Source of the DNA: an uncultured Actinomycetota bacterium
GTDB lineage: Bacteria; Actinomycetota; Humimicrobiia; Humimicrobiales; Humimicrobiaceae
DNA: 64,000 nucleotides
Direction of reading: 5' to 3'
Assembly (NCBI GenBank): GCA_964556165.1
Contig: CAZKVH010000002.1
Span: 32,616 to 96,615, forward strand
In this document: piece after piece, positions 1 through 64,000 of the stretch
Layout of the letters: each line of letters opens with the position of its first letter
Numbering within the stretch: the stretch's first letter is position 1
Translations under genes and position numbers: made by a program
The notes under the pieces: generated by a model
Databases searched by the model: none
What the model saw: the letters and a program-made list of their open reading frames with translations, nothing else
What the model was told of the DNA's origin: nothing

Positions 1-2
1 TG

Positions 3-176
3 GTTGATGCCATGAAAAGAGCTAACTCAATAATCCCGGATGATTTTGTGGATGAACTAAAGACTACATCTTATGATGGGGTGGTTGGCAATGTAAGATT
101 TGACTCAAATGGCGACAGGGTGGACCCTGCATCAACAGTTTTTATAGTAAAGGATGGCTCCTGGACGAGATATTAA
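3..176 (+). CDS. ABC-transporter substrate-binding protein, C-terminal fragment (Leu/Ile/Val-binding LivJ-like); 5' end outside the window
   Basis: The reading frame enters at the window edge and ends at TAA 174-176. The translated tail ...VGNVRFDSNGDRVDPASTVFIVKDGSWTRY resembles the C-terminus of LivJ-family periplasmic binding proteins. Confidence 0.4.
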   Translation, partial: VDAMKRANSIIPDDFVDELKTTSYDGVVGNVRFDSNGDRVDPASTVFIVKDGSWTRY

Positions 177-1051
177 GAGGGTACTATAAAGTTTAGATTC
201 TTTGGGATTATTTTAAAAGTAACCGGTAGTTTGCATATATATTCTCCATCAGCAAAAACACTGAACGGATATTCGCTATCCAGTGAGATTCTATCGGCTC
301 TAAAAATTTCAACTTTTTCGTCACTTGTGTGTTTACCTTCATATACTTTTGGAAAAATTTTTATAAAGTGAATCTTGCTCATTTTTTTTATAATGCAGAC
401 ATCAAATAACCCGTCTTCCGGACTGGCATCGGGAGTGACTCTCATGCCGCCTCCATACATTGGCATATTTGAGGCTGTTATCATCATTCCATAGATTTCT
501 CTTTTTTTCTGGTCGTAACTTATAAAAAATTTCTTTGATTGAAATGTAATCAGAGTTTTATAAACTGAATAAGCATACCGGAGCCCGCCTTTTATTGGCA
601 GGCGCGTATTATTTGCAAGGTAGGTTACCTGTGAGTCAAAACCTGAACCAGCGATACATAAATAGTAATATCTGTCATTTATTAAGCCTGTGTCAATTTT
701 TCTTGTTTTTCCTTCTTTTATAATCTGGCAGGATTTTTCTATGTCCTTGCTTATACCAAGAGTAGCAGCAATGTCATTTCCCGAACCTAAAGGTATCGTT
801 CCTAACTTTTTATCGGTTCCAGCCAGAACATTTGCAACATAATGGACTGTACCATCTCCTCCAACAGCTATAAAATTAGAAAAATCTTTTCCAAGGTTGT
901 TTTTTGTGACATTTGTGATATCGTCAGAGCTTTTACTTATATGCAGCTGGTAATCCATCCTGTACTTTTTAAATACAGATTCAATAGAGTCTTTAAATTC
1001 AATTGCTCTTCCTTTTGCGGCAGATGGATTTAGGATAATAAAAGTTTTCAT
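173..1051 (-). CDS. Diacylglycerol-kinase-family lipid kinase (YegS/BmrU-like)
   Basis: 292 aa. It carries the DAGK catalytic-domain glycine-rich motif FIAVGGDGTVHYVANVL, and its size is typical of bacterial DagK/YegS lipid kinases. Confidence 0.75.
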   Translation of the reverse strand: MKTFIILNPSAAKGRAIEFKDSIESVFKKYRMDYQLHISKSSDDITNVTKNNLGKDFSNFIAVGGDGTVHYVANVLAGTDKKLGTIPLGSGNDIAATLGISKDIEKSCQIIKEGKTRKIDTGLINDRYYYLCIAGSGFDSQVTYLANNTRLPIKGGLRYAYSVYKTLITFQSKKFFISYDQKKREIYGMMITASNMPMYGGGMRVTPDASPEDGLFDVCIIKKMSKIHFIKIFPKVYEGKHTSDEKVEIFRADRISLDSEYPFSVFADGEYICKLPVTFKIIPKNLNFIVPS

Positions 1052-1332
1052 TTTTTGTCCCTCTCTTAAGTTTTACATAATATAATAATTCACGGCATAA
1101 GGGAATACTATTTGCAGAAACTTTTACCGCGATGTCATATCAAATAAAAAAAATTCAATTTATCGATTATATTTCCAATTGATTTAATTCAATTGACTAT
1201 ATTTTTTAATAATAGTTTTAAAAACTTTTCAAAAAGGTTTCTGGACAGCCATATTAATTGACTTTTTGGTAATGCTATTATAATCTTGAGATGTTTTTCA
1301 GACATAAAAAAATTCAGGAAGGAGGTATGTAA

Positions 1333-1962
1333 TTGAATATTTTTAATAAAATAATTGTTGTCCTGATATTAATCTTTTTAATCGGGTTGTCAGTTGTTTC
1401 TGCAGTTAATGTACTGGTAGGATATTTTAGCTGGTCGGATGTGGTTGCAAAAGTTTTTAGTCTGTATGCCTCAGTAAATAAAATTATTGCTTTCCTTATT
1501 CTCGTAGTTGTATTTATCGTTTGTGTATTTCTTTTATTGCTGGAATTTTATAGAAGAAGAGCTAAAGTCGCGAATATTTCAAGTTCTAAGTCGGGAAATG
1601 CTATGGTAACTCTGGACACTATTTCAGGCCAGATAAAAAATGAAGTGCTTAAAGTTAACGGTCTGGACGATATAAAGGTAAAGGTAGTTCCTAAAAAGCC
1701 CGGGATAATAATTAATATGAATACTTTGCTTGATGAAGATGTTGATATTCCAACCAAGATGCAGGAAGTAATCAATAAAGCTACAGATATTGTATCGGGT
1801 AAGCTTGGAATAAAAGTGTTAAAGACCAATCTTACTATTGTAGGTCTGGCTTCAAAGAGAAAAAGCAAAGAAGAAAAGAAAAAAGAAGCTGAAGAAATTG
1901 AAGTAATGGAAGCGCCTGCGGAGGTTGAAGATATTTCCGGAGAAAAAGACGTCGATAAGTGA
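1333..1962 (+). CDS. Asp23/Gls24-family (DUF322) stress protein with an N-terminal transmembrane anchor (AmaP-like), possible TTG start
   Basis: 209 aa. A hydrophobic N-terminal helix is followed by an Asp23-like beta-rich region (NEVLKVNGLDDIKVKVVPKKPGIIINMN...) and a Lys/Glu-rich tail. A GGAAGGAGG RBS sits 7 nt upstream of the TTG, and a near-consensus sigma-A promoter (TTGACT ... TATAAT) lies at about 1257-1285. Confidence 0.45.
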   Translation: MNIFNKIIVVLILIFLIGLSVVSAVNVLVGYFSWSDVVAKVFSLYASVNKIIAFLILVVVFIVCVFLLLLEFYRRRAKVANISSSKSGNAMVTLDTISGQIKNEVLKVNGLDDIKVKVVPKKPGIIINMNTLLDEDVDIPTKMQEVINKATDIVSGKLGIKVLKTNLTIVGLASKRKSKEEKKKEAEEIEVMEAPAEVEDISGEKDVDK

Positions 1963-1978
1963 AATAGATTTTATTAAA

Positions 1979-2052
1979 GCGGGCTTAGTATAGCGGTAAT
2001 ACATGAGCTTCCCAAGCTCAAGAGGCGGGTCCAACTCCCGTAGCCCGCTCCA
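1979..2052 (+). tRNA. tRNA-Gly (anticodon CCC)
   Basis: A hand-folded cloverleaf shows acceptor GCGGGCT/AGCCCGC, D-arm GTAT-AGCGGTA-ATAC, anticodon stem TGAGC/GCTCA with loop TTCCCAA (anticodon CCC), T-arm GCGGG-TCCAACT-CCCGT, discriminator T and an encoded CCA. The T-loop has C at position 55, which is unusual. Confidence 0.75.
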
Positions 2053-2211
2053 TGAAAGTTGAAAATTTTTTTTAATTTTGATGTTCAGGAAATCATATTT
2101 TTGAATTTAAGTTATATCAGCTGGACGTAAAAAAAAATTTTTAGGCATATTATTATAAGTTAAACAGAACGAATTAAGTAGAACAGGTTTTTAGGAAGGG
2201 GAGGGTGTGAT

Positions 2212-2364
2212 ATGTCAGATATATTGTCAGAACTTGATAAGTATATACCTGAAGGAAACCCTAGAAAGTGGGCAAAACTTTCAAGTGATATTGATTTCAG
2301 AAGACTTCAACTAACACTCTTAAAGGAAATATTAATCGAACTTAAGCAAATAAACGCCAAGTAA
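2212..2364 (+). CDS. Small hypothetical protein (50 aa), translationally coupled to the downstream addB-like gene
   Basis: ATG at 2212 is preceded by a GGAAGGGGAGGG RBS. The peptide is MSDILSELDKYIPEGNPRKWAKLSSDIDFRRLQLTLLKEILIELKQINAK. Its stop TAA at 2362-2364 abuts the TTG/ATG start of the next gene (2365/2368). It is below the 60-aa cutoff of the supplied ORF track. Confidence 0.4.
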   Translation: MSDILSELDKYIPEGNPRKWAKLSSDIDFRRLQLTLLKEILIELKQINAK

Positions 2365-2367
2365 TTG

Positions 2368-5300
2368 ATGTTAGATGGCAGACTGATAGATATTATTAAT
2401 AAAGAGAAAAGCAGCAGCTCTCTTATAGTCGGACCTCCTGGCGCAGGTAAGACTCATATACTTTTAGAATTTGTCAGTCACCTGATAAATAAAAAGAAGA
2501 TATCCCCGGAAGAAATCCTAATTTTTTGTTTCAACCGCAGCTGGTCAAAATTAATTAGAGAAAAAACGGCATTTTTAGTCAAAAAAAGTATGCTTGAAAT
2601 TCCTATAGAAACATTTCATTCTTTTTGCACCCGTTTTATAGGAGAAACAAAAGTTTTTTTATACCATGAAAGGTCCGGAAATAATAAATTTCTAAATAGT
2701 AGCAGCGGGAGCAATCTCTTTGAAGATATAAAAATATTAAATTCGGTACAGCAGTGGAAAATTCTAAAAGAGGTTATAGGAAAACTTGATGAAAAACAAT
2801 ATCCTTATACATTCAGGTATGTAAACAGGAATCGATATATAGAGAACAGTTATATCCAGGAAGTATTTGATTTTATTCTGCGTGCCCAGGAAAATTTATT
2901 CACACCTGAAGAACTGCTAAAAAAATTTACACCATTTTTTAATCCATTGCTCCATGAGCTTGCAGAAATATATTTAAGGTATTCTGAAGAACTCAAAAAA
3001 AATCAGTTTTATAATTACGGTATGTTGCTGGAGCATACGGTTAAAATATTAAAAAAAAATAAAGAGATAAGGACGCATTATAAGAAAAAATATAAATATA
3101 TTTTAATTGATGAGCTGCATGAATTAAATAAAGCTCAATTTGAAATTATAAATTACATCTCGGACTCAAATTGTATTTTTTTTGGCAATGATGACCAATC
3201 AATTTATGCTTTCAGGGGCTCTACAGCCAATATTTTTAAATCGGTTTACAGTAAGCTAGGTGCAGAAAATGTATTTTTTCTAAACAAAAACCACAGGAAC
3301 TCACCTGCTATAAATGAAGTCTCCAAGAGATTTATAAGCCTGATTAAAAATAGAATACCAAAAGATATCAGTGCCTGCGGCAATCATCCATCCGGTGAAT
3401 TACGTGTGAAAGAATTTAATACTTTGCTGGAAGAAGCAAATTATATATGCAGTAAAATCAAGTTTCTTTATCTTAGTAAGAATATAAAGTTAGAAGAAAT
3501 GGCGATAATAATTAAAGGCCTGGGCTACGAAACTCATATTATTGAAAACGCCTTGATTCAGAATAATATACCCTTTTTAAGAAGAGGTACGAGAAGTCTT
3601 CTTGATAACAGACTGAGTAAATACCTCCTTAACTTTTTAAGGCTTCTCGTTGCGGTGAGGGAATTGGAAAATTCGGGGGAAAAGAGTGAAGATTCCAGTA
3701 TTAAAAATAACCATGTTCCCGATACTGAAATCAGTGTCAGAAATGAGGAGGGAGAACTATTTTCAAGGGTTGATATGCTTGTAGAAAATATAATGTTATC
3801 TGATGCTATAAATATAGAACCTCTCTTCTTTAAAAAGAATAAGAATACTTATATGGATAAAAAGATTAATAATGGGGAATTTGCAGGTTTATGGGATTAT
3901 TTCAAAAAAAAATATCAGGCTGATAGCAGTGAAAATAGTCCAGGTGGTGAGGGCCTCAAAGTTTATAAGTTTGTTTTAGAGGTTTATAGATTAATAAAGC
4001 ATATGAAAGGAAAAGACGTTTTTAACTTTTTAATTGAGTTGATTCGCAATAAAGAAGTAGGTGTTATTAAAATACTTGATGCAGGGAAAAATGAAATTTA
4101 TGATAAAAACCAGTGGGCGAATTTAAGTGATTTTCTGAGTAACGTGAAGGATTTCAGCATAAACAATACACCGGCTGATGTTGAATCATATGTAAGTTTT
4201 ATTGATTATGTTATAGAAAGTAAATTTACGGAAGAGATAGAAGAGAGTACTAAAGATATAATTCAGATTGGCTCTGTTAATATTTTAAGTTTTCATCAGT
4301 GCAAGGGGCTGGAATTTAAAGCTGTATTTTTACCTTTTATTAATAAAAACTACCTGCCTGCGAAATTTACTTTCAGCCAGACATTTGACGATCAGATATT
4401 TAATTATCTGAACGGTACAAAAAGGCTCGAGCCCGAGGAGCTAAAAAGGGAGCATCTTTATGGCGAGATGAGGCTATTTTACAATGGAATAACAAGGGCA
4501 AGAGATTATCTATACATTACCTCAAGCAAAAGGAGAAAATCTGTCTTTTTTGAGAGAGTAAAGGATATTTACAACAGTCTGGATTCTGAATATAAGATAA
4601 TTGATGATTTTGAATATAAAGGATACAAAAAACCAGAAGAAAAAAATAACTGGGGTAAATCACCTGAAAAAAATTTAGAAAAATTTAAGATAAGCATGTT
4701 ACCTGATTTTGATTTAAACAGTATGTGGCTGGTTAGAAAAAAAGCTCTGGTTGGAACTGCCAGGATGAGTAAAAACATGAAATTTGATCGTGAAAGCTAT
4801 CTTAATAAGATTATTGTTTTAAAATTTTTTTACTCTCCTGACCGGTGGTGGGATTTTATCAAGCCTACGAAAAATAACAAGAATCCCTTTGTTTTGTTTC
4901 CACAGCCTTTTTCTTATAGTAGCATCAATGCTTTCAGAGACTGTCCTTATAAGTATAAGGTAATACATTACCTCGGTCTGGAGAAAGAGGAAAATTTAAG
5001 CCTTATTATCGGAACAATTTATCACAGGATAATAGGATTATTTTTTAGCTGTAAAAGTAAAAGCGAATTCAGCTGGAGGATTTTAGAAAGAATAATAAAT
5101 GATGTATTTGATGAGTTTGATTTTGAATTCCGGTTTTTAAAAAGAGAATTGCGAGAAAAGGCAATTATGCATTTCAAGAATTTTTTTGAGAACCACATGC
5201 CTTCTAATCCGCTTAAATCCATAGTAGAAAAGGAATTTTCTTTTAATCTTGATGGGGAAGAGATTAGAGGAAGGATAGACCAGATTAACTATCTTGATGA

Positions 5301-5655
5301 GAAGAATATAGAAATCGTAGAGTATAAATCAGGCTCATCCTCGTATAGCGATAAAGAACTTAGAGAGGAACTACAATTAAAAATGTACAGGTTAGCGTTG
5401 AACATGAGCGATGACCTGAAAGACTTGAAACATATGGGTTTAAAAATGAAATATATATTCCCGGGGGATTTAAAGAATACCGTAATGGTAATGCCGGATG
5501 AATATTATAAAGAAGGAGATGTTAAAAAGATATTAAGAGAAAGCATCGCAAAAATAAGAGAAGAAGAATTTGATGCAAGGCCGAAAAATTATAATTCATG
5601 CTTAAACTGCGGGTTTAAGGTTTTATGTCCAAAATATTATGGTCAGAGAGATTAA
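2368..5655 (+). CDS. addB: ATP-dependent helicase/nuclease subunit B-like (AddB/RexB-type)
   Basis: About 1095 aa. Walker A is GPPGAGKTH, and UvrD-like motifs are present (LIDELHEL, GNDDQSIYAFRGS, QCKGLEFKAVFLP). The C-terminal RecB-family nuclease motif is GRIDQIN...EIVEYKSG, flanked by Cys (DCPYKYK upstream, CLNCGFKVLC = C-x2-C-x5-C at the C-terminus), matching the AddB iron-sulfur nuclease domain. It is the upstream member of an addB-addA pair, as in Bacillus. Confidence 0.75.
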   Translation: MLDGRLIDIINKEKSSSSLIVGPPGAGKTHILLEFVSHLINKKKISPEEILIFCFNRSWSKLIREKTAFLVKKSMLEIPIETFHSFCTRFIGETKVFLYHERSGNNKFLNSSSGSNLFEDIKILNSVQQWKILKEVIGKLDEKQYPYTFRYVNRNRYIENSYIQEVFDFILRAQENLFTPEELLKKFTPFFNPLLHELAEIYLRYSEELKKNQFYNYGMLLEHTVKILKKNKEIRTHYKKKYKYILIDELHELNKAQFEIINYISDSNCIFFGNDDQSIYAFRGSTANIFKSVYSKLGAENVFFLNKNHRNSPAINEVSKRFISLIKNRIPKDISACGNHPSGELRVKEFNTLLEEANYICSKIKFLYLSKNIKLEEMAIIIKGLGYETHIIENALIQNNIPFLRRGTRSLLDNRLSKYLLNFLRLLVAVRELENSGEKSEDSSIKNNHVPDTEISVRNEEGELFSRVDMLVENIMLSDAINIEPLFFKKNKNTYMDKKINNGEFAGLWDYFKKKYQADSSENSPGGEGLKVYKFVLEVYRLIKHMKGKDVFNFLIELIRNKEVGVIKILDAGKNEIYDKNQWANLSDFLSNVKDFSINNTPADVESYVSFIDYVIESKFTEEIEESTKDIIQIGSVNILSFHQCKGLEFKAVFLPFINKNYLPAKFTFSQTFDDQIFNYLNGTKRLEPEELKREHLYGEMRLFYNGITRARDYLYITSSKRRKSVFFERVKDIYNSLDSEYKIIDDFEYKGYKKPEEKNNWGKSPEKNLEKFKISMLPDFDLNSMWLVRKKALVGTARMSKNMKFDRESYLNKIIVLKFFYSPDRWWDFIKPTKNNKNPFVLFPQPFSYSSINAFRDCPYKYKVIHYLGLEKEENLSLIIGTIYHRIIGLFFSCKSKSEFSWRILERIINDVFDEFDFEFRFLKRELREKAIMHFKNFFENHMPSNPLKSIVEKEFSFNLDGEEIRGRIDQINYLDEKNIEIVEYKSGSSSYSDKELREELQLKMYRLALNMSDDLKDLKHMGLKMKYIFPGDLKNTVMVMPDEYYKEGDVKKILRESIAKIREEEFDARPKNYNSCLNCGFKVLCPKYYGQRD

Positions 5656-8600
5656 GGAAACAAAACAACAACTTAATATAATTAACAGCAGTGCTGATAT
5701 AAAAAGAATAATTGCATGTGCAGGCTCTGGAAAGACGACTGTTTTGGTAAACAACATTATAAAAGTACTGAATGATGGTTCATGCAGTCCTGACAAAATA
5801 CTGGCGCTTACTTTCACAAGGAATGCTGCTGAAAATATGAGAGTAAGGATAAGAGAGAGCATCACCGGAGATAATGACTTAGAGGGAATTAATATATTTA
5901 CTTTTAATTCATTTGGAAATGAAATTATAAGCGAGCATAGTTTTGAATTTGGCATCGGGAAAGATTTTAAAATCATAAGTGATAGCCAGTCATGGCAGAT
6001 ATTATATGAAATTTTTAACCAGTCTGATCTTAAGCATTTAAAAGCAGGGAAAAGAGTCGGGGAGTTTGTCCAGGGCCTGCTCAAGTATATAGAAAGTTTG
6101 AAGAATAATCTTATATCTGTGGATGAATTTGAGGATTATTTAATTAATTATGAAAAGATTCTGTCCGGGTATAAGAGTGAAGCTCTGAGAAATGAAGAAG
6201 AAAGATTAATAGAAAGTCAGAGGGAACTTTTCGATATTTACCGCAAATATGAAAGAAGGAAAATTGAAAGCAACTGCATAGACTACCCTGACCAGGTGTT
6301 TATGCCTTATTTTTTATTGATGAATAGTAAATCAATAAAAGCAAGGTACCAGAATAGATATAAATATATATTTGTTGATGAATTTCAGGATACAAATATA
6401 GCCCAGTCGTATCTACTCTCTATGCTATACAGTCCTGATTTCAATAAGCTTGTAGTTGTGGGCGATGATGACCAGGGGATTTATTCATTCAGGGGAGCAA
6501 GCATAGAGAATATATTGAATTTTCATAATTTTAGAGAATTCAGGAACCACAGAGTTTATGATTTTTTTCTTACAACAAATTTCAGATCCGGAAGTAATAT
6601 TATAAGTATTATAAACAGTGTTATTTCTTCAAATAACAAAAGATTTAAAAAAGAATTAAAGCCCCAGAATAAGCGGAAGAAATCAGAGGTTGTATTTTAT
6701 TATAATAAAACCCACGATGATGAAGCAGCAAAAATTGCAGAGATTATTAAATATCTGGTTACCAGGGGAATTAAATTGAAGCAGATGGCTATTCTCGCAA
6801 GAAGGAAGAGGTTTAAAAAGATTATCAGGGAGCTTGAGGTTAATGATATTAAATACGAGCTGATAGGAGGAAAAAATTTTTTCTATGAACCGGAAGTTTT
6901 ATTCATTATTTCATGGCTCAGGGTTATAGCAGATATAAATGATGAAATATCGGTTGTGTATATCCTTAAATCAGGAAAATATAAAGTGTGTGACAGGGAT
7001 ATTTTCTTCATTAAAAGAAATTACAGGAATCTTAAAGAAAAGGTAAATATAGTTGACGGTATAACATATTATAAAAAGAATCCCTATATAAGCAGAGAAA
7101 CAAAAAAGAGATTGAGTGGTTTCCTTTCCAGCCTCAGGCTTTATATCAGTAAATCAGGTGAGTTAGAGCTGAAGGAATTAATCAGTTTGATTATTGAAGA
7201 TTCAGGGATAGTAAATGAGTTGAAATCCAGCTTTGGCACTTCTTCACGTAGAAAAATAAAAAATATTGAGAATATTATAAGAATAGCTTCTGATTTTCAG
7301 AAGAGTTATGTTGAATGTAATCTTGCTGCATTTATAACTTTTTTAAAAGATGTGGCAAAAACAGATTATGATGACCCGGAAGTTACTGAATTTTCCGGTG
7401 AAAATTCAGTAAAAATAATGAGCATCCATGCAGCTAAAGGTCTTGAATTTGAGGTAGTTTTCATGCCTGCTTTATGGAAAAATGATTATGCAGGAAGAAA
7501 CTCAAATAAAGGATTTATAATTCCAGCAGAATTAAGAAAAGATAATAGCCTATATAAAGAAAAAAAGAATTTTAATAGTTCAAGAAGCTTTTCCGGGGCA
7601 TTAAAAGATACAAAAATAGAAGAAGAAAGAAGAGTTTTTTATGTAGGATGCAGCAGAGCAAAGAGTATGCTCATTCTTTCATCCAGCGAATATGAAGATG
7701 CTCCTTCATCTGCAAATGATGACGCCAGACCAAAAGAGATTGTCCCGTTCTTTGATGATGTTGTAAATAATAATAATTTAAAGATTGTAAATAAGAAAGG
7801 CCTGGATTTTATAAAAGTGCGATATGGTGAGAAATTATATAACAATTATAATAGCTATAAGAGTTACAGAAATGTTCTTAGCTTTGTTAATACAGACAGG
7901 AAAAGCAAGATAAAAGTCAATGTGATTAGTGAAGGGGAATGGAGAGCTCTCCAGAAGAAACTTTCCAATGATGTTCTTAAGGCAGGGCCGAATCTTAAAG
8001 AAAGTAGCAGGATTAAGGAAATCATAAATAGAATTAATTCTGGATTAATATATTCTGTAAAAAAGGAAGGTAATTCAGTAGATATAGGGTTTTTCCCTTT
8101 AACCTGGATTATTGATTATAAAAAGTGCCCGTTATTGTACAGGCTGAAGCATGTTTATTCAATTCCAGAGAAATTAAATAAAGAACTGGCAGGGGGTGAA
8201 GAAATACATAGTTATTTAAAAAACATAGTTTCGACAGGATTTAAAAACAGGATTTTAGAAGAGGAAGTTATGAGCCAGTTTGCTGATAAAGAAGTAACAG
8301 GATATTTAAAAAATTTTTTTGAAAGCGGACTATGGAATTTTTCAGGGATAGATTCGGTAATGCTGGAGCAGCTTTTTTACTGGAGAATTAATGATAATTA
8401 TATAGTTGGTAGATTTGATAGAGTTGATTTTAAAAAGAATAATAAAATAAGGATAATTGATTACAAATTATCTTCTTATTCCAGGAGCAAAGATAGTAAT
8501 AACCGGACAGGCCCAAAGAATCTTGCTGTATTCCAGATGAAAGCTTATATGGCAGCATTATCGGAAATTTACGGAAGGCCGGTAAGTGATATAGCAGGAT

Positions 8601-8803
8601 TGCTTTTTTATTTAAAAGACGGAGTAAAAAAATCAGTTACTCTTGAAACTGGTGAGATAGATCATTTAAAGAGATCTATTGCTGGAGAAATAAGTAATAT
8701 TCAGGACAATAATTTTAGAGCTAATTATAATAAAAGCTGTAAAAAAACCTGCAGCTATTTTGATTTTTGTTCGGATATGATTGATCAAAAAAAGATTAAA
8801 TGA
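5639..8803 (+). CDS. addA: ATP-dependent helicase/nuclease subunit A-like (AddA-type UvrD/PcrA-family helicase with a C-terminal RecB nuclease)
   Basis: 1054 aa. Walker A is ACAGSGKTT, with helicase motif Ia TFTRNAAENM, motif II VDEFQDTN, motif III GDDDQGIYSFRGA, and a later motif GCSRAKSMLIL. The C-terminal nuclease motif is GRFDRVDF...IRIIDYKLS. It overlaps the addB-like stop by 17 nt. Confidence 0.8.
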   Translation: MVREIKETKQQLNIINSSADIKRIIACAGSGKTTVLVNNIIKVLNDGSCSPDKILALTFTRNAAENMRVRIRESITGDNDLEGINIFTFNSFGNEIISEHSFEFGIGKDFKIISDSQSWQILYEIFNQSDLKHLKAGKRVGEFVQGLLKYIESLKNNLISVDEFEDYLINYEKILSGYKSEALRNEEERLIESQRELFDIYRKYERRKIESNCIDYPDQVFMPYFLLMNSKSIKARYQNRYKYIFVDEFQDTNIAQSYLLSMLYSPDFNKLVVVGDDDQGIYSFRGASIENILNFHNFREFRNHRVYDFFLTTNFRSGSNIISIINSVISSNNKRFKKELKPQNKRKKSEVVFYYNKTHDDEAAKIAEIIKYLVTRGIKLKQMAILARRKRFKKIIRELEVNDIKYELIGGKNFFYEPEVLFIISWLRVIADINDEISVVYILKSGKYKVCDRDIFFIKRNYRNLKEKVNIVDGITYYKKNPYISRETKKRLSGFLSSLRLYISKSGELELKELISLIIEDSGIVNELKSSFGTSSRRKIKNIENIIRIASDFQKSYVECNLAAFITFLKDVAKTDYDDPEVTEFSGENSVKIMSIHAAKGLEFEVVFMPALWKNDYAGRNSNKGFIIPAELRKDNSLYKEKKNFNSSRSFSGALKDTKIEEERRVFYVGCSRAKSMLILSSSEYEDAPSSANDDARPKEIVPFFDDVVNNNNLKIVNKKGLDFIKVRYGEKLYNNYNSYKSYRNVLSFVNTDRKSKIKVNVISEGEWRALQKKLSNDVLKAGPNLKESSRIKEIINRINSGLIYSVKKEGNSVDIGFFPLTWIIDYKKCPLLYRLKHVYSIPEKLNKELAGGEEIHSYLKNIVSTGFKNRILEEEVMSQFADKEVTGYLKNFFESGLWNFSGIDSVMLEQLFYWRINDNYIVGRFDRVDFKKNNKIRIIDYKLSSYSRSKDSNNRTGPKNLAVFQMKAYMAALSEIYGRPVSDIAGLLFYLKDGVKKSVTLETGEIDHLKRSIAGEISNIQDNNFRANYNKSCKKTCSYFDFCSDMIDQKKIK

Positions 8804-8894
8804 TTTTTTATTATATTGCCTGAAACAATATATAAGCCTGTCTTAACGAATAAAAGTTTTTTAACTTATGATTTTAAATGTAAAGATTGTTTTT

Positions 8895-9815
8895 TTATAT
8901 TTTAGTGCACCAATCAGAATATTCTCTGACTTCATTTTTGGCAACTTTAAAATAAAGCTCCTGCAGTCTTTTTGTTAGAGAGCCAATCTTACCGTCTCCA
9001 ACAGGACGTTTATCAACATGTCCTATAGATGAGATCTGAGCACCTGTTCCACAGAAAAATAATTCATCGGCTGTATAGAGCTCAGTTCTGTCTATAGACC
9101 TTTCGACGACTTCTACATTCTCAACTTCTCTGGCAAGCTTTATTACAGTGTCGCGGGTAATACCTTCAAGTATATCATCAGTTACAGGTGGTGTTATTAA
9201 AATGCCATTTTTTAGCATAAAGACATTCATAGCGCTTCCTTCGCTTATGTGCCTGCCGTTATTGGTCAATACGATAGCCTCGTCATAGCCATTCAGGAGA
9301 GCTTCTGTTTTTTGAAAAGCTGCATTGACATAAGAACCGGCTATTTTTGCCCGGGGAGGTATTGCATTATCTGAAATTCGGTCCCAGGAAGATATGCATA
9401 CATTTATAGGCCTTTTTATATCTATATATTCTCCGAGAGGTATTGAATATATAAAAATATCCTGTTCATTTTTAATTAATTTGGGACCTATATCAAGGCT
9501 ACTATTATAGGCGAATGGCCTTACGTAACAATCTTCCGAGTATTTTTCTCTCCTTAATAATTCTACAGTTATATCAGAGAGTTCTTCAACAGAGTATTTA
9601 ATTTCAAGCATCATTATCCTGCAGCTTAAAAGAAATCTTTTATAGTGGTCTTTAATTCTAAAAATGTAGCTGGTCTTTGTTTTATCGTTCCAGTAGCTTC
9701 TTATTCCTTCAAATACGGCTGTGCCATACTGCAGGGCATTGGTCCGTATATCCACCTTAGCTTCGGTAATAGGAATAATTTTTCCTCCAAAAAATGCATA
9801 TTCAGGATGTTCCAT
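8895..9815 (-). CDS. ilvE: Branched-chain amino acid aminotransferase (class IV PLP fold)
   Basis: 306 aa. The N-terminus FGGKIIPITEAKVDIRTNALQYGTAVFEGIRSY and C-terminal region ...ELFFCGTGAQISSI are characteristic of IlvE-type BCAT. Confidence 0.85.
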   Translation of the reverse strand: MEHPEYAFFGGKIIPITEAKVDIRTNALQYGTAVFEGIRSYWNDKTKTSYIFRIKDHYKRFLLSCRIMMLEIKYSVEELSDITVELLRREKYSEDCYVRPFAYNSSLDIGPKLIKNEQDIFIYSIPLGEYIDIKRPINVCISSWDRISDNAIPPRAKIAGSYVNAAFQKTEALLNGYDEAIVLTNNGRHISEGSAMNVFMLKNGILITPPVTDDILEGITRDTVIKLAREVENVEVVERSIDRTELYTADELFFCGTGAQISSIGHVDKRPVGDGKIGSLTKRLQELYFKVAKNEVREYSDWCTKI

Positions 9816-10082
9816 GATATCCTCTTTTGTAAATTTTAATTTTTTATTTTACTTATTTTATTTTTATTTTGCAATCAATTTAGCATAGTCTGCTGTTTAT
9901 TGATGTTTTTATGTAAATAATATATTGATTTATGTCATCTAATTTATAATATCTGATTTTTATTATGATAACAATTAAGTCCTAGCGCTGAGCAGGGATT
10001 ATATTGCAGGGGTAATATGAATGAAAGGTTCTTATAAGTGTATATAAATAAGGATTTAAGTTCTTAAAAAAAAAGAAGGAAT

Positions 10083-10143
10083 AAAAAAACCCCAAGTTAT
10101 CTTTTACCTTAGCTTACGCCTTAGGCTACTTAACATCTTGGGG
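10083..10143 (-). terminator. Putative intrinsic terminator (minus strand) downstream of mnmA: a 7-bp G/C stem (CCCCAAG/CTTGGGG) with a long internal loop, followed by U7
   Basis: On the minus strand, CCCCAAG, a roughly 40-nt loop, CUUGGGG and then UUUUUUU are seen. Three CUAAGG hexamers occur in and next to the element (plus-strand CCTTAG at 10107, 10119, 10150). Confidence 0.4.
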
Positions 10144-10382
10144 CCTTCACCTTAGAACTTTTCTCGGGTTTTTTTAGATTTTAACTTACTTTGTACATTC
10201 TTTCGTTTGTAAATTTCAGTTCTTTTCTAAATTTACCTCCTGCTCTAAAGCAATTATCACTATAACAGATTGCAATATGCATGTCAATAGTATTTTTATT
10301 TTTTTGATATCTTTTTAAAAAATTTTTTAATCTATTACTATTATTATGAAATTCACATTCATTAACTTTTATAATACTTGTA

Positions 10383-11843
10383 TTAATTTCTTTTAATAAC
10401 ACCCCCACCTAAAAGTACGTCACCACGATAGAATACTGCGGACTGTCCCGGAGTTATTGCTTTCTGTGGTTTGTCAAAAAATATACTGGCCGTTTTTTTG
10501 CCTGTGATTCTTATTTCGGATGGAGATTCGCTACTTTTGTATCTTATTTTAACCATTGCTCTGAAGTTATTATCTGGCGGGGATTCGGCAATAAAATTTA
10601 ATTTTTTAACTTTAAGTGATTTTTGCATCAAATCTTTTTCCTCGCCTGCTATTATTATGTTTTTATCCGGTAATATTTCTTTTACATAATGAGGTTTATC
10701 GTGACTTATGCCAAGTCCTTTTCTCTGGCCAATTGTATAGAAGAAGTATCCTTTATGGGTCCCAATAATGTTGCCTTCAGTATCAAGTATCTGACCATGC
10801 CTGATATTTTTCAGTCTGGATTTAATGAATGAGTGATAGCTATCATCAGGTATAAAACAGATGTCCTGGCTTTCATTTTTTTCTTCGATGAAAGGGAAAT
10901 CTTTCATAGATTCTTTTTTTATATCTTTTTTTGAGAATTCCCCCAGAGGGGTTTTTATACGGGATAATTGTTTCTGATCGAGTTTCCATAACATATAACT
11001 CTGGTCTTTATTTTTATCGATGCCCTTCTTTAATTCATATAGTCCTGAATGTTCTGATTTTTCTATTCTGCAATAGTGTCCTGTAGCAAGGAAAGATGCG
11101 CCTAAAGTTTTAATTTTTTCAAGAAGAATCCCAAACTTTATATACTTATTGCATTCAACGCAGGGATTGGGAGTAAGTCCCTTTTTATAATCAAGGAAGA
11201 AAGGTTCGATTATTTTTTCTTTGAATGGCATGCTTAAATCAATTATTACGTGAGGAATATTTATTTTTAGTGCCACTTTTCTTGCGGTTTTAATATCTTT
11301 TTCGAAGTCTGATTTTTTATTCTTGTTAGTAAAATCCCCGGGAAGCAGTTTTAAAGTTACTCCTATTAATTCATAGCCCCTGTCCTTTAGGATTCTGGCA
11401 GCCATTGAACTGTCAATTCCTCCGCTCATGGCAATTGCAACTTTGTTATTGTTTTCTTTATAAATATTTGAGGTGAGAGGTTTTGAGATGTAATCTGTAA
11501 TAAGGTTGTTAAGAGCGTTTATAACAGTATCAAGTACATGTTTTTTTTCTGCAGGGAATTCTCCAAGGCAGTCCTCTATATCTTTTCCGGTTAAAAGTGT
11601 GCAGTCAAGTATATCTTTGTTTCTTACCATAGTAGTAATACAATCAGCTGCTGCAATTATGTAGCTGCAGCCTCCCGCCTTAAACTTTATATCATCTATT
11701 ATATTGCCGGATATTTTTGCAGTTAACTTTATATAAGTTAAATCACCTGCAGTAGATGGAATTCTGCATGTCCCCACGGCGTCGGAGGATATTATCTCCC
11801 CGGCGTTATAATTTTTTTCAGAATGTCTTTCGAAATTTTTCAT
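10383..11843 (-). CDS. mnmA: tRNA 2-thiouridine(34) synthase MnmA with an N-terminal NifU/IscU-like Fe-S scaffold domain (fusion)
   Basis: 486 aa. Roughly the first 120 aa resemble IscU/NifU (GTCRIPSTAGD ... KFKAGGCSYIIAAADC ... DC). The PP-loop SGGIDSS (AIAMSGGIDSSMAA) follows, then MnmA core motifs NPCVECN and DICFIPD. Confidence 0.85.
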   Translation of the reverse strand: MKNFERHSEKNYNAGEIISSDAVGTCRIPSTAGDLTYIKLTAKISGNIIDDIKFKAGGCSYIIAAADCITTMVRNKDILDCTLLTGKDIEDCLGEFPAEKKHVLDTVINALNNLITDYISKPLTSNIYKENNNKVAIAMSGGIDSSMAARILKDRGYELIGVTLKLLPGDFTNKNKKSDFEKDIKTARKVALKINIPHVIIDLSMPFKEKIIEPFFLDYKKGLTPNPCVECNKYIKFGILLEKIKTLGASFLATGHYCRIEKSEHSGLYELKKGIDKNKDQSYMLWKLDQKQLSRIKTPLGEFSKKDIKKESMKDFPFIEEKNESQDICFIPDDSYHSFIKSRLKNIRHGQILDTEGNIIGTHKGYFFYTIGQRKGLGISHDKPHYVKEILPDKNIIIAGEEKDLMQKSLKVKKLNFIAESPPDNNFRAMVKIRYKSSESPSEIRITGKKTASIFFDKPQKAITPGQSAVFYRGDVLLGGGVIKRN

Positions 11844-12100
11844 AATTCGGTTTATTGATTCTGGCCATTGTAGATATTTATAATAACATTATACATGCTC
11901 ATCTTTAATTTTATAATTTTATATTTGCATCTCTGTCTCAAATCTCTAATAAATGCCGGAAATAAGTCTTGTTGCGGGAATTTTATTATGAGCATTTAAT
12001 AAATGGGGAATTATTCTTAAGTCTCTTTTATTTATAACATTTTTTAAAAATATTTTATAATAAGTATTATTAGAAATATAATAATAATTTAATAATTATA

Positions 12101-12129
12101 TTGACTATAAATGGTGAAAAAAATATAAT
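12101..12129 (+). promoter_or_regulatory. Sigma-A-type promoter (TTGACT, 17-nt spacer, TATAAT) upstream of the S1 protease gene
   Basis: TTGACT lies at 12101-12106, a 17-nt spacer follows, and TATAAT lies at 12124-12129. A second TGATATAAT extended -10 lies about 30 nt further downstream. Confidence 0.5.
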
Positions 12130-12194
12130 TTATTTATAAATAAATAAGTCATGAATATAAATGATATAATATTTTGTTTGAGGGGGTGGGAGTG

Positions 12195-13319
12195 ATGAAG
12201 AAAAGTTTGTTAAGGTGGCTGGTTTCTTTTGGGTTATTAATTTTTATTTTTAGTATAGCCCTTGCTGGCTGTGCAACAGAAGTCTCATATGAAATTACTT
12301 CCCAGGATAGGTCTATCCTGGCACAGCCCTCGGTATGTTATATAGCCACTTATTATTATGCTTATGTATACGATGCCTGGTATGATGAATGGAGCGAGCT
12401 ATACTACTATGGACCTATGGGAGGAACGGGTTTCTGTGTAAATCCGAATACAGGACATATAGTAACGGCAGCGCATGTTGTGGATACCCCGGTTGATGAA
12501 ATAAAATACGCTATAGTAGAAGCATACATAAATGATTATTATGATATATCTACATTTACTGAAGAAGACTGGGATAATGCTTTTAATACTTTCAGAATTG
12601 AGGGCGAAGATAGCCCCGAACCAGACAGGGAGATATGGGTACAGTTTAATACCGCAACTGCAGGAATTCCGGATGATACCAATGAAAACTATACCATAGC
12701 AGAACTGATTGACTTCAGCCCATGGGAACAGCGAGATATAGCTATTCTAAAAACAACACCGATTACAGGAAGGTCTCTTTCCAGTATTATGCTTGGAGAT
12801 TCTTCTATGGTAGAGATTCAGGATAATATTACTATTATTGGATATCCCTGGACAGGAGAAATAAGCTGGGAAAGCATAATGACTCCTACGGTTGCTTCAG
12901 GGATGACAAGTGCCAAGAAGATGGTAGGCGGGGCTGAAGTTATACAGGTTGATATGACTGCAGCCCAGGGTAATAGCGGAAGTCCTGTTTTAAATGAAAG
13001 TGGAGAGGTAATTGGGATTCTAACAATGGGTACTACTGAAAGTGTAAATTTCCTGAGACCAAGCTCTGATGTTGCGGCTATGTTGAGTAAAAATGGAGTT
13101 ACTAATGAACAGGGAATGGTGGATGAAGAATTCAAAAATGGATTAATAATGTATAGGCTTAAGTATTACTCTGAAGCCATAGAAAATTTTAATGCAGTAT
13201 TGAATTTAAATCAGGGTCATCTGCTGGCGCAGGAGTACAGGTCAAAATCACAGGAAGCTATTAATAGAGGAGAGGAAGAGGAGTTTAAAGAAGGAACTGA
13301 AGTTAATATCGTTGAGTAG
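12195..13319 (+). CDS. Secreted trypsin-like serine protease (S1 family) lipoprotein with a C-terminal TPR-like segment
   Basis: The ATG at 12195 follows a GAGGGGGTGGGAG RBS. The signal peptide ends in the lipobox LAGC. The S1 catalytic His motif TAAHVV and Ser motif GNSGSPV are present, and the C-terminus is helical and repeat-like (YRLKYYSEAIENFNAVLNLNQGHLLAQEY). Confidence 0.75.
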   Translation: MKKSLLRWLVSFGLLIFIFSIALAGCATEVSYEITSQDRSILAQPSVCYIATYYYAYVYDAWYDEWSELYYYGPMGGTGFCVNPNTGHIVTAAHVVDTPVDEIKYAIVEAYINDYYDISTFTEEDWDNAFNTFRIEGEDSPEPDREIWVQFNTATAGIPDDTNENYTIAELIDFSPWEQRDIAILKTTPITGRSLSSIMLGDSSMVEIQDNITIIGYPWTGEISWESIMTPTVASGMTSAKKMVGGAEVIQVDMTAAQGNSGSPVLNESGEVIGILTMGTTESVNFLRPSSDVAAMLSKNGVTNEQGMVDEEFKNGLIMYRLKYYSEAIENFNAVLNLNQGHLLAQEYRSKSQEAINRGEEEEFKEGTEVNIVE

Positions 13320-13401
13320 GATTTTATTAGTAATAACGTAGAGTACCTGAAGAATTCAGTTTCCGGTATCGATAAAAAAGTAGTTAAAAGTACAGCCTTA
13401 T

Positions 13402-13440
13402 AAATAGAGTTTAAGCTTTAAAAAAGCTTAAACTCTATTT
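13402..13440. terminator. Perfect 17-bp inverted repeat (AAATAGAGTTTAAGCTT / AAGCTTAAACTCTATTT) with a 5-nt loop, followed by a T-rich run; likely terminator of the protease gene
   Basis: The palindrome is read directly from the sequence. It is AT-rich but long, and it is symmetric and so could act on either strand. Confidence 0.45.
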
Positions 13441-13539
13441 ATATAATTATTCTATTTTTTAATTGTTTTAGTGATTTATCTATGTTATTATATTTTTTCA
13501 AATTACTTTTTAAAGATTATTAAGGATACAAATAAAGAA

Positions 13540-13689
13540 ATGTTTCTGGAAAGATTAAAAAACATGTTAATTAGTAACTGTTTTAAAGGTCAGGGCGGCT
13601 GGGTTAATATATATAATACTGCTGCCATTTCTGTTTGTATTCTTTTAATTTTAGTCTGTCTATTACTTCTGGTCGGTATCCTATTCTAA
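13540..13689 (+). CDS. Candidate ilvBN leader peptide (49 aa) with a C-terminal Leu/Ile/Val-rich regulatory stretch
   Basis: The ATG at 13540 is preceded by AAGGA about 12 nt upstream. The peptide is MFLERLKNMLISNCFKGQGGWVNIYNTAAISVCILLILVCLLLLVGILF, and 16 of its last 20 residues are I/L/V. The stop at 13687-13689 overlaps the left arm of an 11-bp hairpin (13689-13699 pairing with 13728-13738) that is followed by CCTTTTATAA. ilvB starts about 225 nt downstream. The supplied 72-aa GTG-started version (13471) lacks an RBS. Confidence 0.35.
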   Translation: MFLERLKNMLISNCFKGQGGWVNIYNTAAISVCILLILVCLLLLVGILF

Positions 13690-13914
13690 TTTTCAGGATA
13701 GTTGTTACCAGAATATCAGAAGCAATAATCCTGAAAATCCTTTTATAAGTAACTCTTATTTCTGTTACCTTATAACTGGAATATTTTAAGAATATAGTTT
13801 TATGATAAAAGAGAAGATTGGCAAGAAAAAATATAAATAATTAATAAAAAAATGATATAATTATCAAAATTATTTGTTATAATGTTGTTACAAATACAGG
13901 GGAGTGATTTTATT

Positions 13915-15609
13915 ATGAACAAAATAAGCGGTGCACAGTTGATAGTTAAATGTTTAAAAAAAGAAGGCGTAGAGGTCATATTTGGCTATCCAGGCGGAGC
14001 TGTCATTCCACTGTACGATGCATTATATGAAAGTGATATCAGACATATACTGGTAAGACATGAGCAGGGAGCGGCACATGCAGCTGATGGTTATGCGAGG
14101 GCAACCGGAAAAACCGGTGTTTGTATGGCGACTTCGGGTCCAGGAGGAACCAACCTGGTAACAGGTATTGCTAATGCACAGATGGATTCGATACCTATAG
14201 TTGCTATAACAGGACAGGTAAGAACAAACCTCATAGGTACCGATGCTTTTCAGGAAGCAGATATAACAGGCATAACTGCTCCAATAACCAAGCAGAATTA
14301 CCTTGTAAAAGATATAAGAGATTTACCGCAGGTTATAAGGGAAGCGTTTTTAATAGCTTCTACAGGAAGGCCCGGTCCTGTTTTAGTTGACATACCTGTT
14401 GACATTACCACAGATTTAATAGACGAGAATTTTAAGATGGATATTAGATTACCTGGATACAAGCCAACTCTTAAAGGTAACCTCAAACAGATTAAAGAAG
14501 CAGTAAAAAAGATAGCAAAGAGCAAAAAACCTGTTATTTTCGCAGGGGGAGGAGTAATTCTGTCAGGGGCCAGTGATGAACTGAGGAAATTTGTCAGGAT
14601 CAGTGGAATTCCTGTAATAAACTCACTTATGGGTATGGGCTCTTTCCCGGAAACGGATCCCTTATCTCTAAGCATGGCCGGAATGCACGGGACAAAGTAT
14701 GCGAATCTGGCTTTTACAGAAACAGACCTTATTGTGGCAGTAGGAGTAAGATTTGATGACAGGATTACGGGCAAATTATCTGAGTTTGCTCCGGAGGCTG
14801 AAATAATTCATATAGATATTGACCCGGCTGAGATAGGTAAAAATATCAAGGCTATGATTCCTATTGTGGGGGATGCAAAGACGGTTCTTGCTGATTTAAA
14901 AAGTGAATATGAAAAATACATTGAGAAAAAAGGTAAGCCTGACAGGAGTGATTGGCTATCGAGAATTAAGAAATTAAAAGAGGATAATCCTTTGAAATAT
15001 GATAAGGACTCAGATGGAGTTAAACCCGCCTATATTATGGAGAAAATTTATGAGTTAACAAAAGGAGATGCAATTATATGTACAGAAGTAGGCCAGAACC
15101 AGATGTGGGCAGCGCAGTTTTATAAATTTACCCGGCCAAGAACATTAATAACTTCAGGTGGACTTGGCACCATGGGTTATGGTCTACCGGCATCAATTGG
15201 TGCAAAAACAGGAATGCCGGATAAAATAGTGATGGACATAGCAGGAGATGGGAGTATTCAGATGGTGTCACAGGAACTTGCTACTGCAGTTGCAAATAAA
15301 ATAAATATAAAAATAATGCTGCTAAATAACGGCTACCTTGGTATGGTAAGGCAGTGGCAGGAACTTTTCTGGAATAAGAGATATTCCAATACTTCTATCG
15401 ACGGTAGTGTTGACTTCGTGAAATTAATCGAAGCATATGGAGGAACTGGTTTGAGAGTTACTAAAAAGGATGAAATAGAAGGAGCTATTAAAAAAGCTCT
15501 GGAAATTGATACGGTAGTTCTAGTTGATTTCTGGATTGATAAAGAAGAAAATGTGTATCCAATGGTAGCTCCGGGTGCTTCAATTGACGATATGTTAGAC
15601 TGTATTTAG
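13915..15609 (+). CDS. ilvB: Acetolactate synthase large (catalytic, ThDP-dependent) subunit
   Basis: The ATG at 13915 follows a GGGGAG RBS. The N-terminus is SGAQLIVKCLKKEGVEVIFGYPGG. ThDP-binding region motifs (GDGSIQM..., NNGYLGMVRQWQ) are present, and an ilvN small subunit lies immediately downstream. Confidence 0.9.
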   Translation: MNKISGAQLIVKCLKKEGVEVIFGYPGGAVIPLYDALYESDIRHILVRHEQGAAHAADGYARATGKTGVCMATSGPGGTNLVTGIANAQMDSIPIVAITGQVRTNLIGTDAFQEADITGITAPITKQNYLVKDIRDLPQVIREAFLIASTGRPGPVLVDIPVDITTDLIDENFKMDIRLPGYKPTLKGNLKQIKEAVKKIAKSKKPVIFAGGGVILSGASDELRKFVRISGIPVINSLMGMGSFPETDPLSLSMAGMHGTKYANLAFTETDLIVAVGVRFDDRITGKLSEFAPEAEIIHIDIDPAEIGKNIKAMIPIVGDAKTVLADLKSEYEKYIEKKGKPDRSDWLSRIKKLKEDNPLKYDKDSDGVKPAYIMEKIYELTKGDAIICTEVGQNQMWAAQFYKFTRPRTLITSGGLGTMGYGLPASIGAKTGMPDKIVMDIAGDGSIQMVSQELATAVANKINIKIMLLNNGYLGMVRQWQELFWNKRYSNTSIDGSVDFVKLIEAYGGTGLRVTKKDEIEGAIKKALEIDTVVLVDFWIDKEENVYPMVAPGASIDDMLDCI

Positions 15610-15640
15610 AGAAAAGTTTATATATAACAGGTGGTATATT

Positions 15641-16123
15641 ATGAGTCATATTATTTCAGTTTTAGTAGAGAATAAGTCAGGTGTTCTGGCAAAAATATCC
15701 GGCCTATTCAGCAGGAGAGGATTTAATATCGAAAGCCTTGCAGTTGGTCCTACAGAGGATGAAAAAATTTCAAGAATTACAATGGAAGTTGAGGCGGAAG
15801 AACATAGCCTTGAGCAAATCATAAAACAGCTATACAAACTGGTAAATGTAATAAAGATCAAGGAACTGGACCCTCGCAATATAGTAGAAAGAGAACTTGT
15901 GCTTATAAAAGTCAACGCAGATTCAAAAACCAGGCCCGAAATACTGGAGATAGTAAGCATTTTTCGAGCGAATATAGTGGATGTGGGCAAAAATACTTTA
16001 GTAATTGAAATTACGGGAAGTAAAAGCAAGGTTAAAGCTCTTGAAGATTTGCTGAAGCCTTTTGGTATACTTGAACTGGTTAGGACGGGTAAAATCGCAT
16101 GTACGAGAGGTAGTAAATATTAA
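15641..16123 (+). CDS. ilvN: Acetolactate synthase small (regulatory, ACT-domain) subunit
   Basis: 160 aa. The ACT domain reads ISVLVENKSGVLAKISGLFSRRGFNIESLAV, and the gene follows ilvB. Confidence 0.85.
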   Translation: MSHIISVLVENKSGVLAKISGLFSRRGFNIESLAVGPTEDEKISRITMEVEAEEHSLEQIIKQLYKLVNVIKIKELDPRNIVERELVLIKVNADSKTRPEILEIVSIFRANIVDVGKNTLVIEITGSKSKVKALEDLLKPFGILELVRTGKIACTRGSKY

Positions 16124-16317
16124 GTCAATCCGGTCAGGACAAGTTTTAAGATAATTTGGAATAAGAGGTAAATGAACATTTTATTATGCTACGGTAAATC
16201 ATAGCAGAAGAAAATAATTGAGAACCGGATTAAATTTATTAGGCAGGAGTTTGGAAATAAATTAGGATTTATAATTAATTAAAAATTTTAAAAAAATAAT
16301 TTAGGAGGGCTGAAAAT

Positions 16318-17484
16318 ATGATAAAGAAATATGTAATGACACCTGGTCCGACTCCAATTCCAGAGGATGTATTACTTGAGCATGCCAGACCACTTATGCA
16401 TCACAGGTCTCCTGAATTTTCAAAAATATTTATAGAAGTAACTGAAAAATTAAAGAAATTATTAAAAACAGAGAATGATGTTTTTATATTAACTTCTTCT
16501 GGTACAGGCGCTATGGAAGCTAGCGTGGTAAATTTCTTCTCTAAAGGGGATTTAGTTCTTGTTGTGAGCGCAGGTAATTTCGGAGAAAGATTCAAAAAAA
16601 TGGCAGCAAGGTTTGAACTGGAATTAATTTCTCTTGATTATGAATGGGGAGATGCAGCATCCCCGGGCGATATTAAAAAAGTTCTGGATGATAACCCCTC
16701 AATTAAAGGAGTTATGATTCAGTTAAGCGAGACGTCAACAGGGGCTTTAAATGATATGAAAACCATCGGGAGTATAGTAAAAGATTATCCTGCCATACTT
16801 GTCGTTGATGCGATAAGTGGCCTGGGGGCATCAGATTTAAGAACCGATGAATGGAACCTTGATGTCGTTATCGGAGGCTCTCAGAAAGCTTTGAGCGCAC
16901 CAACAGGAGTATCATTTATCAGCATAAGTGATAAAGCATGGAAGTTATGCGAAAATTCAAATATTCCTAAATTCTATTTTGACTTAAAGGCAGCAAAAAG
17001 TTATTTTCAGAAAACACCTCCTCAAACACCCTGGACCCCCGGCATATCGATAATTGTAGCAATGAATAAGGCTCTTGAAATATTACTTGAAGAAGGGCTG
17101 GAGAAAGTCTTTGAGAGACATAGAATACTGGCTCTTGCAACACAGAAGGCGGCTGAAAAACTGGGTCTGGAGCCTCTGGTTAAGGATAAGAATAAAAGGG
17201 GATTTTCGGTAACTTCTATTGTTGTTCCTGAAGGAATAAGCGCTAAAGATATTACTAAAATTATGAGGGAAAAGTATGGCGTTACTATTGCCGGAGGACA
17301 GGGAAAGCTTGCTGGAAAGATAATAAGAATAGGACATCTTGGGTATTTTGGAATGTTTGATGTTATTATTTCTATTAGTGCTCTGGAAATGGCACTAAAG
17401 GAACTTGGTTTTGAATTCGAGGTTGGTTCCGGAATTACAGAGGCACAAAGGACATTTGTGGAAAATAATTATCTTGATTATTAA
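16318..17484 (+). CDS. Class V aminotransferase (AGXT/SerC-like), probably phosphoserine aminotransferase given the adjacent serA
   Basis: 388 aa PLP-dependent fold (TPGPTPIPEDVL ... GGSQKALSAPTGVSFISIS). It lies directly upstream of D-3-phosphoglycerate dehydrogenase. Confidence 0.6.
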   Translation: MIKKYVMTPGPTPIPEDVLLEHARPLMHHRSPEFSKIFIEVTEKLKKLLKTENDVFILTSSGTGAMEASVVNFFSKGDLVLVVSAGNFGERFKKMAARFELELISLDYEWGDAASPGDIKKVLDDNPSIKGVMIQLSETSTGALNDMKTIGSIVKDYPAILVVDAISGLGASDLRTDEWNLDVVIGGSQKALSAPTGVSFISISDKAWKLCENSNIPKFYFDLKAAKSYFQKTPPQTPWTPGISIIVAMNKALEILLEEGLEKVFERHRILALATQKAAEKLGLEPLVKDKNKRGFSVTSIVVPEGISAKDITKIMREKYGVTIAGGQGKLAGKIIRIGHLGYFGMFDVIISISALEMALKELGFEFEVGSGITEAQRTFVENNYLDY

Positions 17485-17520
17485 AACGCAAAAAAGAAAT
17501 TAATATGTGGGTGGGGTAAT

Positions 17521-19107
17521 ATGATTAAAAAAGTATTAATTACTGACGGTCTTTCTGATGAATCCAAAAAAAAGCTCAGGGGGTATTTTAAAGTCACGGA
17601 AAAAAAGGGTCTTGCACCGGAAAAGCTTAAAGAAGAGATTAAAGGTGTAAGCGCAATAATTATAAGAAGTGCGACAAAGCTTTCAGCTGATATAATCGAG
17701 GCTTCGGATAAACTGGAAGTGATAGGTAGAGCAGGTATAGGTGTTGACAATATAGACGTTTCAGCAGCTACAAAAAAGGGTATTTTAGTGATTAATGCAC
17801 CTGCAAGTAATGCAGTTACTGTGGCAGAACATACTATTGCTTTGTTGCTTTCTACTGTAAGGAAAATTCCTGAAGCAAATTTTTCTCTAAAAAGCGGAAA
17901 GTGGGAGAAATCAAAATTTGGGGGCGTCGAGCTCGAGGGTAAAACACTGGGAATAATAGGTTTCGGGCAAATAGGAGGGCTTGTCGCCAAAAAAGCAATA
18001 TGTCTTGGAATAAAAGTCATAGCATATGACCCATTTGTGTCCGAGGATAGATTCAGACAGCTTGAAATAAGAAAAGCAAATACACTGGATGATATTTACA
18101 AAGAAGCTGACTTTATATCCATACACCTTCCAAAGAATAAGGATACTATAGGAATGTTTAACAGGGAAGAGTTCTATAAGATGAAAAAAGGAACAATAAT
18201 ATTGAATGTTGCAAGAGGAGGCATTATTGTCGAAAAAGATATTGCAGAAGCCCTGGAGGATGGTCAGCTTGGAGGCGCAGCACTTGATGTTTACGAAAAA
18301 GAACCATGCACTGATTCACCTGTTTTTAAATTAGAAAGTGTTGTATGTACCCCTCATCTTGGTGCTTCGACAGAAGAGGCACAGGATAGAGCAGGGACTA
18401 TAATTGCAGACCAGGTTATAGATATTCTTAATGGAAAAACTGCTACTTTTCCTGTAAACATGCCTGCTATAAGGCCAGAGCTTATAAACGTTCTTTCACC
18501 TTTCTTTGAGTTATGCGAAGATCTGGGGATTCTATTCGTGAATCTATTTGAAGGCAATATGGATTGTCTGAAGATTGGATATTCCGGAAAAGTATCCGAA
18601 TACGATGTAAGAATTTTGACTTCTACTATACTGGTAAAAATACTTGAGAAATACTCGGCAGAAAATGTCAATCTGGTAAATGTAGACCTTCTTGCAAAAG
18701 GAATGGGTCTGGAAGTGAAAGAAGTAAAAGGCGGAGATTCAAAAGATTATGTGAATTTGATTACCCTTGAAGGTGGGAGTAAAGATAACATACTTTCTAT
18801 TTCGGGAACTACCACAGGTAAAAAAGATACCCCGAGATTTATAGCTATTGATAAATTTGAAATAGATATGGTTCCTTCCAGTCATATGGCGTTTATAAAA
18901 TATAAGGATATTCCGGGGCAGATAGGAAAGATTGGAACCGCTTTTGGCAAACTGGGTGTGAATATAGCATCCATGCATGTGGGAAGAAAAAAGTTAAGCG
19001 GGGATGCTATTATGGTATTAAATCTTGATAATGAGGTGACACCCGAGATGCTTGAAGAGTTTAAGAAGCAAGCGGGTTTCAAGAACATAAAGATAGTCAA
19101 TCTTTAA
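17521..19107 (+). CDS. serA: D-3-phosphoglycerate dehydrogenase with a C-terminal ACT regulatory domain
   Basis: 528 aa. The 2-hydroxyacid dehydrogenase NAD-binding motif GIIGFGQIGG is present. The catalytic region is ...NVARGGII...TPHLGASTEEAQ, followed by a C-terminal ASB plus ACT segment. Confidence 0.85.
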   Translation: MIKKVLITDGLSDESKKKLRGYFKVTEKKGLAPEKLKEEIKGVSAIIIRSATKLSADIIEASDKLEVIGRAGIGVDNIDVSAATKKGILVINAPASNAVTVAEHTIALLLSTVRKIPEANFSLKSGKWEKSKFGGVELEGKTLGIIGFGQIGGLVAKKAICLGIKVIAYDPFVSEDRFRQLEIRKANTLDDIYKEADFISIHLPKNKDTIGMFNREEFYKMKKGTIILNVARGGIIVEKDIAEALEDGQLGGAALDVYEKEPCTDSPVFKLESVVCTPHLGASTEEAQDRAGTIIADQVIDILNGKTATFPVNMPAIRPELINVLSPFFELCEDLGILFVNLFEGNMDCLKIGYSGKVSEYDVRILTSTILVKILEKYSAENVNLVNVDLLAKGMGLEVKEVKGGDSKDYVNLITLEGGSKDNILSISGTTTGKKDTPRFIAIDKFEIDMVPSSHMAFIKYKDIPGQIGKIGTAFGKLGVNIASMHVGRKKLSGDAIMVLNLDNEVTPEMLEEFKKQAGFKNIKIVNL

Positions 19108-19224
19108 TAGTAAGAGGATATTGTAATATTAGATAAGGGAATTTAATACAATTATAATAATTAAAGGGAATTATTAATATTAATTAATCTAAAATAGTTT
19201 TTTTATTCAAAAAGAAAGTGGTGC

Positions 19225-20778
19225 ATGGTAGTGGAAAATGTAAAAAATAAGGTCTTCGTTTTTGATACAACTCTGCGTGACGGGGAACAGTCTCCGGGGA
19301 TTCATCTTAATACCAGGGAAAAATTAGAGATAGCGCAGCAGCTTGCTAAATTAAATGTAGATATTATAGAAGCGGGTTTTCCAATTTCATCAAGAAGTGA
19401 TTTTATTTCTGTGAAAGAAATATCGGCTAAAATTAGAGACAGAAGAATTGCAGCTCTGGCAAGAGCCAATTTTAAGGATATAGATGCTGCAGGCGAGGCA
19501 CTAAAAGGTGCCACCTGGCCGGTGATACACACATTTATCTCATCATCAGATATTCATCTTAAATACCAGCTCAAAAAAAGCAGGGAAGAAGTACTTGAGC
19601 TTGCATCTGAAGCAGTGAAGAGAAGCCTTAAATATACCGATATGGTTGAGTTCTCGGCTATGGATGCAACAAGAAGTGATCGCATATTTCTCTGCAAGCT
19701 TTTTGAGGCCGCTATTAAGAGTGGAGCTAAAGTTATAAATATCCCGGATACAGTTGGATATATTCTCCCGGACGAATTTGGAGAAATGATAGACTATATT
19801 TTCGAAAATACTGCAGGAATCGAAAATGTGACAGTAAGTGTCCATTGCCATGATGACCTGGGCCTTGCAGTTGCTAACTCTCTTGCTGCAATTAAGCATG
19901 GCGCGAGACAGGTAGAATGTGCGGTGAATGGTATCGGTGAAAGGGCAGGCAATGCGTCTCTTGAAGAAGTTGTAATGATTATTGATACCCGGAAAAAAGA
20001 TCTGGGTCTGCATACTGATATAAATATTGGCGAGATTATAAGAACAAGCGGTATTGTAAAATCATTAACGGGCTACATTATACCGCCAAATAAAGCGATA
20101 GTAGGTAAGAATGCTTTTAGCCACGAAGCGGGGATACATCAGGATGGTATGCTAAAAGATAGGTCTACTTATGAAATAATAAAGCCGGAAGATATTGGCT
20201 TAAAGTCATCAGAGTTAATACTTGGCAAGCATTCGGGAAGACATGCATTTTCAGAGAGGCTTAAAGACCTGGGCATACAACTGGACGATAAAAATCTTGA
20301 GAAGGCTTTTGAGAAGTTTAAGAACCTTGCAGAAAAAAAGGGAGCACTTAATGACCAGGATATAAAAGCAATAGTTGAGAATGAAATAAGAGAGGTCAAC
20401 GAATATTTATTACTTAAATATTACAGAGTTCAAAGTGGCTCGGATGTTAAAGCAAGCTCTTCTGTAGGAATAGAAATAAATGGCAAACTTTATGAGGGAA
20501 CATCAGCAGGAGATGGGCAGGTTGATGCTTCATTTAAAGCTATCGATAAGATAACTGGCATGAAAATAAAATTAGTTGAATATAATATAGAAGCTGTTTC
20601 TGGAGGGAGAGACGCTCTGGGCTCGGTTAAAATAGTTGTCAGCAGTAACGGTATAGAAGTTATGGGTAGCGGTATAAGCACGGATATTGTTGAGGCGAGC
20701 ATAAAGGCATATGTAAGTGCCATGAACAGAATTATGGAAACAAAAGGCAGCCTTGGTTCTCAGGATTCAGCCTCGTAA
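19225..20778 (+). CDS. leuA: 2-isopropylmalate synthase
   Basis: 517 aa. The N-terminal motif is VFDTTLRDGEQSPG. A HxH metal site (VHCHDDLGLAVANSLAA) and a C-terminal LeuA dimerisation/regulatory domain are present. Confidence 0.85.
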   Translation: MVVENVKNKVFVFDTTLRDGEQSPGIHLNTREKLEIAQQLAKLNVDIIEAGFPISSRSDFISVKEISAKIRDRRIAALARANFKDIDAAGEALKGATWPVIHTFISSSDIHLKYQLKKSREEVLELASEAVKRSLKYTDMVEFSAMDATRSDRIFLCKLFEAAIKSGAKVINIPDTVGYILPDEFGEMIDYIFENTAGIENVTVSVHCHDDLGLAVANSLAAIKHGARQVECAVNGIGERAGNASLEEVVMIIDTRKKDLGLHTDINIGEIIRTSGIVKSLTGYIIPPNKAIVGKNAFSHEAGIHQDGMLKDRSTYEIIKPEDIGLKSSELILGKHSGRHAFSERLKDLGIQLDDKNLEKAFEKFKNLAEKKGALNDQDIKAIVENEIREVNEYLLLKYYRVQSGSDVKASSSVGIEINGKLYEGTSAGDGQVDASFKAIDKITGMKIKLVEYNIEAVSGGRDALGSVKIVVSSNGIEVMGSGISTDIVEASIKAYVSAMNRIMETKGSLGSQDSAS

Positions 20779-20823
20779 TTTTAAATGGAGATTGGTAAAT
20801 GATTTTGGAAGGAATTATTTAAA

Positions 20824-22101
20824 ATGAGCAGTAAAAACAAAGCGCAGACAATGGCGCAAAAAATACTTGCGTACCATTGTGAAAGAGATTATGTTTCGGA
20901 AGGCGAGATAATAGAAGTGGACGTGGATGTGGTGCTCGGAAATGATATAACCATGCCTATTGCTATTAAGGAATTTGAAAAAATAGGAGTGGATGAGATA
21001 TTTGATAGAGAAAAGGTTGTTATAGTGCCCGACCACTTTACTCCAAATAAAGATATAAAATCTGCCCAGCAGTGTAAATTTATAAGAGAGTTTGCACGAA
21101 AGCATAATATAAAGAATTATTTCGAAGTTGGTAGGCTGGGTATTGAGCACGCGCTTCTACCTGAATTGGGTCTGGTGCTGCCGGGTGATCTTGTAATAGG
21201 GGCTGATTCTCACACATGTACTTATGGAGCTCTTGGAGCGGCATCGACAGGGGTCGGGAGCACAGACGTGGCTGTAGCAATGGCTACAGGTAAAGCATGG
21301 CTTATGGTTCCCGGCACTATAAAGTTTGTATATACTGGAAAATTAAAAAAGTGGATAACAGGCAAGGATCTGATTTTATATACTATTGGTTTGATAGGAG
21401 TTGACGGTGCTCTTTACAGGTCTATGGAATTCAGCGGACCATCAATAGACGAAATCTCTATGGATTCCAGATTTACTATGGCTAATATGGCAATAGAAGC
21501 TGGAGGAAAGTTTGGATTATTTGGAGTTGATAATAAGACAATAGAGTTTGTAGAGCCAAGAGCCAAAAGGGAATATAAATCTTTTTCCAGTGATTCTGAT
21601 GCTGAATATGAAAGAGTATATAATATAGATTGCTCTAATATAGATTTACAGGTAGCAGCTCCTTATCTTCCATCAAATGCTGTAAATGCAAGAGATTTAA
21701 AGGATGTTAAAGTTGACCAGGTTGTGATAGGTTCCTGTACAAATGGGAGGATTGAGGATTTTAGAATTGCAGCGGAAATTTTAAAAAACAAGAAAGTAAA
21801 TGACAACCTGAGAACTATAATAATTCCCGCAACTCAGAATATATATCTCGAATCTGTTAAGAGGGGTTATGTTGAAATTTTTATTGAATCCGGCTGTGCA
21901 GTAAGCACACCTACCTGCGGTCCATGCCTTGGAGGCCATATGGGGGTGCTGGCAGAAGGTGAGGTAGCAGTATCAACCACTAATAGAAACTTCGTTGGAA
22001 GGATGGGGCATCCTGAAAGTAAGGTCTACCTGAGCGGGCCTGCTGTAGCAGCTGCCACAGCAGTAGCAGGAAGGATAGCAATACCTGAGGAGGTTATATA
22101 A
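20824..22101 (+). CDS. leuC: 3-isopropylmalate dehydratase large subunit (short LeuC/aconitase-family type)
   Basis: 425 aa. The three aconitase-family Cys ligands are present (GSCTNGR ... CGPCLG), and leuD lies immediately downstream. Confidence 0.85.
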
Positions 22102-22601
22102 TGATTATAAGAGATAGTGTTATAAAATATGGCAATAATATAGATACTGATGTTATTATACCGGCAAGATACTTAAACACAGCAGATGAAAGAGAGCTGG
22201 CTTCCCACTGTTTCGAGGACCTGGATAGAGGTTTTCCGGAAAAGGTAAAGACAAGAAAAATAATAGTTGCAGGGAGTAATTTTGGTTGCGGATCATCCAG
22301 GGAGCATGCTCCGATATCAATAAAGGCAAGCGGAATAAAAGCTGTAATAGCCGATTCGTTTGCGAGGATTTTCTTCAGGAACGCTATAAATATAGGGCTT
22401 CCGGTTATTACAGGTAGGGAGGCAAGCATGTTTATAGAGGATGGAGATGAGCTTGAAATTGATTTAAGCATGGGAATAATCAGGGATATCACAAAGGATA
22501 AATCCTTTGAGGTAAAGCCACTCCCTGATTTTGTACAGGGGATAATAAAAAGTGGTGGTTATATAAATTTTACCAGGGAAAGTATAAAAAAAGGCAATTA
22601 A
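22101..22601 (+). CDS. leuD: 3-isopropylmalate dehydratase small subunit
   Basis: 166 aa LeuD/aconitase swivel domain (GSNFGCGSSREHAP). It is start/stop coupled to leuC. Confidence 0.85.
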   Translation: MIIRDSVIKYGNNIDTDVIIPARYLNTADERELASHCFEDLDRGFPEKVKTRKIIVAGSNFGCGSSREHAPISIKASGIKAVIADSFARIFFRNAINIGLPVITGREASMFIEDGDELEIDLSMGIIRDITKDKSFEVKPLPDFVQGIIKSGGYINFTRESIKKGN

Positions 22602-22762
22602 AGAAATAAGTAATAAATAAATTTTGAAAAGGTTGTAATTAATAGTTTTATAGAGTTCTTCAGGCGGAGGAAAATTTTTAAAAAAACGAGTAGAATTTTA
22701 ATAAATTTTAAATATGCCGGTTATTTTAAGTATTATAAAATGAGTAAATTAGGGTGGATAAA

Positions 22763-24358
22763 ATGAAAAGCGAATTAAGGGATAATGATAGAATATATGT
22801 GCTGGATACTACTTTAAGGGACGGTTCCCAGAGAGCTGATATATCTTTTTCGGTTAATGATAAATTACAGCTTATAGAAAGATTTGATGATGTCGGAATA
22901 GATTATATAGAAGTTGGGTTTCCTTACTCCAATCCCAAAGAAATGGAATTGTTTGAAAAACTAAAAAGCAGAAAATTCCAGTATTCAAAGATAGTAGCAT
23001 TTGGAAGGACAAGACATAAAGACACCAAAGTGGAGGATGATAATAACATAAAACAATTAGTTCAGTCAGGGACAGATGCTGTATGTGTTGTGGGAAAATC
23101 ATCTATAATTCATATTGAGAAAGTAATAGGAACCAATATTGAAAATAATCTTAGCATGATTTTTGACTCCATCGAATATTTAAAAGGGTATTTTCCGGAA
23201 ATTATTTTTGATGCGGAACATTTTTTTGATGGCTTTAAAGAGAACTCAAAATATGCAATTGAAACATTAAAAGTGGCAGCCGAAGCAGGAGCAGACTATT
23301 TAGCACTCTGTGACACAAATGGAGGAACTCTACCAAATGAGGTTATAGAAATAATTGATAAAGTTAGAAAGACAGTCAGGGCAGACATAGGAGTACATTT
23401 TCATAATGATAATGGCTGTGGAGTGGCAAATACCATAATAGCTGTTCAAAAAGGAGCGAAGATGATTCATGGGACGATAAATGGTTACGGGGAAAGATGC
23501 GGCAATGCAGACCTTTGCCAGATTATTCCGAACCTTGAGATAAAGTTAAATAAACGTTGTCTTAAGGAAGGGAGCCTGAAACATTTGACCAGTCTTTCAA
23601 GATTCGTAAGTGAGACCGCGAATCAGATTGCAAATCCGAGCCAGCCATTTGTTGGACGTAATGCCTTTACTCATAAAGGAGGCATGCATGTGGATGGTGT
23701 AAGCAAGCTTTCAAAGGCATTTGAACATATGGATCCGGCTGTTATAGGGAATACAAGAAAAATTCTCATTTCTGAACTTTCCGGAAAAAAATCTATCATT
23801 ATTAAAGCAAAGGAATTTGGAATTAACCTTGAAGATGATATGGAAAAAGTGAGTGAAATATTAAATAAGATTCAGAATATGGAGCATAAGGGTTACCAGT
23901 TTGAAGCGGCAGACGGTAGTTTCGAACTAATTGTCAGGGAAGCTGCGGGGATAAAAAAGAAATTTTTTAAACTGGAAAGTTTCAGGGTTTTGAATGAGAA
24001 AAAGGAAGATGGCAGTATGATGTCTGAAGCAACTGTGAAGGTTTATATAAAGGGTAACAGGATAATTGAAACTGCCGAGGGAAATGGACCGGTTAACGCT
24101 CTTGACAGAGCTTTAAGAAAAGCGATTGGGAGTTGTTATCCTGTACTAAAAAAGATAACCCTTACAGACTTTAAGGTTAGAGTTTTAAATGAAAAAAAGG
24201 GTACAGGAGCAGTAGTAAGAGTTTTAATCGAATCGACAGATGGCGCAGGAAGCTGGGGGACTATAGGAGTATCTGAAAATATAATAGAAGCAAGCTGGCA
24301 GGCATTAGAAGATAGTGTTATTTTTGGGCTAATGCATGCCGAAGGGGACGAAGAATAG
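22763..24358 (+). CDS. cimA: LeuA-family paralog, probably (R)-citramalate synthase
   Basis: About 531 aa. The motif YVLDTTLRDGSQ is present, with the HxH metal site VHFHNDNG and a C-terminal LeuA-dimer domain. It is a second LeuA-family gene placed directly after leuCD. The ATG at 22763 (RBS AGGGTGG) is preferred over the in-frame GTG at 22754. Confidence 0.55.
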   Translation: MKSELRDNDRIYVLDTTLRDGSQRADISFSVNDKLQLIERFDDVGIDYIEVGFPYSNPKEMELFEKLKSRKFQYSKIVAFGRTRHKDTKVEDDNNIKQLVQSGTDAVCVVGKSSIIHIEKVIGTNIENNLSMIFDSIEYLKGYFPEIIFDAEHFFDGFKENSKYAIETLKVAAEAGADYLALCDTNGGTLPNEVIEIIDKVRKTVRADIGVHFHNDNGCGVANTIIAVQKGAKMIHGTINGYGERCGNADLCQIIPNLEIKLNKRCLKEGSLKHLTSLSRFVSETANQIANPSQPFVGRNAFTHKGGMHVDGVSKLSKAFEHMDPAVIGNTRKILISELSGKKSIIIKAKEFGINLEDDMEKVSEILNKIQNMEHKGYQFEAADGSFELIVREAAGIKKKFFKLESFRVLNEKKEDGSMMSEATVKVYIKGNRIIETAEGNGPVNALDRALRKAIGSCYPVLKKITLTDFKVRVLNEKKGTGAVVRVLIESTDGAGSWGTIGVSENIIEASWQALEDSVIFGLMHAEGDEE

Positions 24359-24415
24359 TTACATATTAATAAATGATATTGTCATTTTTAATAAAATTAT
24401 ATTAAGCTGTTATTG

Positions 24416-24841
24416 TTAATGAAGCTTCATGGCAATATGCTTTATATTTGCTTCCATAAAAGTATCTCCGTACTCTTTAAAACCAAGTTTTTTATAAAAT
24501 CCAGCTACTTCTAATTGTGAATTAAGCCTGATATCATCTATGGATGCTCTATGGGCTATGTTTATTAATTCCATACAGATTTTACTTCCATATCCTTTGT
24601 TTCTGTAACTTTTTTTAACAGCAACTCTGCCAATCTTTGCTATTTTATCTTTAATCACAAGTCTTCCATAACCAACGTATTCACCGGAATTTTCGTCAAT
24701 AGCTAGAACATGATTGGCAATTTCATCGTATTTATCTCTTTCAATCTCTACTGGAACGTTTTGTTCCCTTACGAATACTTCATAGCGGAGATTATATGCT
24801 TTATCAAGCAGATCTTTAGATTTCACCTCTACTATTTTCAT
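24416..24841 (-). CDS. GNAT-family N-acetyltransferase
   Basis: 141 aa. The acetyl-CoA-binding motif region is RVAVKKSYRNKGYGSKI. Confidence 0.7.
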   Translation of the reverse strand: MKIVEVKSKDLLDKAYNLRYEVFVREQNVPVEIERDKYDEIANHVLAIDENSGEYVGYGRLVIKDKIAKIGRVAVKKSYRNKGYGSKICMELINIAHRASIDDIRLNSQLEVAGFYKKLGFKEYGDTFMEANIKHIAMKLH

Positions 24842-25118
24842 TATATTGTATATGGTTTTTTATGTTTTCTTAAATATAAAAAAATATATTTTAAAGACTA
24901 ATTTTATACCAAAAATAAAAAAAGTTAAAAATGTCAGAAAAACTGTGGTTTTATTTGATGGATTAATAATTTCTGCGTTGTTTGTTTGTATTACTTTTTT
25001 TATATTTTCATTATATTCTTATATAATAAAATTAATTAAATCATAGCTCAAATTATTTTATAGATAATTAAAATCTAGAAAATATATTTTTTAACAATAA
25101 TTCAACCTGAAAGGGGGA

Positions 25119-25538
25119 ATGGTGGTCTACGGAAAGAAGATAAATTTATCTACCAGAGGATTTTCAGATATTAAAGATATAACAGTAGAAGTAAAGAAGA
25201 TAATAAGCAGCTCAGGAATAAAGGAAGGAATGGCAAATATTTTTGTAATTGGCTCTACCGCTTCGGTTTCAACAATAGAATATGAGCCCGCGCTTGTTGA
25301 GGATATGAAAGAGCAGCTTGAAGAATTTATTTCCAGCAGCAAGCGTACACGACATTCACAGACCTGGGGAGATGATAATGGGTTTTCGCATCTCAGGGCC
25401 ACATTTATGGGTCCCGGCATTACTGTTCCTGTATCGGGAGGTGCTCCGGTTCTGGGGACCTGGCAGCAGATAGTGGTTATTGACCATGATAACAGGCCGC
25501 GCTCGAGGGATATATTTGTACAGGTTATAGGAGACTAG
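25119..25538 (+). CDS. yjbQ: YjbQ/UPF0047-family protein (secondary thiamine-phosphate synthase-like)
   Basis: 139 aa. Conserved blocks INLSTRGFSDIKDIT and WGDDNGFSHLRATFMGPGITVPV resemble the YjbQ family. Confidence 0.65.
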   Translation: MVVYGKKINLSTRGFSDIKDITVEVKKIISSSGIKEGMANIFVIGSTASVSTIEYEPALVEDMKEQLEEFISSSKRTRHSQTWGDDNGFSHLRATFMGPGITVPVSGGAPVLGTWQQIVVIDHDNRPRSRDIFVQVIGD

Positions 25539-25602
25539 TTGCAGAAAGTTTGTGCAGTTTTATACTGATGGTTTCTTCCCCAAAAAATGCAGGTACTAAC
25601 GG

Positions 25603-27423
25603 TTAATTTCCTTCGTTTTCCAGTATCTCTATAAAGAGATTTGCTATTGCAGGGTCAAATTGTATGCCGCTGAATCTTTTAATCTCTCTTATTGCCTGCT
25701 TTTTTGTCATTTTCTTTCTATATGGTCTATCGGAAATCATAGCATTATAAGCATTAACAATAGATGATATTCTTGAGATAACTGGAATTTCTTCACCTTT
25801 TATGCCCCTGGGATATCCTTCCCCGTTGTACCATTCATGATGGGCGAGTATTGGTTCTGCTATAGTTTTTAGTTTCTGGGATGATTCTGCAATGCGATAA
25901 CCTATTACTGGAAGCTCTTTTATTATGTTCCACTCATCTTTTGTAAGTCTTCCTCTTTTGGACATTATCTCATCGGCAAGGGCTATTTTACCTATGTTGT
26001 GGAGATTTAAGAGAAGTTTTAACTCTTCAATTTTAATATTGGATAGATTTAATTTTCTTCCGAGGATTATTGCGTATCCCTCATTTTTTTCAGCCTCTCT
26101 TTCACCAGTAAGCCCTCTTTCTTTAAGACTATCTCTCAGAGACTCAATAAGACTTTCGTGGAAGTTCTTACTCTCTGAAATCTTATTTTTATACATCTTG
26201 TCTTCAGCTTTTTTAATAATATCCAGTATATTGCTTTTTGATGTTTTTTTTGTTGAAGCGCCAATGGAAATACTGAGCGGGATATCCTTTGTTGATCTTT
26301 TTTTGCAGAGGATTTTAATCCTTTTTATTATTTTATTTGTATCAGAAAGAGTAGTTCTGGGAAGAATTGCTATAAATTCATCTCCTCCCCATCTTGCTAT
26401 TATATCTTCTTCTCTAAAGGAGTCTTTTAAAATATCAGCTATTCTTTTTAAGAAGGTATCTCCATATGCGTGCCCGTATGCATCATTAATAAATTTTAAA
26501 CCATTAAGGTCTCCCATAACTATGGTCAGGGGAAGCTGTCTGGATGTGTCAAGTCTTTTTAGCTCTTCTTCAAAATAAGCTCTGTTGTAAAGATCTGTAA
26601 GTACATCGTGAAAGGAAAGGTACTCTACTTTTTCCTCTGCTTTTCTCCTGTCAGTTATGTCTCTTGTAATGCCAAGTATACCTATTATGTTATCATTCTC
26701 GTCATACCAGGGAACTTTTGTTGCTGCGACCCATTTCTTTTCTTTGCCTTCGAAAACTTCTTCTTTCTCATATTCTATAAGGGGTTTGCCTGTTTTTATT
26801 ATATGTTGTTCGCCATCATATCTTGGTTTTGCATATTCTCTGGAAAAGAAATCGAAATCAGTTTTGCCGATTGCATCTTCAGTAGACTCCAATCCGAATT
26901 TATCAGCAAGAGCTCTGTTTATTAAAACAAATCTGCTTTTTTTATCTTTAAAATAAATTGAATCGGGTATATTGTCCATAAGAGCATTAAAGAAATTTCT
27001 CTGTCTGGTAAGAAGGTAACTGTTTCTGGGATCTTCCATCCCTGTAATATTTCTGGATATGCAAATAGTTCCTATTATGTTCCCTTTATTGTCATACCAG
27101 GGTGAAATATCACTGGATAAAAGAATCTCCTCACCGGAGCGTAAAACTTTTTCTAATACATTTGAAACTGGTTTACCGTTTCTAATGACATTTTCCTCGT
27201 TTTGTTTGTGCACAACTGCTTTTTCTTCAGAGAAAATGTCAAAATCTGTCTTTCCGGGAAATTCATAAGGTTTTTTTCCATGAAAATCTGCTTTTGCTTT
27301 GTTGACGATAACAAACATGTTGTTTTTATCTTTGATGTGAAAATGTACCGGAATGCTATCAATTATTGTTCTTAAATCGTGATTGGTTCCAGAATAATCA
27401 ATAAATTTGTTTTGCTTATTCAT
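25603..27423 (-). CDS. Cyclic-di-GMP signalling protein: tandem PAS domains, a GGDEF diguanylate cyclase and an HD-GYP phosphodiesterase
   Basis: 606 aa. Two PAS-like modules are followed by a GGDEF domain with an intact RWGGDEFIAIL motif and an HD-GYP domain (ILAHHEW ... NGEGYPRG). Confidence 0.8.
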   Translation of the reverse strand: MNKQNKFIDYSGTNHDLRTIIDSIPVHFHIKDKNNMFVIVNKAKADFHGKKPYEFPGKTDFDIFSEEKAVVHKQNEENVIRNGKPVSNVLEKVLRSGEEILLSSDISPWYDNKGNIIGTICISRNITGMEDPRNSYLLTRQRNFFNALMDNIPDSIYFKDKKSRFVLINRALADKFGLESTEDAIGKTDFDFFSREYAKPRYDGEQHIIKTGKPLIEYEKEEVFEGKEKKWVAATKVPWYDENDNIIGILGITRDITDRRKAEEKVEYLSFHDVLTDLYNRAYFEEELKRLDTSRQLPLTIVMGDLNGLKFINDAYGHAYGDTFLKRIADILKDSFREEDIIARWGGDEFIAILPRTTLSDTNKIIKRIKILCKKRSTKDIPLSISIGASTKKTSKSNILDIIKKAEDKMYKNKISESKNFHESLIESLRDSLKERGLTGEREAEKNEGYAIILGRKLNLSNIKIEELKLLLNLHNIGKIALADEIMSKRGRLTKDEWNIIKELPVIGYRIAESSQKLKTIAEPILAHHEWYNGEGYPRGIKGEEIPVISRISSIVNAYNAMISDRPYRKKMTKKQAIREIKRFSGIQFDPAIANLFIEILENEGN

Positions 27424-27964
27424 TTTTTGACCTTATGTAGATTTTTTTATATATATATTTATACAATTATATAAAAATAAAAGATAATTTTAAAATCATA
27501 ATATATATGTGAGTGAATTTATAGGTTAAACAGGAGTATTTCTTTTATGGTTTATAAAGAGGCTTAAATGGCGGGTAATTTGAAAATATCTTCAATTGTG
27601 GTATTTTATTGATATTGATAATAATATAAATGAATTAATAAAAACATTAATTAATGGTTTTAAGAAAGGAAAAATAAAGCAAAAGGATATAATTTAGAGG
27701 ATAAAAGAAATTTATTTTGAGGATATATGTTTCGTAAAAGTTGACAAACATTGTACCTTAAGAAAAGGATTTTCTGAAGTAATATAAGGGGCATGAAAAG
27801 CCCCGAACAGATTGAATAAATTACAAAAAGAATATCAAGGCACTATTCAGTAATTTTAATAACCCGGGCTTTGATTGAGACTTATGATATAATAAAAAAA
27901 ATAAAAAATATAATTTTTTATTCATATTATAGTAATAGAAATAAATAAAAATTAGTAAAATATT

Positions 27965-29647
27965 ATGGTAGACATAGATTATAAAAAAGAAAAAATAGGG
28001 CAGATATTATTAAACAGGAATATTATATCCGCCAGCCAGCTGGAAGAAGCGCTAAATGTCCAGAAAAACACAGGAGAGAAACTTGGAGAGATATTAATTA
28101 AGAAGGGATATATTTCTGATGAGACCCTTATGGAGCTTGTTTCTTTTCAGAGAGGCTTTGAAGTTGTGGATTTAAACAAGATACAGGACAGGATTGACCC
28201 TTCAGTAGCGAATTTAGTTTCAAAGGATTTTGCATTCAAGAGGAAAGTTTTTCCATTTGACCTTGTTGATAGTACTCTTCACGTGGCTATGACCGACCCG
28301 AGAGATATTAATGCTATTGATGAGATAAGACTCCTTACCGGATATAATGTAAAGCCTTTTATCAGCACGGGTAAAAATATAGAGAATATTATTAGATTAT
28401 ATACTTCGGAAGAGTATAGCCTTAAAGAGGTTCAGGAAATTATAAAGGATGAGGATTTTACCATTGGTAAGAAGTTTGAAGAAGAGCTTGCAGAAAAAAA
28501 CCCTCTGGTAAGACTTGCAAATCAGATTATATTGAAAGCGATATCTCTGAGGGCAAGTGACATACACATTGAGCCTCAGGAAAAGAATTGCACAATAAGA
28601 TTCAGGATAGACGGTGTTCTTCAGAAGATAAAAGATGTCCCAAAAACTGTCCAGAGGCTTCTTATATCAAGATATAAAATAATGGCCGGAATGGATATTA
28701 CCGAGAACAGGCTTCCCCAGGACGGAAGGAGTTCGATTAACTTCAGGAATAGAGCAATTGACCTCAGGTTAGCTTCAATACCAACAGTTTTTGGAGAAAA
28801 TATTACTGTAAGAATACTGGACAGGGATGAGTCTGTTTTTAACCTTAAGAATTCAGGAATGTCTGAAGACGAGTTAGAAAGATTTTTAAAAATGATTAGC
28901 ATACCCCATGGTTCGGTTATTATTACCGGGCCGACCGGTTCAGGAAAAACCACAACTCTGTATGCCAGTCTTAATAAGATATCAAATGTAGAGAAAAAAA
29001 TATTTACTATTGAAGACCCTGTAGAATTTAGGTTTCCTCAGATAATGCAGGTTCAGGTTAATCCCAAAATAGATATGACTTTTTCACGTGGTTTGAGAGC
29101 CCTGCTCAGAAGTGACCCCGATATTATTCTCATAGGTGAGATAAGGGACCTTGAGACCGCAAGAATAGCTGTAGAAGCAGCTATTACAGGGCACCTGGTC
29201 CTTACTACATTACATACAAATGATGCTCCTTCAACTCTAACCAGGCTTATGGAGATGGGTGTGGAGTCTTATATGATATCATCATCTGTAACAGGCATAG
29301 TTGCTCAGAGACTTGTAAGGGTATTATGTGATAATTGTAAGAAAAAAGTTGATGTACCCGAATCATCATTAAGTGAAGAAATAAGGCCTATACTAAAAGG
29401 TAAAAAGATTTATAAGAGTGTTGGTTGTAAGAGATGCAATTATACTGGATATTCAGGAAGGGTGGGCATTTATTCTCTGCTGGAGGTTTCCAAAAGAATC
29501 AGACAGATGATTCTTGAAAAAAGAGGTTCAGATGAAATAACTGATGCTGCAAGGGAAGAGGGTATGAAAACACTTCTTGAGAGTGGAGCCCAGAAAGTTG
29601 CGGAAGGCGTTACTTCGCTTGAAGAGCTTTACAGGGTCGTATATTAG
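27965..29647 (+). CDS. GspE/PilB/MshE-family secretion ATPase with an N-terminal MshEN (c-di-GMP-binding) domain
   Basis: 560 aa. The N-terminus carries tandem 24-residue motifs KIGQILLNRNIISASQLEEALNVQ, a KNTGE spacer, and KLGEILIKKGYISDETLMELVSFQ. Walker A is GPTGSGKTTT. Asp-box, Walker B and His-box regions are present, with a C-terminal tetracysteine motif CDNC...CKRC. No pilC, pilT or pilM lies adjacent. Confidence 0.8.
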   Translation: MVDIDYKKEKIGQILLNRNIISASQLEEALNVQKNTGEKLGEILIKKGYISDETLMELVSFQRGFEVVDLNKIQDRIDPSVANLVSKDFAFKRKVFPFDLVDSTLHVAMTDPRDINAIDEIRLLTGYNVKPFISTGKNIENIIRLYTSEEYSLKEVQEIIKDEDFTIGKKFEEELAEKNPLVRLANQIILKAISLRASDIHIEPQEKNCTIRFRIDGVLQKIKDVPKTVQRLLISRYKIMAGMDITENRLPQDGRSSINFRNRAIDLRLASIPTVFGENITVRILDRDESVFNLKNSGMSEDELERFLKMISIPHGSVIITGPTGSGKTTTLYASLNKISNVEKKIFTIEDPVEFRFPQIMQVQVNPKIDMTFSRGLRALLRSDPDIILIGEIRDLETARIAVEAAITGHLVLTTLHTNDAPSTLTRLMEMGVESYMISSSVTGIVAQRLVRVLCDNCKKKVDVPESSLSEEIRPILKGKKIYKSVGCKRCNYTGYSGRVGIYSLLEVSKRIRQMILEKRGSDEITDAAREEGMKTLLESGAQKVAEGVTSLEELYRVVY

Positions 29648-29726
29648 ATTTATTGTTAGTTATTAATTTAATTAAAAAATCTTAGCTTAGTCAAAACAAA
29701 ATAACAGAAAACTGGATTCTTTCGGA

Positions 29727-32700
29727 ATGAAAAAAGATAATTTTGTTCATTTGCATGTCCACAGCGAATATTCTCTGTTAGATGGTGCTTCAAGAATACC
29801 AAAGTTAATAGAAAAGGCCTGCAGTTTTAATATGCCTGCTGTAGCATTAACAGACCACGGAGTTATGTATGGTATTATTGATTTTTATCTTCAGGCAAAG
29901 AAGTCAGGAATAAAACCAATAATTGGGTGTGAGGTTTACCAGGCACCAAAAAGCAGGTGGCATAAGCATAAGGACAGAGATAAAAAAGAAGGGATTTCAT
30001 ATCACCTTACCCTCCTTGCTGAAAACAATCGCGGCTACCAAAACCTGATGAGATTGGTGAGCCTGGGATTTCTGGAGGGTTTTTACTATAAACCTCGCGT
30101 GGATAAAGAACTCCTTAGGGAATATGGGGAAGGTATCATTGCTCTTAGCGGATGTATTTCAGGTGAAATACCAAAGAATATTGCTGCAGGAAATATTGAA
30201 GCTACAAAAAGAATTATGGAGGAATATATTGATATATTCGGGAGGGATAGCTTTTTCTTAGAGTTGCAGGATTCTGGTATACCCGAACAAAAGAATATAA
30301 ACAGGGCTATAATGGAGCTGTCTTCTGAATATAAAATCCCCATGGTTGCTACTAATGACATCCATTATCTGGATAAGAGTGACAGTAAGGCACACGATGT
30401 TTTGCTCTGTATACAAACTGGCTCTACCATAAATGAGCCGGGGCGCATGAAATTTCCCACAGAAGAATATTACTTTAAAAGCTATGAGGAGATGAAGGAG
30501 CTCTTTAGTGGTTATCCCGGCGCCATTGAGAACACGCTGGAGATTGCAGACAGATGCAATGTTAATTTAAAGTTTGGCATGAATCTAATACCATCTTTTG
30601 ATGTTCCTGAGGGCTATACCCCTGATGTATATTTAAAGGAACTTTGTTACAGTAACGTTGAAAAAAGATATGGCAGCATCTCAGAATCGGTAGATGAGAG
30701 AATAAAAAGAGAACTTTCAGTTATAAATAAGATGGGTTTTTCAGAATACTTTTTAATAGTGTGGGATTTAGTTAATTTTGCAAAGAATAATAGCATAAGA
30801 GTTGGGCCAGGAAGGGGCTCTGCCGCAGGAAGCATCGTGGCATACCTTCTGGGTATAACAGACATAGAACCTTTAAAATATGACCTTCTTTTTGAAAGAT
30901 TTTTAAATGAGGAGAGAGGAAGTATGCCTGATATAGATATAGATTTCTGTTATGAAAAAAGGGATGAAGTTATAAATTATGTAACAAGGAAATATGGTGA
31001 AAAAAGAGTCGCTCAACTAATTACTTTCGGGACGATGGCTGCAAGACAGGCTATTAGAGATGCAGGAAGAGTTATGGAAGTCCCTTATGCAGATGTGGAC
31101 CGGATAGCTAAAATGGTTCCCATGGAGTTAAATGTGACTATAAAAGATTCATTGGAAATGGCTCCGGAGTTAAGGGAGATTTACGATAATAACGAAAAGA
31201 TAAGGGAAGTAATTGATACTGCAATTTCACTTGAGGGTATAACAAGGCAGGATTCGATACATGCTGCAGGAGTAGTGATATCTTCTGAGGAGCTTTGCAA
31301 ATATACGCCAATCCAGAAAGAGAATGAGGGTGATATCGTAACACAGTATAAGATGGAAGATATTCAGAAAATAGGGCTGCTAAAAATGGATTTTCTTGGA
31401 CTCAAAACACTTTCATTGATAGATAGAGCATTATTCTTAATAAAGAAAACGAAAGGTATAGAGATAGATAGCAATAGTATAAGTCTGGAGGATAAAAAGA
31501 CTTTTGGCATGTTAAGTGAAGGAGAATGTCTCGGGGTATTCCAGCTTGAAAGTTCAGGTATGAGGGAACTGATAATAAATTTAAAGCCTTCAAGATTCGA
31601 AGATTTAATTGCACTTCTGGCTCTTTACAGGCCGGGACCTCTACAGAGCGGGATGGTGAGTGATTTTGTTGAGAGCAGGAATGGAAGAAGGCAGATTAAT
31701 TACCTGCATCCTTCTCTGGAAAAAATTCTTAAAAGTACGTATGGAATTATATTGTACCAGGAGCAGGTTATGAGAATAGCCTCAGAGCTCGCCGGTTTCA
31801 GTATGTCAGAAGCAGATGTTTTAAGGGGAGCTATAAGTAAGAAAAAAAGAAACCTTCTGTCAAAACAAAAAAGCAAATTTATTGACGGAGCCAGAGAAAG
31901 GGGAGTTGACGGGAAAGTCTCTGAAAAAATATTCGAGCTGGTAAATCATTTTGCTGAGTATGGATTTAATAAATCCCATAGTACTGCTTATGCTATGATT
32001 TCGTACCAGACTGCCTATCTAAAAGCCAATTATCCTGTGGAGTTTATGGCAGCTCTTCTCAGCATAAGGATGGGTAGTCAGGAAAAAGTAGCACAGTATG
32101 TTAATGAGACCAGAAGAATGGGCATTAGTGTTCTTCCACCTGATATTAATGAAAGTTTTTCTGATTTCACTGTGGTCGGGGATTCAATAAGGTTTGGGCT
32201 TTCAGCAATTAAAAATGTGGGCACTAATGTGGTTGAATCGGTGGAGGAGGAGAGGAAAAAAAATGGAAAATTCAAAGATTTCAATGATTTCTGTGAGAGA
32301 GTAGATAATAGTGTTTTAAATAAAAAGACTATAGAGAGCCTCATAAAAAGCGGAACTTTTGATTCCCTGGGCTTAAGCAGAAAATATCTGCTGGAAAATT
32401 ACGAGAAAGTTATAGAAGAAGTAGTTAAAATCAGGAAAGATAGGAATATTGGTCAGTATTCATTATTTGAAACAAATAGCGCTGGAAGAAAAAGAACCTT
32501 AACAGAGGAGTCTAATTTACTTGAAGAAAAGTATAAAGAATTCTCAAGGAAGGAATTATTGAATTTTGAAAAAGAAATGCTGGGTCTTTATATCTCAGGC
32601 CACCCTTTATTTGAATATGGAAATACATTATCTAAATTAACTCCGGTAGAAGCACTGGGTAATCTGGAAGATAAAACAAACGTTTCTGTTGGAGGTATTA

Positions 32701-33212
32701 TTAACAGGATCAGGACTATATATACAAAAAAAGATCAGCAAATGTGTTTTCTGGAGCTTGAAGATTTTAATGATAATATAGAAGTAATCGTATTTCCGTC
32801 AGTTCTTGAAAGATTCAGGGAAATCATTGCTGAAGACAGAATTGTAAGGATTAAAGGTAAATTAGACAAAAAAGAGGATCAGATAAAAATTATAGCCAAT
32901 GATTTTGATGAATTGGGAAAGGACATAAAAGTTAGCAGGAACCAGGATGAGCTTATCGGCGACAAGAGCGATAAAATAGTTTTTACGGTTAAGGAATGTG
33001 AGATGGATGAAAATCTGGTAAATGAACTTTATGATATAATAAAAAAGTACCCCGGATATTATGAGGTAGAGTTTAAAATAACCGGTAAGAATGGAAAAGA
33101 CATTGAGAAAACATACAAACTTCCTTCGTCTTACAAAATAAAAATGGATAGCGAACTGGAGAATGACCTCAGGGAAGTTTTTGGAAATAAAATTATGTGG
33201 GACAGGTATTAA
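29727..33212 (+). CDS. dnaE: DNA polymerase III alpha subunit (DnaE type)
   Basis: 1161 aa. The N-terminal PHP domain reads HLHVHSEYSLLDG. The polymerase core, HhH and OB-fold regions are present. Confidence 0.9.
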   Translation: MKKDNFVHLHVHSEYSLLDGASRIPKLIEKACSFNMPAVALTDHGVMYGIIDFYLQAKKSGIKPIIGCEVYQAPKSRWHKHKDRDKKEGISYHLTLLAENNRGYQNLMRLVSLGFLEGFYYKPRVDKELLREYGEGIIALSGCISGEIPKNIAAGNIEATKRIMEEYIDIFGRDSFFLELQDSGIPEQKNINRAIMELSSEYKIPMVATNDIHYLDKSDSKAHDVLLCIQTGSTINEPGRMKFPTEEYYFKSYEEMKELFSGYPGAIENTLEIADRCNVNLKFGMNLIPSFDVPEGYTPDVYLKELCYSNVEKRYGSISESVDERIKRELSVINKMGFSEYFLIVWDLVNFAKNNSIRVGPGRGSAAGSIVAYLLGITDIEPLKYDLLFERFLNEERGSMPDIDIDFCYEKRDEVINYVTRKYGEKRVAQLITFGTMAARQAIRDAGRVMEVPYADVDRIAKMVPMELNVTIKDSLEMAPELREIYDNNEKIREVIDTAISLEGITRQDSIHAAGVVISSEELCKYTPIQKENEGDIVTQYKMEDIQKIGLLKMDFLGLKTLSLIDRALFLIKKTKGIEIDSNSISLEDKKTFGMLSEGECLGVFQLESSGMRELIINLKPSRFEDLIALLALYRPGPLQSGMVSDFVESRNGRRQINYLHPSLEKILKSTYGIILYQEQVMRIASELAGFSMSEADVLRGAISKKKRNLLSKQKSKFIDGARERGVDGKVSEKIFELVNHFAEYGFNKSHSTAYAMISYQTAYLKANYPVEFMAALLSIRMGSQEKVAQYVNETRRMGISVLPPDINESFSDFTVVGDSIRFGLSAIKNVGTNVVESVEEERKKNGKFKDFNDFCERVDNSVLNKKTIESLIKSGTFDSLGLSRKYLLENYEKVIEEVVKIRKDRNIGQYSLFETNSAGRKRTLTEESNLLEEKYKEFSRKELLNFEKEMLGLYISGHPLFEYGNTLSKLTPVEALGNLEDKTNVSVGGIINRIRTIYTKKDQQMCFLELEDFNDNIEVIVFPSVLERFREIIAEDRIVRIKGKLDKKEDQIKIIANDFDELGKDIKVSRNQDELIGDKSDKIVFTVKECEMDENLVNELYDIIKKYPGYYEVEFKITGKNGKDIEKTYKLPSSYKIKMDSELENDLREVFGNKIMWDRY

Positions 33213-33240
33213 ATTGTAAAAGAATGTCAGGGGGTTTAGA

Positions 33241-34335
33241 GTGCATGATTTAAAGTTTGCAGTGCTGGGAGCAGGTCATGGCGGGAAAGCCGTTGCGGCA
33301 CATCTGGCAATAAAGGGCTTTACGGTTAATTTATATAACAGGACTTTCTCGAATATACAACCCATAAGAAAAATGAAGGGTATAGAGCTTGAAGGTGAAG
33401 TTAATGGTTTTGGTAAACTTAATATAGTAACAAACCATATAGAAGAAGCAATAAAGGGCGTGGATATAATTATGGTCGTTGTTCCAGCAGATGCCCATTA
33501 TTATATTGCCAAGATTTGCGCTCCTTACCTTACTGAAAAACAAATAGTAGTTTTAAATCCCGGGAGAACCTGTGGAGCACTTGAGTTTTTAAACGTAATC
33601 AGGAAAGAAGGGAACGACAGAGATGTTATTGTAGCTGAAGCCCAGACTTTTATATACGCAAGCAGAGGAATGGGACCGGCATCAGCTAAAATATTCAGAA
33701 TAAAACAGGCAATACCGGTAGCTGCTATACCTTCAAAAAAAACTGAATTTGTAATAAAAAAGCTAAATAATGCATTTACGGAATTTATTCCTGCTGCAAG
33801 CGCTATTGAGACCAGTTTTAATAACATGGGTGCAGTATTTCATCCTTCTATTACAATACTTAATTCAAGCAGAATTGAATCTACCATGGGGAATTTTCAA
33901 TTTTATATAGATGGGGTAACGCAAACTGTAGCGAGAATTTTAGAAGCAGTTGATAAAGAACGTGTAATTGTTGCAAGAAAACTGAGGTGTGCAAACACTT
34001 ATACTGCTATAGAATGGCTGTCAATGGCATATAATGTGGTGGAGGACAATTTATTTGATGCAATACATAGTAATCCCGGTTATGTAGGGATTATGGCTCC
34101 AAGAACTATAAATGTAAGATACATAACAGAGGATGTACCGATGAGCCTGGTTCCTATTTCAGAATTTGGCAGAGCCCTGGGAGTAAGGACGGAAGTTATT
34201 GATTCGCTTATAAATATAGCAGATGTTATATTTAAAAAAGATTTTAGAAAAATTGGAAGGAACCTATCGAGACTGCATCTTGAAGGTTTAAATCTCGAGC
34301 AGTTAAGAGGTGCTTTTATCAAGGGTCAGGTGTAG
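33241..34335 (+). CDS. NAD(P)-dependent opine-dehydrogenase-family protein (octopine/nopaline dehydrogenase-like)
   Basis: 364 aa. The N-terminal Rossmann motif is KFAVLGAGHGGKAVAAHLAIKGFTV. Conserved blocks IVVLNPGRTCGALEF and the helical C-terminal domain are typical of bacterial Octopine_DH-family enzymes. Confidence 0.5.
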   Translation: MHDLKFAVLGAGHGGKAVAAHLAIKGFTVNLYNRTFSNIQPIRKMKGIELEGEVNGFGKLNIVTNHIEEAIKGVDIIMVVVPADAHYYIAKICAPYLTEKQIVVLNPGRTCGALEFLNVIRKEGNDRDVIVAEAQTFIYASRGMGPASAKIFRIKQAIPVAAIPSKKTEFVIKKLNNAFTEFIPAASAIETSFNNMGAVFHPSITILNSSRIESTMGNFQFYIDGVTQTVARILEAVDKERVIVARKLRCANTYTAIEWLSMAYNVVEDNLFDAIHSNPGYVGIMAPRTINVRYITEDVPMSLVPISEFGRALGVRTEVIDSLINIADVIFKKDFRKIGRNLSRLHLEGLNLEQLRGAFIKGQV

Positions 34336-34344
34336 TTATTAATT

Positions 34345-35976
34345 ATGAAAAAGATACTCGGTGCATGCATTGGAAGTTGCGTACATATTGCAGGAATACT
34401 GAATTTTCTAAGCTTATCCAAAAAATATGGATATAAGACAGAATTTGCAGGTTCGGCCTGTTCGATTGACAGGCTAAAGGAAAATATAGAGAAATATAAA
34501 CCCGATATTGTTGCTGTCAGTTACCGACTGTCACCTGAAAGTGCTCTTCCTTTATTTAAGGAATTAAAAGAAAAGATAATAAAAGAGCTTAAAAGAAGTA
34601 AGATGGAGTTTATTCTGGGAGGGACAAAACCGGTTGCCGAGGTAGGGAAAAAACTGGGAATTTTTAGTGCTATTTTTACCGGAGAAGAAAGAATCGAGGA
34701 AATTGAGAGTTTTTTAACTAAAAAGAAAATCAAAAGGGGAAGCGAAATTCCCCCTCAGGATATTCTGGGGCGTGTTAATTACAAAAAACCTTTCCCGGTT
34801 ATAAGACATCATTATGGAAGGCCTTCTCTCGAAGAAACAAAAAAGGGTATAAGGAAAATTTCCTCAAGTGGGCTTCTTGATGTTATATCTATCGGGCCTG
34901 ACCAGAATACACAGGAATTTTTTTTCCACCCTGAGAAGATGGACAGAAATCAGGATGGTGCAGGAGGAGTACCTTTAAGGAGTGCAGAAGATTTTAAGAG
35001 TCTTTATTCTGCTTCAAGAACAGGAAATTACCCGCTGATGCGTTGCTACAGCGGGACGAATGATATTATAAAAATGGCAGAAATCCTTAAGGAGAGTATC
35101 AATAATGCATGGTGTGCAGTACCCCTGTGCTGGTACAATGAGCTTGATAACAGAAGCAGTAGAAATCTTAAAGATGCAATAGCTGAAAACCAATCGGTAA
35201 TGAGATGGCACGCAGAGAGAGATATTCCGGTAGAAGTTAATGAATCACATCACTGGAGTCTGAGGTATTCGCCTGATTCAGTTGCTGTAGCAGCAGCTTA
35301 TATTGCTGCATACAATGCCAGGATGATGGGGGTAAAGGTTTATATCTCACAGTATATGTTCAACACGCCACCCGAAACATCATTTACAATGGACCTTGCT
35401 AAAATGCTCGCTAAAGTAGAAATGATAGAGTCCATGCATGATAGCAATTTCCTTACATTAAGACAGACAAGGACGGGATTATTCAGCTATCCTACTGATT
35501 ATGATGAAAGCAAGGGCCAGCTTGCCTCTTCTACTTTATTGCAGATGCAGTTGAGTCCGCATATTCTGCATGTAGTTGCTTACTGTGAAGCGGACCATGC
35601 TGCAAGAGCAGAAGATATAATTGAAAGCATAAAAATCGCAAGAAAAGTTATATATAATTATCTTGATGGTTGTCCTGATATGAAATTAGATGGAGATGTT
35701 ATATCAAGGAAGGAAGAATTAAAATATGATGCCGGGTTGATTATAGAAAAAATAAAGAGTCTTGATAAAGACAGGAAGTTTGAGAACCCTTTAATTTCTC
35801 CGGAAATAATTGCAAAGTCAATAAAAGCGGGAATTCTTGATGCACCTCATCTTAAGGGAGTAAAAGCCGGAAAGGGTGAAGTAAGAACAGCTTTTATTGA
35901 TGGTAAAAACGTAATAGTTGACAGTTATGGTAAGCCTATAACAGAAGAAGAACGTCTTGATAAAATACCGGTATAA
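34345..35976 (+). CDS. Hypothetical 543-aa protein with an N-terminal Rossmann module resembling a cobalamin-binding domain (KILGACIGSCVHIAG...IVAVS...ILGGT) and a large C-terminal domain of unknown family
   Basis: It is separated by only 9 nt from the opine-DH-family gene. I cannot assign the C-terminal 400-aa region to a family by eye. There is no radical-SAM CxxxCxxC motif. Confidence 0.3.
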   Translation: MKKILGACIGSCVHIAGILNFLSLSKKYGYKTEFAGSACSIDRLKENIEKYKPDIVAVSYRLSPESALPLFKELKEKIIKELKRSKMEFILGGTKPVAEVGKKLGIFSAIFTGEERIEEIESFLTKKKIKRGSEIPPQDILGRVNYKKPFPVIRHHYGRPSLEETKKGIRKISSSGLLDVISIGPDQNTQEFFFHPEKMDRNQDGAGGVPLRSAEDFKSLYSASRTGNYPLMRCYSGTNDIIKMAEILKESINNAWCAVPLCWYNELDNRSSRNLKDAIAENQSVMRWHAERDIPVEVNESHHWSLRYSPDSVAVAAAYIAAYNARMMGVKVYISQYMFNTPPETSFTMDLAKMLAKVEMIESMHDSNFLTLRQTRTGLFSYPTDYDESKGQLASSTLLQMQLSPHILHVVAYCEADHAARAEDIIESIKIARKVIYNYLDGCPDMKLDGDVISRKEELKYDAGLIIEKIKSLDKDRKFENPLISPEIIAKSIKAGILDAPHLKGVKAGKGEVRTAFIDGKNVIVDSYGKPITEEERLDKIPV

Positions 35977-36096
35977 AGTAAATTAACGGAGCAGGTGTAA
36001 TTGCTTCTGGAATGCGAAATTAAAGCTTTTTTAAAGTTATCGTAGTGTGGTAAAATACCCTTTTATATTAAATATCAACTATATGTAAAACAAAAA

Positions 36097-37377
36097 ATGT
36101 TTGATAATAAAAAAAGTAATAATATTATAAAACTTCCATTCGGGACGAGGGATATACTTCCTTCTGAAATAGATGAGAGAAATAAAATAAAGGAATTAAT
36201 TTCGAGAGAGTTCAGAATGTGGGGTTATGGGGAGGTAAACACTCCTGTATTTGAGTATACCAGAAATATATCGGTTGGTGCCGGTAAGAATTGGAAAGAT
36301 AAGCTGATTAATTTTTTTGATGTTGATGGAAATCCGGTATCCCTGAGAAGCGATATGACCATACCCATAGCCAGGCTTGCCGGGATGAGATTAAAGGAAA
36401 ATCAGCTACCATCGAGATTTTGTTATTTTGCAGACTCGTTCAGGCAATCCGGAACACAAAAAGGAGCAAGACGGATTTACAATCAGGCAGGTCTGGAGCT
36501 TATTGGATTCAAAAATAGCATTATAGCTGATGTGGAAGTACTTATAATATTAATAAATATTCTAAATGGATTAAACGTAAAGGATTATAAGATAGGTCTG
36601 GGGCATGTGGAATTTATTGAAGGATTATGCGACTGGTTTGAGCTTGATATAAAGGAGAGAGATTTTATCAGGAACAGAGTTATACTGAAGGACTTTGTTG
36701 AACTGGAAAATTTTTTAAATAAAAGAGACACAAAAAAAGCAAAAATTTTTATAAAATTACTTCAACCGGAAAGTAGTATTGATAAAATAAGTAATTTAAT
36801 CTCTGATATTGATAATAAAAAAGTTATTCAGAGTTTTAATTATATTAAAGAATTAAATAATATACTTACGGGGCTCAATAATAAGGATTATTTTATAACT
36901 GATTTTAGCATCGTAAGGGATTTTGATTATTATACAGGACTGTTATTCGAGGTTTACTGCCCTGCCTTAAATGATATCATAGGCAGTGGAGGAAGGTATG
37001 ACAAACTTATAAAAAAGTTTGGGAAGGATATACCCGCGACCGGGTTTGCTCTTGATATCGACCTTGCCCATAAAGCTATTGAGGTACTGCAAGGTAAAGA
37101 AGAACTTAAGATTTTACTGAAAACAGGGAATAATGCAGATATAGGGGATTCTATAAAACTGATTGAAATAGCACGGAAGTTGCATAAAATGGGTGTAATA
37201 GTTGAACTGCTCTATGAGGATAAGCCGGAGCTTGAAGTTTTTGCACTGGAAAAGAAATATAATATTATTGTTGAGGTCAAATCTAATTTTAAGGATCTGG
37301 AAGTACTGGATATAAAAAGTAATTCAAGAAAAGTAGAGAAAATAAATGACTTTATTGAAGGGTTAAAAAGGAGATAA
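36097..37377 (+). CDS. hisZ: ATP phosphoribosyltransferase regulatory subunit (HisRS paralog)
   Basis: 426 aa class-II aaRS-like protein (LPFGTRDILP ... GGRYDKL). It lies directly upstream of a short-form (216-aa) hisG, which requires HisZ. Confidence 0.7.
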   Translation: MFDNKKSNNIIKLPFGTRDILPSEIDERNKIKELISREFRMWGYGEVNTPVFEYTRNISVGAGKNWKDKLINFFDVDGNPVSLRSDMTIPIARLAGMRLKENQLPSRFCYFADSFRQSGTQKGARRIYNQAGLELIGFKNSIIADVEVLIILINILNGLNVKDYKIGLGHVEFIEGLCDWFELDIKERDFIRNRVILKDFVELENFLNKRDTKKAKIFIKLLQPESSIDKISNLISDIDNKKVIQSFNYIKELNNILTGLNNKDYFITDFSIVRDFDYYTGLLFEVYCPALNDIIGSGGRYDKLIKKFGKDIPATGFALDIDLAHKAIEVLQGKEELKILLKTGNNADIGDSIKLIEIARKLHKMGVIVELLYEDKPELEVFALEKKYNIIVEVKSNFKDLEVLDIKSNSRKVEKINDFIEGLKRR

Positions 37378-38028
37378 ATGGCAAAAGAAGCAATTAAAAT
37401 TGCTATCCCAAAGGGATATTTATTTGAACCATGCGTTGGAGTGCTGGAGAAAGCAGGCTATGACGTGTCTTTTTTGCTGGAAGATAACAGAAAACTATCA
37501 ATATATTCCAGCAGGGATTCCATAGTATATATTATATCGCGGCCCATGGATGTTCCTGTATATGTTGAACACGGAGCATGTGATTTAGGATTTTCAGGAA
37601 AAGATGCATTAATGGAGAAGGAAAGTAAGGTATATGAGCTGCTGGATTTAAAGAATGGTGAGTGCAGGATAATTCTGGCTACTCTAAAAAATGAGATAGA
37701 AAATGTTAAGAAGCACTACAGCCGTTTTGGAGTGGTAAAGGTTGCTACAAGTTATCCAAATATTGCCAGGAAATATTTTGATGAAAAAGGCATTCAGGCA
37801 GAGATTATAAAGCTACATGGCTCTGTAGAACTTGCTCCTGCGCTTGGAATTGCAGACGAGATACTTGACATTACATCAACAGGCAGAACTCTTGAAGATA
37901 ATAATCTGGTTGAGATGTCAGAGATTGCAGTATCCACCACCAGGGTTATTGCCAATGCTACAAGTTACAGAGTTAAATATGATTTAATAAATAATTTTAT
38001 AAATAAAATTAAGAGTGTTATAAAATGA
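37378..38028 (+). CDS. hisG: ATP phosphoribosyltransferase, short form
   Basis: 216 aa (IAIPKGYLFEP ... LDITSTGRTLEDNNL). It is start/stop coupled to hisZ. Confidence 0.85.
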   Translation: MAKEAIKIAIPKGYLFEPCVGVLEKAGYDVSFLLEDNRKLSIYSSRDSIVYIISRPMDVPVYVEHGACDLGFSGKDALMEKESKVYELLDLKNGECRIILATLKNEIENVKKHYSRFGVVKVATSYPNIARKYFDEKGIQAEIIKLHGSVELAPALGIADEILDITSTGRTLEDNNLVEMSEIAVSTTRVIANATSYRVKYDLINNFINKIKSVIK

Positions 38029-38624
38029 TAGAAGAAAAGATGAAAAGAAAAGCAAAAATATCAAGAAAAACTAAAGAAACAGATATAGAACTGGAATTTG
38101 AACTTGATGGAAGTGGTATCGCTGATATAAAAACTTCCATACCTTTTTTTGACCATATGCTGGACAGCTTTACAAGACATGGTAATTTCAATATGAATAT
38201 AAAGGCTTCCGGTGACATTGAGGTTGACTGTCACCACCTGGTAGAAGATGTGGGCATATGTCTGGGTAAAGCTATATTTGAATGTTTAAAGGATAAAAGC
38301 GGCATAAAAAGATTTGGATATATCTTACTTCCTATGGATGATGCAGAAGTGTCAGTGTCTATCGATATAGGAGGGAGAGCTTATCTGAGATATAATGTTG
38401 ATATAGAGTATGAAAAGATTAACGGTTTCGAGACCGCTGTAGTTGAAGATTTTTTCAGATCCCTTGTAAGTAATAGTTTTATTAACCTTCATATAAATAA
38501 AAATGCAGGTTCAAACTCCCACCATATTATAGAAGCGATTTTTAAAGCTTTCGGAATAGTTCTTTACGAGGCGAGTAGAAAAAGAGGAACAGATTCCGTA
38601 CCTTCAACTAAAGGTTTAATATAA
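38025..38624 (+). CDS. hisB: Imidazoleglycerol-phosphate dehydratase
   Basis: 199 aa. The motifs RKTKETDIEL and DCHHLVED are typical of IGPD. Confidence 0.85.
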   Translation: MIEEKMKRKAKISRKTKETDIELEFELDGSGIADIKTSIPFFDHMLDSFTRHGNFNMNIKASGDIEVDCHHLVEDVGICLGKAIFECLKDKSGIKRFGYILLPMDDAEVSVSIDIGGRAYLRYNVDIEYEKINGFETAVVEDFFRSLVSNSFINLHINKNAGSNSHHIIEAIFKAFGIVLYEASRKRGTDSVPSTKGLI

Positions 38625-38711
38625 AAACAGGATAATGACCTTGATTTAATGCGCTTATTGAAAATCAATAAAAAATGTTTGCATATCTACAGGTCGGGAA
38701 GAGAGTGAGCT

Positions 38712-39332
38712 TTGCATATAGCCATCATAAATTATTTTACAGGAAATATAAAAAGTGTTGAGAATGCTTTTAAAAAAGCAGGTGCCGCGGTGGAGGTAAC
38801 CAGCAGACCTGAAGATATTATAGATGCGTCAGCTATAGTTCTACCCGGTGTTGGAGCATTTGGAGATGCTTATAGAAATCTCAGTCAATTAAAGCTAATT
38901 GAAGTAATCAAAGAAAATGTAAAGAAAAAACCTCTTTTAGGGATATGTCTCGGAATGCAGTTACTTTTTGAATATAGTCTTGAAGATGGCAGGCATAATG
39001 GCCTGGGTTTATTGAAAGGCCACGTGGGGAAAATTCCTTCAGGTGTAAAGGTGCCACATACTGGATGGAACCAATTAAGAATTTTAAAAGACGATAATAA
39101 ATTGTTTTCTGGAATTAAAGAGGAAGAAAATTTTTATTTTGTTCATTCTTACTATGTTATACCTGAAGATAAGAGTATTATTACCTGTACTACTGATTAT
39201 GATATTCAGTTAACGGCAGGTGTAAAATACGGTAATATCTATGGGTTACAATTCCACCCGGAAAAAAGCAGTAACAGTGGATTAAGAATCCTTGAAAATT
39301 TCTGGAATATGTTACGGGAAAAAAATCAGTAG
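38712..39332 (+). CDS. hisH: Imidazole glycerol phosphate synthase glutaminase subunit
   Basis: 206 aa class-I GATase (LGICLGMQLL catalytic Cys, HPEKS His). It probably starts at TTG 38712, with a GGGAAGAGAG RBS. Confidence 0.8.
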   Translation: MHIAIINYFTGNIKSVENAFKKAGAAVEVTSRPEDIIDASAIVLPGVGAFGDAYRNLSQLKLIEVIKENVKKKPLLGICLGMQLLFEYSLEDGRHNGLGLLKGHVGKIPSGVKVPHTGWNQLRILKDDNKLFSGIKEEENFYFVHSYYVIPEDKSIITCTTDYDIQLTAGVKYGNIYGLQFHPEKSSNSGLRILENFWNMLREKNQ

Positions 39333-39412
39333 AGTTGCATAACTATATTGTTTTTGTAGAATTAATTTATAAACTATAAATTAAATTAATATAAAAAAGT
39401 AAGGGTAAGCCA

Positions 39413-40156
39413 ATGATAGTAATACCGGCAATAGATATAATAGATGGCGCCTGCGTGAGGCTTGTAAGAGGCAGATTTGATACCAGAAAGAAATATTCGG
39501 ATGACCCGGTCGAGGTAGCCAGGAGATGGAAAGAAGATGGGGCGACCTGGTTGCATATAGTAGACCTTGATGGGGCCCGTACAGGAGAATTGAAAAATCT
39601 GGGAATTGTACATGAAATAAAAAAGAAAATAGATATTAAGATACAATATGGCGGTGGTGTGCGTAATATGGGCCTGGTTGGCACTGTTTTAAATAAAGGT
39701 GCAGACAGGGTTATAATCGGAACAAGAGCTATAGAAGATATAAGCTTTCTGAGAGAAAGTTTTCTAAAATATAAGGATAGAGTCATTGTTAGTCTTGATT
39801 ATGGAAAAGATGGAATTATTTTTATAAATGGCTGGCAAAGTCAATCTAAAGCAAATATATTCAAGATTATAGAAAGGCTCGATGCCCTGGGGATGAAACA
39901 GGCAATTCTGACTGATATATCGAGAGATGGAACTCTTGAAGGAGCCAATCTCGATTTTCTAAAGAGAATTTTAGAAAGTTCAGGTTTGGAATTTATATTT
40001 GCCGGTGGTATAGGAAGCTTAAATGATATTATTAATATTAAAGAAATTGAAAATATGGGAATTATCGGTGTAATAGTAGGCAAAGCTCTGTATGAAAAAG
40101 AAACCGGCGTCAATCTTAAAAAGGCAATAAAGATAGGTAGGGGAAATGATAACTAA
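39413..40156 (+). CDS. hisA: ProFAR isomerase
   Basis: 247 aa TIM barrel with N-terminus [20 protein letters not shown]. Confidence 0.85.
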
Positions 40157-40904
40157 AAGAATTATCCCGTGTCTTGATGTTGACAGGGGAAGAGTCGTAA
40201 AAGGAGTACATTTTGTAAATATAAGAGATGCAGGGGACCCTGTAGAGCTGGCAGCTTTTTATGATAAAGAAGGAGCTGACGAGATAGTATTTCTTGATAT
40301 AACTGCATCTCATGAGAATAGAAGTACAGTTATTGAACTTGCAAGCAAAGCTGCGGAGAAAGTATTTGTACCATATACTATAGGCGGTGGTATAAGAAGT
40401 ATAGAGCATATAAGGGAAATATTAAAGAAAGGCGCGGATAAGATTTCCATAAATACTGCTGCATTTAATAACCCTTCTTTAATTTCAGAGGCTTCAAAGA
40501 TATTTGGCAGCCAGTGTATAGTTGTTGCAATTGACGCAAAATATAGAAGCAAGGACTTCTGGGAAGTATATTTAAATGGAGGAAGGACTCCTGCAGGAGT
40601 GGATGCTGTAGAGTGGGCAAAAAAGGTGGAAGAGCTAGGCGCAGGAGAAATACTGTTGACCAGTATGGACAGGGATGGAACAAAGGACGGATACGATATT
40701 GACCTTACGCGTGCTGTTACTTCAGGTGTTAATATACCGGTCATAGCTTCGGGTGGTGCCGGGAAACTGGAGCACCTGAGAGATGTAATTAAATATGCAG
40801 ATGCCGATGCGGTGCTGGTTGCTTCCATTTTTCACTATGGCCAGCATAGCATAAAAGAAGCCAAACAGTATCTGAAGTCCGAGGGAATAAATGTTAGAAT
40901 ATAA
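40146..40904 (+). CDS. hisF: Imidazole glycerol phosphate synthase cyclase subunit
   Basis: 252 aa with N-terminus [19 protein letters not shown]. It overlaps the hisA stop. Confidence 0.85.
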
Positions 40905-40996
40905 CCTGAAATTAAAAAATTAATAAGTTGAATGAGAAATTAATTTAGCAGAATATCTAAACTCATAACAGACTGAAAGGTTGGTATATTACAAAA

Positions 40997-41656
40997 ATGA
41001 ATAAGAAAATAAAAGACGCTAAAGTAAATAAAGTCGGTCTGATTCCTGCAGTTATACAGGATTATATATCAGGTGATGTTCTAATGCTTGCTTATATGAG
41101 CAAGGAGTCTATAAAGAAAAGCATTGAAACAGGAACAACCTGGTTCTGGAGCAGGTCAAGGAAGAAGCTGTGGAACAAGGGTGAGACATCCGGGAACATA
41201 CAGAAGATAAAAAATATCAGGTATGACTGTTATGGGAACGCATTGCTTATAAGTGTCGAGCAGATTGGCAATGCCTGTCATACTGGCAATAGAAGCTGTT
41301 TCTATAGAAATCTTAAAGATGTTGAAAAAGACCTTGATTTCGAGAGATATTTTAAGGAAGTAAAAGAAGAGAGCATGCTGGATGAATTATACCATATAGT
41401 CAATGAAAGGATAAAAGACAAAGCAGCTGATTCTTACACTTATTATCTGCATAAAAAGGGTCTGGATGAGATAATAAAAAAATTTGGTGAGGAGAGCATC
41501 GAAGTGATTCTATCAGCAAAACATCAGAAAAAAAAAGATTCGATAAATGAAATAGCTGATATGCTCTATCATATGATTGTACTGATGGTTGAAAAGAAGA
41601 TTACTCTTGAAGAGGTTTTTGGGGAATTAAAAAAAAGGAGACAGGAGAAAGGGTAA
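40997..41656 (+). CDS. hisI: Bifunctional phosphoribosyl-AMP cyclohydrolase / phosphoribosyl-ATP pyrophosphatase
   Basis: 219 aa. The N-terminal HisI domain carries a Cys motif ([10 protein letters not shown]), and a C-terminal HisE-like helical domain follows. Confidence 0.8.
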
Positions 41657-41658
41657 TT

Positions 41659-42627
41659 GTGGTGAATAAAAAGAGAAGAATTGCACTGATTACAAGTGGT
41701 GGAGATGCCAGTGGCATGAATGCAACCATAAGGGCAATTACCAGGTATGGAGTATATCGTGGTCTGGAGGTTTATGGATTTTATGAAGGATATAAGGGAC
41801 TGATAAATAATGACTTTAAAGTTCTTGACCTGAATTCGGTTGGGGGAATTATTGATAGAGGAGGAACCTTTCTTTATTCAGCGAGGTCAGAAGAATTTAT
41901 GTTTAAGAGAGGGCAGAAAAAGGCGATTGCTAATTTAAATGAAAATGATATTGAAGGTCTTATTGTGATTGGAGGAGATGGTACCTTTAAAGGTGCGCAC
42001 GAACTCCATGAACAGGGTATACAGGTTGTTGGAATTCCTGGTACTATAGATAATGATATTGCAGGAACGGATTATAGTATAGGGTTTGATACGGCTCTAA
42101 ATGTTATTATTGACCTTATATCTAAAATCAGAGACACAGCTTCTTCTCATGAAAGGATTTTTGTGATAGAAGTTATGGGCAGGAATTCAGGTATTATTGC
42201 AGTTAATACAGGGATCGCATGCGGGGCAGACTTTATATTGATACCCGAAATAAAAATGGACCTGGCTAAAATCGCAAAAAAAATAGGAAATCAGAGAGAA
42301 GGAAAGAGACATACCCTGATAATAGTAGCGGAGGGAGCAAAAAGTGCAGCCGAGGTCGCTTCATCAATTAAATCGCTGGTTGGACGTGACGTAAGAGTAT
42401 CTGTTCTCGGACATGTACAGAGGGGCGGTTCTCCATCTGCCATGGATAGAATTCTTGCGGCAGAGTTTGGCAAAAAAGCTGTGGATTTATTGCTTGAAGG
42501 TAAGAGTGATTGTATGGTTGGCATAAGGAGTATGAAGATAGTAGTATCCAGGTTTGAAGATATTCTTGGGGTGACAAAGAGTATAGATAAAGAGCTTTAC
42601 AGGCTTTCCCATATCCTATCATTGTGA
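41659..42627 (+). CDS. pfkA: ATP-dependent 6-phosphofructokinase
   Basis: 322 aa. Motifs are ITSGGDASGMNA, IGGDGT and MGR. Confidence 0.85.
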   Translation: MVNKKRRIALITSGGDASGMNATIRAITRYGVYRGLEVYGFYEGYKGLINNDFKVLDLNSVGGIIDRGGTFLYSARSEEFMFKRGQKKAIANLNENDIEGLIVIGGDGTFKGAHELHEQGIQVVGIPGTIDNDIAGTDYSIGFDTALNVIIDLISKIRDTASSHERIFVIEVMGRNSGIIAVNTGIACGADFILIPEIKMDLAKIAKKIGNQREGKRHTLIIVAEGAKSAAEVASSIKSLVGRDVRVSVLGHVQRGGSPSAMDRILAAEFGKKAVDLLLEGKSDCMVGIRSMKIVVSRFEDILGVTKSIDKELYRLSHILSL

Positions 42628-42628
42628 G

Positions 42629-42717
42629 TGGTGCCGAAGGTCGGGGTCGAACCGACACGAACCTCGCGGTTCACTGGATTTTGAGTCCAGCGCGTCTGCC
42701 AATTCCGCCACTCCGGC
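42629..42717 (-). tRNA. tRNA-Leu (anticodon CAA), type-2 tRNA with a long variable arm
   Basis: On the minus strand the acceptor is GCCGGAG/CTTCGGC, and the D-arm matches the tRNA-Leu consensus TGGCGGAATTGGCAGACGC. The anticodon stem is CTGGA/TCCAG with loop CTCAAAA. The variable arm is GAACC-GCGA-GGTTC, the T-arm GTCGG-TTCGACC-CCGAC, followed by the discriminator and CCA. Confidence 0.9.
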
Positions 42718-43106
42718 ACGTAAAAAATAATACAATTTATAATGATTATTATCAATAATTAAAGTGGTTAGTTTGTATTTATATTAATTAAACCAATAAA
42801 TAATTTTCACGTATTATTTATGATATGTAGATAATAAAAGTCTGGAAATAATAGGTTTTTGTATAGATATTGACAATTTTTTACTTATTTATTAAAGTAT
42901 TTAACACATAAGCGTCATTAAGTTTTTAGGAAATTTGATGGCGCTTTTTATTTGTAGATTTTTTTGTTTTTTTACCGGGAATAATTCAAATAAATATATT
43001 TATAACTTTATTAATACTTTTTTGTATGTTATATTTACAATAAATAAATTTAAAATGATTATGTCTTTTACCGGGAATCGATATCTGATGTAATTTATTA
43101 ACTAGT

Positions 43107-44649
43107 ATGAACATATTTGTATATATTGCTATCTTGGCTTCTACACTCTCAATCACTTTCATTATTATCAGCCTTTATCAGAAACCGTTCATGGAAGCAA
43201 CAGGTCCATTTATTATTTTATCTGGTCTGGTATTATTAAATTCTATATTTTTTATTGCCACGCTTACAAGAAGCAGTATGCAGGCAGCTCTAAGATGGGC
43301 ATATTTCCAGGAGCTAACAACACTTATATTTCCGCTGTTGTTTTTTAACTTTATGAATTTTTTTTTAGGCAACAGGCTATCAAAAACAAGGCTAATATAT
43401 AAGCTTATATTTCTAATAATTCCACTTGGTATTTTCATATACCTTGTTGCAAACAGGAGTATCGAAGTCAGGAAATATTATTTTGGGTATATTTCTTATT
43501 ATTCCGAGCAGGTTTTGATAGGGGTCTTTTATCTTGTCCCAATTTATTTATTAATAAATACTGCTATTTCTTACAGGATCTATAGAAATCAAAGGGAAAA
43601 GAAGTCCAATGGAACCAATATTTTAATGTTAGCTGTATTCCTGGTATTTTTATTGATGAATGTTGCATACAGGCCTCTTACAATGTCAGGTGTTATGGAA
43701 GTGGCTCCTATAAGTGTTATTTTAAATCTTTTTTTATTCTTATTTATAACTATTGCATTGCTAAATTCCAGGTTTAATATTCAGAATTTAGCATTTAAGA
43801 GAATATTTGAAAATGTTGGCGATTGTATAATGGTTACAGATTATGAGGGTAAAATAACACAGCTTAACAGGTGTTTATTTGAGAGAATGTTTTCCAGAAA
43901 AGATATTATATATTCCGTTGACAGGGATAAAATCATAAAAGAACACCTTTTATCTTTTTCAAGGAATAAGAAGGATTTTAAATTTTTTCTGAAAACCCTC
44001 GAGAGCAAATCTTTTAATGATTTCAGGAAAGATTTACATTTTGAGGTAGACGGCTCTGAGAAAATCTTTGATGTAATCATATATCCTATTTATGACAGCA
44101 GGGGTAAATTGGCTGGGAAGTCAACTATATTTAGAGATGTTACTGAAAGCAGATTTTACGAGAAAGAGCTTAGAAATCAATCATTGATTGATTATCTTAC
44201 AGGAGCTTACAACACGAGATATATTTTTGAGAGACTTAAAGAGGAAATAAAAAGATACGATAGATATAAAGAACCATTTTGTGCTGCTTACGGATATAGA
44301 TAATTTTAAAAAATATAATGACACTTTGGGTCATCTCGAGGGAGACAAGTTATTGAAGGATGTTGTTGGTCTGTTTAAAGATAATATAAGAGAGCGCATA
44401 GATGTAGTCGGCAGATACGGCGGAGATGAGTTTATAATTATATTATCAAGAATAAAGCTTGATAAAGCAAAGGATATGGGTGAAAGAATATTAAGTATGT
44501 TAAGTAAAAAAGAAATTAAGATTATTTCTCTTAGTATGGGTATTTATGAATACAATGGAGAATCTGACATAGATGAATTATTAAAAAAGGCTGACAGCCT
44601 GATGTACAAAGCTAAGAAGTCAGGGGGTAACAGGCTCGCCTGCAGTTAA
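43107..44649 (+). pseudogene. Membrane sensor (multi-TM N-terminal domain, PAS and GGDEF) diguanylate cyclase gene interrupted by a +1 frameshift in a T4 run at 44277-44280
   Basis: ORF 43107-44303 ends ...RYKEPFCAAYGYR*. ORF 44281-44649 continues (V)LLTDIDNFKKYNDTLGHLEGD...GRYGGDEFIIIL. Deleting one T restores EPF-VLLTDIDNFK, which matches the GGDEF-domain consensus exactly. This is either a true pseudogene or an indel error in the sequence. Confidence 0.6.
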
Positions 44650-44755
44650 GTCAGGGTTTTATTTTAAACCTTTATTTATTGAATAATCCATTACAAGACT
44701 CCCATTTTTATAATATAATTATAATAATTTTTTAAAGCTTAAACTTTAATTAGTT

Positions 44756-47530
44756 GTGGAAAAAAAAAGAAATAAAAAAATAATTTTAATAGATGGAAAT
44801 AATATTGCATACAGGGCTTTTTATGCGCTTCCCGATACTATTTCTACATCATCAGGAGTTACGACAAATGCTGTTCTGGGTTTTACAAGTATGCTTTTGA
44901 AACTTATAAATGAACAGGAACCTGATAGCATAGTGTGTACTTTTGATAGCAAAACGCCGACTTTCCGGCATAAGATGTTTGACCGGTATAAAATACAGAG
45001 AAAAAAAATGCCGGTGGAGCTGGGAAACCAGCTAAATTTAATTAAAGAAGTTCTTGGTGCTTTTAATATTGCATGTCTGGAAAAAGAAGGATATGAAGCC
45101 GATGACATACTTGCAAATATCACGAGAAAAATTAAAGATGAGTTTGAACAGATAGTAATAGTTACAGGTGATAAGGATATGTTACAGCTTGTTTCTGATA
45201 ACATAAAAGTTATGTCTTTAAAAAAGGGTATTACAGACACAGTGTTGTTTGATAGCCAGGGAGTTGAAGAAAAGTTTGGTGTCAAACCGCAGAATATAAA
45301 GGATTTACTGGCTCTTATGGGTGATAGCTCGGACAATATCCCGGGAGTTCCGGGAATAGGTCCAAAGACGGCAAGATTGTTAATATCTAAATATGGGTCT
45401 TTAGAAGGAATTTATAAAAATTTAGATAAGCTGGATGATGACCGCCTGAGAAATATGTTACTGGAAAACAAGAACCTTGCCAGTTTGAGCGGGGAACTTA
45501 CTACATTAAGAATGGTAGAAGATATAGATATTAAAACTGAAATAAGAAATAGTTTTAAAAATGTTAGCATAAACAGGGTGAGGCGATTATTTGAAAGTCT
45601 CGAGTTCAGGAATCTTGAAAAGAAACTTTATAACATGAAAAATAAAATTGATTTCGACGAGGAAAAATCTGAATCGAAAGAGATAGTTAAAAGCATTAAA
45701 TTAAAGCGTATAGTGTCTATAGAGGATTTAAAATACTTAAATAAAAATATAGAAAAAAATAAAAAAATATATATTGCTGAGTGCATTCATGGAGATGATA
45801 AAGGCGAGTTTTTAGGGTTTATCTTATATGATGGCGACGAATATGCCATTTTTGCAGCAAAAGATGAGCTGGCTTTAAAAGATATTAGAGAAGAATTAAA
45901 AAAGATACTTGAAAATAAGAAATGTAAAATATCAGGTTTCGACCTTAAAGAGATTTATAAGATATTAAAAAGGAATGGCATTGTTTTAAAAGGTGAATTT
46001 ATTGATTATAAAATATTATATTTGATTTTAAATCCAAATAAGTCCACCGCAAGTCTCGATGAGACGATTTATGACCTTCTAAAAATCGAGTTTAGAAGCA
46101 CAAACGAATTAGGCGGAACTGAAGATGATGATAAAGAAAAAATTGCCGGCAGTCTGGAGAAAATCACAAATAAAAAACAACTGGAACTTGACTTCTCCAG
46201 AAAAAAAGAGGAAATAATCGGGCAAAATTATCAGTTGGACCGACTGTTGAAAAAAATAAGCTGGTATAAGGATATAGAAAATGAATTACTGGAAAGAATT
46301 AAAAATGAGGGTGTCGAAAAATTATACAGGGATATTGAAGAACCGCTTATAAAAGTACTGGCAGAAATTGAATACACAGGTGTTAATATCGATAGAGAGT
46401 ATCTAAACGGTTTGATTGAGGAATATGAGATTAATATAAAAAAACTGCAGCAGGAAATATATGATTTCTGTAATGAAGAATTTAATATAAATTCTTCCCG
46501 GCAACTGTCGGAGATACTTTATAAGAAGCTCGGTCTTCCGTCTGTAAAGAAAACAAAAACAGGACTATCAACTGATGCAGGAGCTCTCAGGTCAATTTAT
46601 GACAGTTCTCCTTTAATAGGAAAAATCCTTGACTACAGAGAAAAAACAAAGCTTAAAAATACTTATATAGATGTTTTACCGGGACTGATTGATGCAGAAG
46701 ACTCAAGAATTCATACTACCTATAACCAGCTCGGGACATCGACAGGCAGGATAAGCAGCAGCGAACCAAATCTTCAGAATATACCGGTGAGAACGGAATA
46801 CGGAAAGCAGATAAGGAAAGCTTTTATTCCGGGTGTGGGGTATGACCTGCTAATGTCTTCAGACTACTCACAGATTGAGTTAAGAGTCCTGGCCCACCTT
46901 TCTGAAGACGAGAATTTAACGGGTACTTTTGAAAGAAATGAAGACATACATACCAGAACAGCTTCCGAGCTTTTCGATGTGGAATATGATAATGTTGACG
47001 AATCCTTAAGAAGGAAAGCAAAGACTATAAATTTTGGAATAATATACGGTATGACTGAATACGGACTGGCAGATAGGCTTTCCATATCTGAGGATGAGGC
47101 AAGAGAATATATCGAAAGATATTTTGAACAGTACATGGGTGTGAAAAAATATCTTAAATTTTTGATAGATGATGCTTATAAAAAAGGTTACTCAACAACA
47201 ATTTTTGGCAGGCGGAGATATCTGAAGGAATTGGGGAGCAGCAATAATAGAATAAGAAATCTTGGCGAAAGATTTGCAGTAAATACACCAATTCAGGGTA
47301 GTGCTGCTGACATAATGAAGCTTTCCACTGTAGTGCTTTTTAATAAATTGAAATCCGGGAAAATAGATAGTAATATTATTCTTCATGTACATGATGAGCT
47401 GGTTCTTGAGCTGAAGGAAAAAGATAAGGAAGTCGTAAAAAAGATGGTTGTAGAGTCAATGGAGAGGTGCATAAATTTAAAAGTAAAACTTAAAGTAGAC
47501 ATAAAGACTGGAAAGAACTGGTATATTTAA
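44756..47530 (+). CDS. polA: DNA polymerase I
   Basis: 924 aa. The N-terminal 5'-3' exonuclease/FEN domain reads LIDGNNIAYRAFYAL. The central 3'-5'-exo-like domain lacks the DTET-type catalytic motif. C-terminal family-A polymerase motifs are DYSQIELR (motif A), RRKAKTINFGIIYG (motif B) and HVHDEL (motif C). It probably starts at GTG. Confidence 0.85.
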   Translation: MEKKRNKKIILIDGNNIAYRAFYALPDTISTSSGVTTNAVLGFTSMLLKLINEQEPDSIVCTFDSKTPTFRHKMFDRYKIQRKKMPVELGNQLNLIKEVLGAFNIACLEKEGYEADDILANITRKIKDEFEQIVIVTGDKDMLQLVSDNIKVMSLKKGITDTVLFDSQGVEEKFGVKPQNIKDLLALMGDSSDNIPGVPGIGPKTARLLISKYGSLEGIYKNLDKLDDDRLRNMLLENKNLASLSGELTTLRMVEDIDIKTEIRNSFKNVSINRVRRLFESLEFRNLEKKLYNMKNKIDFDEEKSESKEIVKSIKLKRIVSIEDLKYLNKNIEKNKKIYIAECIHGDDKGEFLGFILYDGDEYAIFAAKDELALKDIREELKKILENKKCKISGFDLKEIYKILKRNGIVLKGEFIDYKILYLILNPNKSTASLDETIYDLLKIEFRSTNELGGTEDDDKEKIAGSLEKITNKKQLELDFSRKKEEIIGQNYQLDRLLKKISWYKDIENELLERIKNEGVEKLYRDIEEPLIKVLAEIEYTGVNIDREYLNGLIEEYEINIKKLQQEIYDFCNEEFNINSSRQLSEILYKKLGLPSVKKTKTGLSTDAGALRSIYDSSPLIGKILDYREKTKLKNTYIDVLPGLIDAEDSRIHTTYNQLGTSTGRISSSEPNLQNIPVRTEYGKQIRKAFIPGVGYDLLMSSDYSQIELRVLAHLSEDENLTGTFERNEDIHTRTASELFDVEYDNVDESLRRKAKTINFGIIYGMTEYGLADRLSISEDEAREYIERYFEQYMGVKKYLKFLIDDAYKKGYSTTIFGRRRYLKELGSSNNRIRNLGERFAVNTPIQGSAADIMKLSTVVLFNKLKSGKIDSNIILHVHDELVLELKEKDKEVVKKMVVESMERCINLKVKLKVDIKTGKNWYI

Positions 47531-47613
47531 AAAAATAACTTATGATATTGATTATTCTTTTTTTGCGTGTTATCCTGTTCAAATATCAAAAAAGGAGACT
47601 GATTTATTAAAAA

Positions 47614-48951
47614 ATGACAGAGAAAAATTATAATAAAAAACTAACAAATGACAATTACATGATAGAGGATAAAGACGGCAGGATGGTTCCCAATTACGAC
47701 CTGACCATGATTAATCTTAATGATGGGGATTTAATAAAAGGAAGGGTAGTAAAGATTGGCAAAGACGAGGTTCTGGTAGATGTAGGCTTTAAGTCAGAAG
47801 GGGTAATACCTTTAAGCGAGCTTTCGATAAGGAATGATATAAAACCTGAAGACATATTAAATGTTGATGATGAGATAGAAATAATGGTACTGCAGAAAGA
47901 AGACCAGGATGGGCGGTTGATATTATCGAAAAAGAGAGCCGAAGTGGAGCAGAATTTTGACAGAATAGAAAAAATATATGAAAGCGGAGATATAGTTGAA
48001 GGAGAAATTATAGAATGCGTAAAAGGCGGGTTAATTGTTGATATAGGATTAAGAGGATTTCTTCCAGCATCATTAATAGATGTTAGAAAAACCAGGGACC
48101 TCCAGTCTTACATTGGAGAAAAGTGTAAATGCAAGATTATAGAAGTAGACAGAAACAGGAATAATGTCGTACTGTCGAGGAAGGTAATTATAGAAGGTGA
48201 GAAAAAAGAGCAGCGCAAGGAGATACTTGATAAAATGGAAATAGGCCAGGTTCGAAAGGGCATAATAACCAGCATCGCAGATTTCGGGGCTTTTGTTGAT
48301 GTAGATGGTATCGATGGCCTGGTTCATATTTCAGAGCTTTCCTGGAATCATGTAAAGCATCCTTCGGAAGTAGTAAGTGTAAATCAGGAGGTGGATGTAG
48401 AGATACTTGATATTGATTATGAGAAACAGAGGCTGTCTCTTGGATTAAAACAAACCCAGAAGGATCCGTGGCTGGAGAAAGTTAAAAAATATTCTGTTAA
48501 GGAAATATTAAAAGGAAAAGTTACGAGAATTGTTAAGTTCGGTTTATTCGTTCAGATTGATGAAGACCTGGAAGGGTTGGTGCATATATCTGAATTAAGT
48601 CCGGAAGCTGTAAGGCGACCAAGTGATATAGCAAAGATTGGAGATGAACTTACAGTTAGAATTATAGATATAGATATGGATAAGAGAAGGATGGCTTTTA
48701 GTGTAAAACAGGTAGAAAATCCAGATGAAGATGCCGGTGAAAAGAAGGCAGAAGAAAAGTCCGAAAAGGAAGATGTGGTAGAAGAAAAAACCGGTGAAGA
48801 AGATATGAAGGAAGAAGATTCCAAAAAGACAGCTGAACTAAAAGATATATTTGAAGAGGGAAAAGCAAAAATTAATGAGGAAGAATCAAGTAAAAAGAAG
48901 CAGATAAAAGAAATATTGAAGGAGATGAAGGACGAGGCTAATATAGATTAA
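47614..48951 (+). CDS. rpsA: 30S ribosomal protein S1 (four S1 domains plus an acidic Glu/Lys-rich C-terminal tail)
   Basis: 445 aa with repeated S1 OB-fold modules (GRVVKIGKDEVLVDVG ..., GEIIECVKGGLIVDIG ..., GIITSIADFGAFVDVDG ..., GKVTRIVKFGLFVQI ...). Confidence 0.8.
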   Translation: MTEKNYNKKLTNDNYMIEDKDGRMVPNYDLTMINLNDGDLIKGRVVKIGKDEVLVDVGFKSEGVIPLSELSIRNDIKPEDILNVDDEIEIMVLQKEDQDGRLILSKKRAEVEQNFDRIEKIYESGDIVEGEIIECVKGGLIVDIGLRGFLPASLIDVRKTRDLQSYIGEKCKCKIIEVDRNRNNVVLSRKVIIEGEKKEQRKEILDKMEIGQVRKGIITSIADFGAFVDVDGIDGLVHISELSWNHVKHPSEVVSVNQEVDVEILDIDYEKQRLSLGLKQTQKDPWLEKVKKYSVKEILKGKVTRIVKFGLFVQIDEDLEGLVHISELSPEAVRRPSDIAKIGDELTVRIIDIDMDKRRMAFSVKQVENPDEDAGEKKAEEKSEKEDVVEEKTGEEDMKEEDSKKTAELKDIFEEGKAKINEEESSKKKQIKEILKEMKDEANID

Positions 48952-49175
48952 ATAAGAAAAACAACAGATAGCAGCGTTCACGAAAACAGTATTATAATAC
49001 AGTAAGTGATGTTTATATATATTCTCAGGCAAATATAGTAAAACCACTGAAAAACTACAAAAATACTTCAGGAATAATCATTTCTATTGATGTATAAATT
49101 GTTATTAATGATAATATAGTTATTGATATTAACGGATTTCTAAAGTCAAATTAAATAGTTGAATATTCTTATTAA

Positions 49176-49790
49176 TTGTTTTTAATCAGGTATAGTCAGG
49201 GGGTTACTATAATAGTATTAGGAGTTACGGGAAGAGTTGCTTCAGGTAAGAGTACAGTATCAAGTTATATAAAAAAAATAAGAAAAGGCACTCTGGTAAT
49301 TGATGTAGATAAAATGGCAAAAAGCATTTATTGCAGGAATCCGGAAGTTCTGGAGAGGCTTGGGGAACTTTTTGGTAAAGAAATATTCGATGAGAAAGGT
49401 AACCCGGTTTTTAAAAGACTCGCAGAAAAAGTATTCTCAGCTAAAAAGGAATTAATTAAATTGAATAATATAATGTTTCCATTGATAAAAAGAGAAGTTA
49501 AAGAAATCCTGAATAAAAATAACAGAATGAGGTATATCGTAATAGATGCAGCAGTTTTATTTGATTGTGAACTGGATGAATTCTGTAATTACATTATTGT
49601 TATCAAAAACTCAGTGAAAAGAAGAAAACTCTTTTTAAAAAATAGCGGTTATTCTGATGAAGAGATAAAATTAAGGATGGAAGGGCAGCACATAAAAATT
49701 AATGAAAATAAAACAGATTTTGTTATTGAAAATAATGGAACAAAAAAAAGCTTATTGCAGGGAGTGCGGGAAAGATTGAGAGGTATTTAA
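49176..49790 (+). CDS. coaE: Dephospho-CoA kinase
   Basis: The P-loop is VLGVTGRVASGKST. The true start is ambiguous: TTG 49176 has no RBS, whereas AGGGGG sits 5 nt upstream of an ATA codon next to the conserved N-terminus. Confidence 0.7.
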   Translation: MFLIRYSQGVTIIVLGVTGRVASGKSTVSSYIKKIRKGTLVIDVDKMAKSIYCRNPEVLERLGELFGKEIFDEKGNPVFKRLAEKVFSAKKELIKLNNIMFPLIKREVKEILNKNNRMRYIVIDAAVLFDCELDEFCNYIIVIKNSVKRRKLFLKNSGYSDEEIKLRMEGQHIKINENKTDFVIENNGTKKSLLQGVRERLRGI

Positions 49791-49857
49791 CTCTTTGTTA
49801 AAAAAACCGTGTTTATGAATAGTATTTTTTAAAATTATATCAGGAAAATTTAAGAAA

Positions 49858-51909
49858 ATGGCTGATACAAAATTCAATCTTGTATCGAATTACTCTCCTC
49901 AGGGAGACCAGAGCAATGCTATATATTATTTGACTGAAGGAATTGAAAAGGATTTTAAATTCCAGTGTCTTTTAGGTGTTACAGGCTCCGGTAAAACTTA
50001 TTCAATGGCTAATGTGATTAAGAATGTTCAGCTTCCCACTCTGGTAATTGCTCCCAATAAAACACTTGCAGCACAGCTATGCAATGAGTTCAAGGGATTT
50101 TTTCCGGATAACGCAGTGGAGTATTTTGTAAGTTATTACGATTATTATCAGCCTGAAGCATATTTACCTGGTAAGGATTTATATATAGAAAAAGATACTT
50201 CCATAAATGAAGAAATAGAAAAACTAAGACTATCGGCTACAAATTCTCTTTATACCCGTGATGATGTTATAGTGGTCGCAAGTGTTTCCTGTATTTATGG
50301 GCTGGGTTCTCCTTCCGAATATGGGAAACAGAGAATTATTCTGGAAAAAGGAGAAAATTTCCCGAGAGAAGATATAATAGATAGGCTGGTTAATATAAGA
50401 TATGAAAGAAATGACTATGATTTTATTAATGGGAAGTTCAGGGTTAAAGGCGATACTATCGAAATATTCCCTGCATATCAGGACAGAGCGATAAGAGTCC
50501 AGCTTTTTGGTGATGAACTCGAGAAAATCATAGAATTTAACCCGGTATCGGGTGAGATTTACGATGAAAAGGAAGTATGTATAATATCACCTGCAACACA
50601 TTTTCTTGCTACTGTGGAATGGGTTGAAAGAGCGCTCGGAACTATTGAAGAGGAACTTGATGAGCGGGTAGAATATTTTAAGCAGCAAAATAAATTATTG
50701 GAAGCACAGAGGCTGGAGTCGCGGACAAGATACGATATGGAAATGATTGCTGAGCTCGGTTTCTGCAGTGGTATAGAGAATTATTCAAGACATATACTGG
50801 GTAAATTACCCGGTGAACCGCCAAATACACTTCTGGATTTTTTCCCGGATGATTTTATGGTTATTATAGACGAATCGCATATTGCAATCCCACAAATAAG
50901 AGGAATGTACGAAGGGGACAGGTCAAGAAAACAGACTCTTGTTGATTATGGGTTCAGGCTTCCATCAGCTCTTGACAATAGACCGTTAAAGTTTGATGAG
51001 TTTGAAAAAAAGATTAAATGGGCGATATTTACATCGGCAACCCCAGGCCCTTATGAGAAAAGAGTAAGCAAACAGGTGGTGGAACAAATAATAAGACCTA
51101 CCGGACTGGTTGACCCCGAGATATTTGTTAGAAAAACAGCCGGACAGATTGACGATCTTATTTATGAAATACAGAAGGTCATAGAAAGAGGAGAAAGGGT
51201 TCTCGTGACCACTTTAACTAAAAAGATGGCCGAAGATTTAACTGATTATCTTGCCAGTAGAAAGATAAAAACGAGATATCTTCATTCAACCATTGAGACT
51301 CTTGAGAGAGTGGAGATATTAAGAGGACTGAGAACCGGAGAATTTGATGTGCTTGTTGGTATAAATCTTTTAAGGGAGGGGCTTGATCTTCCTGAGGTTT
51401 CTCTTGTTGCAATACTTGATGCAGATAAAGAAGGGTTCTTAAGGTCTGAAATATCTTTAATACAGACTATTGGCAGGGCAGCGAGGAATATCAATGGAAA
51501 AGTTATAATGTATGCGGACAATATAACTAATTCAATAAAAAATGCCCTGGAAGAAACTAATAGAAGAAGAGAAATGCAGATTGAATATAATGACAAGCAT
51601 AGCATTACTCCAAGCACTGTAAATAAAACTATATCAGACATATTATATAGAAAAGGGATAAAGTCAGCAAAAGAAACTAAGCTTGAATTAAAAGTCAGCG
51701 AAAAGAAGAAAGAATTTAATGATGATAAATTATTAGCAATGAACCCTTCTGATATTGCTGTAATAATCAGCGGCCTCGAAGAAGAAATGTATATTTATGC
51801 GAGGGAATTAAATTTTGAGAAGGCTGCTGTTATAAGAGATGAGATAAAAAGGATAAATAAAATAACAGGGATAAGTGTAGAAAAATTAAGAAAATGGAAG
51901 AAGAAATAA
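49858..51909 (+). CDS. uvrB: Excinuclease ABC subunit B
   Basis: 683 aa. Walker A is GVTGSGKT, with helicase motifs DESH and a QTIGRAAR-type motif VI. A C-terminal UvrB/UvrC interaction region is present. Confidence 0.9.
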
Positions 51910-54743
51910 TTATCAGAGGTGCCAGAGAGCACAATTTAAAAGGAATAAACTTAAGGATTCCAAGAAATAAATTCATTGTATTTACAGGTGTAAGCGGTTC
52001 GGGTAAATCATCACTGGCGTTTGATACCATTTATGCTGAAGGCCAGAGAAGGTATGTGGAATCTCTTTCTTCTTATGCAAGACAATTTCTCGGTCAGATG
52101 GAAAAACCTGATGTAGATATGATAGAGGGTCTTTCACCTGCAGTATCCATAAATCAGAAAGGCGTTTCCAAAAATCCCAGGTCCACTGTGGGTACCATTA
52201 CTGAAATATATGATTACCTGAGGGTTCTCTATGCAAGGATTGGAATTCCATATTGTCCTGTGTGTGGAAAGCGCATAACCAGGCAGACAGTGGACCAGAT
52301 GGTTGACAGGGTTATGGAATTGCCGGATGGGACAAAATTTCAGGTTCTTGCTCCTATTATAAGGGGTAGAAAAGGCGAATATATAAAAACTTTTGAGAAT
52401 ATAAAAAACAACGGTTACGCAAGAGTAAGGATAGATAGTGAAGTTTATGAGCTGGACGGTGACTTCGACTTTCAACTGGATAAAAACAAAAAACATGATA
52501 TAGAAATTGTAGTGGATAGATTAAAGGTGAAGCCCGAGATAAGGAAAAGACTTTCAGAAGATATTGAAATATCACTTAAGGAAAGCAGTGGCATTGCTTA
52601 TATTCAATTGATGGAATCAGGAAAAATAATGAGGTTTTCAGAGAATTTTTCCTGCGTTGAATGCGGAATAGATTTTGAAGAAATTACCCCAAGGATGTTT
52701 TCTTTTAATAGTCCTTATGGAGCCTGCAAGGAATGTGGTGGTCTGGGTATAAGTAAAGATATAGACCCGGATTTGATTGTGGAACACCCCGAATTAAGCA
52801 TAATGGATGGCGCTATTCCTTTTTTCAGAATGGGGTACTCAAACTATTATTCAAAGCTGATGGTAAGCCTTGCACGTGAATATAATTTTGACCTGAATAA
52901 GCCTTATAAAGAACTTGATGAGTCGATAAAGAAAACATTGCTGTATGGTTCCGATGGTAGAAAAATAAAAATCAGCTATATAAATCACAGGGGACAGCCG
53001 AGGCACTATTATTTAAAATTTGAGGGTCTTATAAATAATTTAAGCAGGAGATATCTTGAAACTGAATCCGAGGAACAGAGAGCTAAAATAGAGAAAATGA
53101 TAAGTAGCAGGCCATGTAAAGCATGCAATGGAAAGAGATTAAGACCCGAGAGTCTTGCAGTAAAGATTAATTCATTATCAATAGCAGATTTTTGTGAAAA
53201 GACAATTGAGGAAGAAATAAAATTCCTGGTGTCTCTTAAGTTATCCGAAAGAGAGAAATTAATCGGGGAGAGATTAATAAAGGAAATTATTGAAAGGTTA
53301 AATTTTTTAAAGGATGTGGGTCTTGGTTATCTTACTCTGGATAGGAAGTCAAGCACTTTGTCAGGAGGGGAATCTCAGAGAATAAGACTGGCTACCCAGA
53401 TAGGTTCCGGGCTTGTGGGAGTTTTATATATACTGGATGAACCAAGCATAGGTCTCCACCAGAGAGATAATAAAAAATTAATAGATGCCTTAAAAAGACT
53501 CAGGGATCTGGGTAATACGATAATAGTTATAGAGCATGACGAGGAAACCATCAGGAATGCCGATTTTGTAGTCGACATTGGCCCGGGTGCAGGGATACAT
53601 GGGGGGAAGATTGTTTTCAGTGGAAAAATAGATGGGATACTTAATTGTGGTGACTCTATTACGGGAAAATATTTAAGTGGTGAAAAATCTATACCAATCC
53701 CGGAAGAAAGAAGAAAGGGAAACGGAAAATATATAATTATTAAAGGAGCGAGGGAACATAATTTAAAAAACATAGATGTAAGGATTGATATCGGTAAATT
53801 TATAGCAGTAACTGGGGTTTCAGGCTCTGGTAAGAGTACGTTAATTAACGAGATTCTATATCCATCTATGTCTAATTTACTTATGAAGACAAGATATTAC
53901 ACCGGCAAGCATGATGGAATTCTTAATTATATGAATTTTGATAGAGTAATTGTTATTGACCAGTCACCGATAGGGAGAACACCCAGGTCTAATCCTGCGA
54001 CATATACAGGTGTCTTTACTTATATAAGAGAATTATTCTCAAAAACACATGATGCAAGGATGAGGGGATATAAGCCGGGAAGGTTTAGTTTTAACGTGAA
54101 GGGAGGAAGATGTGAATATTGCAATGGTGATGGATATATTAAGATAGAGATGCATTTTCTTCCGGATATTTATGTTCCATGCGAGGTTTGCAAGGGTAAG
54201 AGATTTAACCGGGAAACTCTCGAGATAAAATATAAAGGCAAAAATATTGATGATGTTTTAAATATGACTGTCGAGGAAGCGATGAATTTCTTTGAAAGTA
54301 TTCCTATGATAAGTAGAAAACTTAGGTTGATAAGTGAGGTAGGTCTTGGGTATATAAAACTGGGCCAGCCTTCGACTACTTTATCAGGTGGTGAGGCTCA
54401 AAGGGTAAAGCTTTCAACAGAACTTTCAAAAAAGAGTACGGGTAATACCCTATACCTGCTGGATGAGCCAACTACAGGTTTGCATTTTGATGATATAAGT
54501 AAGTTGATTTCGGTTCTGGAGAGATTGGTTGATGCAGGCAATACGGTGCTTGTGATAGAACATAATATGGAAGTGATAAAAAACGCTGATTATATTATTG
54601 ACCTCGGACCGGAAGGTGGCGATAAGGGAGGAAGGATTGTTGCCTGCGGAACTCCGGAGGAAGTAGCTGAGAATGAAAATTCATATACGGGTAAATTTAT
54701 AAAGATGTACATGGATAGAAAAATAGCGAGAGAAGCTTTATGA
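51894..54743 (+). CDS. uvrA: Excinuclease ABC subunit A
   Basis: 949 aa. Two ABC ATPase modules ([10 protein letters not shown] and [10 protein letters not shown]; LSGGE signatures) and zinc-finger Cys clusters are present. Confidence 0.9.
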
Positions 54744-56647
54744 GAAATAATACGCTGGCAGTTAATAAAAAAAAGGATAAGGTAAGTAAAAAAGAATGGG
54801 AAATAAAGGAAATCTTAGAGATAATTCCCAGAAAACCCGGTGTATATATTTTTAAAGATTCTAATGATAGTATAATTTATATAGGAAAGGCAAAGAATCT
54901 ATTTAACAGGGTAAGAAGTTATTTTCATTACAAATCAAAATATTTATTATATTCAAAACCTCCGGACTTTGTAAACAAAATCCATTCAATAGATTATCTG
55001 GTTACAGATAATGAAACTGAAGCGCTGATACTTGAAAGTAGTCTTATTAAAAAAAACAAACCCAGATATAACATAGATTTAAAGGACGATAAAAGTTACC
55101 CCTTTATTGCAGTAACTGTTAATGAGGAGTTTCCGAGAGTTTTTTTGACGAGAAATAGGAATATCTCAGGTGCAAAATATTTTGGCCCGTATACAAATGC
55201 AAATGCCGTTAGAAAGACAGTTGAATATTTAAGAAAGGCTTTTAAGATAAGGGATTGCAAGAGGGCGCTTCCAGGAAGGGGAGCCGGCAAACCCTGTCTT
55301 AGCTATTATATTAATTTATGTTCAGCGCCATGTATTGGTAATATAAAAAAAGAAGAATATCGTAAGGATATTGAGCTAATAATTTTATTCTTGAAAGGAA
55401 AAAATAAAAATATTATTGATAGGTTGAATTACGAAATGGATAAGTATTCAGCAGAAATGGAATTTGAAAAGGCAGCAGATGTAAGGGATAAAATAGTTAA
55501 TATAAACAGGTTATGGGAAAACCAGAAGATTTTTTTTAAAGGCGGAAGTAAATGGGATTTTATAACTGTTGCAAAAGATCTGGATTATGCTGTTGTGAGT
55601 TTGTTTACTTACAGGGCAGGCGAACTTGTGCTGGTGAATAATTTTACTTTAGGCAATACAGATTATTTTGATGAAAAAGAGATATTATCTGCATTTGTAA
55701 GGGATTATTATGCCAATCTTGACGAAATTCCGGACAAAGTTTACTGTCAGGCTGAAGTTGAAAACTTAAAATTAATGGAAAAATGGTTAAGCAGGAAGGC
55801 GGGCAGAAAGGTCGGGATTATGGTCCCGAAAATTGGAGATAAAAAGAGAATAATGGAAATGGCATTAAAAAATTCAATCCTTTATATTGAGAAAAAAAAG
55901 TTTGAAAAAGGCAGAGAGAAAAGTGAAATTTACATAGAATCACTGAATTTAAAAAAATTACTAGGTCTGAAAAACATTCCACTAAAGATAGAATGTTATG
56001 ATATTTCTAATTTAAAAAGCTCATTTCCTGTAGGCTCTATTTCAGTTGCAGTGGGTGGTAAAATTTCTAACGATAAATTCAGGCATTTTAAAATAAAAAA
56101 TGTTGAGGGCCAGGATGATTGCAGGATGATTGCTGAAGTGGTAACAAGGCGGCTAAGGTATCTAAAGAATATTTCAGCTATGAAGGAAAATTTAAAAAAG
56201 GAAGATATTTTTTACCAGAAGCCGGATTTAATAGTAATTGATGGTGGAAAGGCTCAATATAACACAGTAAGAAATATATTAATTAAAGAACTGATAGAAG
56301 ATATAGATGTGATAAGTATCGCGAAGAAAGAGGAAGTTATTTTTTGCGATAAATATCCTGATGGAATGAAGCTTGATTTAAGGGAAAGCTATGTTAGGAT
56401 TTTAATTAAGGTAAGAGATGAAGCACACCGCTTTGCTGTTAAATATCACAGGCAATTAAGAGATAAAAATATGCTGAATTCAGTTTTTGATGGGATAAAA
56501 GGAATAGGAGAAAAGAAGAAGAGAATAATTATGGAAAGCAGCAATTCAATGGGGGAGTTAAAAAGTATGACCGTCAGGGATTTGACGGATATTAAAGGGA
56601 TTGGTTATAAAGATGCAGTTAAAATATATAGAAGTCTGCATGGTTAG
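54740..56647 (+). CDS. uvrC: Excinuclease ABC subunit C
   Basis: 635 aa. The N-terminal GIY-YIG domain reads [26 protein letters not shown] UvrBC-interaction region, an RNase-H-like endonuclease domain and a C-terminal HhH are present. It overlaps the uvrA stop by 4 nt. Confidence 0.85.
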
Positions 56648-56653
56648 AGGCAG

Positions 56654-57037
56654 GTGGTTTGTTTGTTAAGGTGGATACTGGACTGGGTTATTCTAACTTT
56701 TTCAATTTCAGTAGCGTCTTACTTTCTCCCTTTTATATATATCTCGGGCGAGGCTACATGGGAAAGGATAAAGATAGCTTTTATAGCCGGACTGGTGCTT
56801 GGATTATTTAATTTAATTGTAAAACCAATTATTAAGATTTTTTCACTTCCTATAAATATTTTAACTCTCGGACTTTTTAATATTATTATAAATGCCGGTA
56901 TGCTATGGCTTGTGGATTTAATTATTAAAGGGCTTGAAATTGAAGGGTTCTGGGGGTATGTATGGAGCTCTCTCGTTATTAGCATAATAAGCATAATTGT
57001 TTCAAAAGTAATATTTTATAAGGAAAAAAAACAGTAA
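56654..57037 (+). CDS. DUF360 / phage-holin-4_2-family small membrane protein (YvlD-like)
   Basis: 127 aa with four predicted TM segments and conserved blocks LGLFNLIVKPIIKIFSLPINILTLGLF and GFWGYVWSSLVISI. Confidence 0.6.
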   Translation: MVCLLRWILDWVILTFSISVASYFLPFIYISGEATWERIKIAFIAGLVLGLFNLIVKPIIKIFSLPINILTLGLFNIIINAGMLWLVDLIIKGLEIEGFWGYVWSSLVISIISIIVSKVIFYKEKKQ

Positions 57038-57081
57038 AAAGATTAAAATAGATATAAGATTGAAATGAATATTGATGCAAC

Positions 57082-57978
57082 ATGAATTTAAAGAAAGAAA
57101 AAATAAATAATGAAGTAAACGTTGTTATAATTACAGGGCTGTCAGGAGCAGGCAAGACTGAGGCTCTTAAGTATTTTGAGGACGCGGGATACTATTGTAT
57201 AGATAATCTGCCGGTGCATCTTTTACTGAATCTTATCGATTATTTTTCTATTGAAAACAGGGATATTAAAAATATTGCTTTTGCAATAGACCTGAGAAGC
57301 AGCAATTTTTTTGAAGAGATTTATAAAACTCTCGATGAGCTTGACAAAAGAAAAGTAAAATACAGAATTTTATTTCTGGAAGCTTCTAAAAGCGTGATAG
57401 TAAAAAGATATTCACTTACAAGAAGGAAACACCCACTGGTTAGAGACGGGAATCTTTCAGGCGGAATTGAAATTGAGATTGAAAAAATGAGTAGATTAAG
57501 AGACATGGCTGATGTAGTTATTGATACCTCATTATTAAATTCAAAGGAACTAAGAATTACCATAACAGACCGTATGATGAGCAATCTGGAAAAAAGCGCG
57601 TTAATGCAAATATCAATTAACTCCTTTGGTTATAAATACGGAGTTCCCGAGAATATGGATATTGTGATGGATGTCAGGTTTCTGCCCAATCCATTTTATG
57701 ATGAAGAGCTAAAGTATCTGGATGGAAAGAATAGCAAAGTTATAAAATTTGTATTATATAGAGATGAAACAAAAAAGTTTTTAAACATTTTTGAGAGGCT
57801 GCTGGATTTTCTAATACCAAACTATATAGCGGAAGGTAAAAGCTATCTGGGGATTGCCATAGGTTGTACCGGTGGCAGGCACAGGTCAGTAGTTATATCA
57901 GATGAATTATATGAGTATTTGAAATCAAAAGGATACTCTGTAAAATTGTATCATAGAGATATTGACAGGGAGGAGTAA
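57082..57978 (+). CDS. rapZ: RNase adapter protein RapZ (YvcJ-family P-loop NTPase)
   Basis: 298 aa. The motif VIITGLSGAGKTEALKYFEDAGYYCIDNLP is present, with the C-terminal region GCTGGRHRSV. Confidence 0.85.
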   Translation: MNLKKEKINNEVNVVIITGLSGAGKTEALKYFEDAGYYCIDNLPVHLLLNLIDYFSIENRDIKNIAFAIDLRSSNFFEEIYKTLDELDKRKVKYRILFLEASKSVIVKRYSLTRRKHPLVRDGNLSGGIEIEIEKMSRLRDMADVVIDTSLLNSKELRITITDRMMSNLEKSALMQISINSFGYKYGVPENMDIVMDVRFLPNPFYDEELKYLDGKNSKVIKFVLYRDETKKFLNIFERLLDFLIPNYIAEGKSYLGIAIGCTGGRHRSVVISDELYEYLKSKGYSVKLYHRDIDREE

Positions 57979-58176
57979 TTTTTTAATTTTTTATATGATG
58001 TGTTCAATCTTATATACCTAATTCTTATACCAATTATTTTTAATGGTAAATGTTCTTTAATGATTTAAATAAATTTGTTAAAATTACACGGTTTATATTT
58101 TAGTAAAAATGATTTATAGTATAATAAGTAACAACTTTGTAAATGCAAAAAATTTTAGAAAAGGAGAGATAAGTAA

Positions 58177-59190
<1,014 letters not shown>

Positions 59191-59216
59191 ATAACAGATT
59201 TGCTCGAAATGATAAA

Positions 59217-59249
59217 TAGCCGGGGTTTAAAAAAACCCCGGCTATTTAT
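59217..59249 (+). terminator. Strong hairpin TAGCCGGGGTTT-AAAA-AAACCCCGGCTA followed by TTTAT between gap and pgk (intra-operon terminator/attenuator)
   Basis: A perfect 12-bp stem is read directly from the sequence. It lies 27 nt after the gap stop and 25 nt before the pgk start. Confidence 0.6.
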
Positions 59250-59273
59250 AAAGTGAGGTTTTGGTGATTATAA

Positions 59274-60464
59274 ATGTTTAACAAAAAAACAATAGAAGAT
59301 ATTGAAGTAGGGAATAAAAGAGTGCTCGTAAGGGTTGATTACAATGTCCCTCTTGATAATGAAATGAATGTTACAGATGACACCAGGATAAGGTTATCTT
59401 TGCCAACAATTAAATATCTTCTGGGTAAAAACTCAAAAGTTATTTTAATGTCACATCTTGGAAGACCAGAGGGGATTGCTGAAGACAGGTTCAGGCTGGA
59501 CCCTGCAGCAAAAAGATTGATGGAATTGTTAGGCATAAGAGTTAAAAAATTTAATGAAGTTTATTCTGAAGAGATAAAAGATTACATAAATAATGAAATG
59601 CATTATGGTGAAATCGTAATGCTTGAGAATCTGAGATTTGATCCGGGTGAGAAAGAAAATGATGTTAAGTTCTCAAAATCGCTTGCCTCGCTGGCCGATG
59701 TTTATGTTAATGATGCATTTGGAGCTGCTCACAGAGCTCATGCATCCGTAGAAGGAATAACAGGGTATCTTCCTGCAGTAGCCGGTTATTTAATGAGAAA
59801 GGAAGTTGAAGTTCTTAACTCTCTTCTGGAATCGCCCGAGAGACCTTTTTTAACAATTCTTGGTGGAAGTAAGGTTTCGGACAAGATAAAGGTTATTAAA
59901 AATTTACTGGGGAAGGTTGATAGCCTTGTGATTGGCGGAGGAATGAGCTACACTTTCTTGAAAGCACAGGGATATGAAATAGGCAAATCGATTTGTGAGG
60001 ATGACCAGATTGATTTTGCAAGAGAGATGATTTTACTTGCAGAAAAAAATAACATTAAACTGGTATTGCCTGTTGATATAGTGGTTTCGAGAGAGTTTGA
60101 CAGTGAGGCTGATAAAAAACTTGTTTCAATACAGTCTATACCAATAGACTGGATGGGCATGGATATTGGAGAAAGAAGTATAGAGCTTTTTAGAAATGAA
60201 ATATTAGCTGCAAAGACTATATTCTGGAATGGTCCGGTTGGCGTTTTTGAGTGGGATAGATTTGCAAATGGAACTAAAAATATTGCTGGATTTGTTGCTG
60301 AAAGTCCTGCCATTACTGTAGCAGGCGGTGGAGATACACTGGCTGCATTAAAGAAATATAAAGTTACCTCAAAATTTACACATGTGTCAAGTGGCGGTGG
60401 CGCTGCTATGGAACTTCTTGAAGGTAAGGAATTACCAGGAGTGGCTTCTCTTTTAGATGCTTAG
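59274..60464 (+). CDS. pgk: Phosphoglycerate kinase
   Basis: 396 aa with motifs RVDYNVPLD, MSHLGRP and GGGDTLAAL. Confidence 0.9.
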   Translation: MFNKKTIEDIEVGNKRVLVRVDYNVPLDNEMNVTDDTRIRLSLPTIKYLLGKNSKVILMSHLGRPEGIAEDRFRLDPAAKRLMELLGIRVKKFNEVYSEEIKDYINNEMHYGEIVMLENLRFDPGEKENDVKFSKSLASLADVYVNDAFGAAHRAHASVEGITGYLPAVAGYLMRKEVEVLNSLLESPERPFLTILGGSKVSDKIKVIKNLLGKVDSLVIGGGMSYTFLKAQGYEIGKSICEDDQIDFAREMILLAEKNNIKLVLPVDIVVSREFDSEADKKLVSIQSIPIDWMGMDIGERSIELFRNEILAAKTIFWNGPVGVFEWDRFANGTKNIAGFVAESPAITVAGGGDTLAALKKYKVTSKFTHVSSGGGAAMELLEGKELPGVASLLDA

Positions 60465-60525
60465 AAGTAGAAAATTTAATTTAAAAAATGAAATAAGCGT
60501 AAATTAATATGAAAGGAATTATATT

Positions 60526-61281
60526 ATGAGGGTACCTTTTATAGCTGGAAACTGGAAAATGAATATGACTCACGTTCAGGCTGCTACTTTTATGCAGGAT
60601 CTAAAATATAAGTATAAGAATAAAAATGATTGTGAAGTTGCAGTCTTCCCTCCTTTTACCGCACTGAAGAGTGTTAAAACTATTATTGATTCGGATAACC
60701 TTGATATAAAACTAGGGGCACAAAACATGCATTACGAATCATATGGCGCATTTACTGGTGAAATTTCACCTGAGATGTTGAAACAGCTGGGTGTTGAATA
60801 CGTAATAATTGGTCATAGCGAGAGAAGACAATATTTTAACGATACAAATCAAATGGTTAACAAAAAGGTAAATGCGGCTTTTAAGAATAGTCTGAAGCCG
60901 GTTATGTGCATAGGTGAATCGCTGGAAATAAGGGAAAATGGTGAAGCAGAAGCTTTCGTAGTTAGCCAGTTACAGGAGTGTCTTGAGGGATTTGATAATG
61001 AGGATATTGTAAAAATCACAATAGCATATGAACCAATATGGGCAATTGGGACAGGAAGAACGGCAACAGCAAATGATGCAAATAATATGTGTATGAGTAT
61101 AAGAAAAAAAATAGAAGAGTTATATAACAAAGGTGTTTCTGATACCGTCAGGATTTTATATGGTGGTTCTGTAAAACCTTCAAATATAATGGAGCTAATG
61201 GATATGCCGGATATTGATGGAGCGCTGGTAGGTGGCGCAAGTTTAAAGGTGAATGACTTTGTAGAGATAATTAATTATTAG
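60526..61281 (+). CDS. tpiA: Triosephosphate isomerase
   Basis: 251 aa with motifs AGNWKMN, IGHSERR, AYEPIWAIGTG and GGASLK. Confidence 0.9.
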   Translation: MRVPFIAGNWKMNMTHVQAATFMQDLKYKYKNKNDCEVAVFPPFTALKSVKTIIDSDNLDIKLGAQNMHYESYGAFTGEISPEMLKQLGVEYVIIGHSERRQYFNDTNQMVNKKVNAAFKNSLKPVMCIGESLEIRENGEAEAFVVSQLQECLEGFDNEDIVKITIAYEPIWAIGTGRTATANDANNMCMSIRKKIEELYNKGVSDTVRILYGGSVKPSNIMELMDMPDIDGALVGGASLKVNDFVEIINY

Positions 61282-61302
61282 GATGAAACGAGAGAAAAAT
61301 TA

Positions 61303-62862
61303 ATGGAAAAGAAACATGAATTATTAAAACAAATATGTTTAATAATACTTGATGGGTGGGGTATATCGAGAAAGTTTATAGGTAATGCTGTAAGGATAGC
61401 TAAAACTCCAAATATGGACATTTATTATAAAAAATACCCGCATGTAAAATTAAAACCATTGGGGGAGGCGGTTGGTCTTCCTGAAGGTCAGATGGGTAAT
61501 TCTGAAGTGGGCCATCTTAATATAGGAGCGGGCAGAATTGTATATCAGGAATTTACCAGGATAAACAGAGAAATCAAAAATGGTAATTTTTATAAGAATA
61601 AAGCACTGATAGAAGCGATTAATAATGTTAAGAAAAGAAATAGCAGCCTCCATTTAATAGGGTTAGTATCGGATGGAGGTGTGCACAGTCATATAAATCA
61701 TCTCAGGGCTCTGGTTGACCTTGCTGCAACGAGTGGAGTAGAAAATCTATTCTTGCACGCATTTCTTGATGGTAGGGATGTACATCCAAGGAGTGCCCTG
61801 ACTTATCTAAATGAGCTGGATAGTTATTTGAAAGAGAAAGGTGTCGGTAAGATAGCTACGGTTAGTGGAAGGTACTATAGTATGGATAGAGATAACAGAT
61901 GGGATAGAACCAGGAAAAGTTATGATGCTATAGCACATAGAGAAGGTAAAAAATACGGCACAGCTGCAGAAGTTGTAAAAGCATCTTACAGCGAAGGCAT
62001 AGATGATGAATTTGTAATACCTGCTGTAGTAAATTGCAGAGATGAAGAGAGAGCTAAAGTGAATTCGGAAGATTCTATAATATTTTTTAACTTCAGGCCA
62101 GACAGGGCCCGCCAGCTAACAAGAGCTTTTATAACAGGTAAAGAATTTGATAAATTTGATAGAGGCAAAAAACCTCCTGAAGCCTACTTTTTATCCATGA
62201 CCCAGTATGATAAAGAGTTTAATATCCCTGTAGCTTTTCCACCTGCAAAGATAGTAAACACACTGGGCGAGGTTATATCAAGAAATAAGTTAAAACAGCT
62301 AAGAATTGCAGAAACAGAAAAATATGCTCATGTAACATTTTTTTTCAATGGAGGGATAGAGAAACCTTATGACGGCGAAGATAGGATACTTATTCCATCA
62401 CCCAAAGTTGCAACTTATGATTTGAAGCCTGAAATGAGCGCATATGAGATAACCGATACCGTGGTAGAAAAAATAAAATCGAAAAAATATAATGTAATTA
62501 TAATAAATTTTGCAAATCCTGATATGGTAGGACATACGGGTAGTTTGGAAGCTGCCGTAAAGGCGGTTGAAGCCGTCGACAGATGTGCTGGCAGGGTGGT
62601 TTCAGCATTAAATGAGAATGAAGGGCTTGCAATAATTACAGCTGATCATGGGAATGCAGATGAAATGATTAACACAAAAACTATGGAAGTCATAACCTCT
62701 CACTCCAAATCACCTGTGCCATTTATAGTTTGTGACTCAAAGGTCAGGTTAAAAAAAGATGATGGAAGTTTTAAGTTAGGAGATATAGCGCCAACCATGC
62801 TGGATATTTTAAAAATAAAAAAACCGGTTGAAATGACAGGAATATCACTTATATCTCATTAA
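61303..62862 (+). CDS. gpmI: 2,3-bisphosphoglycerate-independent phosphoglycerate mutase
   Basis: 519 aa with motifs LIILDGWG, GNSEVGHLNIGAGR and ITADHGNADEM. Confidence 0.9.
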   Translation: MEKKHELLKQICLIILDGWGISRKFIGNAVRIAKTPNMDIYYKKYPHVKLKPLGEAVGLPEGQMGNSEVGHLNIGAGRIVYQEFTRINREIKNGNFYKNKALIEAINNVKKRNSSLHLIGLVSDGGVHSHINHLRALVDLAATSGVENLFLHAFLDGRDVHPRSALTYLNELDSYLKEKGVGKIATVSGRYYSMDRDNRWDRTRKSYDAIAHREGKKYGTAAEVVKASYSEGIDDEFVIPAVVNCRDEERAKVNSEDSIIFFNFRPDRARQLTRAFITGKEFDKFDRGKKPPEAYFLSMTQYDKEFNIPVAFPPAKIVNTLGEVISRNKLKQLRIAETEKYAHVTFFFNGGIEKPYDGEDRILIPSPKVATYDLKPEMSAYEITDTVVEKIKSKKYNVIIINFANPDMVGHTGSLEAAVKAVEAVDRCAGRVVSALNENEGLAIITADHGNADEMINTKTMEVITSHSKSPVPFIVCDSKVRLKKDDGSFKLGDIAPTMLDILKIKKPVEMTGISLISH

Positions 62863-63012
62863 GCTATATACTATTTATGTTGATAGTCTATATAGAAATT
62901 AATCAAGCATCTCGATTTTAAAAAATATTGTTTTTAGTTCTATTTTTTTGGTAAAATATATTTCTGAAGCCAGAGAAAGGGTTTATAGATTAATATTGGA
63001 GGATTTAATATT

Positions 63013-63246
63013 ATGGGTTCTATTTTAATGAATATAGTATTTTCTATACACATGATTGCAAGCATAGGAGTGATACTTCTTATCCTTCTTCATGCAGGAA
63101 GGGGCGGCGGAGTTTCAGGACTGTTTTCTGGAATGGTTGAAACTTTTGATGGAGCAGGTATTGTAGAAAAAAATCTTGACCGCCTTACTATTATACTGGG
63201 AGTAGTTTTTGCAGTGACTACGATAGTTTTATTTATTTTTTTGTAA
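63013..63246 (+). CDS. secG: Preprotein translocase subunit SecG
   Basis: 77 aa with two TM segments and the motif LLHAGRGGGVSGLFSG. Confidence 0.75.
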   Translation: MGSILMNIVFSIHMIASIGVILLILLHAGRGGGVSGLFSGMVETFDGAGIVEKNLDRLTIILGVVFAVTTIVLFIFL

Positions 63247-63338
63247 ATTAATGAATTTGCAGGATGATTATTTTAATTGAAAGGAGGTTTAAAATAAATT
63301 TTTCCTGCATAATGATTATTAAAAAAAAGGAGGCTTAA

Positions 63339-64000
63339 TTGAAAATTAATAGAAAACTTTATGCAGCAATTGTAGTTTTTCTTGTAGTAGCACTTTTGAG
63401 CTCCGTGTTTATTGGATGTAAGAAAGAGGAGAAATCAGGTGGTACAATGAGGCTCTCTCTTCATGAGCCGGTATCTCTGGACCCGCCAAATTCCTACGAA
63501 AGTGAAGGAATACAGGTAATAAGGCAGGTATGGGACGGGCTTATTGACTATGACCCTGAAACACTGGAAGTTGTCCCTGCTATTGCTGAATCATGGGATG
63601 TAAGCGATGACGGGCTTGTTTATACTTTCAATCTTAAGAAAGGTGTTAAATTTCACAGTGGAAGAGAAGTTGTAGCTGATGATTTTGTTTACTCATGGTC
63701 AAGAGTTGCCCAGGCAGAAACTGCATCTTATCTGGCATATCATCTGGACCCTATAGTAGGTTATGACGAGCTTCAGGCTGGCGAAGGAGAAATCCTTGAC
63801 GGTGTAAAAGCACTTGATGATTATACACTGGAAGTAACCCTTAAATATCCTTACGGGGATTTTGTTAAAACACTCGGTCACGTTGTATTTTATCCTGTGG
63901 CTAAAGAAGATATAGAGGAATGGGGAGACCAGTATGCAGAGCACATAAATGGAACAGGTCCATTTAAATTCGTCGAATGGAAGCATGACCAGTACATCGA
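63339..64000 (+). CDS. ABC-transporter substrate-binding lipoprotein, family 5 (OppA/DppA-like), N-terminal part; 3' end outside the window
   Basis: The TTG start at 63339 sits 7 nt after an AAGGAGG RBS. A signal peptide with lipobox FIGC is followed by LHEPVSLDPPNSYESEGIQVIRQVWDGLIDYDPETLEVVPAIAESWDVSDDGLVYTFNLKKGVKFHSG, typical of SBP_bac_5 proteins. Confidence 0.7.
   Translation, partial: MKINRKLYAAIVVFLVVALLSSVFIGCKKEEKSGGTMRLSLHEPVSLDPPNSYESEGIQVIRQVWDGLIDYDPETLEVVPAIAESWDVSDDGLVYTFNLKKGVKFHSGREVVADDFVYSWSRVAQAETASYLAYHLDPIVGYDELQAGEGEILDGVKALDDYTLEVTLKYPYGDFVKTLGHVVFYPVAKEDIEEWGDQYAEHINGTGPFKFVEWKHDQYI

Follow-up and report, generated by a model that had tools for sequence, protein, structure and literature searches.

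The window (the whole 64-kb stretch of DNA analysed) comes from a low-GC, Candidatus Humimicrobiia-like lineage of the Actinomycetota and probably carries, upstream of ilvBN, a ribosome-mediated leader-peptide transcription attenuator that would sense charged Ile-, Leu- and Val-tRNA. A ribosome-mediated attenuator had been proposed for this locus in the original prediction, and the proposal is supported by a conserved ORF, a covarying hairpin and the lack of a match to a T-box or other riboswitch. The assumption of a low-GC Gram-positive-type genome has to be corrected, since the lineage is actinobacterial and not Firmicutes-type. The genes downstream were identified as ilvB and ilvN by Pfam, and the ATG of ilvB (13915) follows the leader stop codon by 225 nt, the approximate distance given before. 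That the leader lies directly upstream of ilvBN holds as far as its upstream position is concerned, but a conserved promoter-like block (13853-13891) stands between the hairpin and ilvB. The ancestral target of the element is ilvD: in relatives the element sits 5' of ilvD-ilvB, with ilvD (PF00920) after the leader in 13 of them, and ilvD has been deleted in the window lineage. The features of the locus are collected in Table 1.

Table 1. Features of the ilvB leader region, in window coordinates
Feature	Position	Strand	Details
Putative promoter P1 of the leader	13463-13491	+	-35 TTGTTT 13463-13468, 17-nt spacer, extended -10 TGT-TATTAT 13483-13491
Ancestral leader start codon	13522-13524	+	From alignments: ATG (ATG AAT/GAT ACA AAT...) in relatives, AAG in the window
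Leader ORF, 49 codons and TAA	13540-13689	+	ATG 13540, TAA 13687-13689; encodes MFLERLKNMLISNCFKGQGGWVNIYNTAAISVCILLILVCLLLLVGILF; open frame in 16 sequences
Regulatory codon run	13627-13683	+	15 Ile/Leu/Val codons among codons 30-48
Proposed antiterminator AT	13661-13727	+	5' strand 13661-13664, 13666-13678, 13681-13687; 3' strand 13695-13701, 13706-13709, 13711-13712, 13716-13722, 13724-13727
Hairpin T	13689-13748	+	Arms 13689-13699 (AUUUUCAGGAU) and 13728-13738 (AUCCUGAAAAU); inner stem 13701-13706/13721-13726; U-tract CCUUUUAUAA 13739-13748
Conserved spacer 3' of hairpin T	13749-13804	+	From the alignment; reaches the ilvD ribosome-binding site in relatives; motif TATAACTGGAATATTTT at about 13771-13790
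Decayed remnant of ilvD Shine-Dalgarno and TTG start	13805-13826	+	AAAGAGAAGATTGGCAAG versus AGGGAGGAAAATTGAGAAG in relatives; marks the ilvD deletion
Block P2	13836-13893	+	A-rich tract; TGATATAAT 13853-13861 (perfect extended -10); TGTTATAATGTTGTTAC 13875-13891; palindrome TTGTTACAA 13885-13893
ilvB	13899-15609	+	Shine-Dalgarno GGGGAG 13899-13904, ATG 13915; Pfam TPP_enzyme_N/M/C
ilvN	15641-16123	+	3' of ilvB; Pfam ALS_ss_C/ACT

The leader ORF and its conservation

The 49-codon leader ORF predicted 5' of ilvB exists, and its Ile/Leu/Val run is real, although a recount gives 15 such residues among the last 20 sense codons and not the 16 first reported. Codons 30-38 (13627-13653), which lie 5' of the antiterminator strand described below, are likely to be the effective sensor. 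The ribosome-binding site, previously regarded as plausible, is weak: AAGGA (13522-13526) sits 13 nt before the ATG, and its AAG (13522-13524) arose by mutation of the ancestral start codon. The peptides of relatives begin MNT(N/R)K..., and a Shine-Dalgarno sequence is absent from the leader in most of them. The window has lost the ancestral ATG together with nine residues, while a replacement ATG is present and the frame is still open.

The ORF, the hairpin and the U-tract recur together in relatives (Humimicrobiia-like Actinomycetota, represented by MAGs and metagenome contigs), in 16 distinct sequences with an ilvB that is 70-91% identical. The element was located by BLAST or ORF scan in seven loci (L001, L002, L004, L006, L007, L083 and L086) and via called peptides (P0121-P0135) in L090-L101, the called homologues being recovered only by a profile built from seven versions of the leader. 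A single-sequence homology search with the leader peptide gave no matches, an exact-sequence look-up of the leader product found no called gene in the collection, and the contigs that are identical to the window do not have the ORF among their listed genes. Among the relatives, gene callers predicted the leader ORF as a gene, in 15 protein clusters. A metagenome scan with peptide alignment returned 212 pattern matches, two of which were confirmed by tblastn, both from the L083 lineage.

Judging from these homologues, the leader ORF is conserved as a coding frame, and the I/L/V-rich micro-ORF anticipated in related genomes was thereby recovered. The leader frame contains no in-frame stop in 640 codons (16 × 40), as against 57 and 67 in the two other frames, and an in-frame ATG lies 40-58 codons before the stop in every one of the 16 sequences. 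Differences in leader length, of 1 and 5 codons, preserve the frame. Positions occupied by I, L or V stay I, L or V, being replaced only seldom by T, F, S or P, while the remaining positions vary freely (C/G/R/W and C/S/Y, and also N in P0126), and the Leu codon at position -6 appears in four synonymous forms (CTG, CTA, TTA and TTG). Twelve of 13 core sequences have the same nucleotides throughout codons -5 to -1 (GTC GGT ATT CTA TCC), the window being the exception (ATC, TTC); such freezing at synonymous sites is expected of a strand that is obliged to pair. The N-terminal half shows some conservation at the peptide level (MNTxKxSFxDKLKNE), and the N-termini of L006 and L007 are unrelated. 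A single ILV-rich ORF in T-rich DNA of 28% GC is unremarkable when taken alone; what is remarkable is its conservation in 16 distinct sequences.

The element is, by the gene order of its homologues, fixed beside the ilv genes. It always lies on the same strand, just 5' of ilvD-ilvB or, where ilvD has been lost, of ilvB (16 sequences), and the genes preceding it differ and are of at least five kinds, including a protease, a glycosyltransferase, an IS1595 transposase and a recombinase. In the 64-kb window no second copy of the element was found. A type I toxin-antitoxin system was considered, as a hydrophobic ORF and a promoter of its own are present, but was rejected given the fixed ilv synteny in 16 sequences and the single copy in the window. 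The impression that the element was absent from the 82% relatives, where ilvD lies directly 5' of ilvB, proved wrong, as it sits upstream of ilvD there.

Hairpin T and a proposed competing antiterminator

As predicted, the leader stop codon overlaps an 11-bp hairpin with a 28-nt loop, followed by CCUUUUAUAA; the left arm of this hairpin, T, begins at the last A of the stop codon. T folds at -16.6 kcal/mol (z = -4.45), and none of 200 shuffles was as good. RNAalifold on a MAFFT alignment recovered the 6-bp core of T alone because the loop is unalignable, and per-sequence folds and a loop-excised alignment were therefore used. On this basis T is conserved with covariation, in line with the covarying hairpin expected upstream of ilvB orthologues: pairing is found in 89.5% of cells across the homologues, compared to 33-54% when the arms are slid, compensatory changes occur at three pairs (U-A to C-G, U-A to A-U), and the covariation score was matched by 2 of 500 shuffles. 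The stop codon lies 0-5 nt from the left arm in all sequences, and 13 of 16 aligned sequences have the same U-tract, CTTTTAT, within which TTTAT is invariant. T, at which transcription would terminate, is atypical in its loop of 25-48 nt and in its U-tract, where no more than four U stand in a row (6 of 8 nt are U). The arms of T also hold AATTTTCAG...CTGAAAAT, which resemble the halves of AATTTTCWGAAAATT, the consensus of the Firmicutes CodY box; a CodY box was rejected, as the halves are 30 nt apart, relatives differ (TTTCAGGA, TTACAGGAT) and the lineage is actinobacterial.

Folding of the region for mutually exclusive structures, as had been recommended, confirmed that TATCC and GGATA can pair and placed them at the core of an alternative hairpin, AT, which competes with T for AGGAU; in the fold, CUAUUCU (13681-13687) pairs with AGGAUAG (13695-13701). 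The 5' strand of AT consists of the last ORF codons and its loop contains the stop codon. AT and T have both AGGAU (13695-13699) and the inner stem in common, and are mutually exclusive as modelled and near-isoenergetic (AT, -16.8 kcal/mol, z = -2.33). For most of the 16 homologues folding predicts an alternative hairpin equivalent to AT, although a weak one in L091 and L101, and its energy is equal to or better than that of T in 10 of 16. The AT core is 80% paired, compared to 32-62% when slid, and shows no covariation because UAUCCU/AGGAUA is nearly invariant. A change from GGAU to GGAC in 4-6 sequences strengthens T and breaks one AT pair. The extended AT pairing, in which the ORF end is complementary to the T loop, is better than with shuffled loops in 6 of 16 sequences from four lineages, namely the window and L083 (p ~0.04), L099 (0.046), L006 (0.002) and L007/L100 (0.006), the other 10 being no better than shuffled.

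In the model, competition between AT and T gives the correct regulatory logic. Transcription would begin at the extended -10 promoter P1 (13463-13491), and the 49-codon leader (13540-13689) would then be translated. With branched-chain amino acids plentiful, the ribosome would pass the 15 ILV codons and reach the stop, unwinding or covering 13661-13687; coverage of the ORF end would prevent pairing with AGGAUAG... (13695-13727), and on release of the ribosome T (13689-13738 plus CCUUUUAU) would form, so that most transcripts would end near 13745. When ILV-tRNAs are scarce, the ribosome would stall at the first hungry codons, 30-38 (13627-13653), leaving the 3' end of the ORF free, and AT (13661-13727) would form before the right arm of T is made, allowing RNA polymerase to continue. 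A stall at the final ILV codons (13678-13683) could itself block T, since the ribosome would then cover the left arm. Control would fall on ilvD-ilvB-ilvN... in the ancestor and most relatives, while in the window lineage, after the ilvD deletion, read-through would enter ilvBN on top of any contribution from P2. Translation of the leader, termination at T, the formation of AT with its dependence on ribosome position, and the response to ILV are all steps that we infer. Against the model, a ribosome waiting at the stop codon would cover the left arm of T, so that termination under replete conditions would need prompt release; in length the leader exceeds typical ilv leaders threefold; and its tail resembles a transmembrane helix.

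The same overlap of the stop codon with the left arm of T, or its abutment, in all sequences would also suit an attenuator without an antiterminator, in which control is purely steric: a ribosome stalled on the last ILV codons, or one closely coupled to RNA polymerase, would cover the left arm, and its release would let T form. The lack of covariation in the AT core, its weakening in the GGAC-type sequences and the actinobacterial ilvB leader ORFs that overlap terminators with no antiterminator reported (PMC1262725) are consistent with this. Most ILV codons, however, lie 20-60 nt 5' of T, where a starved ribosome would stall with T left free, and steric control would thus give the wrong response unless an antiterminator forms. 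As the lineage-specific complementarity of ORF end and T loop is better than chance in L006, L007/L100, window/L083 and L099, and the synonymous sites of the last five codons hardly vary, we regard steric control as unlikely, though with a real chance of being correct.

Putative promoters and alternative readings of the locus

A promoter-like TTGTTT-17-TA..AT pattern with TG at -15/-14 occurs at the same place in all homologues, even the distant L006 and L007, and the surrounding DNA (13420-13539) is 87-90% identical to the relative with 91% ilvB identity, compared to 48-70% in other intergenic DNA. P1 is conserved and would start transcription near 13498-13500; a consensus promoter scan missed it because its -35 matches in just 3 of 6 positions. 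Further downstream, the exact pattern TGATATAAT-N10-30-TGTTATAAWGTTGTTAC was found in 20 loci, always just 5' of ilvB, even in L007 (ilvB 70% identical). In relatives the TGATATAAT block stands between ilvD and ilvB, in the window between T and ilvB, and P2 is probably an internal promoter with an operator for ilvB. With this conserved promoter-like block between T and the gene, ilvB may not depend on read-through.

With a promoter of its own and a hairpin and U-tract right after its stop codon, which resemble the terminator of a small gene, the ORF might instead be an independent gene for a tail-anchored membrane protein of 49-50 aa, the ilv genes being transcribed from promoters 3' of T. The tail is plausible as a transmembrane helix, and the richness in ILV was rejected as an argument against this since one genuine transmembrane helix in the window also has 15 ILV in 20 residues. 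The N-terminal half is conserved to some extent, the ORF is called as a gene in many contigs, and promoters for the ilv genes could be found in P2 before ilvB and in a partly conserved TATAAT-like motif between T and ilvD in many relatives. That motif, however, is missing or altered in L091, L004, L095 and L096, and the strict same-strand linkage to ilvD/ilvB in 16 of 16 sequences, across at least five kinds of upstream neighbours and persisting after the ilvD deletion, is difficult to reconcile with an independent gene. Midway along the supposed helix the non-ILV positions accept charged or polar residues (R, N, P, S) while the ILV positions are kept, and the N-terminus is dispensable, having lost its ATG and nine residues in the window and being unrelated in L006/L007. 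The ORF has no Pfam match, and its last five codons, nearly frozen synonymously, are complementary to the left arm of T. A separate membrane-protein gene is therefore unlikely.

The window leader might also have been a relic since the ilvD deletion, with no useful target left and ilvBN expressed and regulated from P2 (13853-13891) alone. P2, conserved across 20 loci, offers a perfect TGnTATAAT with an A-tract 5' and an invariant 17-mer 3', and its conservation exceeds that of the leader, which in the window has lost its ancestral start codon. Such decay is at odds with the retention of the element after the loss of ilvD: over 13420-13780 the window is 77-93% identical to the relative with 91% ilvB identity (the L083 lineage, which likewise has no ilvD), leader, AT and T included, compared to 48-70% in other, neutral intergenic DNA. 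The frame has stayed open with a replacement ATG, and L086/L087, a third ilvD-less lineage, keeps T too. We consider a relic quite improbable.

Attenuation and a membrane role could also be combined, if the 49-50-residue leader were a tail-anchored membrane micro-protein or a chain engaging the membrane-targeting machinery whose synthesis also sets attenuation. Its length, hydrophobic tail and partly conserved N-terminus would then have been selected for the second role, coupling ilv expression, for example, to membrane or transport status; we give such a dual function very little weight. Finally, although a 49-codon NTN-rich open frame is not rare at 28% GC (about one per such spacer over six frames, by a rough base-composition estimate), a chance ORF beside a chance hairpin is refuted by the comparative data, with conservation in 16 sequences, 0 stops as against 57 and 67, a fixed place beside the ilv genes and a covarying hairpin.

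Comparison with known ilv leaders

The preferred reading, a leader-peptide attenuator, was compared to known leaders of ilv genes. A T-box or other known riboswitch or leader was rejected. No T-box motif had been seen originally, and Rfam agreed: with its release 15 covariance models (T-box, Leu/His/Thr/Trp leaders, ppGpp riboswitch and, where included, ilvB-associated motifs) nothing in the window reached the gathering threshold, and there was no relevant match in 13300-14000 at E ≤ 10 (chance-level ones only, to miRNA and Listeria sRNAs), and no match at the gathering score in 14 homologous loci. The T-box leaders of Firmicutes ilv-leu operons perform the same task, sensing uncharged or charged BCAA-tRNA and controlling a leader terminator, but here there is no specifier or T-box sequence and the sensor would be a translated ORF.

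The leader peptides of E. coli have 14-32 codons, as against 49-50 here, and there is no sequence or covariance-model similarity to that class. In the present family the 15 regulatory codons are distributed among 20 positions, a Shine-Dalgarno sequence is absent from most members, the stop codon overlaps the left arm of the terminator, where that of E. coli leaders lies before region 2, and the terminator combines a short U-tract with a large loop that is partly structured. The proposed architecture is nevertheless shared with E. coli ilvBN (ivbL), ilvGMEDA (ilvL) and the trp/his/leu/thr/pheA class, which is well established (PMC10272879, its refs 15 and 17): a translated leader rich in end-product codons, an ORF end that forms the 5' strand of an antiterminator competing with an intrinsic terminator, and a place before the first biosynthetic gene.

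Parallels also lie within the phylum. Attenuators of ilvB with uORFs, SD-less leaders included, are known in Actinomycetota and elsewhere (PMC1262725; PMC10272879 and its ref. 16, Morbach 2000). The candidate leader ORFs with I/V/L codon runs that precede ilvB in Mycobacterium, Streptomyces and Corynebacterium (Seliverstov et al. 2005, PMC1262725) likewise overlap a terminator hairpin and U-run, but unlike the present leader are GC-rich and short, with no antiterminator reported. Mutation of the ilvB leader codons in Streptomyces coelicolor left regulation unchanged (cited in PMC1262725), so that the mechanism there is unsettled and sequence architecture alone has misled before. PMC10272879 reinterprets the ilvB-OMG and Leptospira ilvB motifs as uORF attenuators; they are likewise conserved, though uncharacterised, ilvB leaders, with BCAA-/Thr-rich uORFs of variable length. 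In the comparison through Rfam, no family reached even E = 10 in the window leader region and none the gathering score in 14 homologous loci.

The ilvB-II motif, or ilvBNC uORF, of Corynebacterium (Narunsky et al. 2023, PMC10272879; Morbach et al. 2000) resembles the proposed element in having a BCAA-rich uORF and a terminator/antiterminator 5' of ilvB, a single copy per genome in a fixed place, and a leader whose translation needs no ribosome-binding site. Its uORF is 15-17 codons long (extremes, 10-24), includes about four ILV positions, spans P1 of that motif and is followed by the terminator P2, about 150 nt before ilvB (PMC10272879). The present leader has 49-50 codons (40-58 at the extremes) with 15 ILV, its first gene is mostly ilvD, and the sequence, from an AT-rich genome, is unrelated, no similarity to ilvB-II having been detected by any sequence search. 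The element would work like the ilvB-II motif, yet is not a member of it.

Most likely, then, this is an ordinary kind of amino-acid-sensing attenuator from a sequence family uncatalogued so far. It opens no new kind of mechanism, but adds a well-supported, uncurated leader-peptide attenuator family from a barely studied, uncultured class of Actinomycetota (Humimicrobiia-like), and one that is unusual in its 49-50-codon leader with about 15 sensor codons, its proposed SD-less translation and the fusion of its stop codon to the arm of the terminator. It provides a natural experiment, in which the first regulated gene, ilvD, was deleted and the attenuator kept before ilvB, and also a warning for annotation, as regulatory leaders probably account for the "hypothetical 49-50 aa proteins" called in these MAGs. 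Set beside the known systems, the family extends the view that uORF attenuation is the common control of ilvB/ilvD across phyla.

Conservation of the leader element and its host lineage

The window sequence is identical to JGI metagenome contigs, the source samples being JGI 3300031369, 3300031331 and 3300031575, and its ilvB is 82% identical to proteins of uncultured 'Actinomycetota' MAGs, some of which are named Candidatus Hydromicrobium (class Candidatus Humimicrobiia). Going by these best ilvB matches, the host belongs to a low-GC (35%) actinobacterial lineage rather than to a Firmicutes-type one, and the names of the hits would place it in or near Candidatus Humimicrobiia.

Compared with the locus of the closest distinct relative (L083, ilvB 91% identical), coding DNA is about 85% identical and positions 13420-13780 are 77-93% identical, while ordinary intergenic DNA reaches 48-70%. 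When the spacer was compared by BLAST with every locus retrieved, the same element was recovered in three relatives whose ilvB is 82% identical (L001, L002 and L004), in front of ilvD and about 1.8 kb upstream of ilvB, with ilvD directly preceding ilvB. The view that these relatives lack the element was wrong, since it lies upstream of ilvD rather than of ilvB. A scan for ORFs with a tail rich in Ile, Leu and Val (ILV) gave diverged versions before ilvD in L006 and L007 (ilvB 71% and 70% identical), and a profile of seven peptide versions matched 15 clusters of proteins (P0121-P0135) that public gene calls list as 'hypothetical protein' of 42-85 aa; in all eight clusters that were located, the leader lies 85-160 nt upstream of ilvD-ilvB. 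The longer calls are probably over-extended, because their upstream TTG, GTG or ATG starts fall inside the promoter region. The ILV-rich micro-ORF is conserved in related genomes, the element being represented by 16 distinct DNA versions in total. The gene preceding it varies (trypsin-like protease, glycosyltransferase, IS1595 transposase, recombinase and others); in every case ilvD follows, except in the three ilvD-less lineages (window, L083 and L086/87), where ilvB does. Judged by sequence comparison, the leader element is conserved and under selection.

Further along the window (16318-19107 and 19225-24358), the cluster encodes, between ilvN and leuA, an aminotransferase of class V and a phosphoglycerate dehydrogenase that is serA-like and carries an ACT domain. 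Two synthases of the HMGL-like/LeuA-dimer type also belong to the cluster (19225-20778 and 22754-24358); they may be leuA and a citramalate synthase. The gene order from ilvN to the synthases recurs in relatives L081-L087. On the minus strand, a single ORF (10383-11843) combines an N-terminal domain of NifU type with an entire MnmA-type tRNA 2-thiouridine synthase, including tRNA_Me_trans HUP, PRC-barrel and C-terminal domains.

Predicted promoter and terminator, and a candidate antiterminator

Positions of the leader, the spacer and the ilvB start in the window
Feature	Position	Detail
Leader promoter P1, -35	13463-13468	TTGTTT; kept in all versions
Leader promoter P1, extended -10	13483-13491	kept in all versions
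Leader ORF	ATG 13540 to TAA 13687-13689	product MFLERLKNMLISNCFKGQGGWVNIYNTAAISVCILLILVCLLLLVGILF
Proposed antiterminator AT	13661-13727	stop codon within loop
Terminator-like hairpin T	13689-13699 with 13728-13738	11 bp, 28-nt loop, then CCUUUUAUAA
Conserved spacer	13749-13804	conserved in relatives as far as the ilvD ribosome-binding site
Decayed ilvD start remnant	13805-13826	aligns with ilvD Shine-Dalgarno sequence and TTG start of relatives
Block P2	13836-13893	A-rich tract, TGATATAAT and TGTTATAATGTTGTTAC
ilvB start	13915	behind GGGGAG; Pfam TPP_enzyme_N/M/C; ilvN next

Every version has TTGTTT, a 17-nt spacer and TGn-TA..AT close behind the terminator of the gene upstream, and from these conserved P1 elements transcription should start near 13498. 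The protease gene terminator of the window (13399-13443) consists of a perfect AU-rich hairpin of 20 bp and a T-run behind it, with the leader promoter immediately after. It provides an example of an unregulated terminator here, having a small loop, a long stem and a U-run longer than that of the attenuator hairpin.

The hairpin of the original prediction was recovered as described, and the last A of the leader stop codon is its first base. Together with an inner 6-bp stem, T folds at -16.6 kcal/mol, 4.45 sd below dinucleotide shuffles, none of 200 being as stable. All versions have T directly after the stop, followed by (A/U)UCUUUUAU(A/C)AG. In the loop-excised alignment 89.5% of cells pair, compared to 33-54% with the 3' strand slid, and compensatory changes are found at three pairs: one U-A pair is replaced by C-G in four sequences, and two others by A-U, each in two sequences (L004/L096 and L007/L100). 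Among 500 shuffles, only two matched the covariation score. Several relatives have the loop closed into a long, nearly continuous stem. With four consecutive U, and six U within eight nt, the U-tract is short. T would presumably terminate transcription.

T and AT are mutually exclusive, as both use AGGAU (13695-13699). The last ORF codons, GUC GGU AUU CUA UCC (CUUCUGGUCGGUAUCCUAUUCU in the window), are complementary to AGGAUA(G) of the T left arm and to the 5' part of the T loop, and AT is predicted at -16.8 kcal/mol in the window, against -16.6 for T. Most of the 16 sequences have an equivalent predicted hairpin, although L091 and L101 form it weakly, and in 10 of the 16 it is at least as stable as T. 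The AT core is 80% paired, versus 32-62% when slid; covariation was not found in the core across the 16 sequences, because it is almost invariant. A change of GGAU to GGAC strengthens T and breaks one AT pair. The outer part is lineage-dependent in sequence and complementary in lineage-specific ways; this extended pairing exceeded shuffled loops in window/L083 (p about 0.04), L099 (0.046), L006 (0.002) and L007/L100 (0.006), and was no better than shuffled loops at significance in the remaining sequences. Of the 13 core sequences, 12 agree at the synonymous sites of the last five leader codons, with the window itself departing from them, a freezing that would fit a strand constrained to pair. 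An antiterminator is likely but not proven; an attenuator without an antiterminator, one of the main rival readings, appears rather unlikely.

Leader codons and the proposed attenuation

The originally described ORF is present, with 15 ILV codons among its last 20 sense codons rather than the 16 first counted, and its claimed ribosome-binding site is poor (AAGGA, 13 nt from the ATG). Most leader versions have no Shine-Dalgarno sequence, for which the ilvB leader of Corynebacterium glutamicum offers a precedent according to Morbach 2000 as cited in PMC10272879. Over the 40 codons before the stop, none of the 16 sequences has a stop in the leader frame, whereas the other two frames hold 57 and 67, and in each an in-frame ATG stands 40-58 codons, mostly 49-50, before the stop. 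Length differences among versions are whole codons. At the ILV positions, I, L and V replace one another and in rare cases give way to T, F, S or P, while C, G, R, W, S, Y or N occupy the positions between them; Leu codon -6, counted back from the stop, is spelled CTG, CTA, TTA or TTG, and the second codon position is the least variable. Such variation would be expected under selection on the ILV codons themselves, and we infer that the ORF is translated.

The ancestral start ATG AAT ACA AAT (MNTN...) has become AAG in the window (13522-13524), where the replacement ATG lies nine codons downstream. Core-group N-termini are partly conserved (MNTxKxSFxDKLKNE), those of L006 and L007 unrelated. 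Because of the lost ancestral ATG and these unrelated N-termini, the N-terminus can be regarded as dispensable. By itself, the ILV conservation pattern is compatible with a transmembrane helix too, and one real transmembrane helix encoded in the window likewise has 15 ILV per 20 residues. Set beside the dispensable N-terminus and the constant position before ilvD or ilvB, an independent gene for a small membrane protein seems unlikely.

The geometry of ORF, AT and T would give a classical attenuation logic. Stalling of the ribosome early in the ILV codons (13627-13653) would leave the ORF end free, so that AT could form and polymerase read through, while a ribosome reaching the stop would melt or cover the ORF-end strand, with T forming after its release; a stall on the last ILV codons might also occlude T directly. 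The signal would presumably be ILV supply.

Loss of ilvD, a second conserved block and known ilvB leaders

Because the decayed remnant aligns with the relatives' ilvD start, ilvD must have been deleted between leader and ilvB in the window lineage, with the leader retained. It is likewise gone there in L083 and L086, and was not seen among 20 window ORFs scanned with Pfam, a scan that covered little of 33-63 kb. That the leader is a relic in the window genome, which has also lost the ancestral ATG, is improbable next to the identity to L083 kept across it. The conserved spacer carries TATAACTGGAATATTTT at about 13771-13790 (consensus in relatives TATAATTGAAATATTT), a possible -10 box or RNA element, whose TATAAT portion is absent or changed in L091, L004, L095 and L096.

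The distance of about 225 nt to ilvB holds when counted from the leader stop, but the description 'directly upstream' needs qualifying, as block P2 lies between. The pattern TGATATAAT-N10-30-TGTTATAAWGTTGTTAC occurs exactly in 20 loci (L001 2936-2978, L007 2938-2976, L090 4547-4589, 16 further loci and the window), in each case shortly before the ilvB ribosome-binding site, and its conservation exceeds that of the leader. The gap to the invariant 17-mer TGTTATAAWGTTGTTAC, which contains the palindrome TTGTTACAA, is 13-19 nt; TTGTWACAA occurs once in the 64-kb window. P2 probably serves some regulator, either as an internal promoter of extended -10 type with an operator or as an RNA site, and since it resembles an internal promoter with operator, ilvB in the window is probably under two inputs. 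Locus L005 has three or four tandem GTTACAA repeats at about 1640-1700, directly upstream of the conserved pre-ilvB block, which suggests that GTTACAA is a protein-binding half-site.

An Rfam search of the spacer gave no match to a T-box or any other family at gathering threshold or E <= 10, in agreement with the earlier reading. Having withstood the checks on ORF conservation and on a T-box or other leader, the attenuator interpretation is supported. In another phylum, locus L032 (uncultured Spirochaetia MAG, 176-291) holds a TTGACA-17-TATATT promoter, an AAGGAGG Shine-Dalgarno sequence and a 37-codon ORF, MAKNYRNSFKNTSATVTSVLTLPVVLLLTGLLVVVLA, with 14 ILV in its last 20. The genes downstream are a methyltransferase-like one, ilvD and ilvB, and the ORF may represent a comparable leader for BCAA/Thr.

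For ilvB, attenuation through an upstream ORF has been established for E. coli and Corynebacterium and is predicted for Mycobacterium and Streptomyces as well as for the ilvB-OMG and Leptospira ilvB motifs (PMC1262725, PMC10272879). The account of Streptomyces coelicolor in PMC1262725, where changing codons of the ilvB leader had no effect, is a reminder that architecture does not amount to proof. The present element would work like these attenuators, but has no covariance-model or sequence match to any of them, and it differs in leader length (49-50 codons versus about 15-32), and in sensor-codon number; moreover, ilvD is its first gene and the stop codon is fused to the terminator arm. It is a new, uncurated family within a well-known kind of regulator.

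Follow-up and report, generated by a model that had tools for sequence, protein, structure and literature searches.

A conserved gene pair of bacteria and archaea joins an opine dehydrogenase family enzyme to a predicted B12-dependent, glutamate-mutase-like protein

Introduction

To our knowledge only about a dozen AdoCbl-dependent isomerase reactions have been described, and new ones are rare. The described system that offers the closest structural match to the second protein of the pair reported here is glutamate mutase (GlmS/GlmE, EC 5.4.99.1; PDB 1cb7, 1ccw, 6h9e). It consists of two subunits, carries the Asp of the DxHxxG lower-ligand motif as well as an arginine claw, and is encoded together with methylaspartase and mutL. 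The two adjacent genes that we describe, A and B, depart from this arrangement: B appears to join S and E, in that order, in one chain, has a Cys where the Asp would stand, leaves the claw unmatched at the positions of a weak alignment and has neither of the accompanying genes nearby, being paired instead with an opine dehydrogenase.

The known B12 aminomutases act before NAD(P)-dependent dehydrogenases, Ord and Kdd. OraSE, with 2,4-diaminopentanoate dehydrogenase, and KamDE, with 3,5-diaminohexanoate dehydrogenase, have a PLP lysine for which B lacks a conserved equivalent, and OraS- or KamD-type partner subunits that are missing from the A-B pair; A also comes from a different dehydrogenase family. 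In the pyrrolysine pathway PylB acts as an amino-acid carbon-skeleton mutase, PylC as a Ddl-like ATP-grasp ligase and PylD as an NAD-dependent dehydrogenase, and the surroundings of A and B may be analogous in bringing together activities of these three kinds. However, PylB is a radical-SAM rather than a B12 enzyme, PylD lies outside the opine dehydrogenase family, and there is no pylS or pylT context at A-B.

On the dehydrogenase side, N-(1-D-carboxyethyl)-L-norvaline dehydrogenase (CENDH; Arthrobacter sp. 1C, ODH_ARTSC) aligns with A over its full length, shares its Rossmann and helical domains and keeps the same His, Arg and Asp. In contrast to A, the CENDH-type genes of Arthrobacter, Fictibacillus and NC10 adjoin DcuC or TRAP transporters and regulators, without a B12 enzyme. 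We considered and rejected a pairing of CENDH with a B-like gene, since none lies beside the CENDH-type loci, and the substrate profile of CENDH is therefore not transferable to A. CntM, which we take to belong to the same broad opine dehydrogenase family, works in Cnt systems that have CntL, CntK and transporter genes and contain no counterpart to the putative B12 mutase B.

Results

The gene pair and its conservation

Genes A and B lie in a window of 64,000 nucleotides, the whole stretch of DNA that was analyzed, with dnaE (29727..33212) on one side and hisZ (36097..37377) on the other. These positions, together with the ORF coordinates in Table 1, bear out the initial annotation of two genes 9 nt apart between dnaE and the his operon. 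A GGGGG ribosome-binding site precedes the GTG start of A by 7 nt, and B follows in the same reading frame. The database search returned more than 5900 relatives, the top 120 of them full-length and 60-100% identical, so we regard A and B as real genes rather than chance ORFs. A promoter and terminator scan between dnaE, A, B and hisZ gave nothing convincing, and an Rfam search around the pair found neither a cobalamin riboswitch nor any other regulatory RNA. The 64-kb window contains no adenosyltransferase, reactivase or cobalamin riboswitch, and neither mutL (glmL) nor methylaspartate ammonia-lyase was found there, among the recurrent neighbor clusters or among the neighbors scanned. In Humimicrobiia the pair sits amid housekeeping and biosynthetic genes.

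Table 1. Position and basis of assignment of the features of the A-B locus
Feature	Position	Strand	Basis
Gene A, opine dehydrogenase family oxidoreductase, predicted NAD(P)H-dependent	33241..34335	+	364 aa, GTG start
Dinucleotide-binding motif G10-A-G12-H-G-G15 of A (GxGxxG)	33268..33285	+	G10, G12 and G15 invariant in 49 A homologues
His201 codon of A, equivalent to CENDH His202	33841..33843	+	1bg6 alignment; invariant in 49/49 homologues
R293-Y-I-T-E-D298 of A, equivalent to CENDH Arg292...Asp297	34117..34134	+	Alignment to 1bg6 and 3c7a (Pecten octopine dehydrogenase)
A/B spacer, 9 nt	34336..34344	+	ORF coordinates
Gene B, predicted B12-binding domain and GlmE-like TIM barrel in a single chain	34345..35976	+	543 aa, ATG start
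Predicted B12-binding Rossmann-like domain of B (residues 3-119)	34351..34701	+	PF02310, 32.1 bits, equal to the gathering score
C12-V-H14-I-A-G17 of B, Cys variant of the DxHxxG lower-ligand motif	34378..34395	+	Aligned to D-E-H-S-V-G of OraE
Modeled GlmE-like TIM barrel with C-terminal helical/beta extension (B residues ~147-543)	34783..35973	+	

A and B are adjacent, and often overlap, in 76 of 80 species-level genomes. Across more than 80 loci the spacing mostly falls between -13 and +12 nt, with a 1-nt overlap in 20 loci, while the flanking genes vary from locus to locus. The 80 genomes represent some ten bacterial phyla and several lineages of archaea. The bacterial carriers belong to Actinomycetota, Bacillota, Thermotogota, Ignavibacteriota, Bacteroidota, Cloacimonadota, Aminicenantes and Poribacteria, and the archaeal ones to Asgard archaea, Bathyarchaeia and Methanomicrobia; most are anaerobic peptide or amino-acid fermenters (Caldanaerobacter, Thermoanaerobacter, Tissierellia, Tepidanaerobacter). 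The B family is present in at least 491 species-level genomes from two domains of life, and the pair itself stands together in hundreds of anaerobic bacteria and archaea. In a distant tier of relatives (31-37% identity) an Octopine_DH gene lies next to or near the mutase gene in four loci. When the identities of A and B were correlated in the manner of a mirror tree, the outcome was uninformative (r = 0.95 overall, 0.17 among distant loci).

That A and B are almost always adjacent, in bacteria and archaea alike, points to a function that is shared and distinct. A literature search on the pairing and the host class returned no relevant published work, and, misannotations aside, no database name for B is more specific than "cobalamin-dependent protein". 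These data support the conclusion that A and B are a conserved, uncharacterized functional pair. This agrees with the initial annotation, against which a pairing confined to this genome would have counted; the adjacency in 76 of 80 genomes shows that it is not so confined.

Gene A belongs to the opine dehydrogenase family

Residues 185-329 of A match Pfam PF02317 (Octopine_DH) with an E-value of 4.8e-43 and 147.2 bits (cut-off 30), and Pfam also reports Rossmann-domain matches at the N-terminus. Against the PDB, residues 5-358 align with Arthrobacter CENDH (1bg6) at 1.3e-70. The His, Arg and Asp that are catalytic in the CENDH and OcDH structures (CENDH His202, Arg292 and Asp297) are kept in A, and R293, Y294, E297 and D298 are invariant in all 49 A homologues, which were drawn from cross-phylum loci. 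The assignment of A to the opine dehydrogenase family, already proposed from its Rossmann N-terminus and conserved blocks, is thus solid, and we predict that the enzyme is NAD(P)H-dependent.

Gene B has a predicted B12-binding domain with an unusual ligand motif

The N-terminal domain of B finds its closest sequence matches in the B12 domains of OraE and KamE, and the corresponding domain of the Caldanaerobacter homologue (52% identical to B) reaches 51.7 bits against PF02310. The lower-ligand motif lies in the context G10-S-C12-V-H14-I-A-G17, in which Cys replaces the Asp of DxHxxG. C12, H14 and G17 do not vary among 53 homologues, and the CxHxxG form occurs in 87 of 95 loci. Four first-tier loci have D[IV]HVAG, and 17 of the 27 aligned distant-tier sequences have Asp at the Cys12 position, which favors taking the motif for a true lower-ligand loop. 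We propose that B binds a cobamide in the base-off/His-on mode with His14 as the predicted cobalt ligand. The initial annotation, which had described a B12-binding module without the canonical Asp, therefore stands in this respect. The PLP-binding lysine of the aminomutases (OraE Lys629) has no counterpart in B, in which Ser25, from a stretch that is not conserved, takes its place in the alignment.

The remainder of gene B is modeled as a GlmE-like barrel

The rest of B, a domain of roughly 420 residues, had earlier been called unplaceable. This holds for family models, as no Pfam or NCBIfam model covers residues 130-543, but not for structure, since the model of B has the TIM-barrel fold of GlmE. 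Searches of the PDB with the single sequence and with a 53-sequence profile returned matches to the B12 domain only, and the barrel fold is accordingly taken from the model. GlmE is the best structural match, at 16-17% identity. The B protein of the window matches neither PF06368 (Met_asp_mut_E) at E <= 1 nor any NCBIfam model of methylaspartate mutase. Among its relatives, P0130 scores 27.5 bits and the Caldanaerobacter homologue 24.9 bits against PF06368 (cut-off 26.6), and three distant relatives (P0154, P0156 and P0159) are fused to MutL (PF13941), which is annotated as glutamate mutase reactivase. The data also bear out the view that B is not a radical-SAM enzyme and does not resemble CntL.

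The nearly invariant E415 of B aligns with GlmE Glu330, an adenosyl-ribose ligand. Comparison of the B family with the single GlmE sequence by hhalign gave a probability of 7.9%, and inclusion of the GlmE family alignment and the distant tier raised this to 45%, which is still weak. In this weak 45% alignment the arginine claw of GlmE (R66, R100 and R149) falls on H156, Q190 and Y235, the conserved R154 and R233 of B lie two residues upstream of claw-aligned positions, and GlmE Glu171 falls on L267/D268. An alignment at this level is too weak for active-site equivalences, and we draw no substrate claim from it; on these grounds glutamate itself is not established as the substrate. B thus combines, in a single chain, a GlmS-like cobalamin-binding domain with a GlmE-like TIM barrel that follows it, and we interpret it as a probably B12-dependent, glutamate-mutase-like protein.

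Amide ligases are frequent third partners

A frequent third partner of the pair is an ATP-dependent amide ligase, of the Ddl-type ATP-grasp kind in 16 loci and AsnB-like in 8. The AsnB-like gene is directly 3' of B in seven of these loci, and in the eighth (L004) one gene further and on the opposite strand. In the five AsnB-like N-termini that were read, the nucleophilic Cys is replaced by Ala, Thr or Ser. The partner ATP-grasp of one locus has a faint PylC-like_N match, and in the relative P0130 B is fused to an ATP-grasp of the GSH-S/RimK type. No ligase gene adjoins A-B in the genome of the window. Distant members of the family lie within clusters for polysaccharide biosynthesis, alongside DegT aminotransferases and glycosyltransferases, and no transporter is consistently linked to the pair.

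Discussion

We lean towards a model in which A and B form a two-enzyme cassette for radical rearrangement and reductive N-alkylation of a glutamate-like substrate. What we say of AdoCbl use, reaction order, substrate and product is inferred, and goes beyond the fold and family assignments, the conservation of catalytic and cofactor residues and the pairing that we observe. We envision a translationally coupled cassette in which B would use AdoCbl to start a radical 1,2-rearrangement of a carboxylate-bearing substrate of the amino-acid type, probably glutamate or an N-substituted glutamate. A would use NAD(P)H to couple an amino acid to a 2-oxo acid through a secondary amine, or NAD(P)+ to undo such a linkage. 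Both enzymes would share a metabolite and work on it in consecutive steps. We prefer the order in which mutase B comes first, although both this order and the anabolic direction are guesses; reductive condensation by A could then pull an otherwise unfavorable mutase equilibrium towards a branched opine-type amino acid. A ligase, either a Ddl-type ATP-grasp or AsnB-like, might in many genomes then link the product to an acceptor through an amide bond, and in some Bacteroidales this acceptor appears to be a cell-surface glycan.

A more tentative and wider proposal, which we hold to be possible but somewhat doubtful, is that A-B represents a new family of AdoCbl-dependent carbon-skeleton mutases, single-chain and with a ligand pair that is usually Cys-His instead of Asp-His, that is obligately coupled to an opine dehydrogenase and, in many lineages, to an amide ligase. 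Its product, a branched opine-type amino acid that has yet to be described, would be common to many anaerobic bacteria and archaea, those of Asgard included, and would decorate surface glycans in some lineages.

The B family combines a clear fold assignment with an unusual Cys-for-Asp ligand motif, and its near-invariant dehydrogenase partner limits the range of reactions to consider. Several carriers are available in culture (Caldanaerobacter subterraneus, Thermoanaerobacter, Tepidanaerobacter, Lutispora and Tissierella), and with these features of A-B they make the question directly testable. The answer might bring to light a new B12 reaction and a new metabolite of the opine kind or modification of the envelope, and might show what bacterial opine dehydrogenases do physiologically; it would also correct the widespread misannotation of these proteins as "methionine synthase" or "methylmalonyl-CoA mutase cobalamin-binding subunit".

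The pair could alternatively serve anaerobic amino acid fermentation, with B rearranging an amino acid in the manner of OraSE and KamDE and A oxidizing the product to a 2-oxo acid that feeds a 2-oxoacid:ferredoxin oxidoreductase and substrate-level phosphorylation. The fermentative habit of most carriers fits such a scheme, as does the precedent of B12 aminomutases followed by Ord and Kdd. So do nine Tissierellia-type loci with an upstream same-strand run of genes that we read, without a family-library scan, as phosphotransbutyrylase, butyrate kinase and 2-oxoacid:ferredoxin oxidoreductase. However, about 540 nt separate the oxidoreductase genes from A and the synteny is limited to one lineage; because of this gap we regard the ptb-buk-oxidoreductase run as lineage-specific synteny and rejected its genes as pathway partners. 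The recurrent amide ligases consume ATP, distant members sit in polysaccharide biosynthesis clusters, and the Humimicrobiia pair lies among housekeeping and biosynthetic genes. Furthermore, A-B has no consistently linked transporter, and the catabolic-looking CENDH-type loci of aerobes, which do have DcuC or TRAP transporters and regulators, are without a mutase. We therefore consider the fermentative role unlikely. We give still less probability to B as a true glutamate mutase (EC 5.4.99.1) in fused form that produces 3-methylaspartate, with A unrelated or accessory. GlmE as best structural match, the PF06368 matches of relatives and glutamate-related neighbors in some loci speak for it, but the low identity to GlmE, the lack of PF06368 and methylaspartate mutase matches in window B and the claw that the weak alignment does not show at the expected positions speak against it, as do the absence of a methylaspartase-like gene among the recurrent clusters and neighbors scanned and the near-obligatory adjacency with A across two domains.

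Two other readings seem to us very improbable, and equally so. B might be a corrinoid (methylcobalamin) protein or methyltransferase with A as its redox partner, a reading to which its labels in databases, "methionine synthase" and "cobalamin-binding subunit", point and which the resemblance of its B12 domain to methyltransferase corrinoid proteins would allow; yet B has no pterin- or homocysteine-binding barrel and no MtaB/MttB-type partner domain. The other reading, for which the initial annotation had pointed to CntM as a member of the family, is that A-B serves the synthesis of an opine-type metallophore, much as CntM does for staphylopine and pseudopaline. In its favor are the presumed family link between A and CntM and the zinc-starvation-type genes next to one distant locus, L093 (cobW, ZnuA/ZinT, and paralogues of L33 and S14), although these genes are on the opposite strand. 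The link is not supported: homologues of CntL and CntK and metallophore transporters are missing beside the pair in the loci examined, no CntL, histidine racemase or exporter/importer occurs among the recurrent clusters and neighbors scanned, the window contains neither a nicotianamine-synthase-like CntL nor a dedicated exporter/importer, and the pair sits in core-genome contexts.

In favor of our cassette model, the ATP-grasp of the GSH-S/RimK type that is fused to B in P0130 hints at glutamate, and a few loci carry genes that do so too: a GltS symporter (L072), a putative gamma-glutamyltranspeptidase read from sequence without a family-library scan (L054 and L067) and PGA_cap (L089).

Genomic context and conservation of the gene pair

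Genes A (opine-dehydrogenase family) and B (a putative B12-dependent, glutamate-mutase-like protein) occupy the interval between dnaE and hisZ by themselves; 9 nt separate them, they share a reading frame, and no amide ligase gene adjoins them in the window. The ORFs found coincide exactly with those of the initial annotation. The 64 kb are a core-genome stretch of co-directional genes (ilvBN, serA, leuA, leuCD, cimA, dnaE, his, pfkA, polA, rpsA, uvrBAC and glycolysis genes) whose nearest relatives are uncultured Actinomycetota of the class Candidatus Humimicrobiia (Hydromicrobium/Humimicrobiaceae). No hisD, hisC or histidinol phosphatase gene was found within the window, and Rfam detected no cobalamin riboswitch there, the two tRNA genes being its sole matches.

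Features of the window (nucleotide positions)
Feature	Position	Strand	Remarks
tRNA gene	1979-2049	+	Rfam
Tandem helicase-nuclease genes	2365-8803		two proteins
NifU-like/MnmA fusion gene	10383-11843	-	486 aa
dnaE	29727..33212		upstream of A
Gene A	33241..34335	+	364 aa; GTG start, GGGGG in front
Gene B	34345..35976	+	543 aa
CxHxxG motif of B	34378-34395	+	C12-V-H14-I-A-G17
hisZ, G, B, H, A, F, IE, then pfkA	36097-41656		downstream of B
tRNA gene	42632-42717	-	Rfam
Membrane-like ORF and GGDEF ORF	43107-44649		398 and 122 aa

The B family is compact: of 1.84 billion cluster representatives searched exhaustively with HMMER, only 150 clusters passed E ≤ 1e-30 and 657 passed E ≤ 1e-3. When one genome was scanned for each GTDB species, a relative turned up in at least 491 genomes, and the pair was surveyed in the best 80 of these. 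They include Humimicrobiia, many Bacillota (Caldanaerobacter subterraneus, Thermoanaerobacter, Tepidanaerobacter, Fervidicola, Lutispora, Tissierella, Halanaerobiales and Thermaerobacter), Thermotogae, Ignavibacteria, Bacteroidales, Cloacimonadota, Aminicenantes and Poribacteria, as well as Thor-, Prometh- and Sifarchaeota, Bathyarchaeia and one Methanomicrobia MAG. In 76 of the 80 loci an A homologue (36–88% identity by tblastn) lies within 300 nt of B, so the pairing first noticed in a single genome extends across bacteria and archaea. Loss of A is established in none of the four exceptions: two are short contigs (L050, L059), one contig ends just after B (L031) and one locus is unresolved (L073). 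Gene A comes before B except in two loci, which both have Asp in the B12-binding motif; most spacings fall between −13 and +12 nt, and in 20 loci the genes overlap by 1 nt. Because the flanking genes differ completely between lineages, it is the pair itself that is the conserved unit.

The association reaches into a distant tier of mutase-like proteins (31–37% identity, ~600–630 aa), where a gene of the Octopine_DH family lies directly upstream in L093, L094 and L095 and three genes away in L089 and L090. The only distant-tier form examined without such a gene nearby is P0156 (L091/L092). This protein and P0154 (1226–1266 aa) combine a B-like mutase with a full MutL (PF13941) reactivase-like module, and the P0156 gene adjoins oligopeptide ABC ATPases and a peptidase C45/AAT-family gene.

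Gene A encodes a predicted opine dehydrogenase

The proposal that A belongs to the octopine/nopaline dehydrogenase family is borne out by a Pfam match to Octopine_DH (PF02317, 4.8e-43), accompanied by Rossmann-type N-terminal matches, and by its best solved relative, the Arthrobacter opine dehydrogenase CENDH (PDB 1bg6, 1.3e-70, residues 5–358). Scallop octopine dehydrogenase (OcDH) is a weaker match, and NCBIfam holds no specific model for A. Residues His201, Arg293 and Asp298 align with CENDH His202, Arg292 and Asp297, which we take to be catalytic from the CENDH and OcDH structures. These three residues and the dinucleotide-binding glycines G10, G12 and G15 are invariant in 49 homologues from loci across many phyla. 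Because of this invariance and the two family matches, A appears to be a catalytically intact opine-dehydrogenase-type enzyme.

Gene B encodes a GlmS-like/GlmE-like fusion

Residues 3–119 of B match the B12-binding family PF02310 at 32.1 bits, exactly the gathering score, and a Caldanaerobacter homologue (52% identical) scores 51.7 bits, in keeping with the earlier description of a B12-binding-like N-terminus that lacks the canonical Asp. By sequence this module is closest to the B12 domains of ornithine 4,5-aminomutase OraE and lysine 5,6-aminomutase beta, and its C-V-H-I-A-G motif aligns with D-E-H-S-V-G of OraE. All 53 homologues compared (61–83% identity) share G10, S11, C12, H14, A16 and G17, and CxHxxG occurs in 87 of 95 loci. 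Four loci among the closer relatives (Cloacimonadota, Bathyarchaeia, Sifarchaeum and Thermotogae) have D[IV]HVAG at this position, and 17 of 27 aligned distant-tier sequences have an Asp there (DPHTxG or DAHTLG). Because Asp is kept in these sequences, the motif appears to be a real lower-ligand loop, with Cys replacing Asp in one large subfamily. The PLP-binding Lys of OraE aligns with Ser25 of B in a non-conserved stretch, which argues against a PLP-dependent aminomutase.

The C-terminal 420 residues, which the initial annotation could not place, are not covered by Pfam, NCBIfam or PDB sequence searches. An AlphaFold2 model built on a 53-sequence alignment is confident (mean pLDDT 86.9, pTM 0.77), and Foldseek matches it to the glutamate mutase E subunit GlmE (6h9e_B and 1cb7_B, E 5.7e-16 and 1.3e-15). 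Sequence evidence agrees with this match. The relative P0130 (45% identical) reaches the Pfam model Met_asp_mut_E over 365 residues (27.5 bits vs a cut-off of 26.6), and the Caldanaerobacter homologue scores 24.9 bits; profile–profile alignment of the B and GlmE families spans 355 columns (E 2e-4); the distant relatives P0154, P0156 and P0159 are fused to MutL, a family annotated as glutamate mutase reactivase; and B E415, nearly invariant in both tiers, aligns with GlmE Glu330, a ligand of the adenosyl ribose. This structural and sequence evidence makes B a single-chain fusion of GlmS-like and GlmE-like modules and places it in the adenosylcobalamin (AdoCbl) isomerase superfamily.

Amide-forming partner genes

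Clustering of neighbors over 58 diverse loci identified two recurrent third genes, both for ATP-dependent amide-forming enzymes: a D-Ala-D-Ala-ligase-type ATP-grasp (PF07478; 16 loci; best PDB matches Ddl, 1e-33) and an AsnB-like protein (PF00733; E. coli AsnB, 4e-75; 8 loci, in seven directly after B and in L004 one gene further on the opposite strand). The five AsnB-like N-termini read (MAGIVG, MTGIAG, MSGIAG) have Ala, Thr or Ser for the nucleophilic Cys, and so these partners should lack glutaminase activity. In P0130, B is naturally fused to a GSH-S/RimK-type ATP-grasp, and ATP-grasp-like genes also adjoin the pair in L094 and L095. The distant-tier genes of Rikenellaceae and of another metagenomic contig are embedded in polysaccharide clusters (DegT aminotransferases, glycosyltransferases, flippases and PGA_cap). 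A few scattered neighbors are related to glutamate: a GltS Na+/glutamate symporter adjoins the pair in Lutispora, and a neighbor in L054 and L067 reads from its sequence alone as a gamma-glutamyltranspeptidase.

In several Bacillota, lipoprotein-maturation genes follow the pair directly or one gene on: apolipoprotein N-acyltransferase Lnt (Pfam) in the Halanaerobiales loci L057 and L079, and prolipoprotein diacylglyceryl transferase Lgt (a sequence reading only) in L033, L035, L039–L041, L044 and L083. This may be chance, or it may hint at a role in the envelope.

Proposed function

The best-supported reading is that A and B form a two-enzyme cassette that would act in turn on one metabolite. 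In the order we favor, B would rearrange the metabolite first as a GlmE-type B12 radical mutase, A would then condense the mutase product reductively, and in many lineages an ATP-dependent amide ligation would follow. Since glutamate mutase at equilibrium favors the unbranched substrate, the NAD(P)H-driven step of A would pull the mutase reaction. The reverse order is equally compatible with the data: opine formation would come before the mutase, whose target would be the N-substituted glutamate-like moiety of the opine. The many conserved arginines would even suit a tricarboxylate opine. Carbon-skeleton mutase, Ddl-like ligase and NAD-dependent dehydrogenase together recall PylB, PylC and PylD, by analogy only. 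The strongest rival to the cassette is a fermentative pathway with a catabolic mutase and dehydrogenase, which is weakened by the amide ligase partners, by the polysaccharide-cluster contexts and by the absence of consistently linked transporters.

Other readings are that B is a methyl-corrinoid protein, that the pair belongs to a Cnt-like metallophore pathway, or that B is an ordinary fused glutamate mutase. We do not accept the last, as B is 16–17% identical to GlmE; the window protein reaches no glutamate mutase model in Pfam or NCBIfam, and no methylaspartase or mutL gene was recognised in the window or among the recurrent or scanned neighbors. In a low-confidence alignment the GlmE arginine claw (R66, R100, R149) falls on B H156, Q190 and Y235, with the conserved R154 and R233 two residues before claw positions on the same strands. 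The B family has a strongly conserved core of its own, common to both tiers (R154, H156, D179, Q190, R233, Y235, W263, D268, R270, E297, N299, R307, D311, K353, R376, H409 and E415). This suggests that the family has kept a single reaction, whose substrate would bear several carboxylates and an amino group.

In public databases B goes under generic or wrong names ("cobalamin-dependent protein", "cobalamin B12-binding domain-containing protein", "methionine synthase", "methylmalonyl-CoA mutase cobalamin-binding subunit"), and no function is annotated for the Caldanaerobacter protein (WP_011025300 = AAM24180 = UniProt Q8RB98). Full-text literature, with incomplete journal coverage, yielded nothing linking an opine dehydrogenase with a B12 enzyme or describing the B family. 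B thus appears to represent an uncharacterised family of the AdoCbl isomerase superfamily with putative cobamide binding and a seemingly obligate dehydrogenase partner. The family is worth study because it occurs widely, has carriers in culture and can be tested directly.

Additional observations

Unlike A, the CENDH-type dehydrogenase genes of the aerobes Arthrobacter, NC10 and Fictibacillus (L096, L097, L099) have no B-like gene beside them and adjoin DcuC or TRAP transporters and regulators (GntR or LysR); the NC10 locus also carries an ornithine cyclodeaminase/mu-crystallin gene. They resemble loci for opine utilisation, which could explain the physiological role of CENDH.

Elsewhere in the window, a membrane-like ORF without a Pfam match overlaps by 23 nt an ORF whose GGDEF domain begins at profile position 36 of 161. 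This arrangement probably reflects a diguanylate cyclase gene that is split or frameshifted, or else an error in sequencing. Another gene fuses an N-terminal NifU-like scaffold domain to tRNA 2-thiouridylase MnmA domains. The tandem proteins of ~1050–1100 aa, each with UvrD-type helicase domains and a C-terminal PD-(D/E)XK nuclease, look like an AddAB/AdnAB-type end-resection pair.
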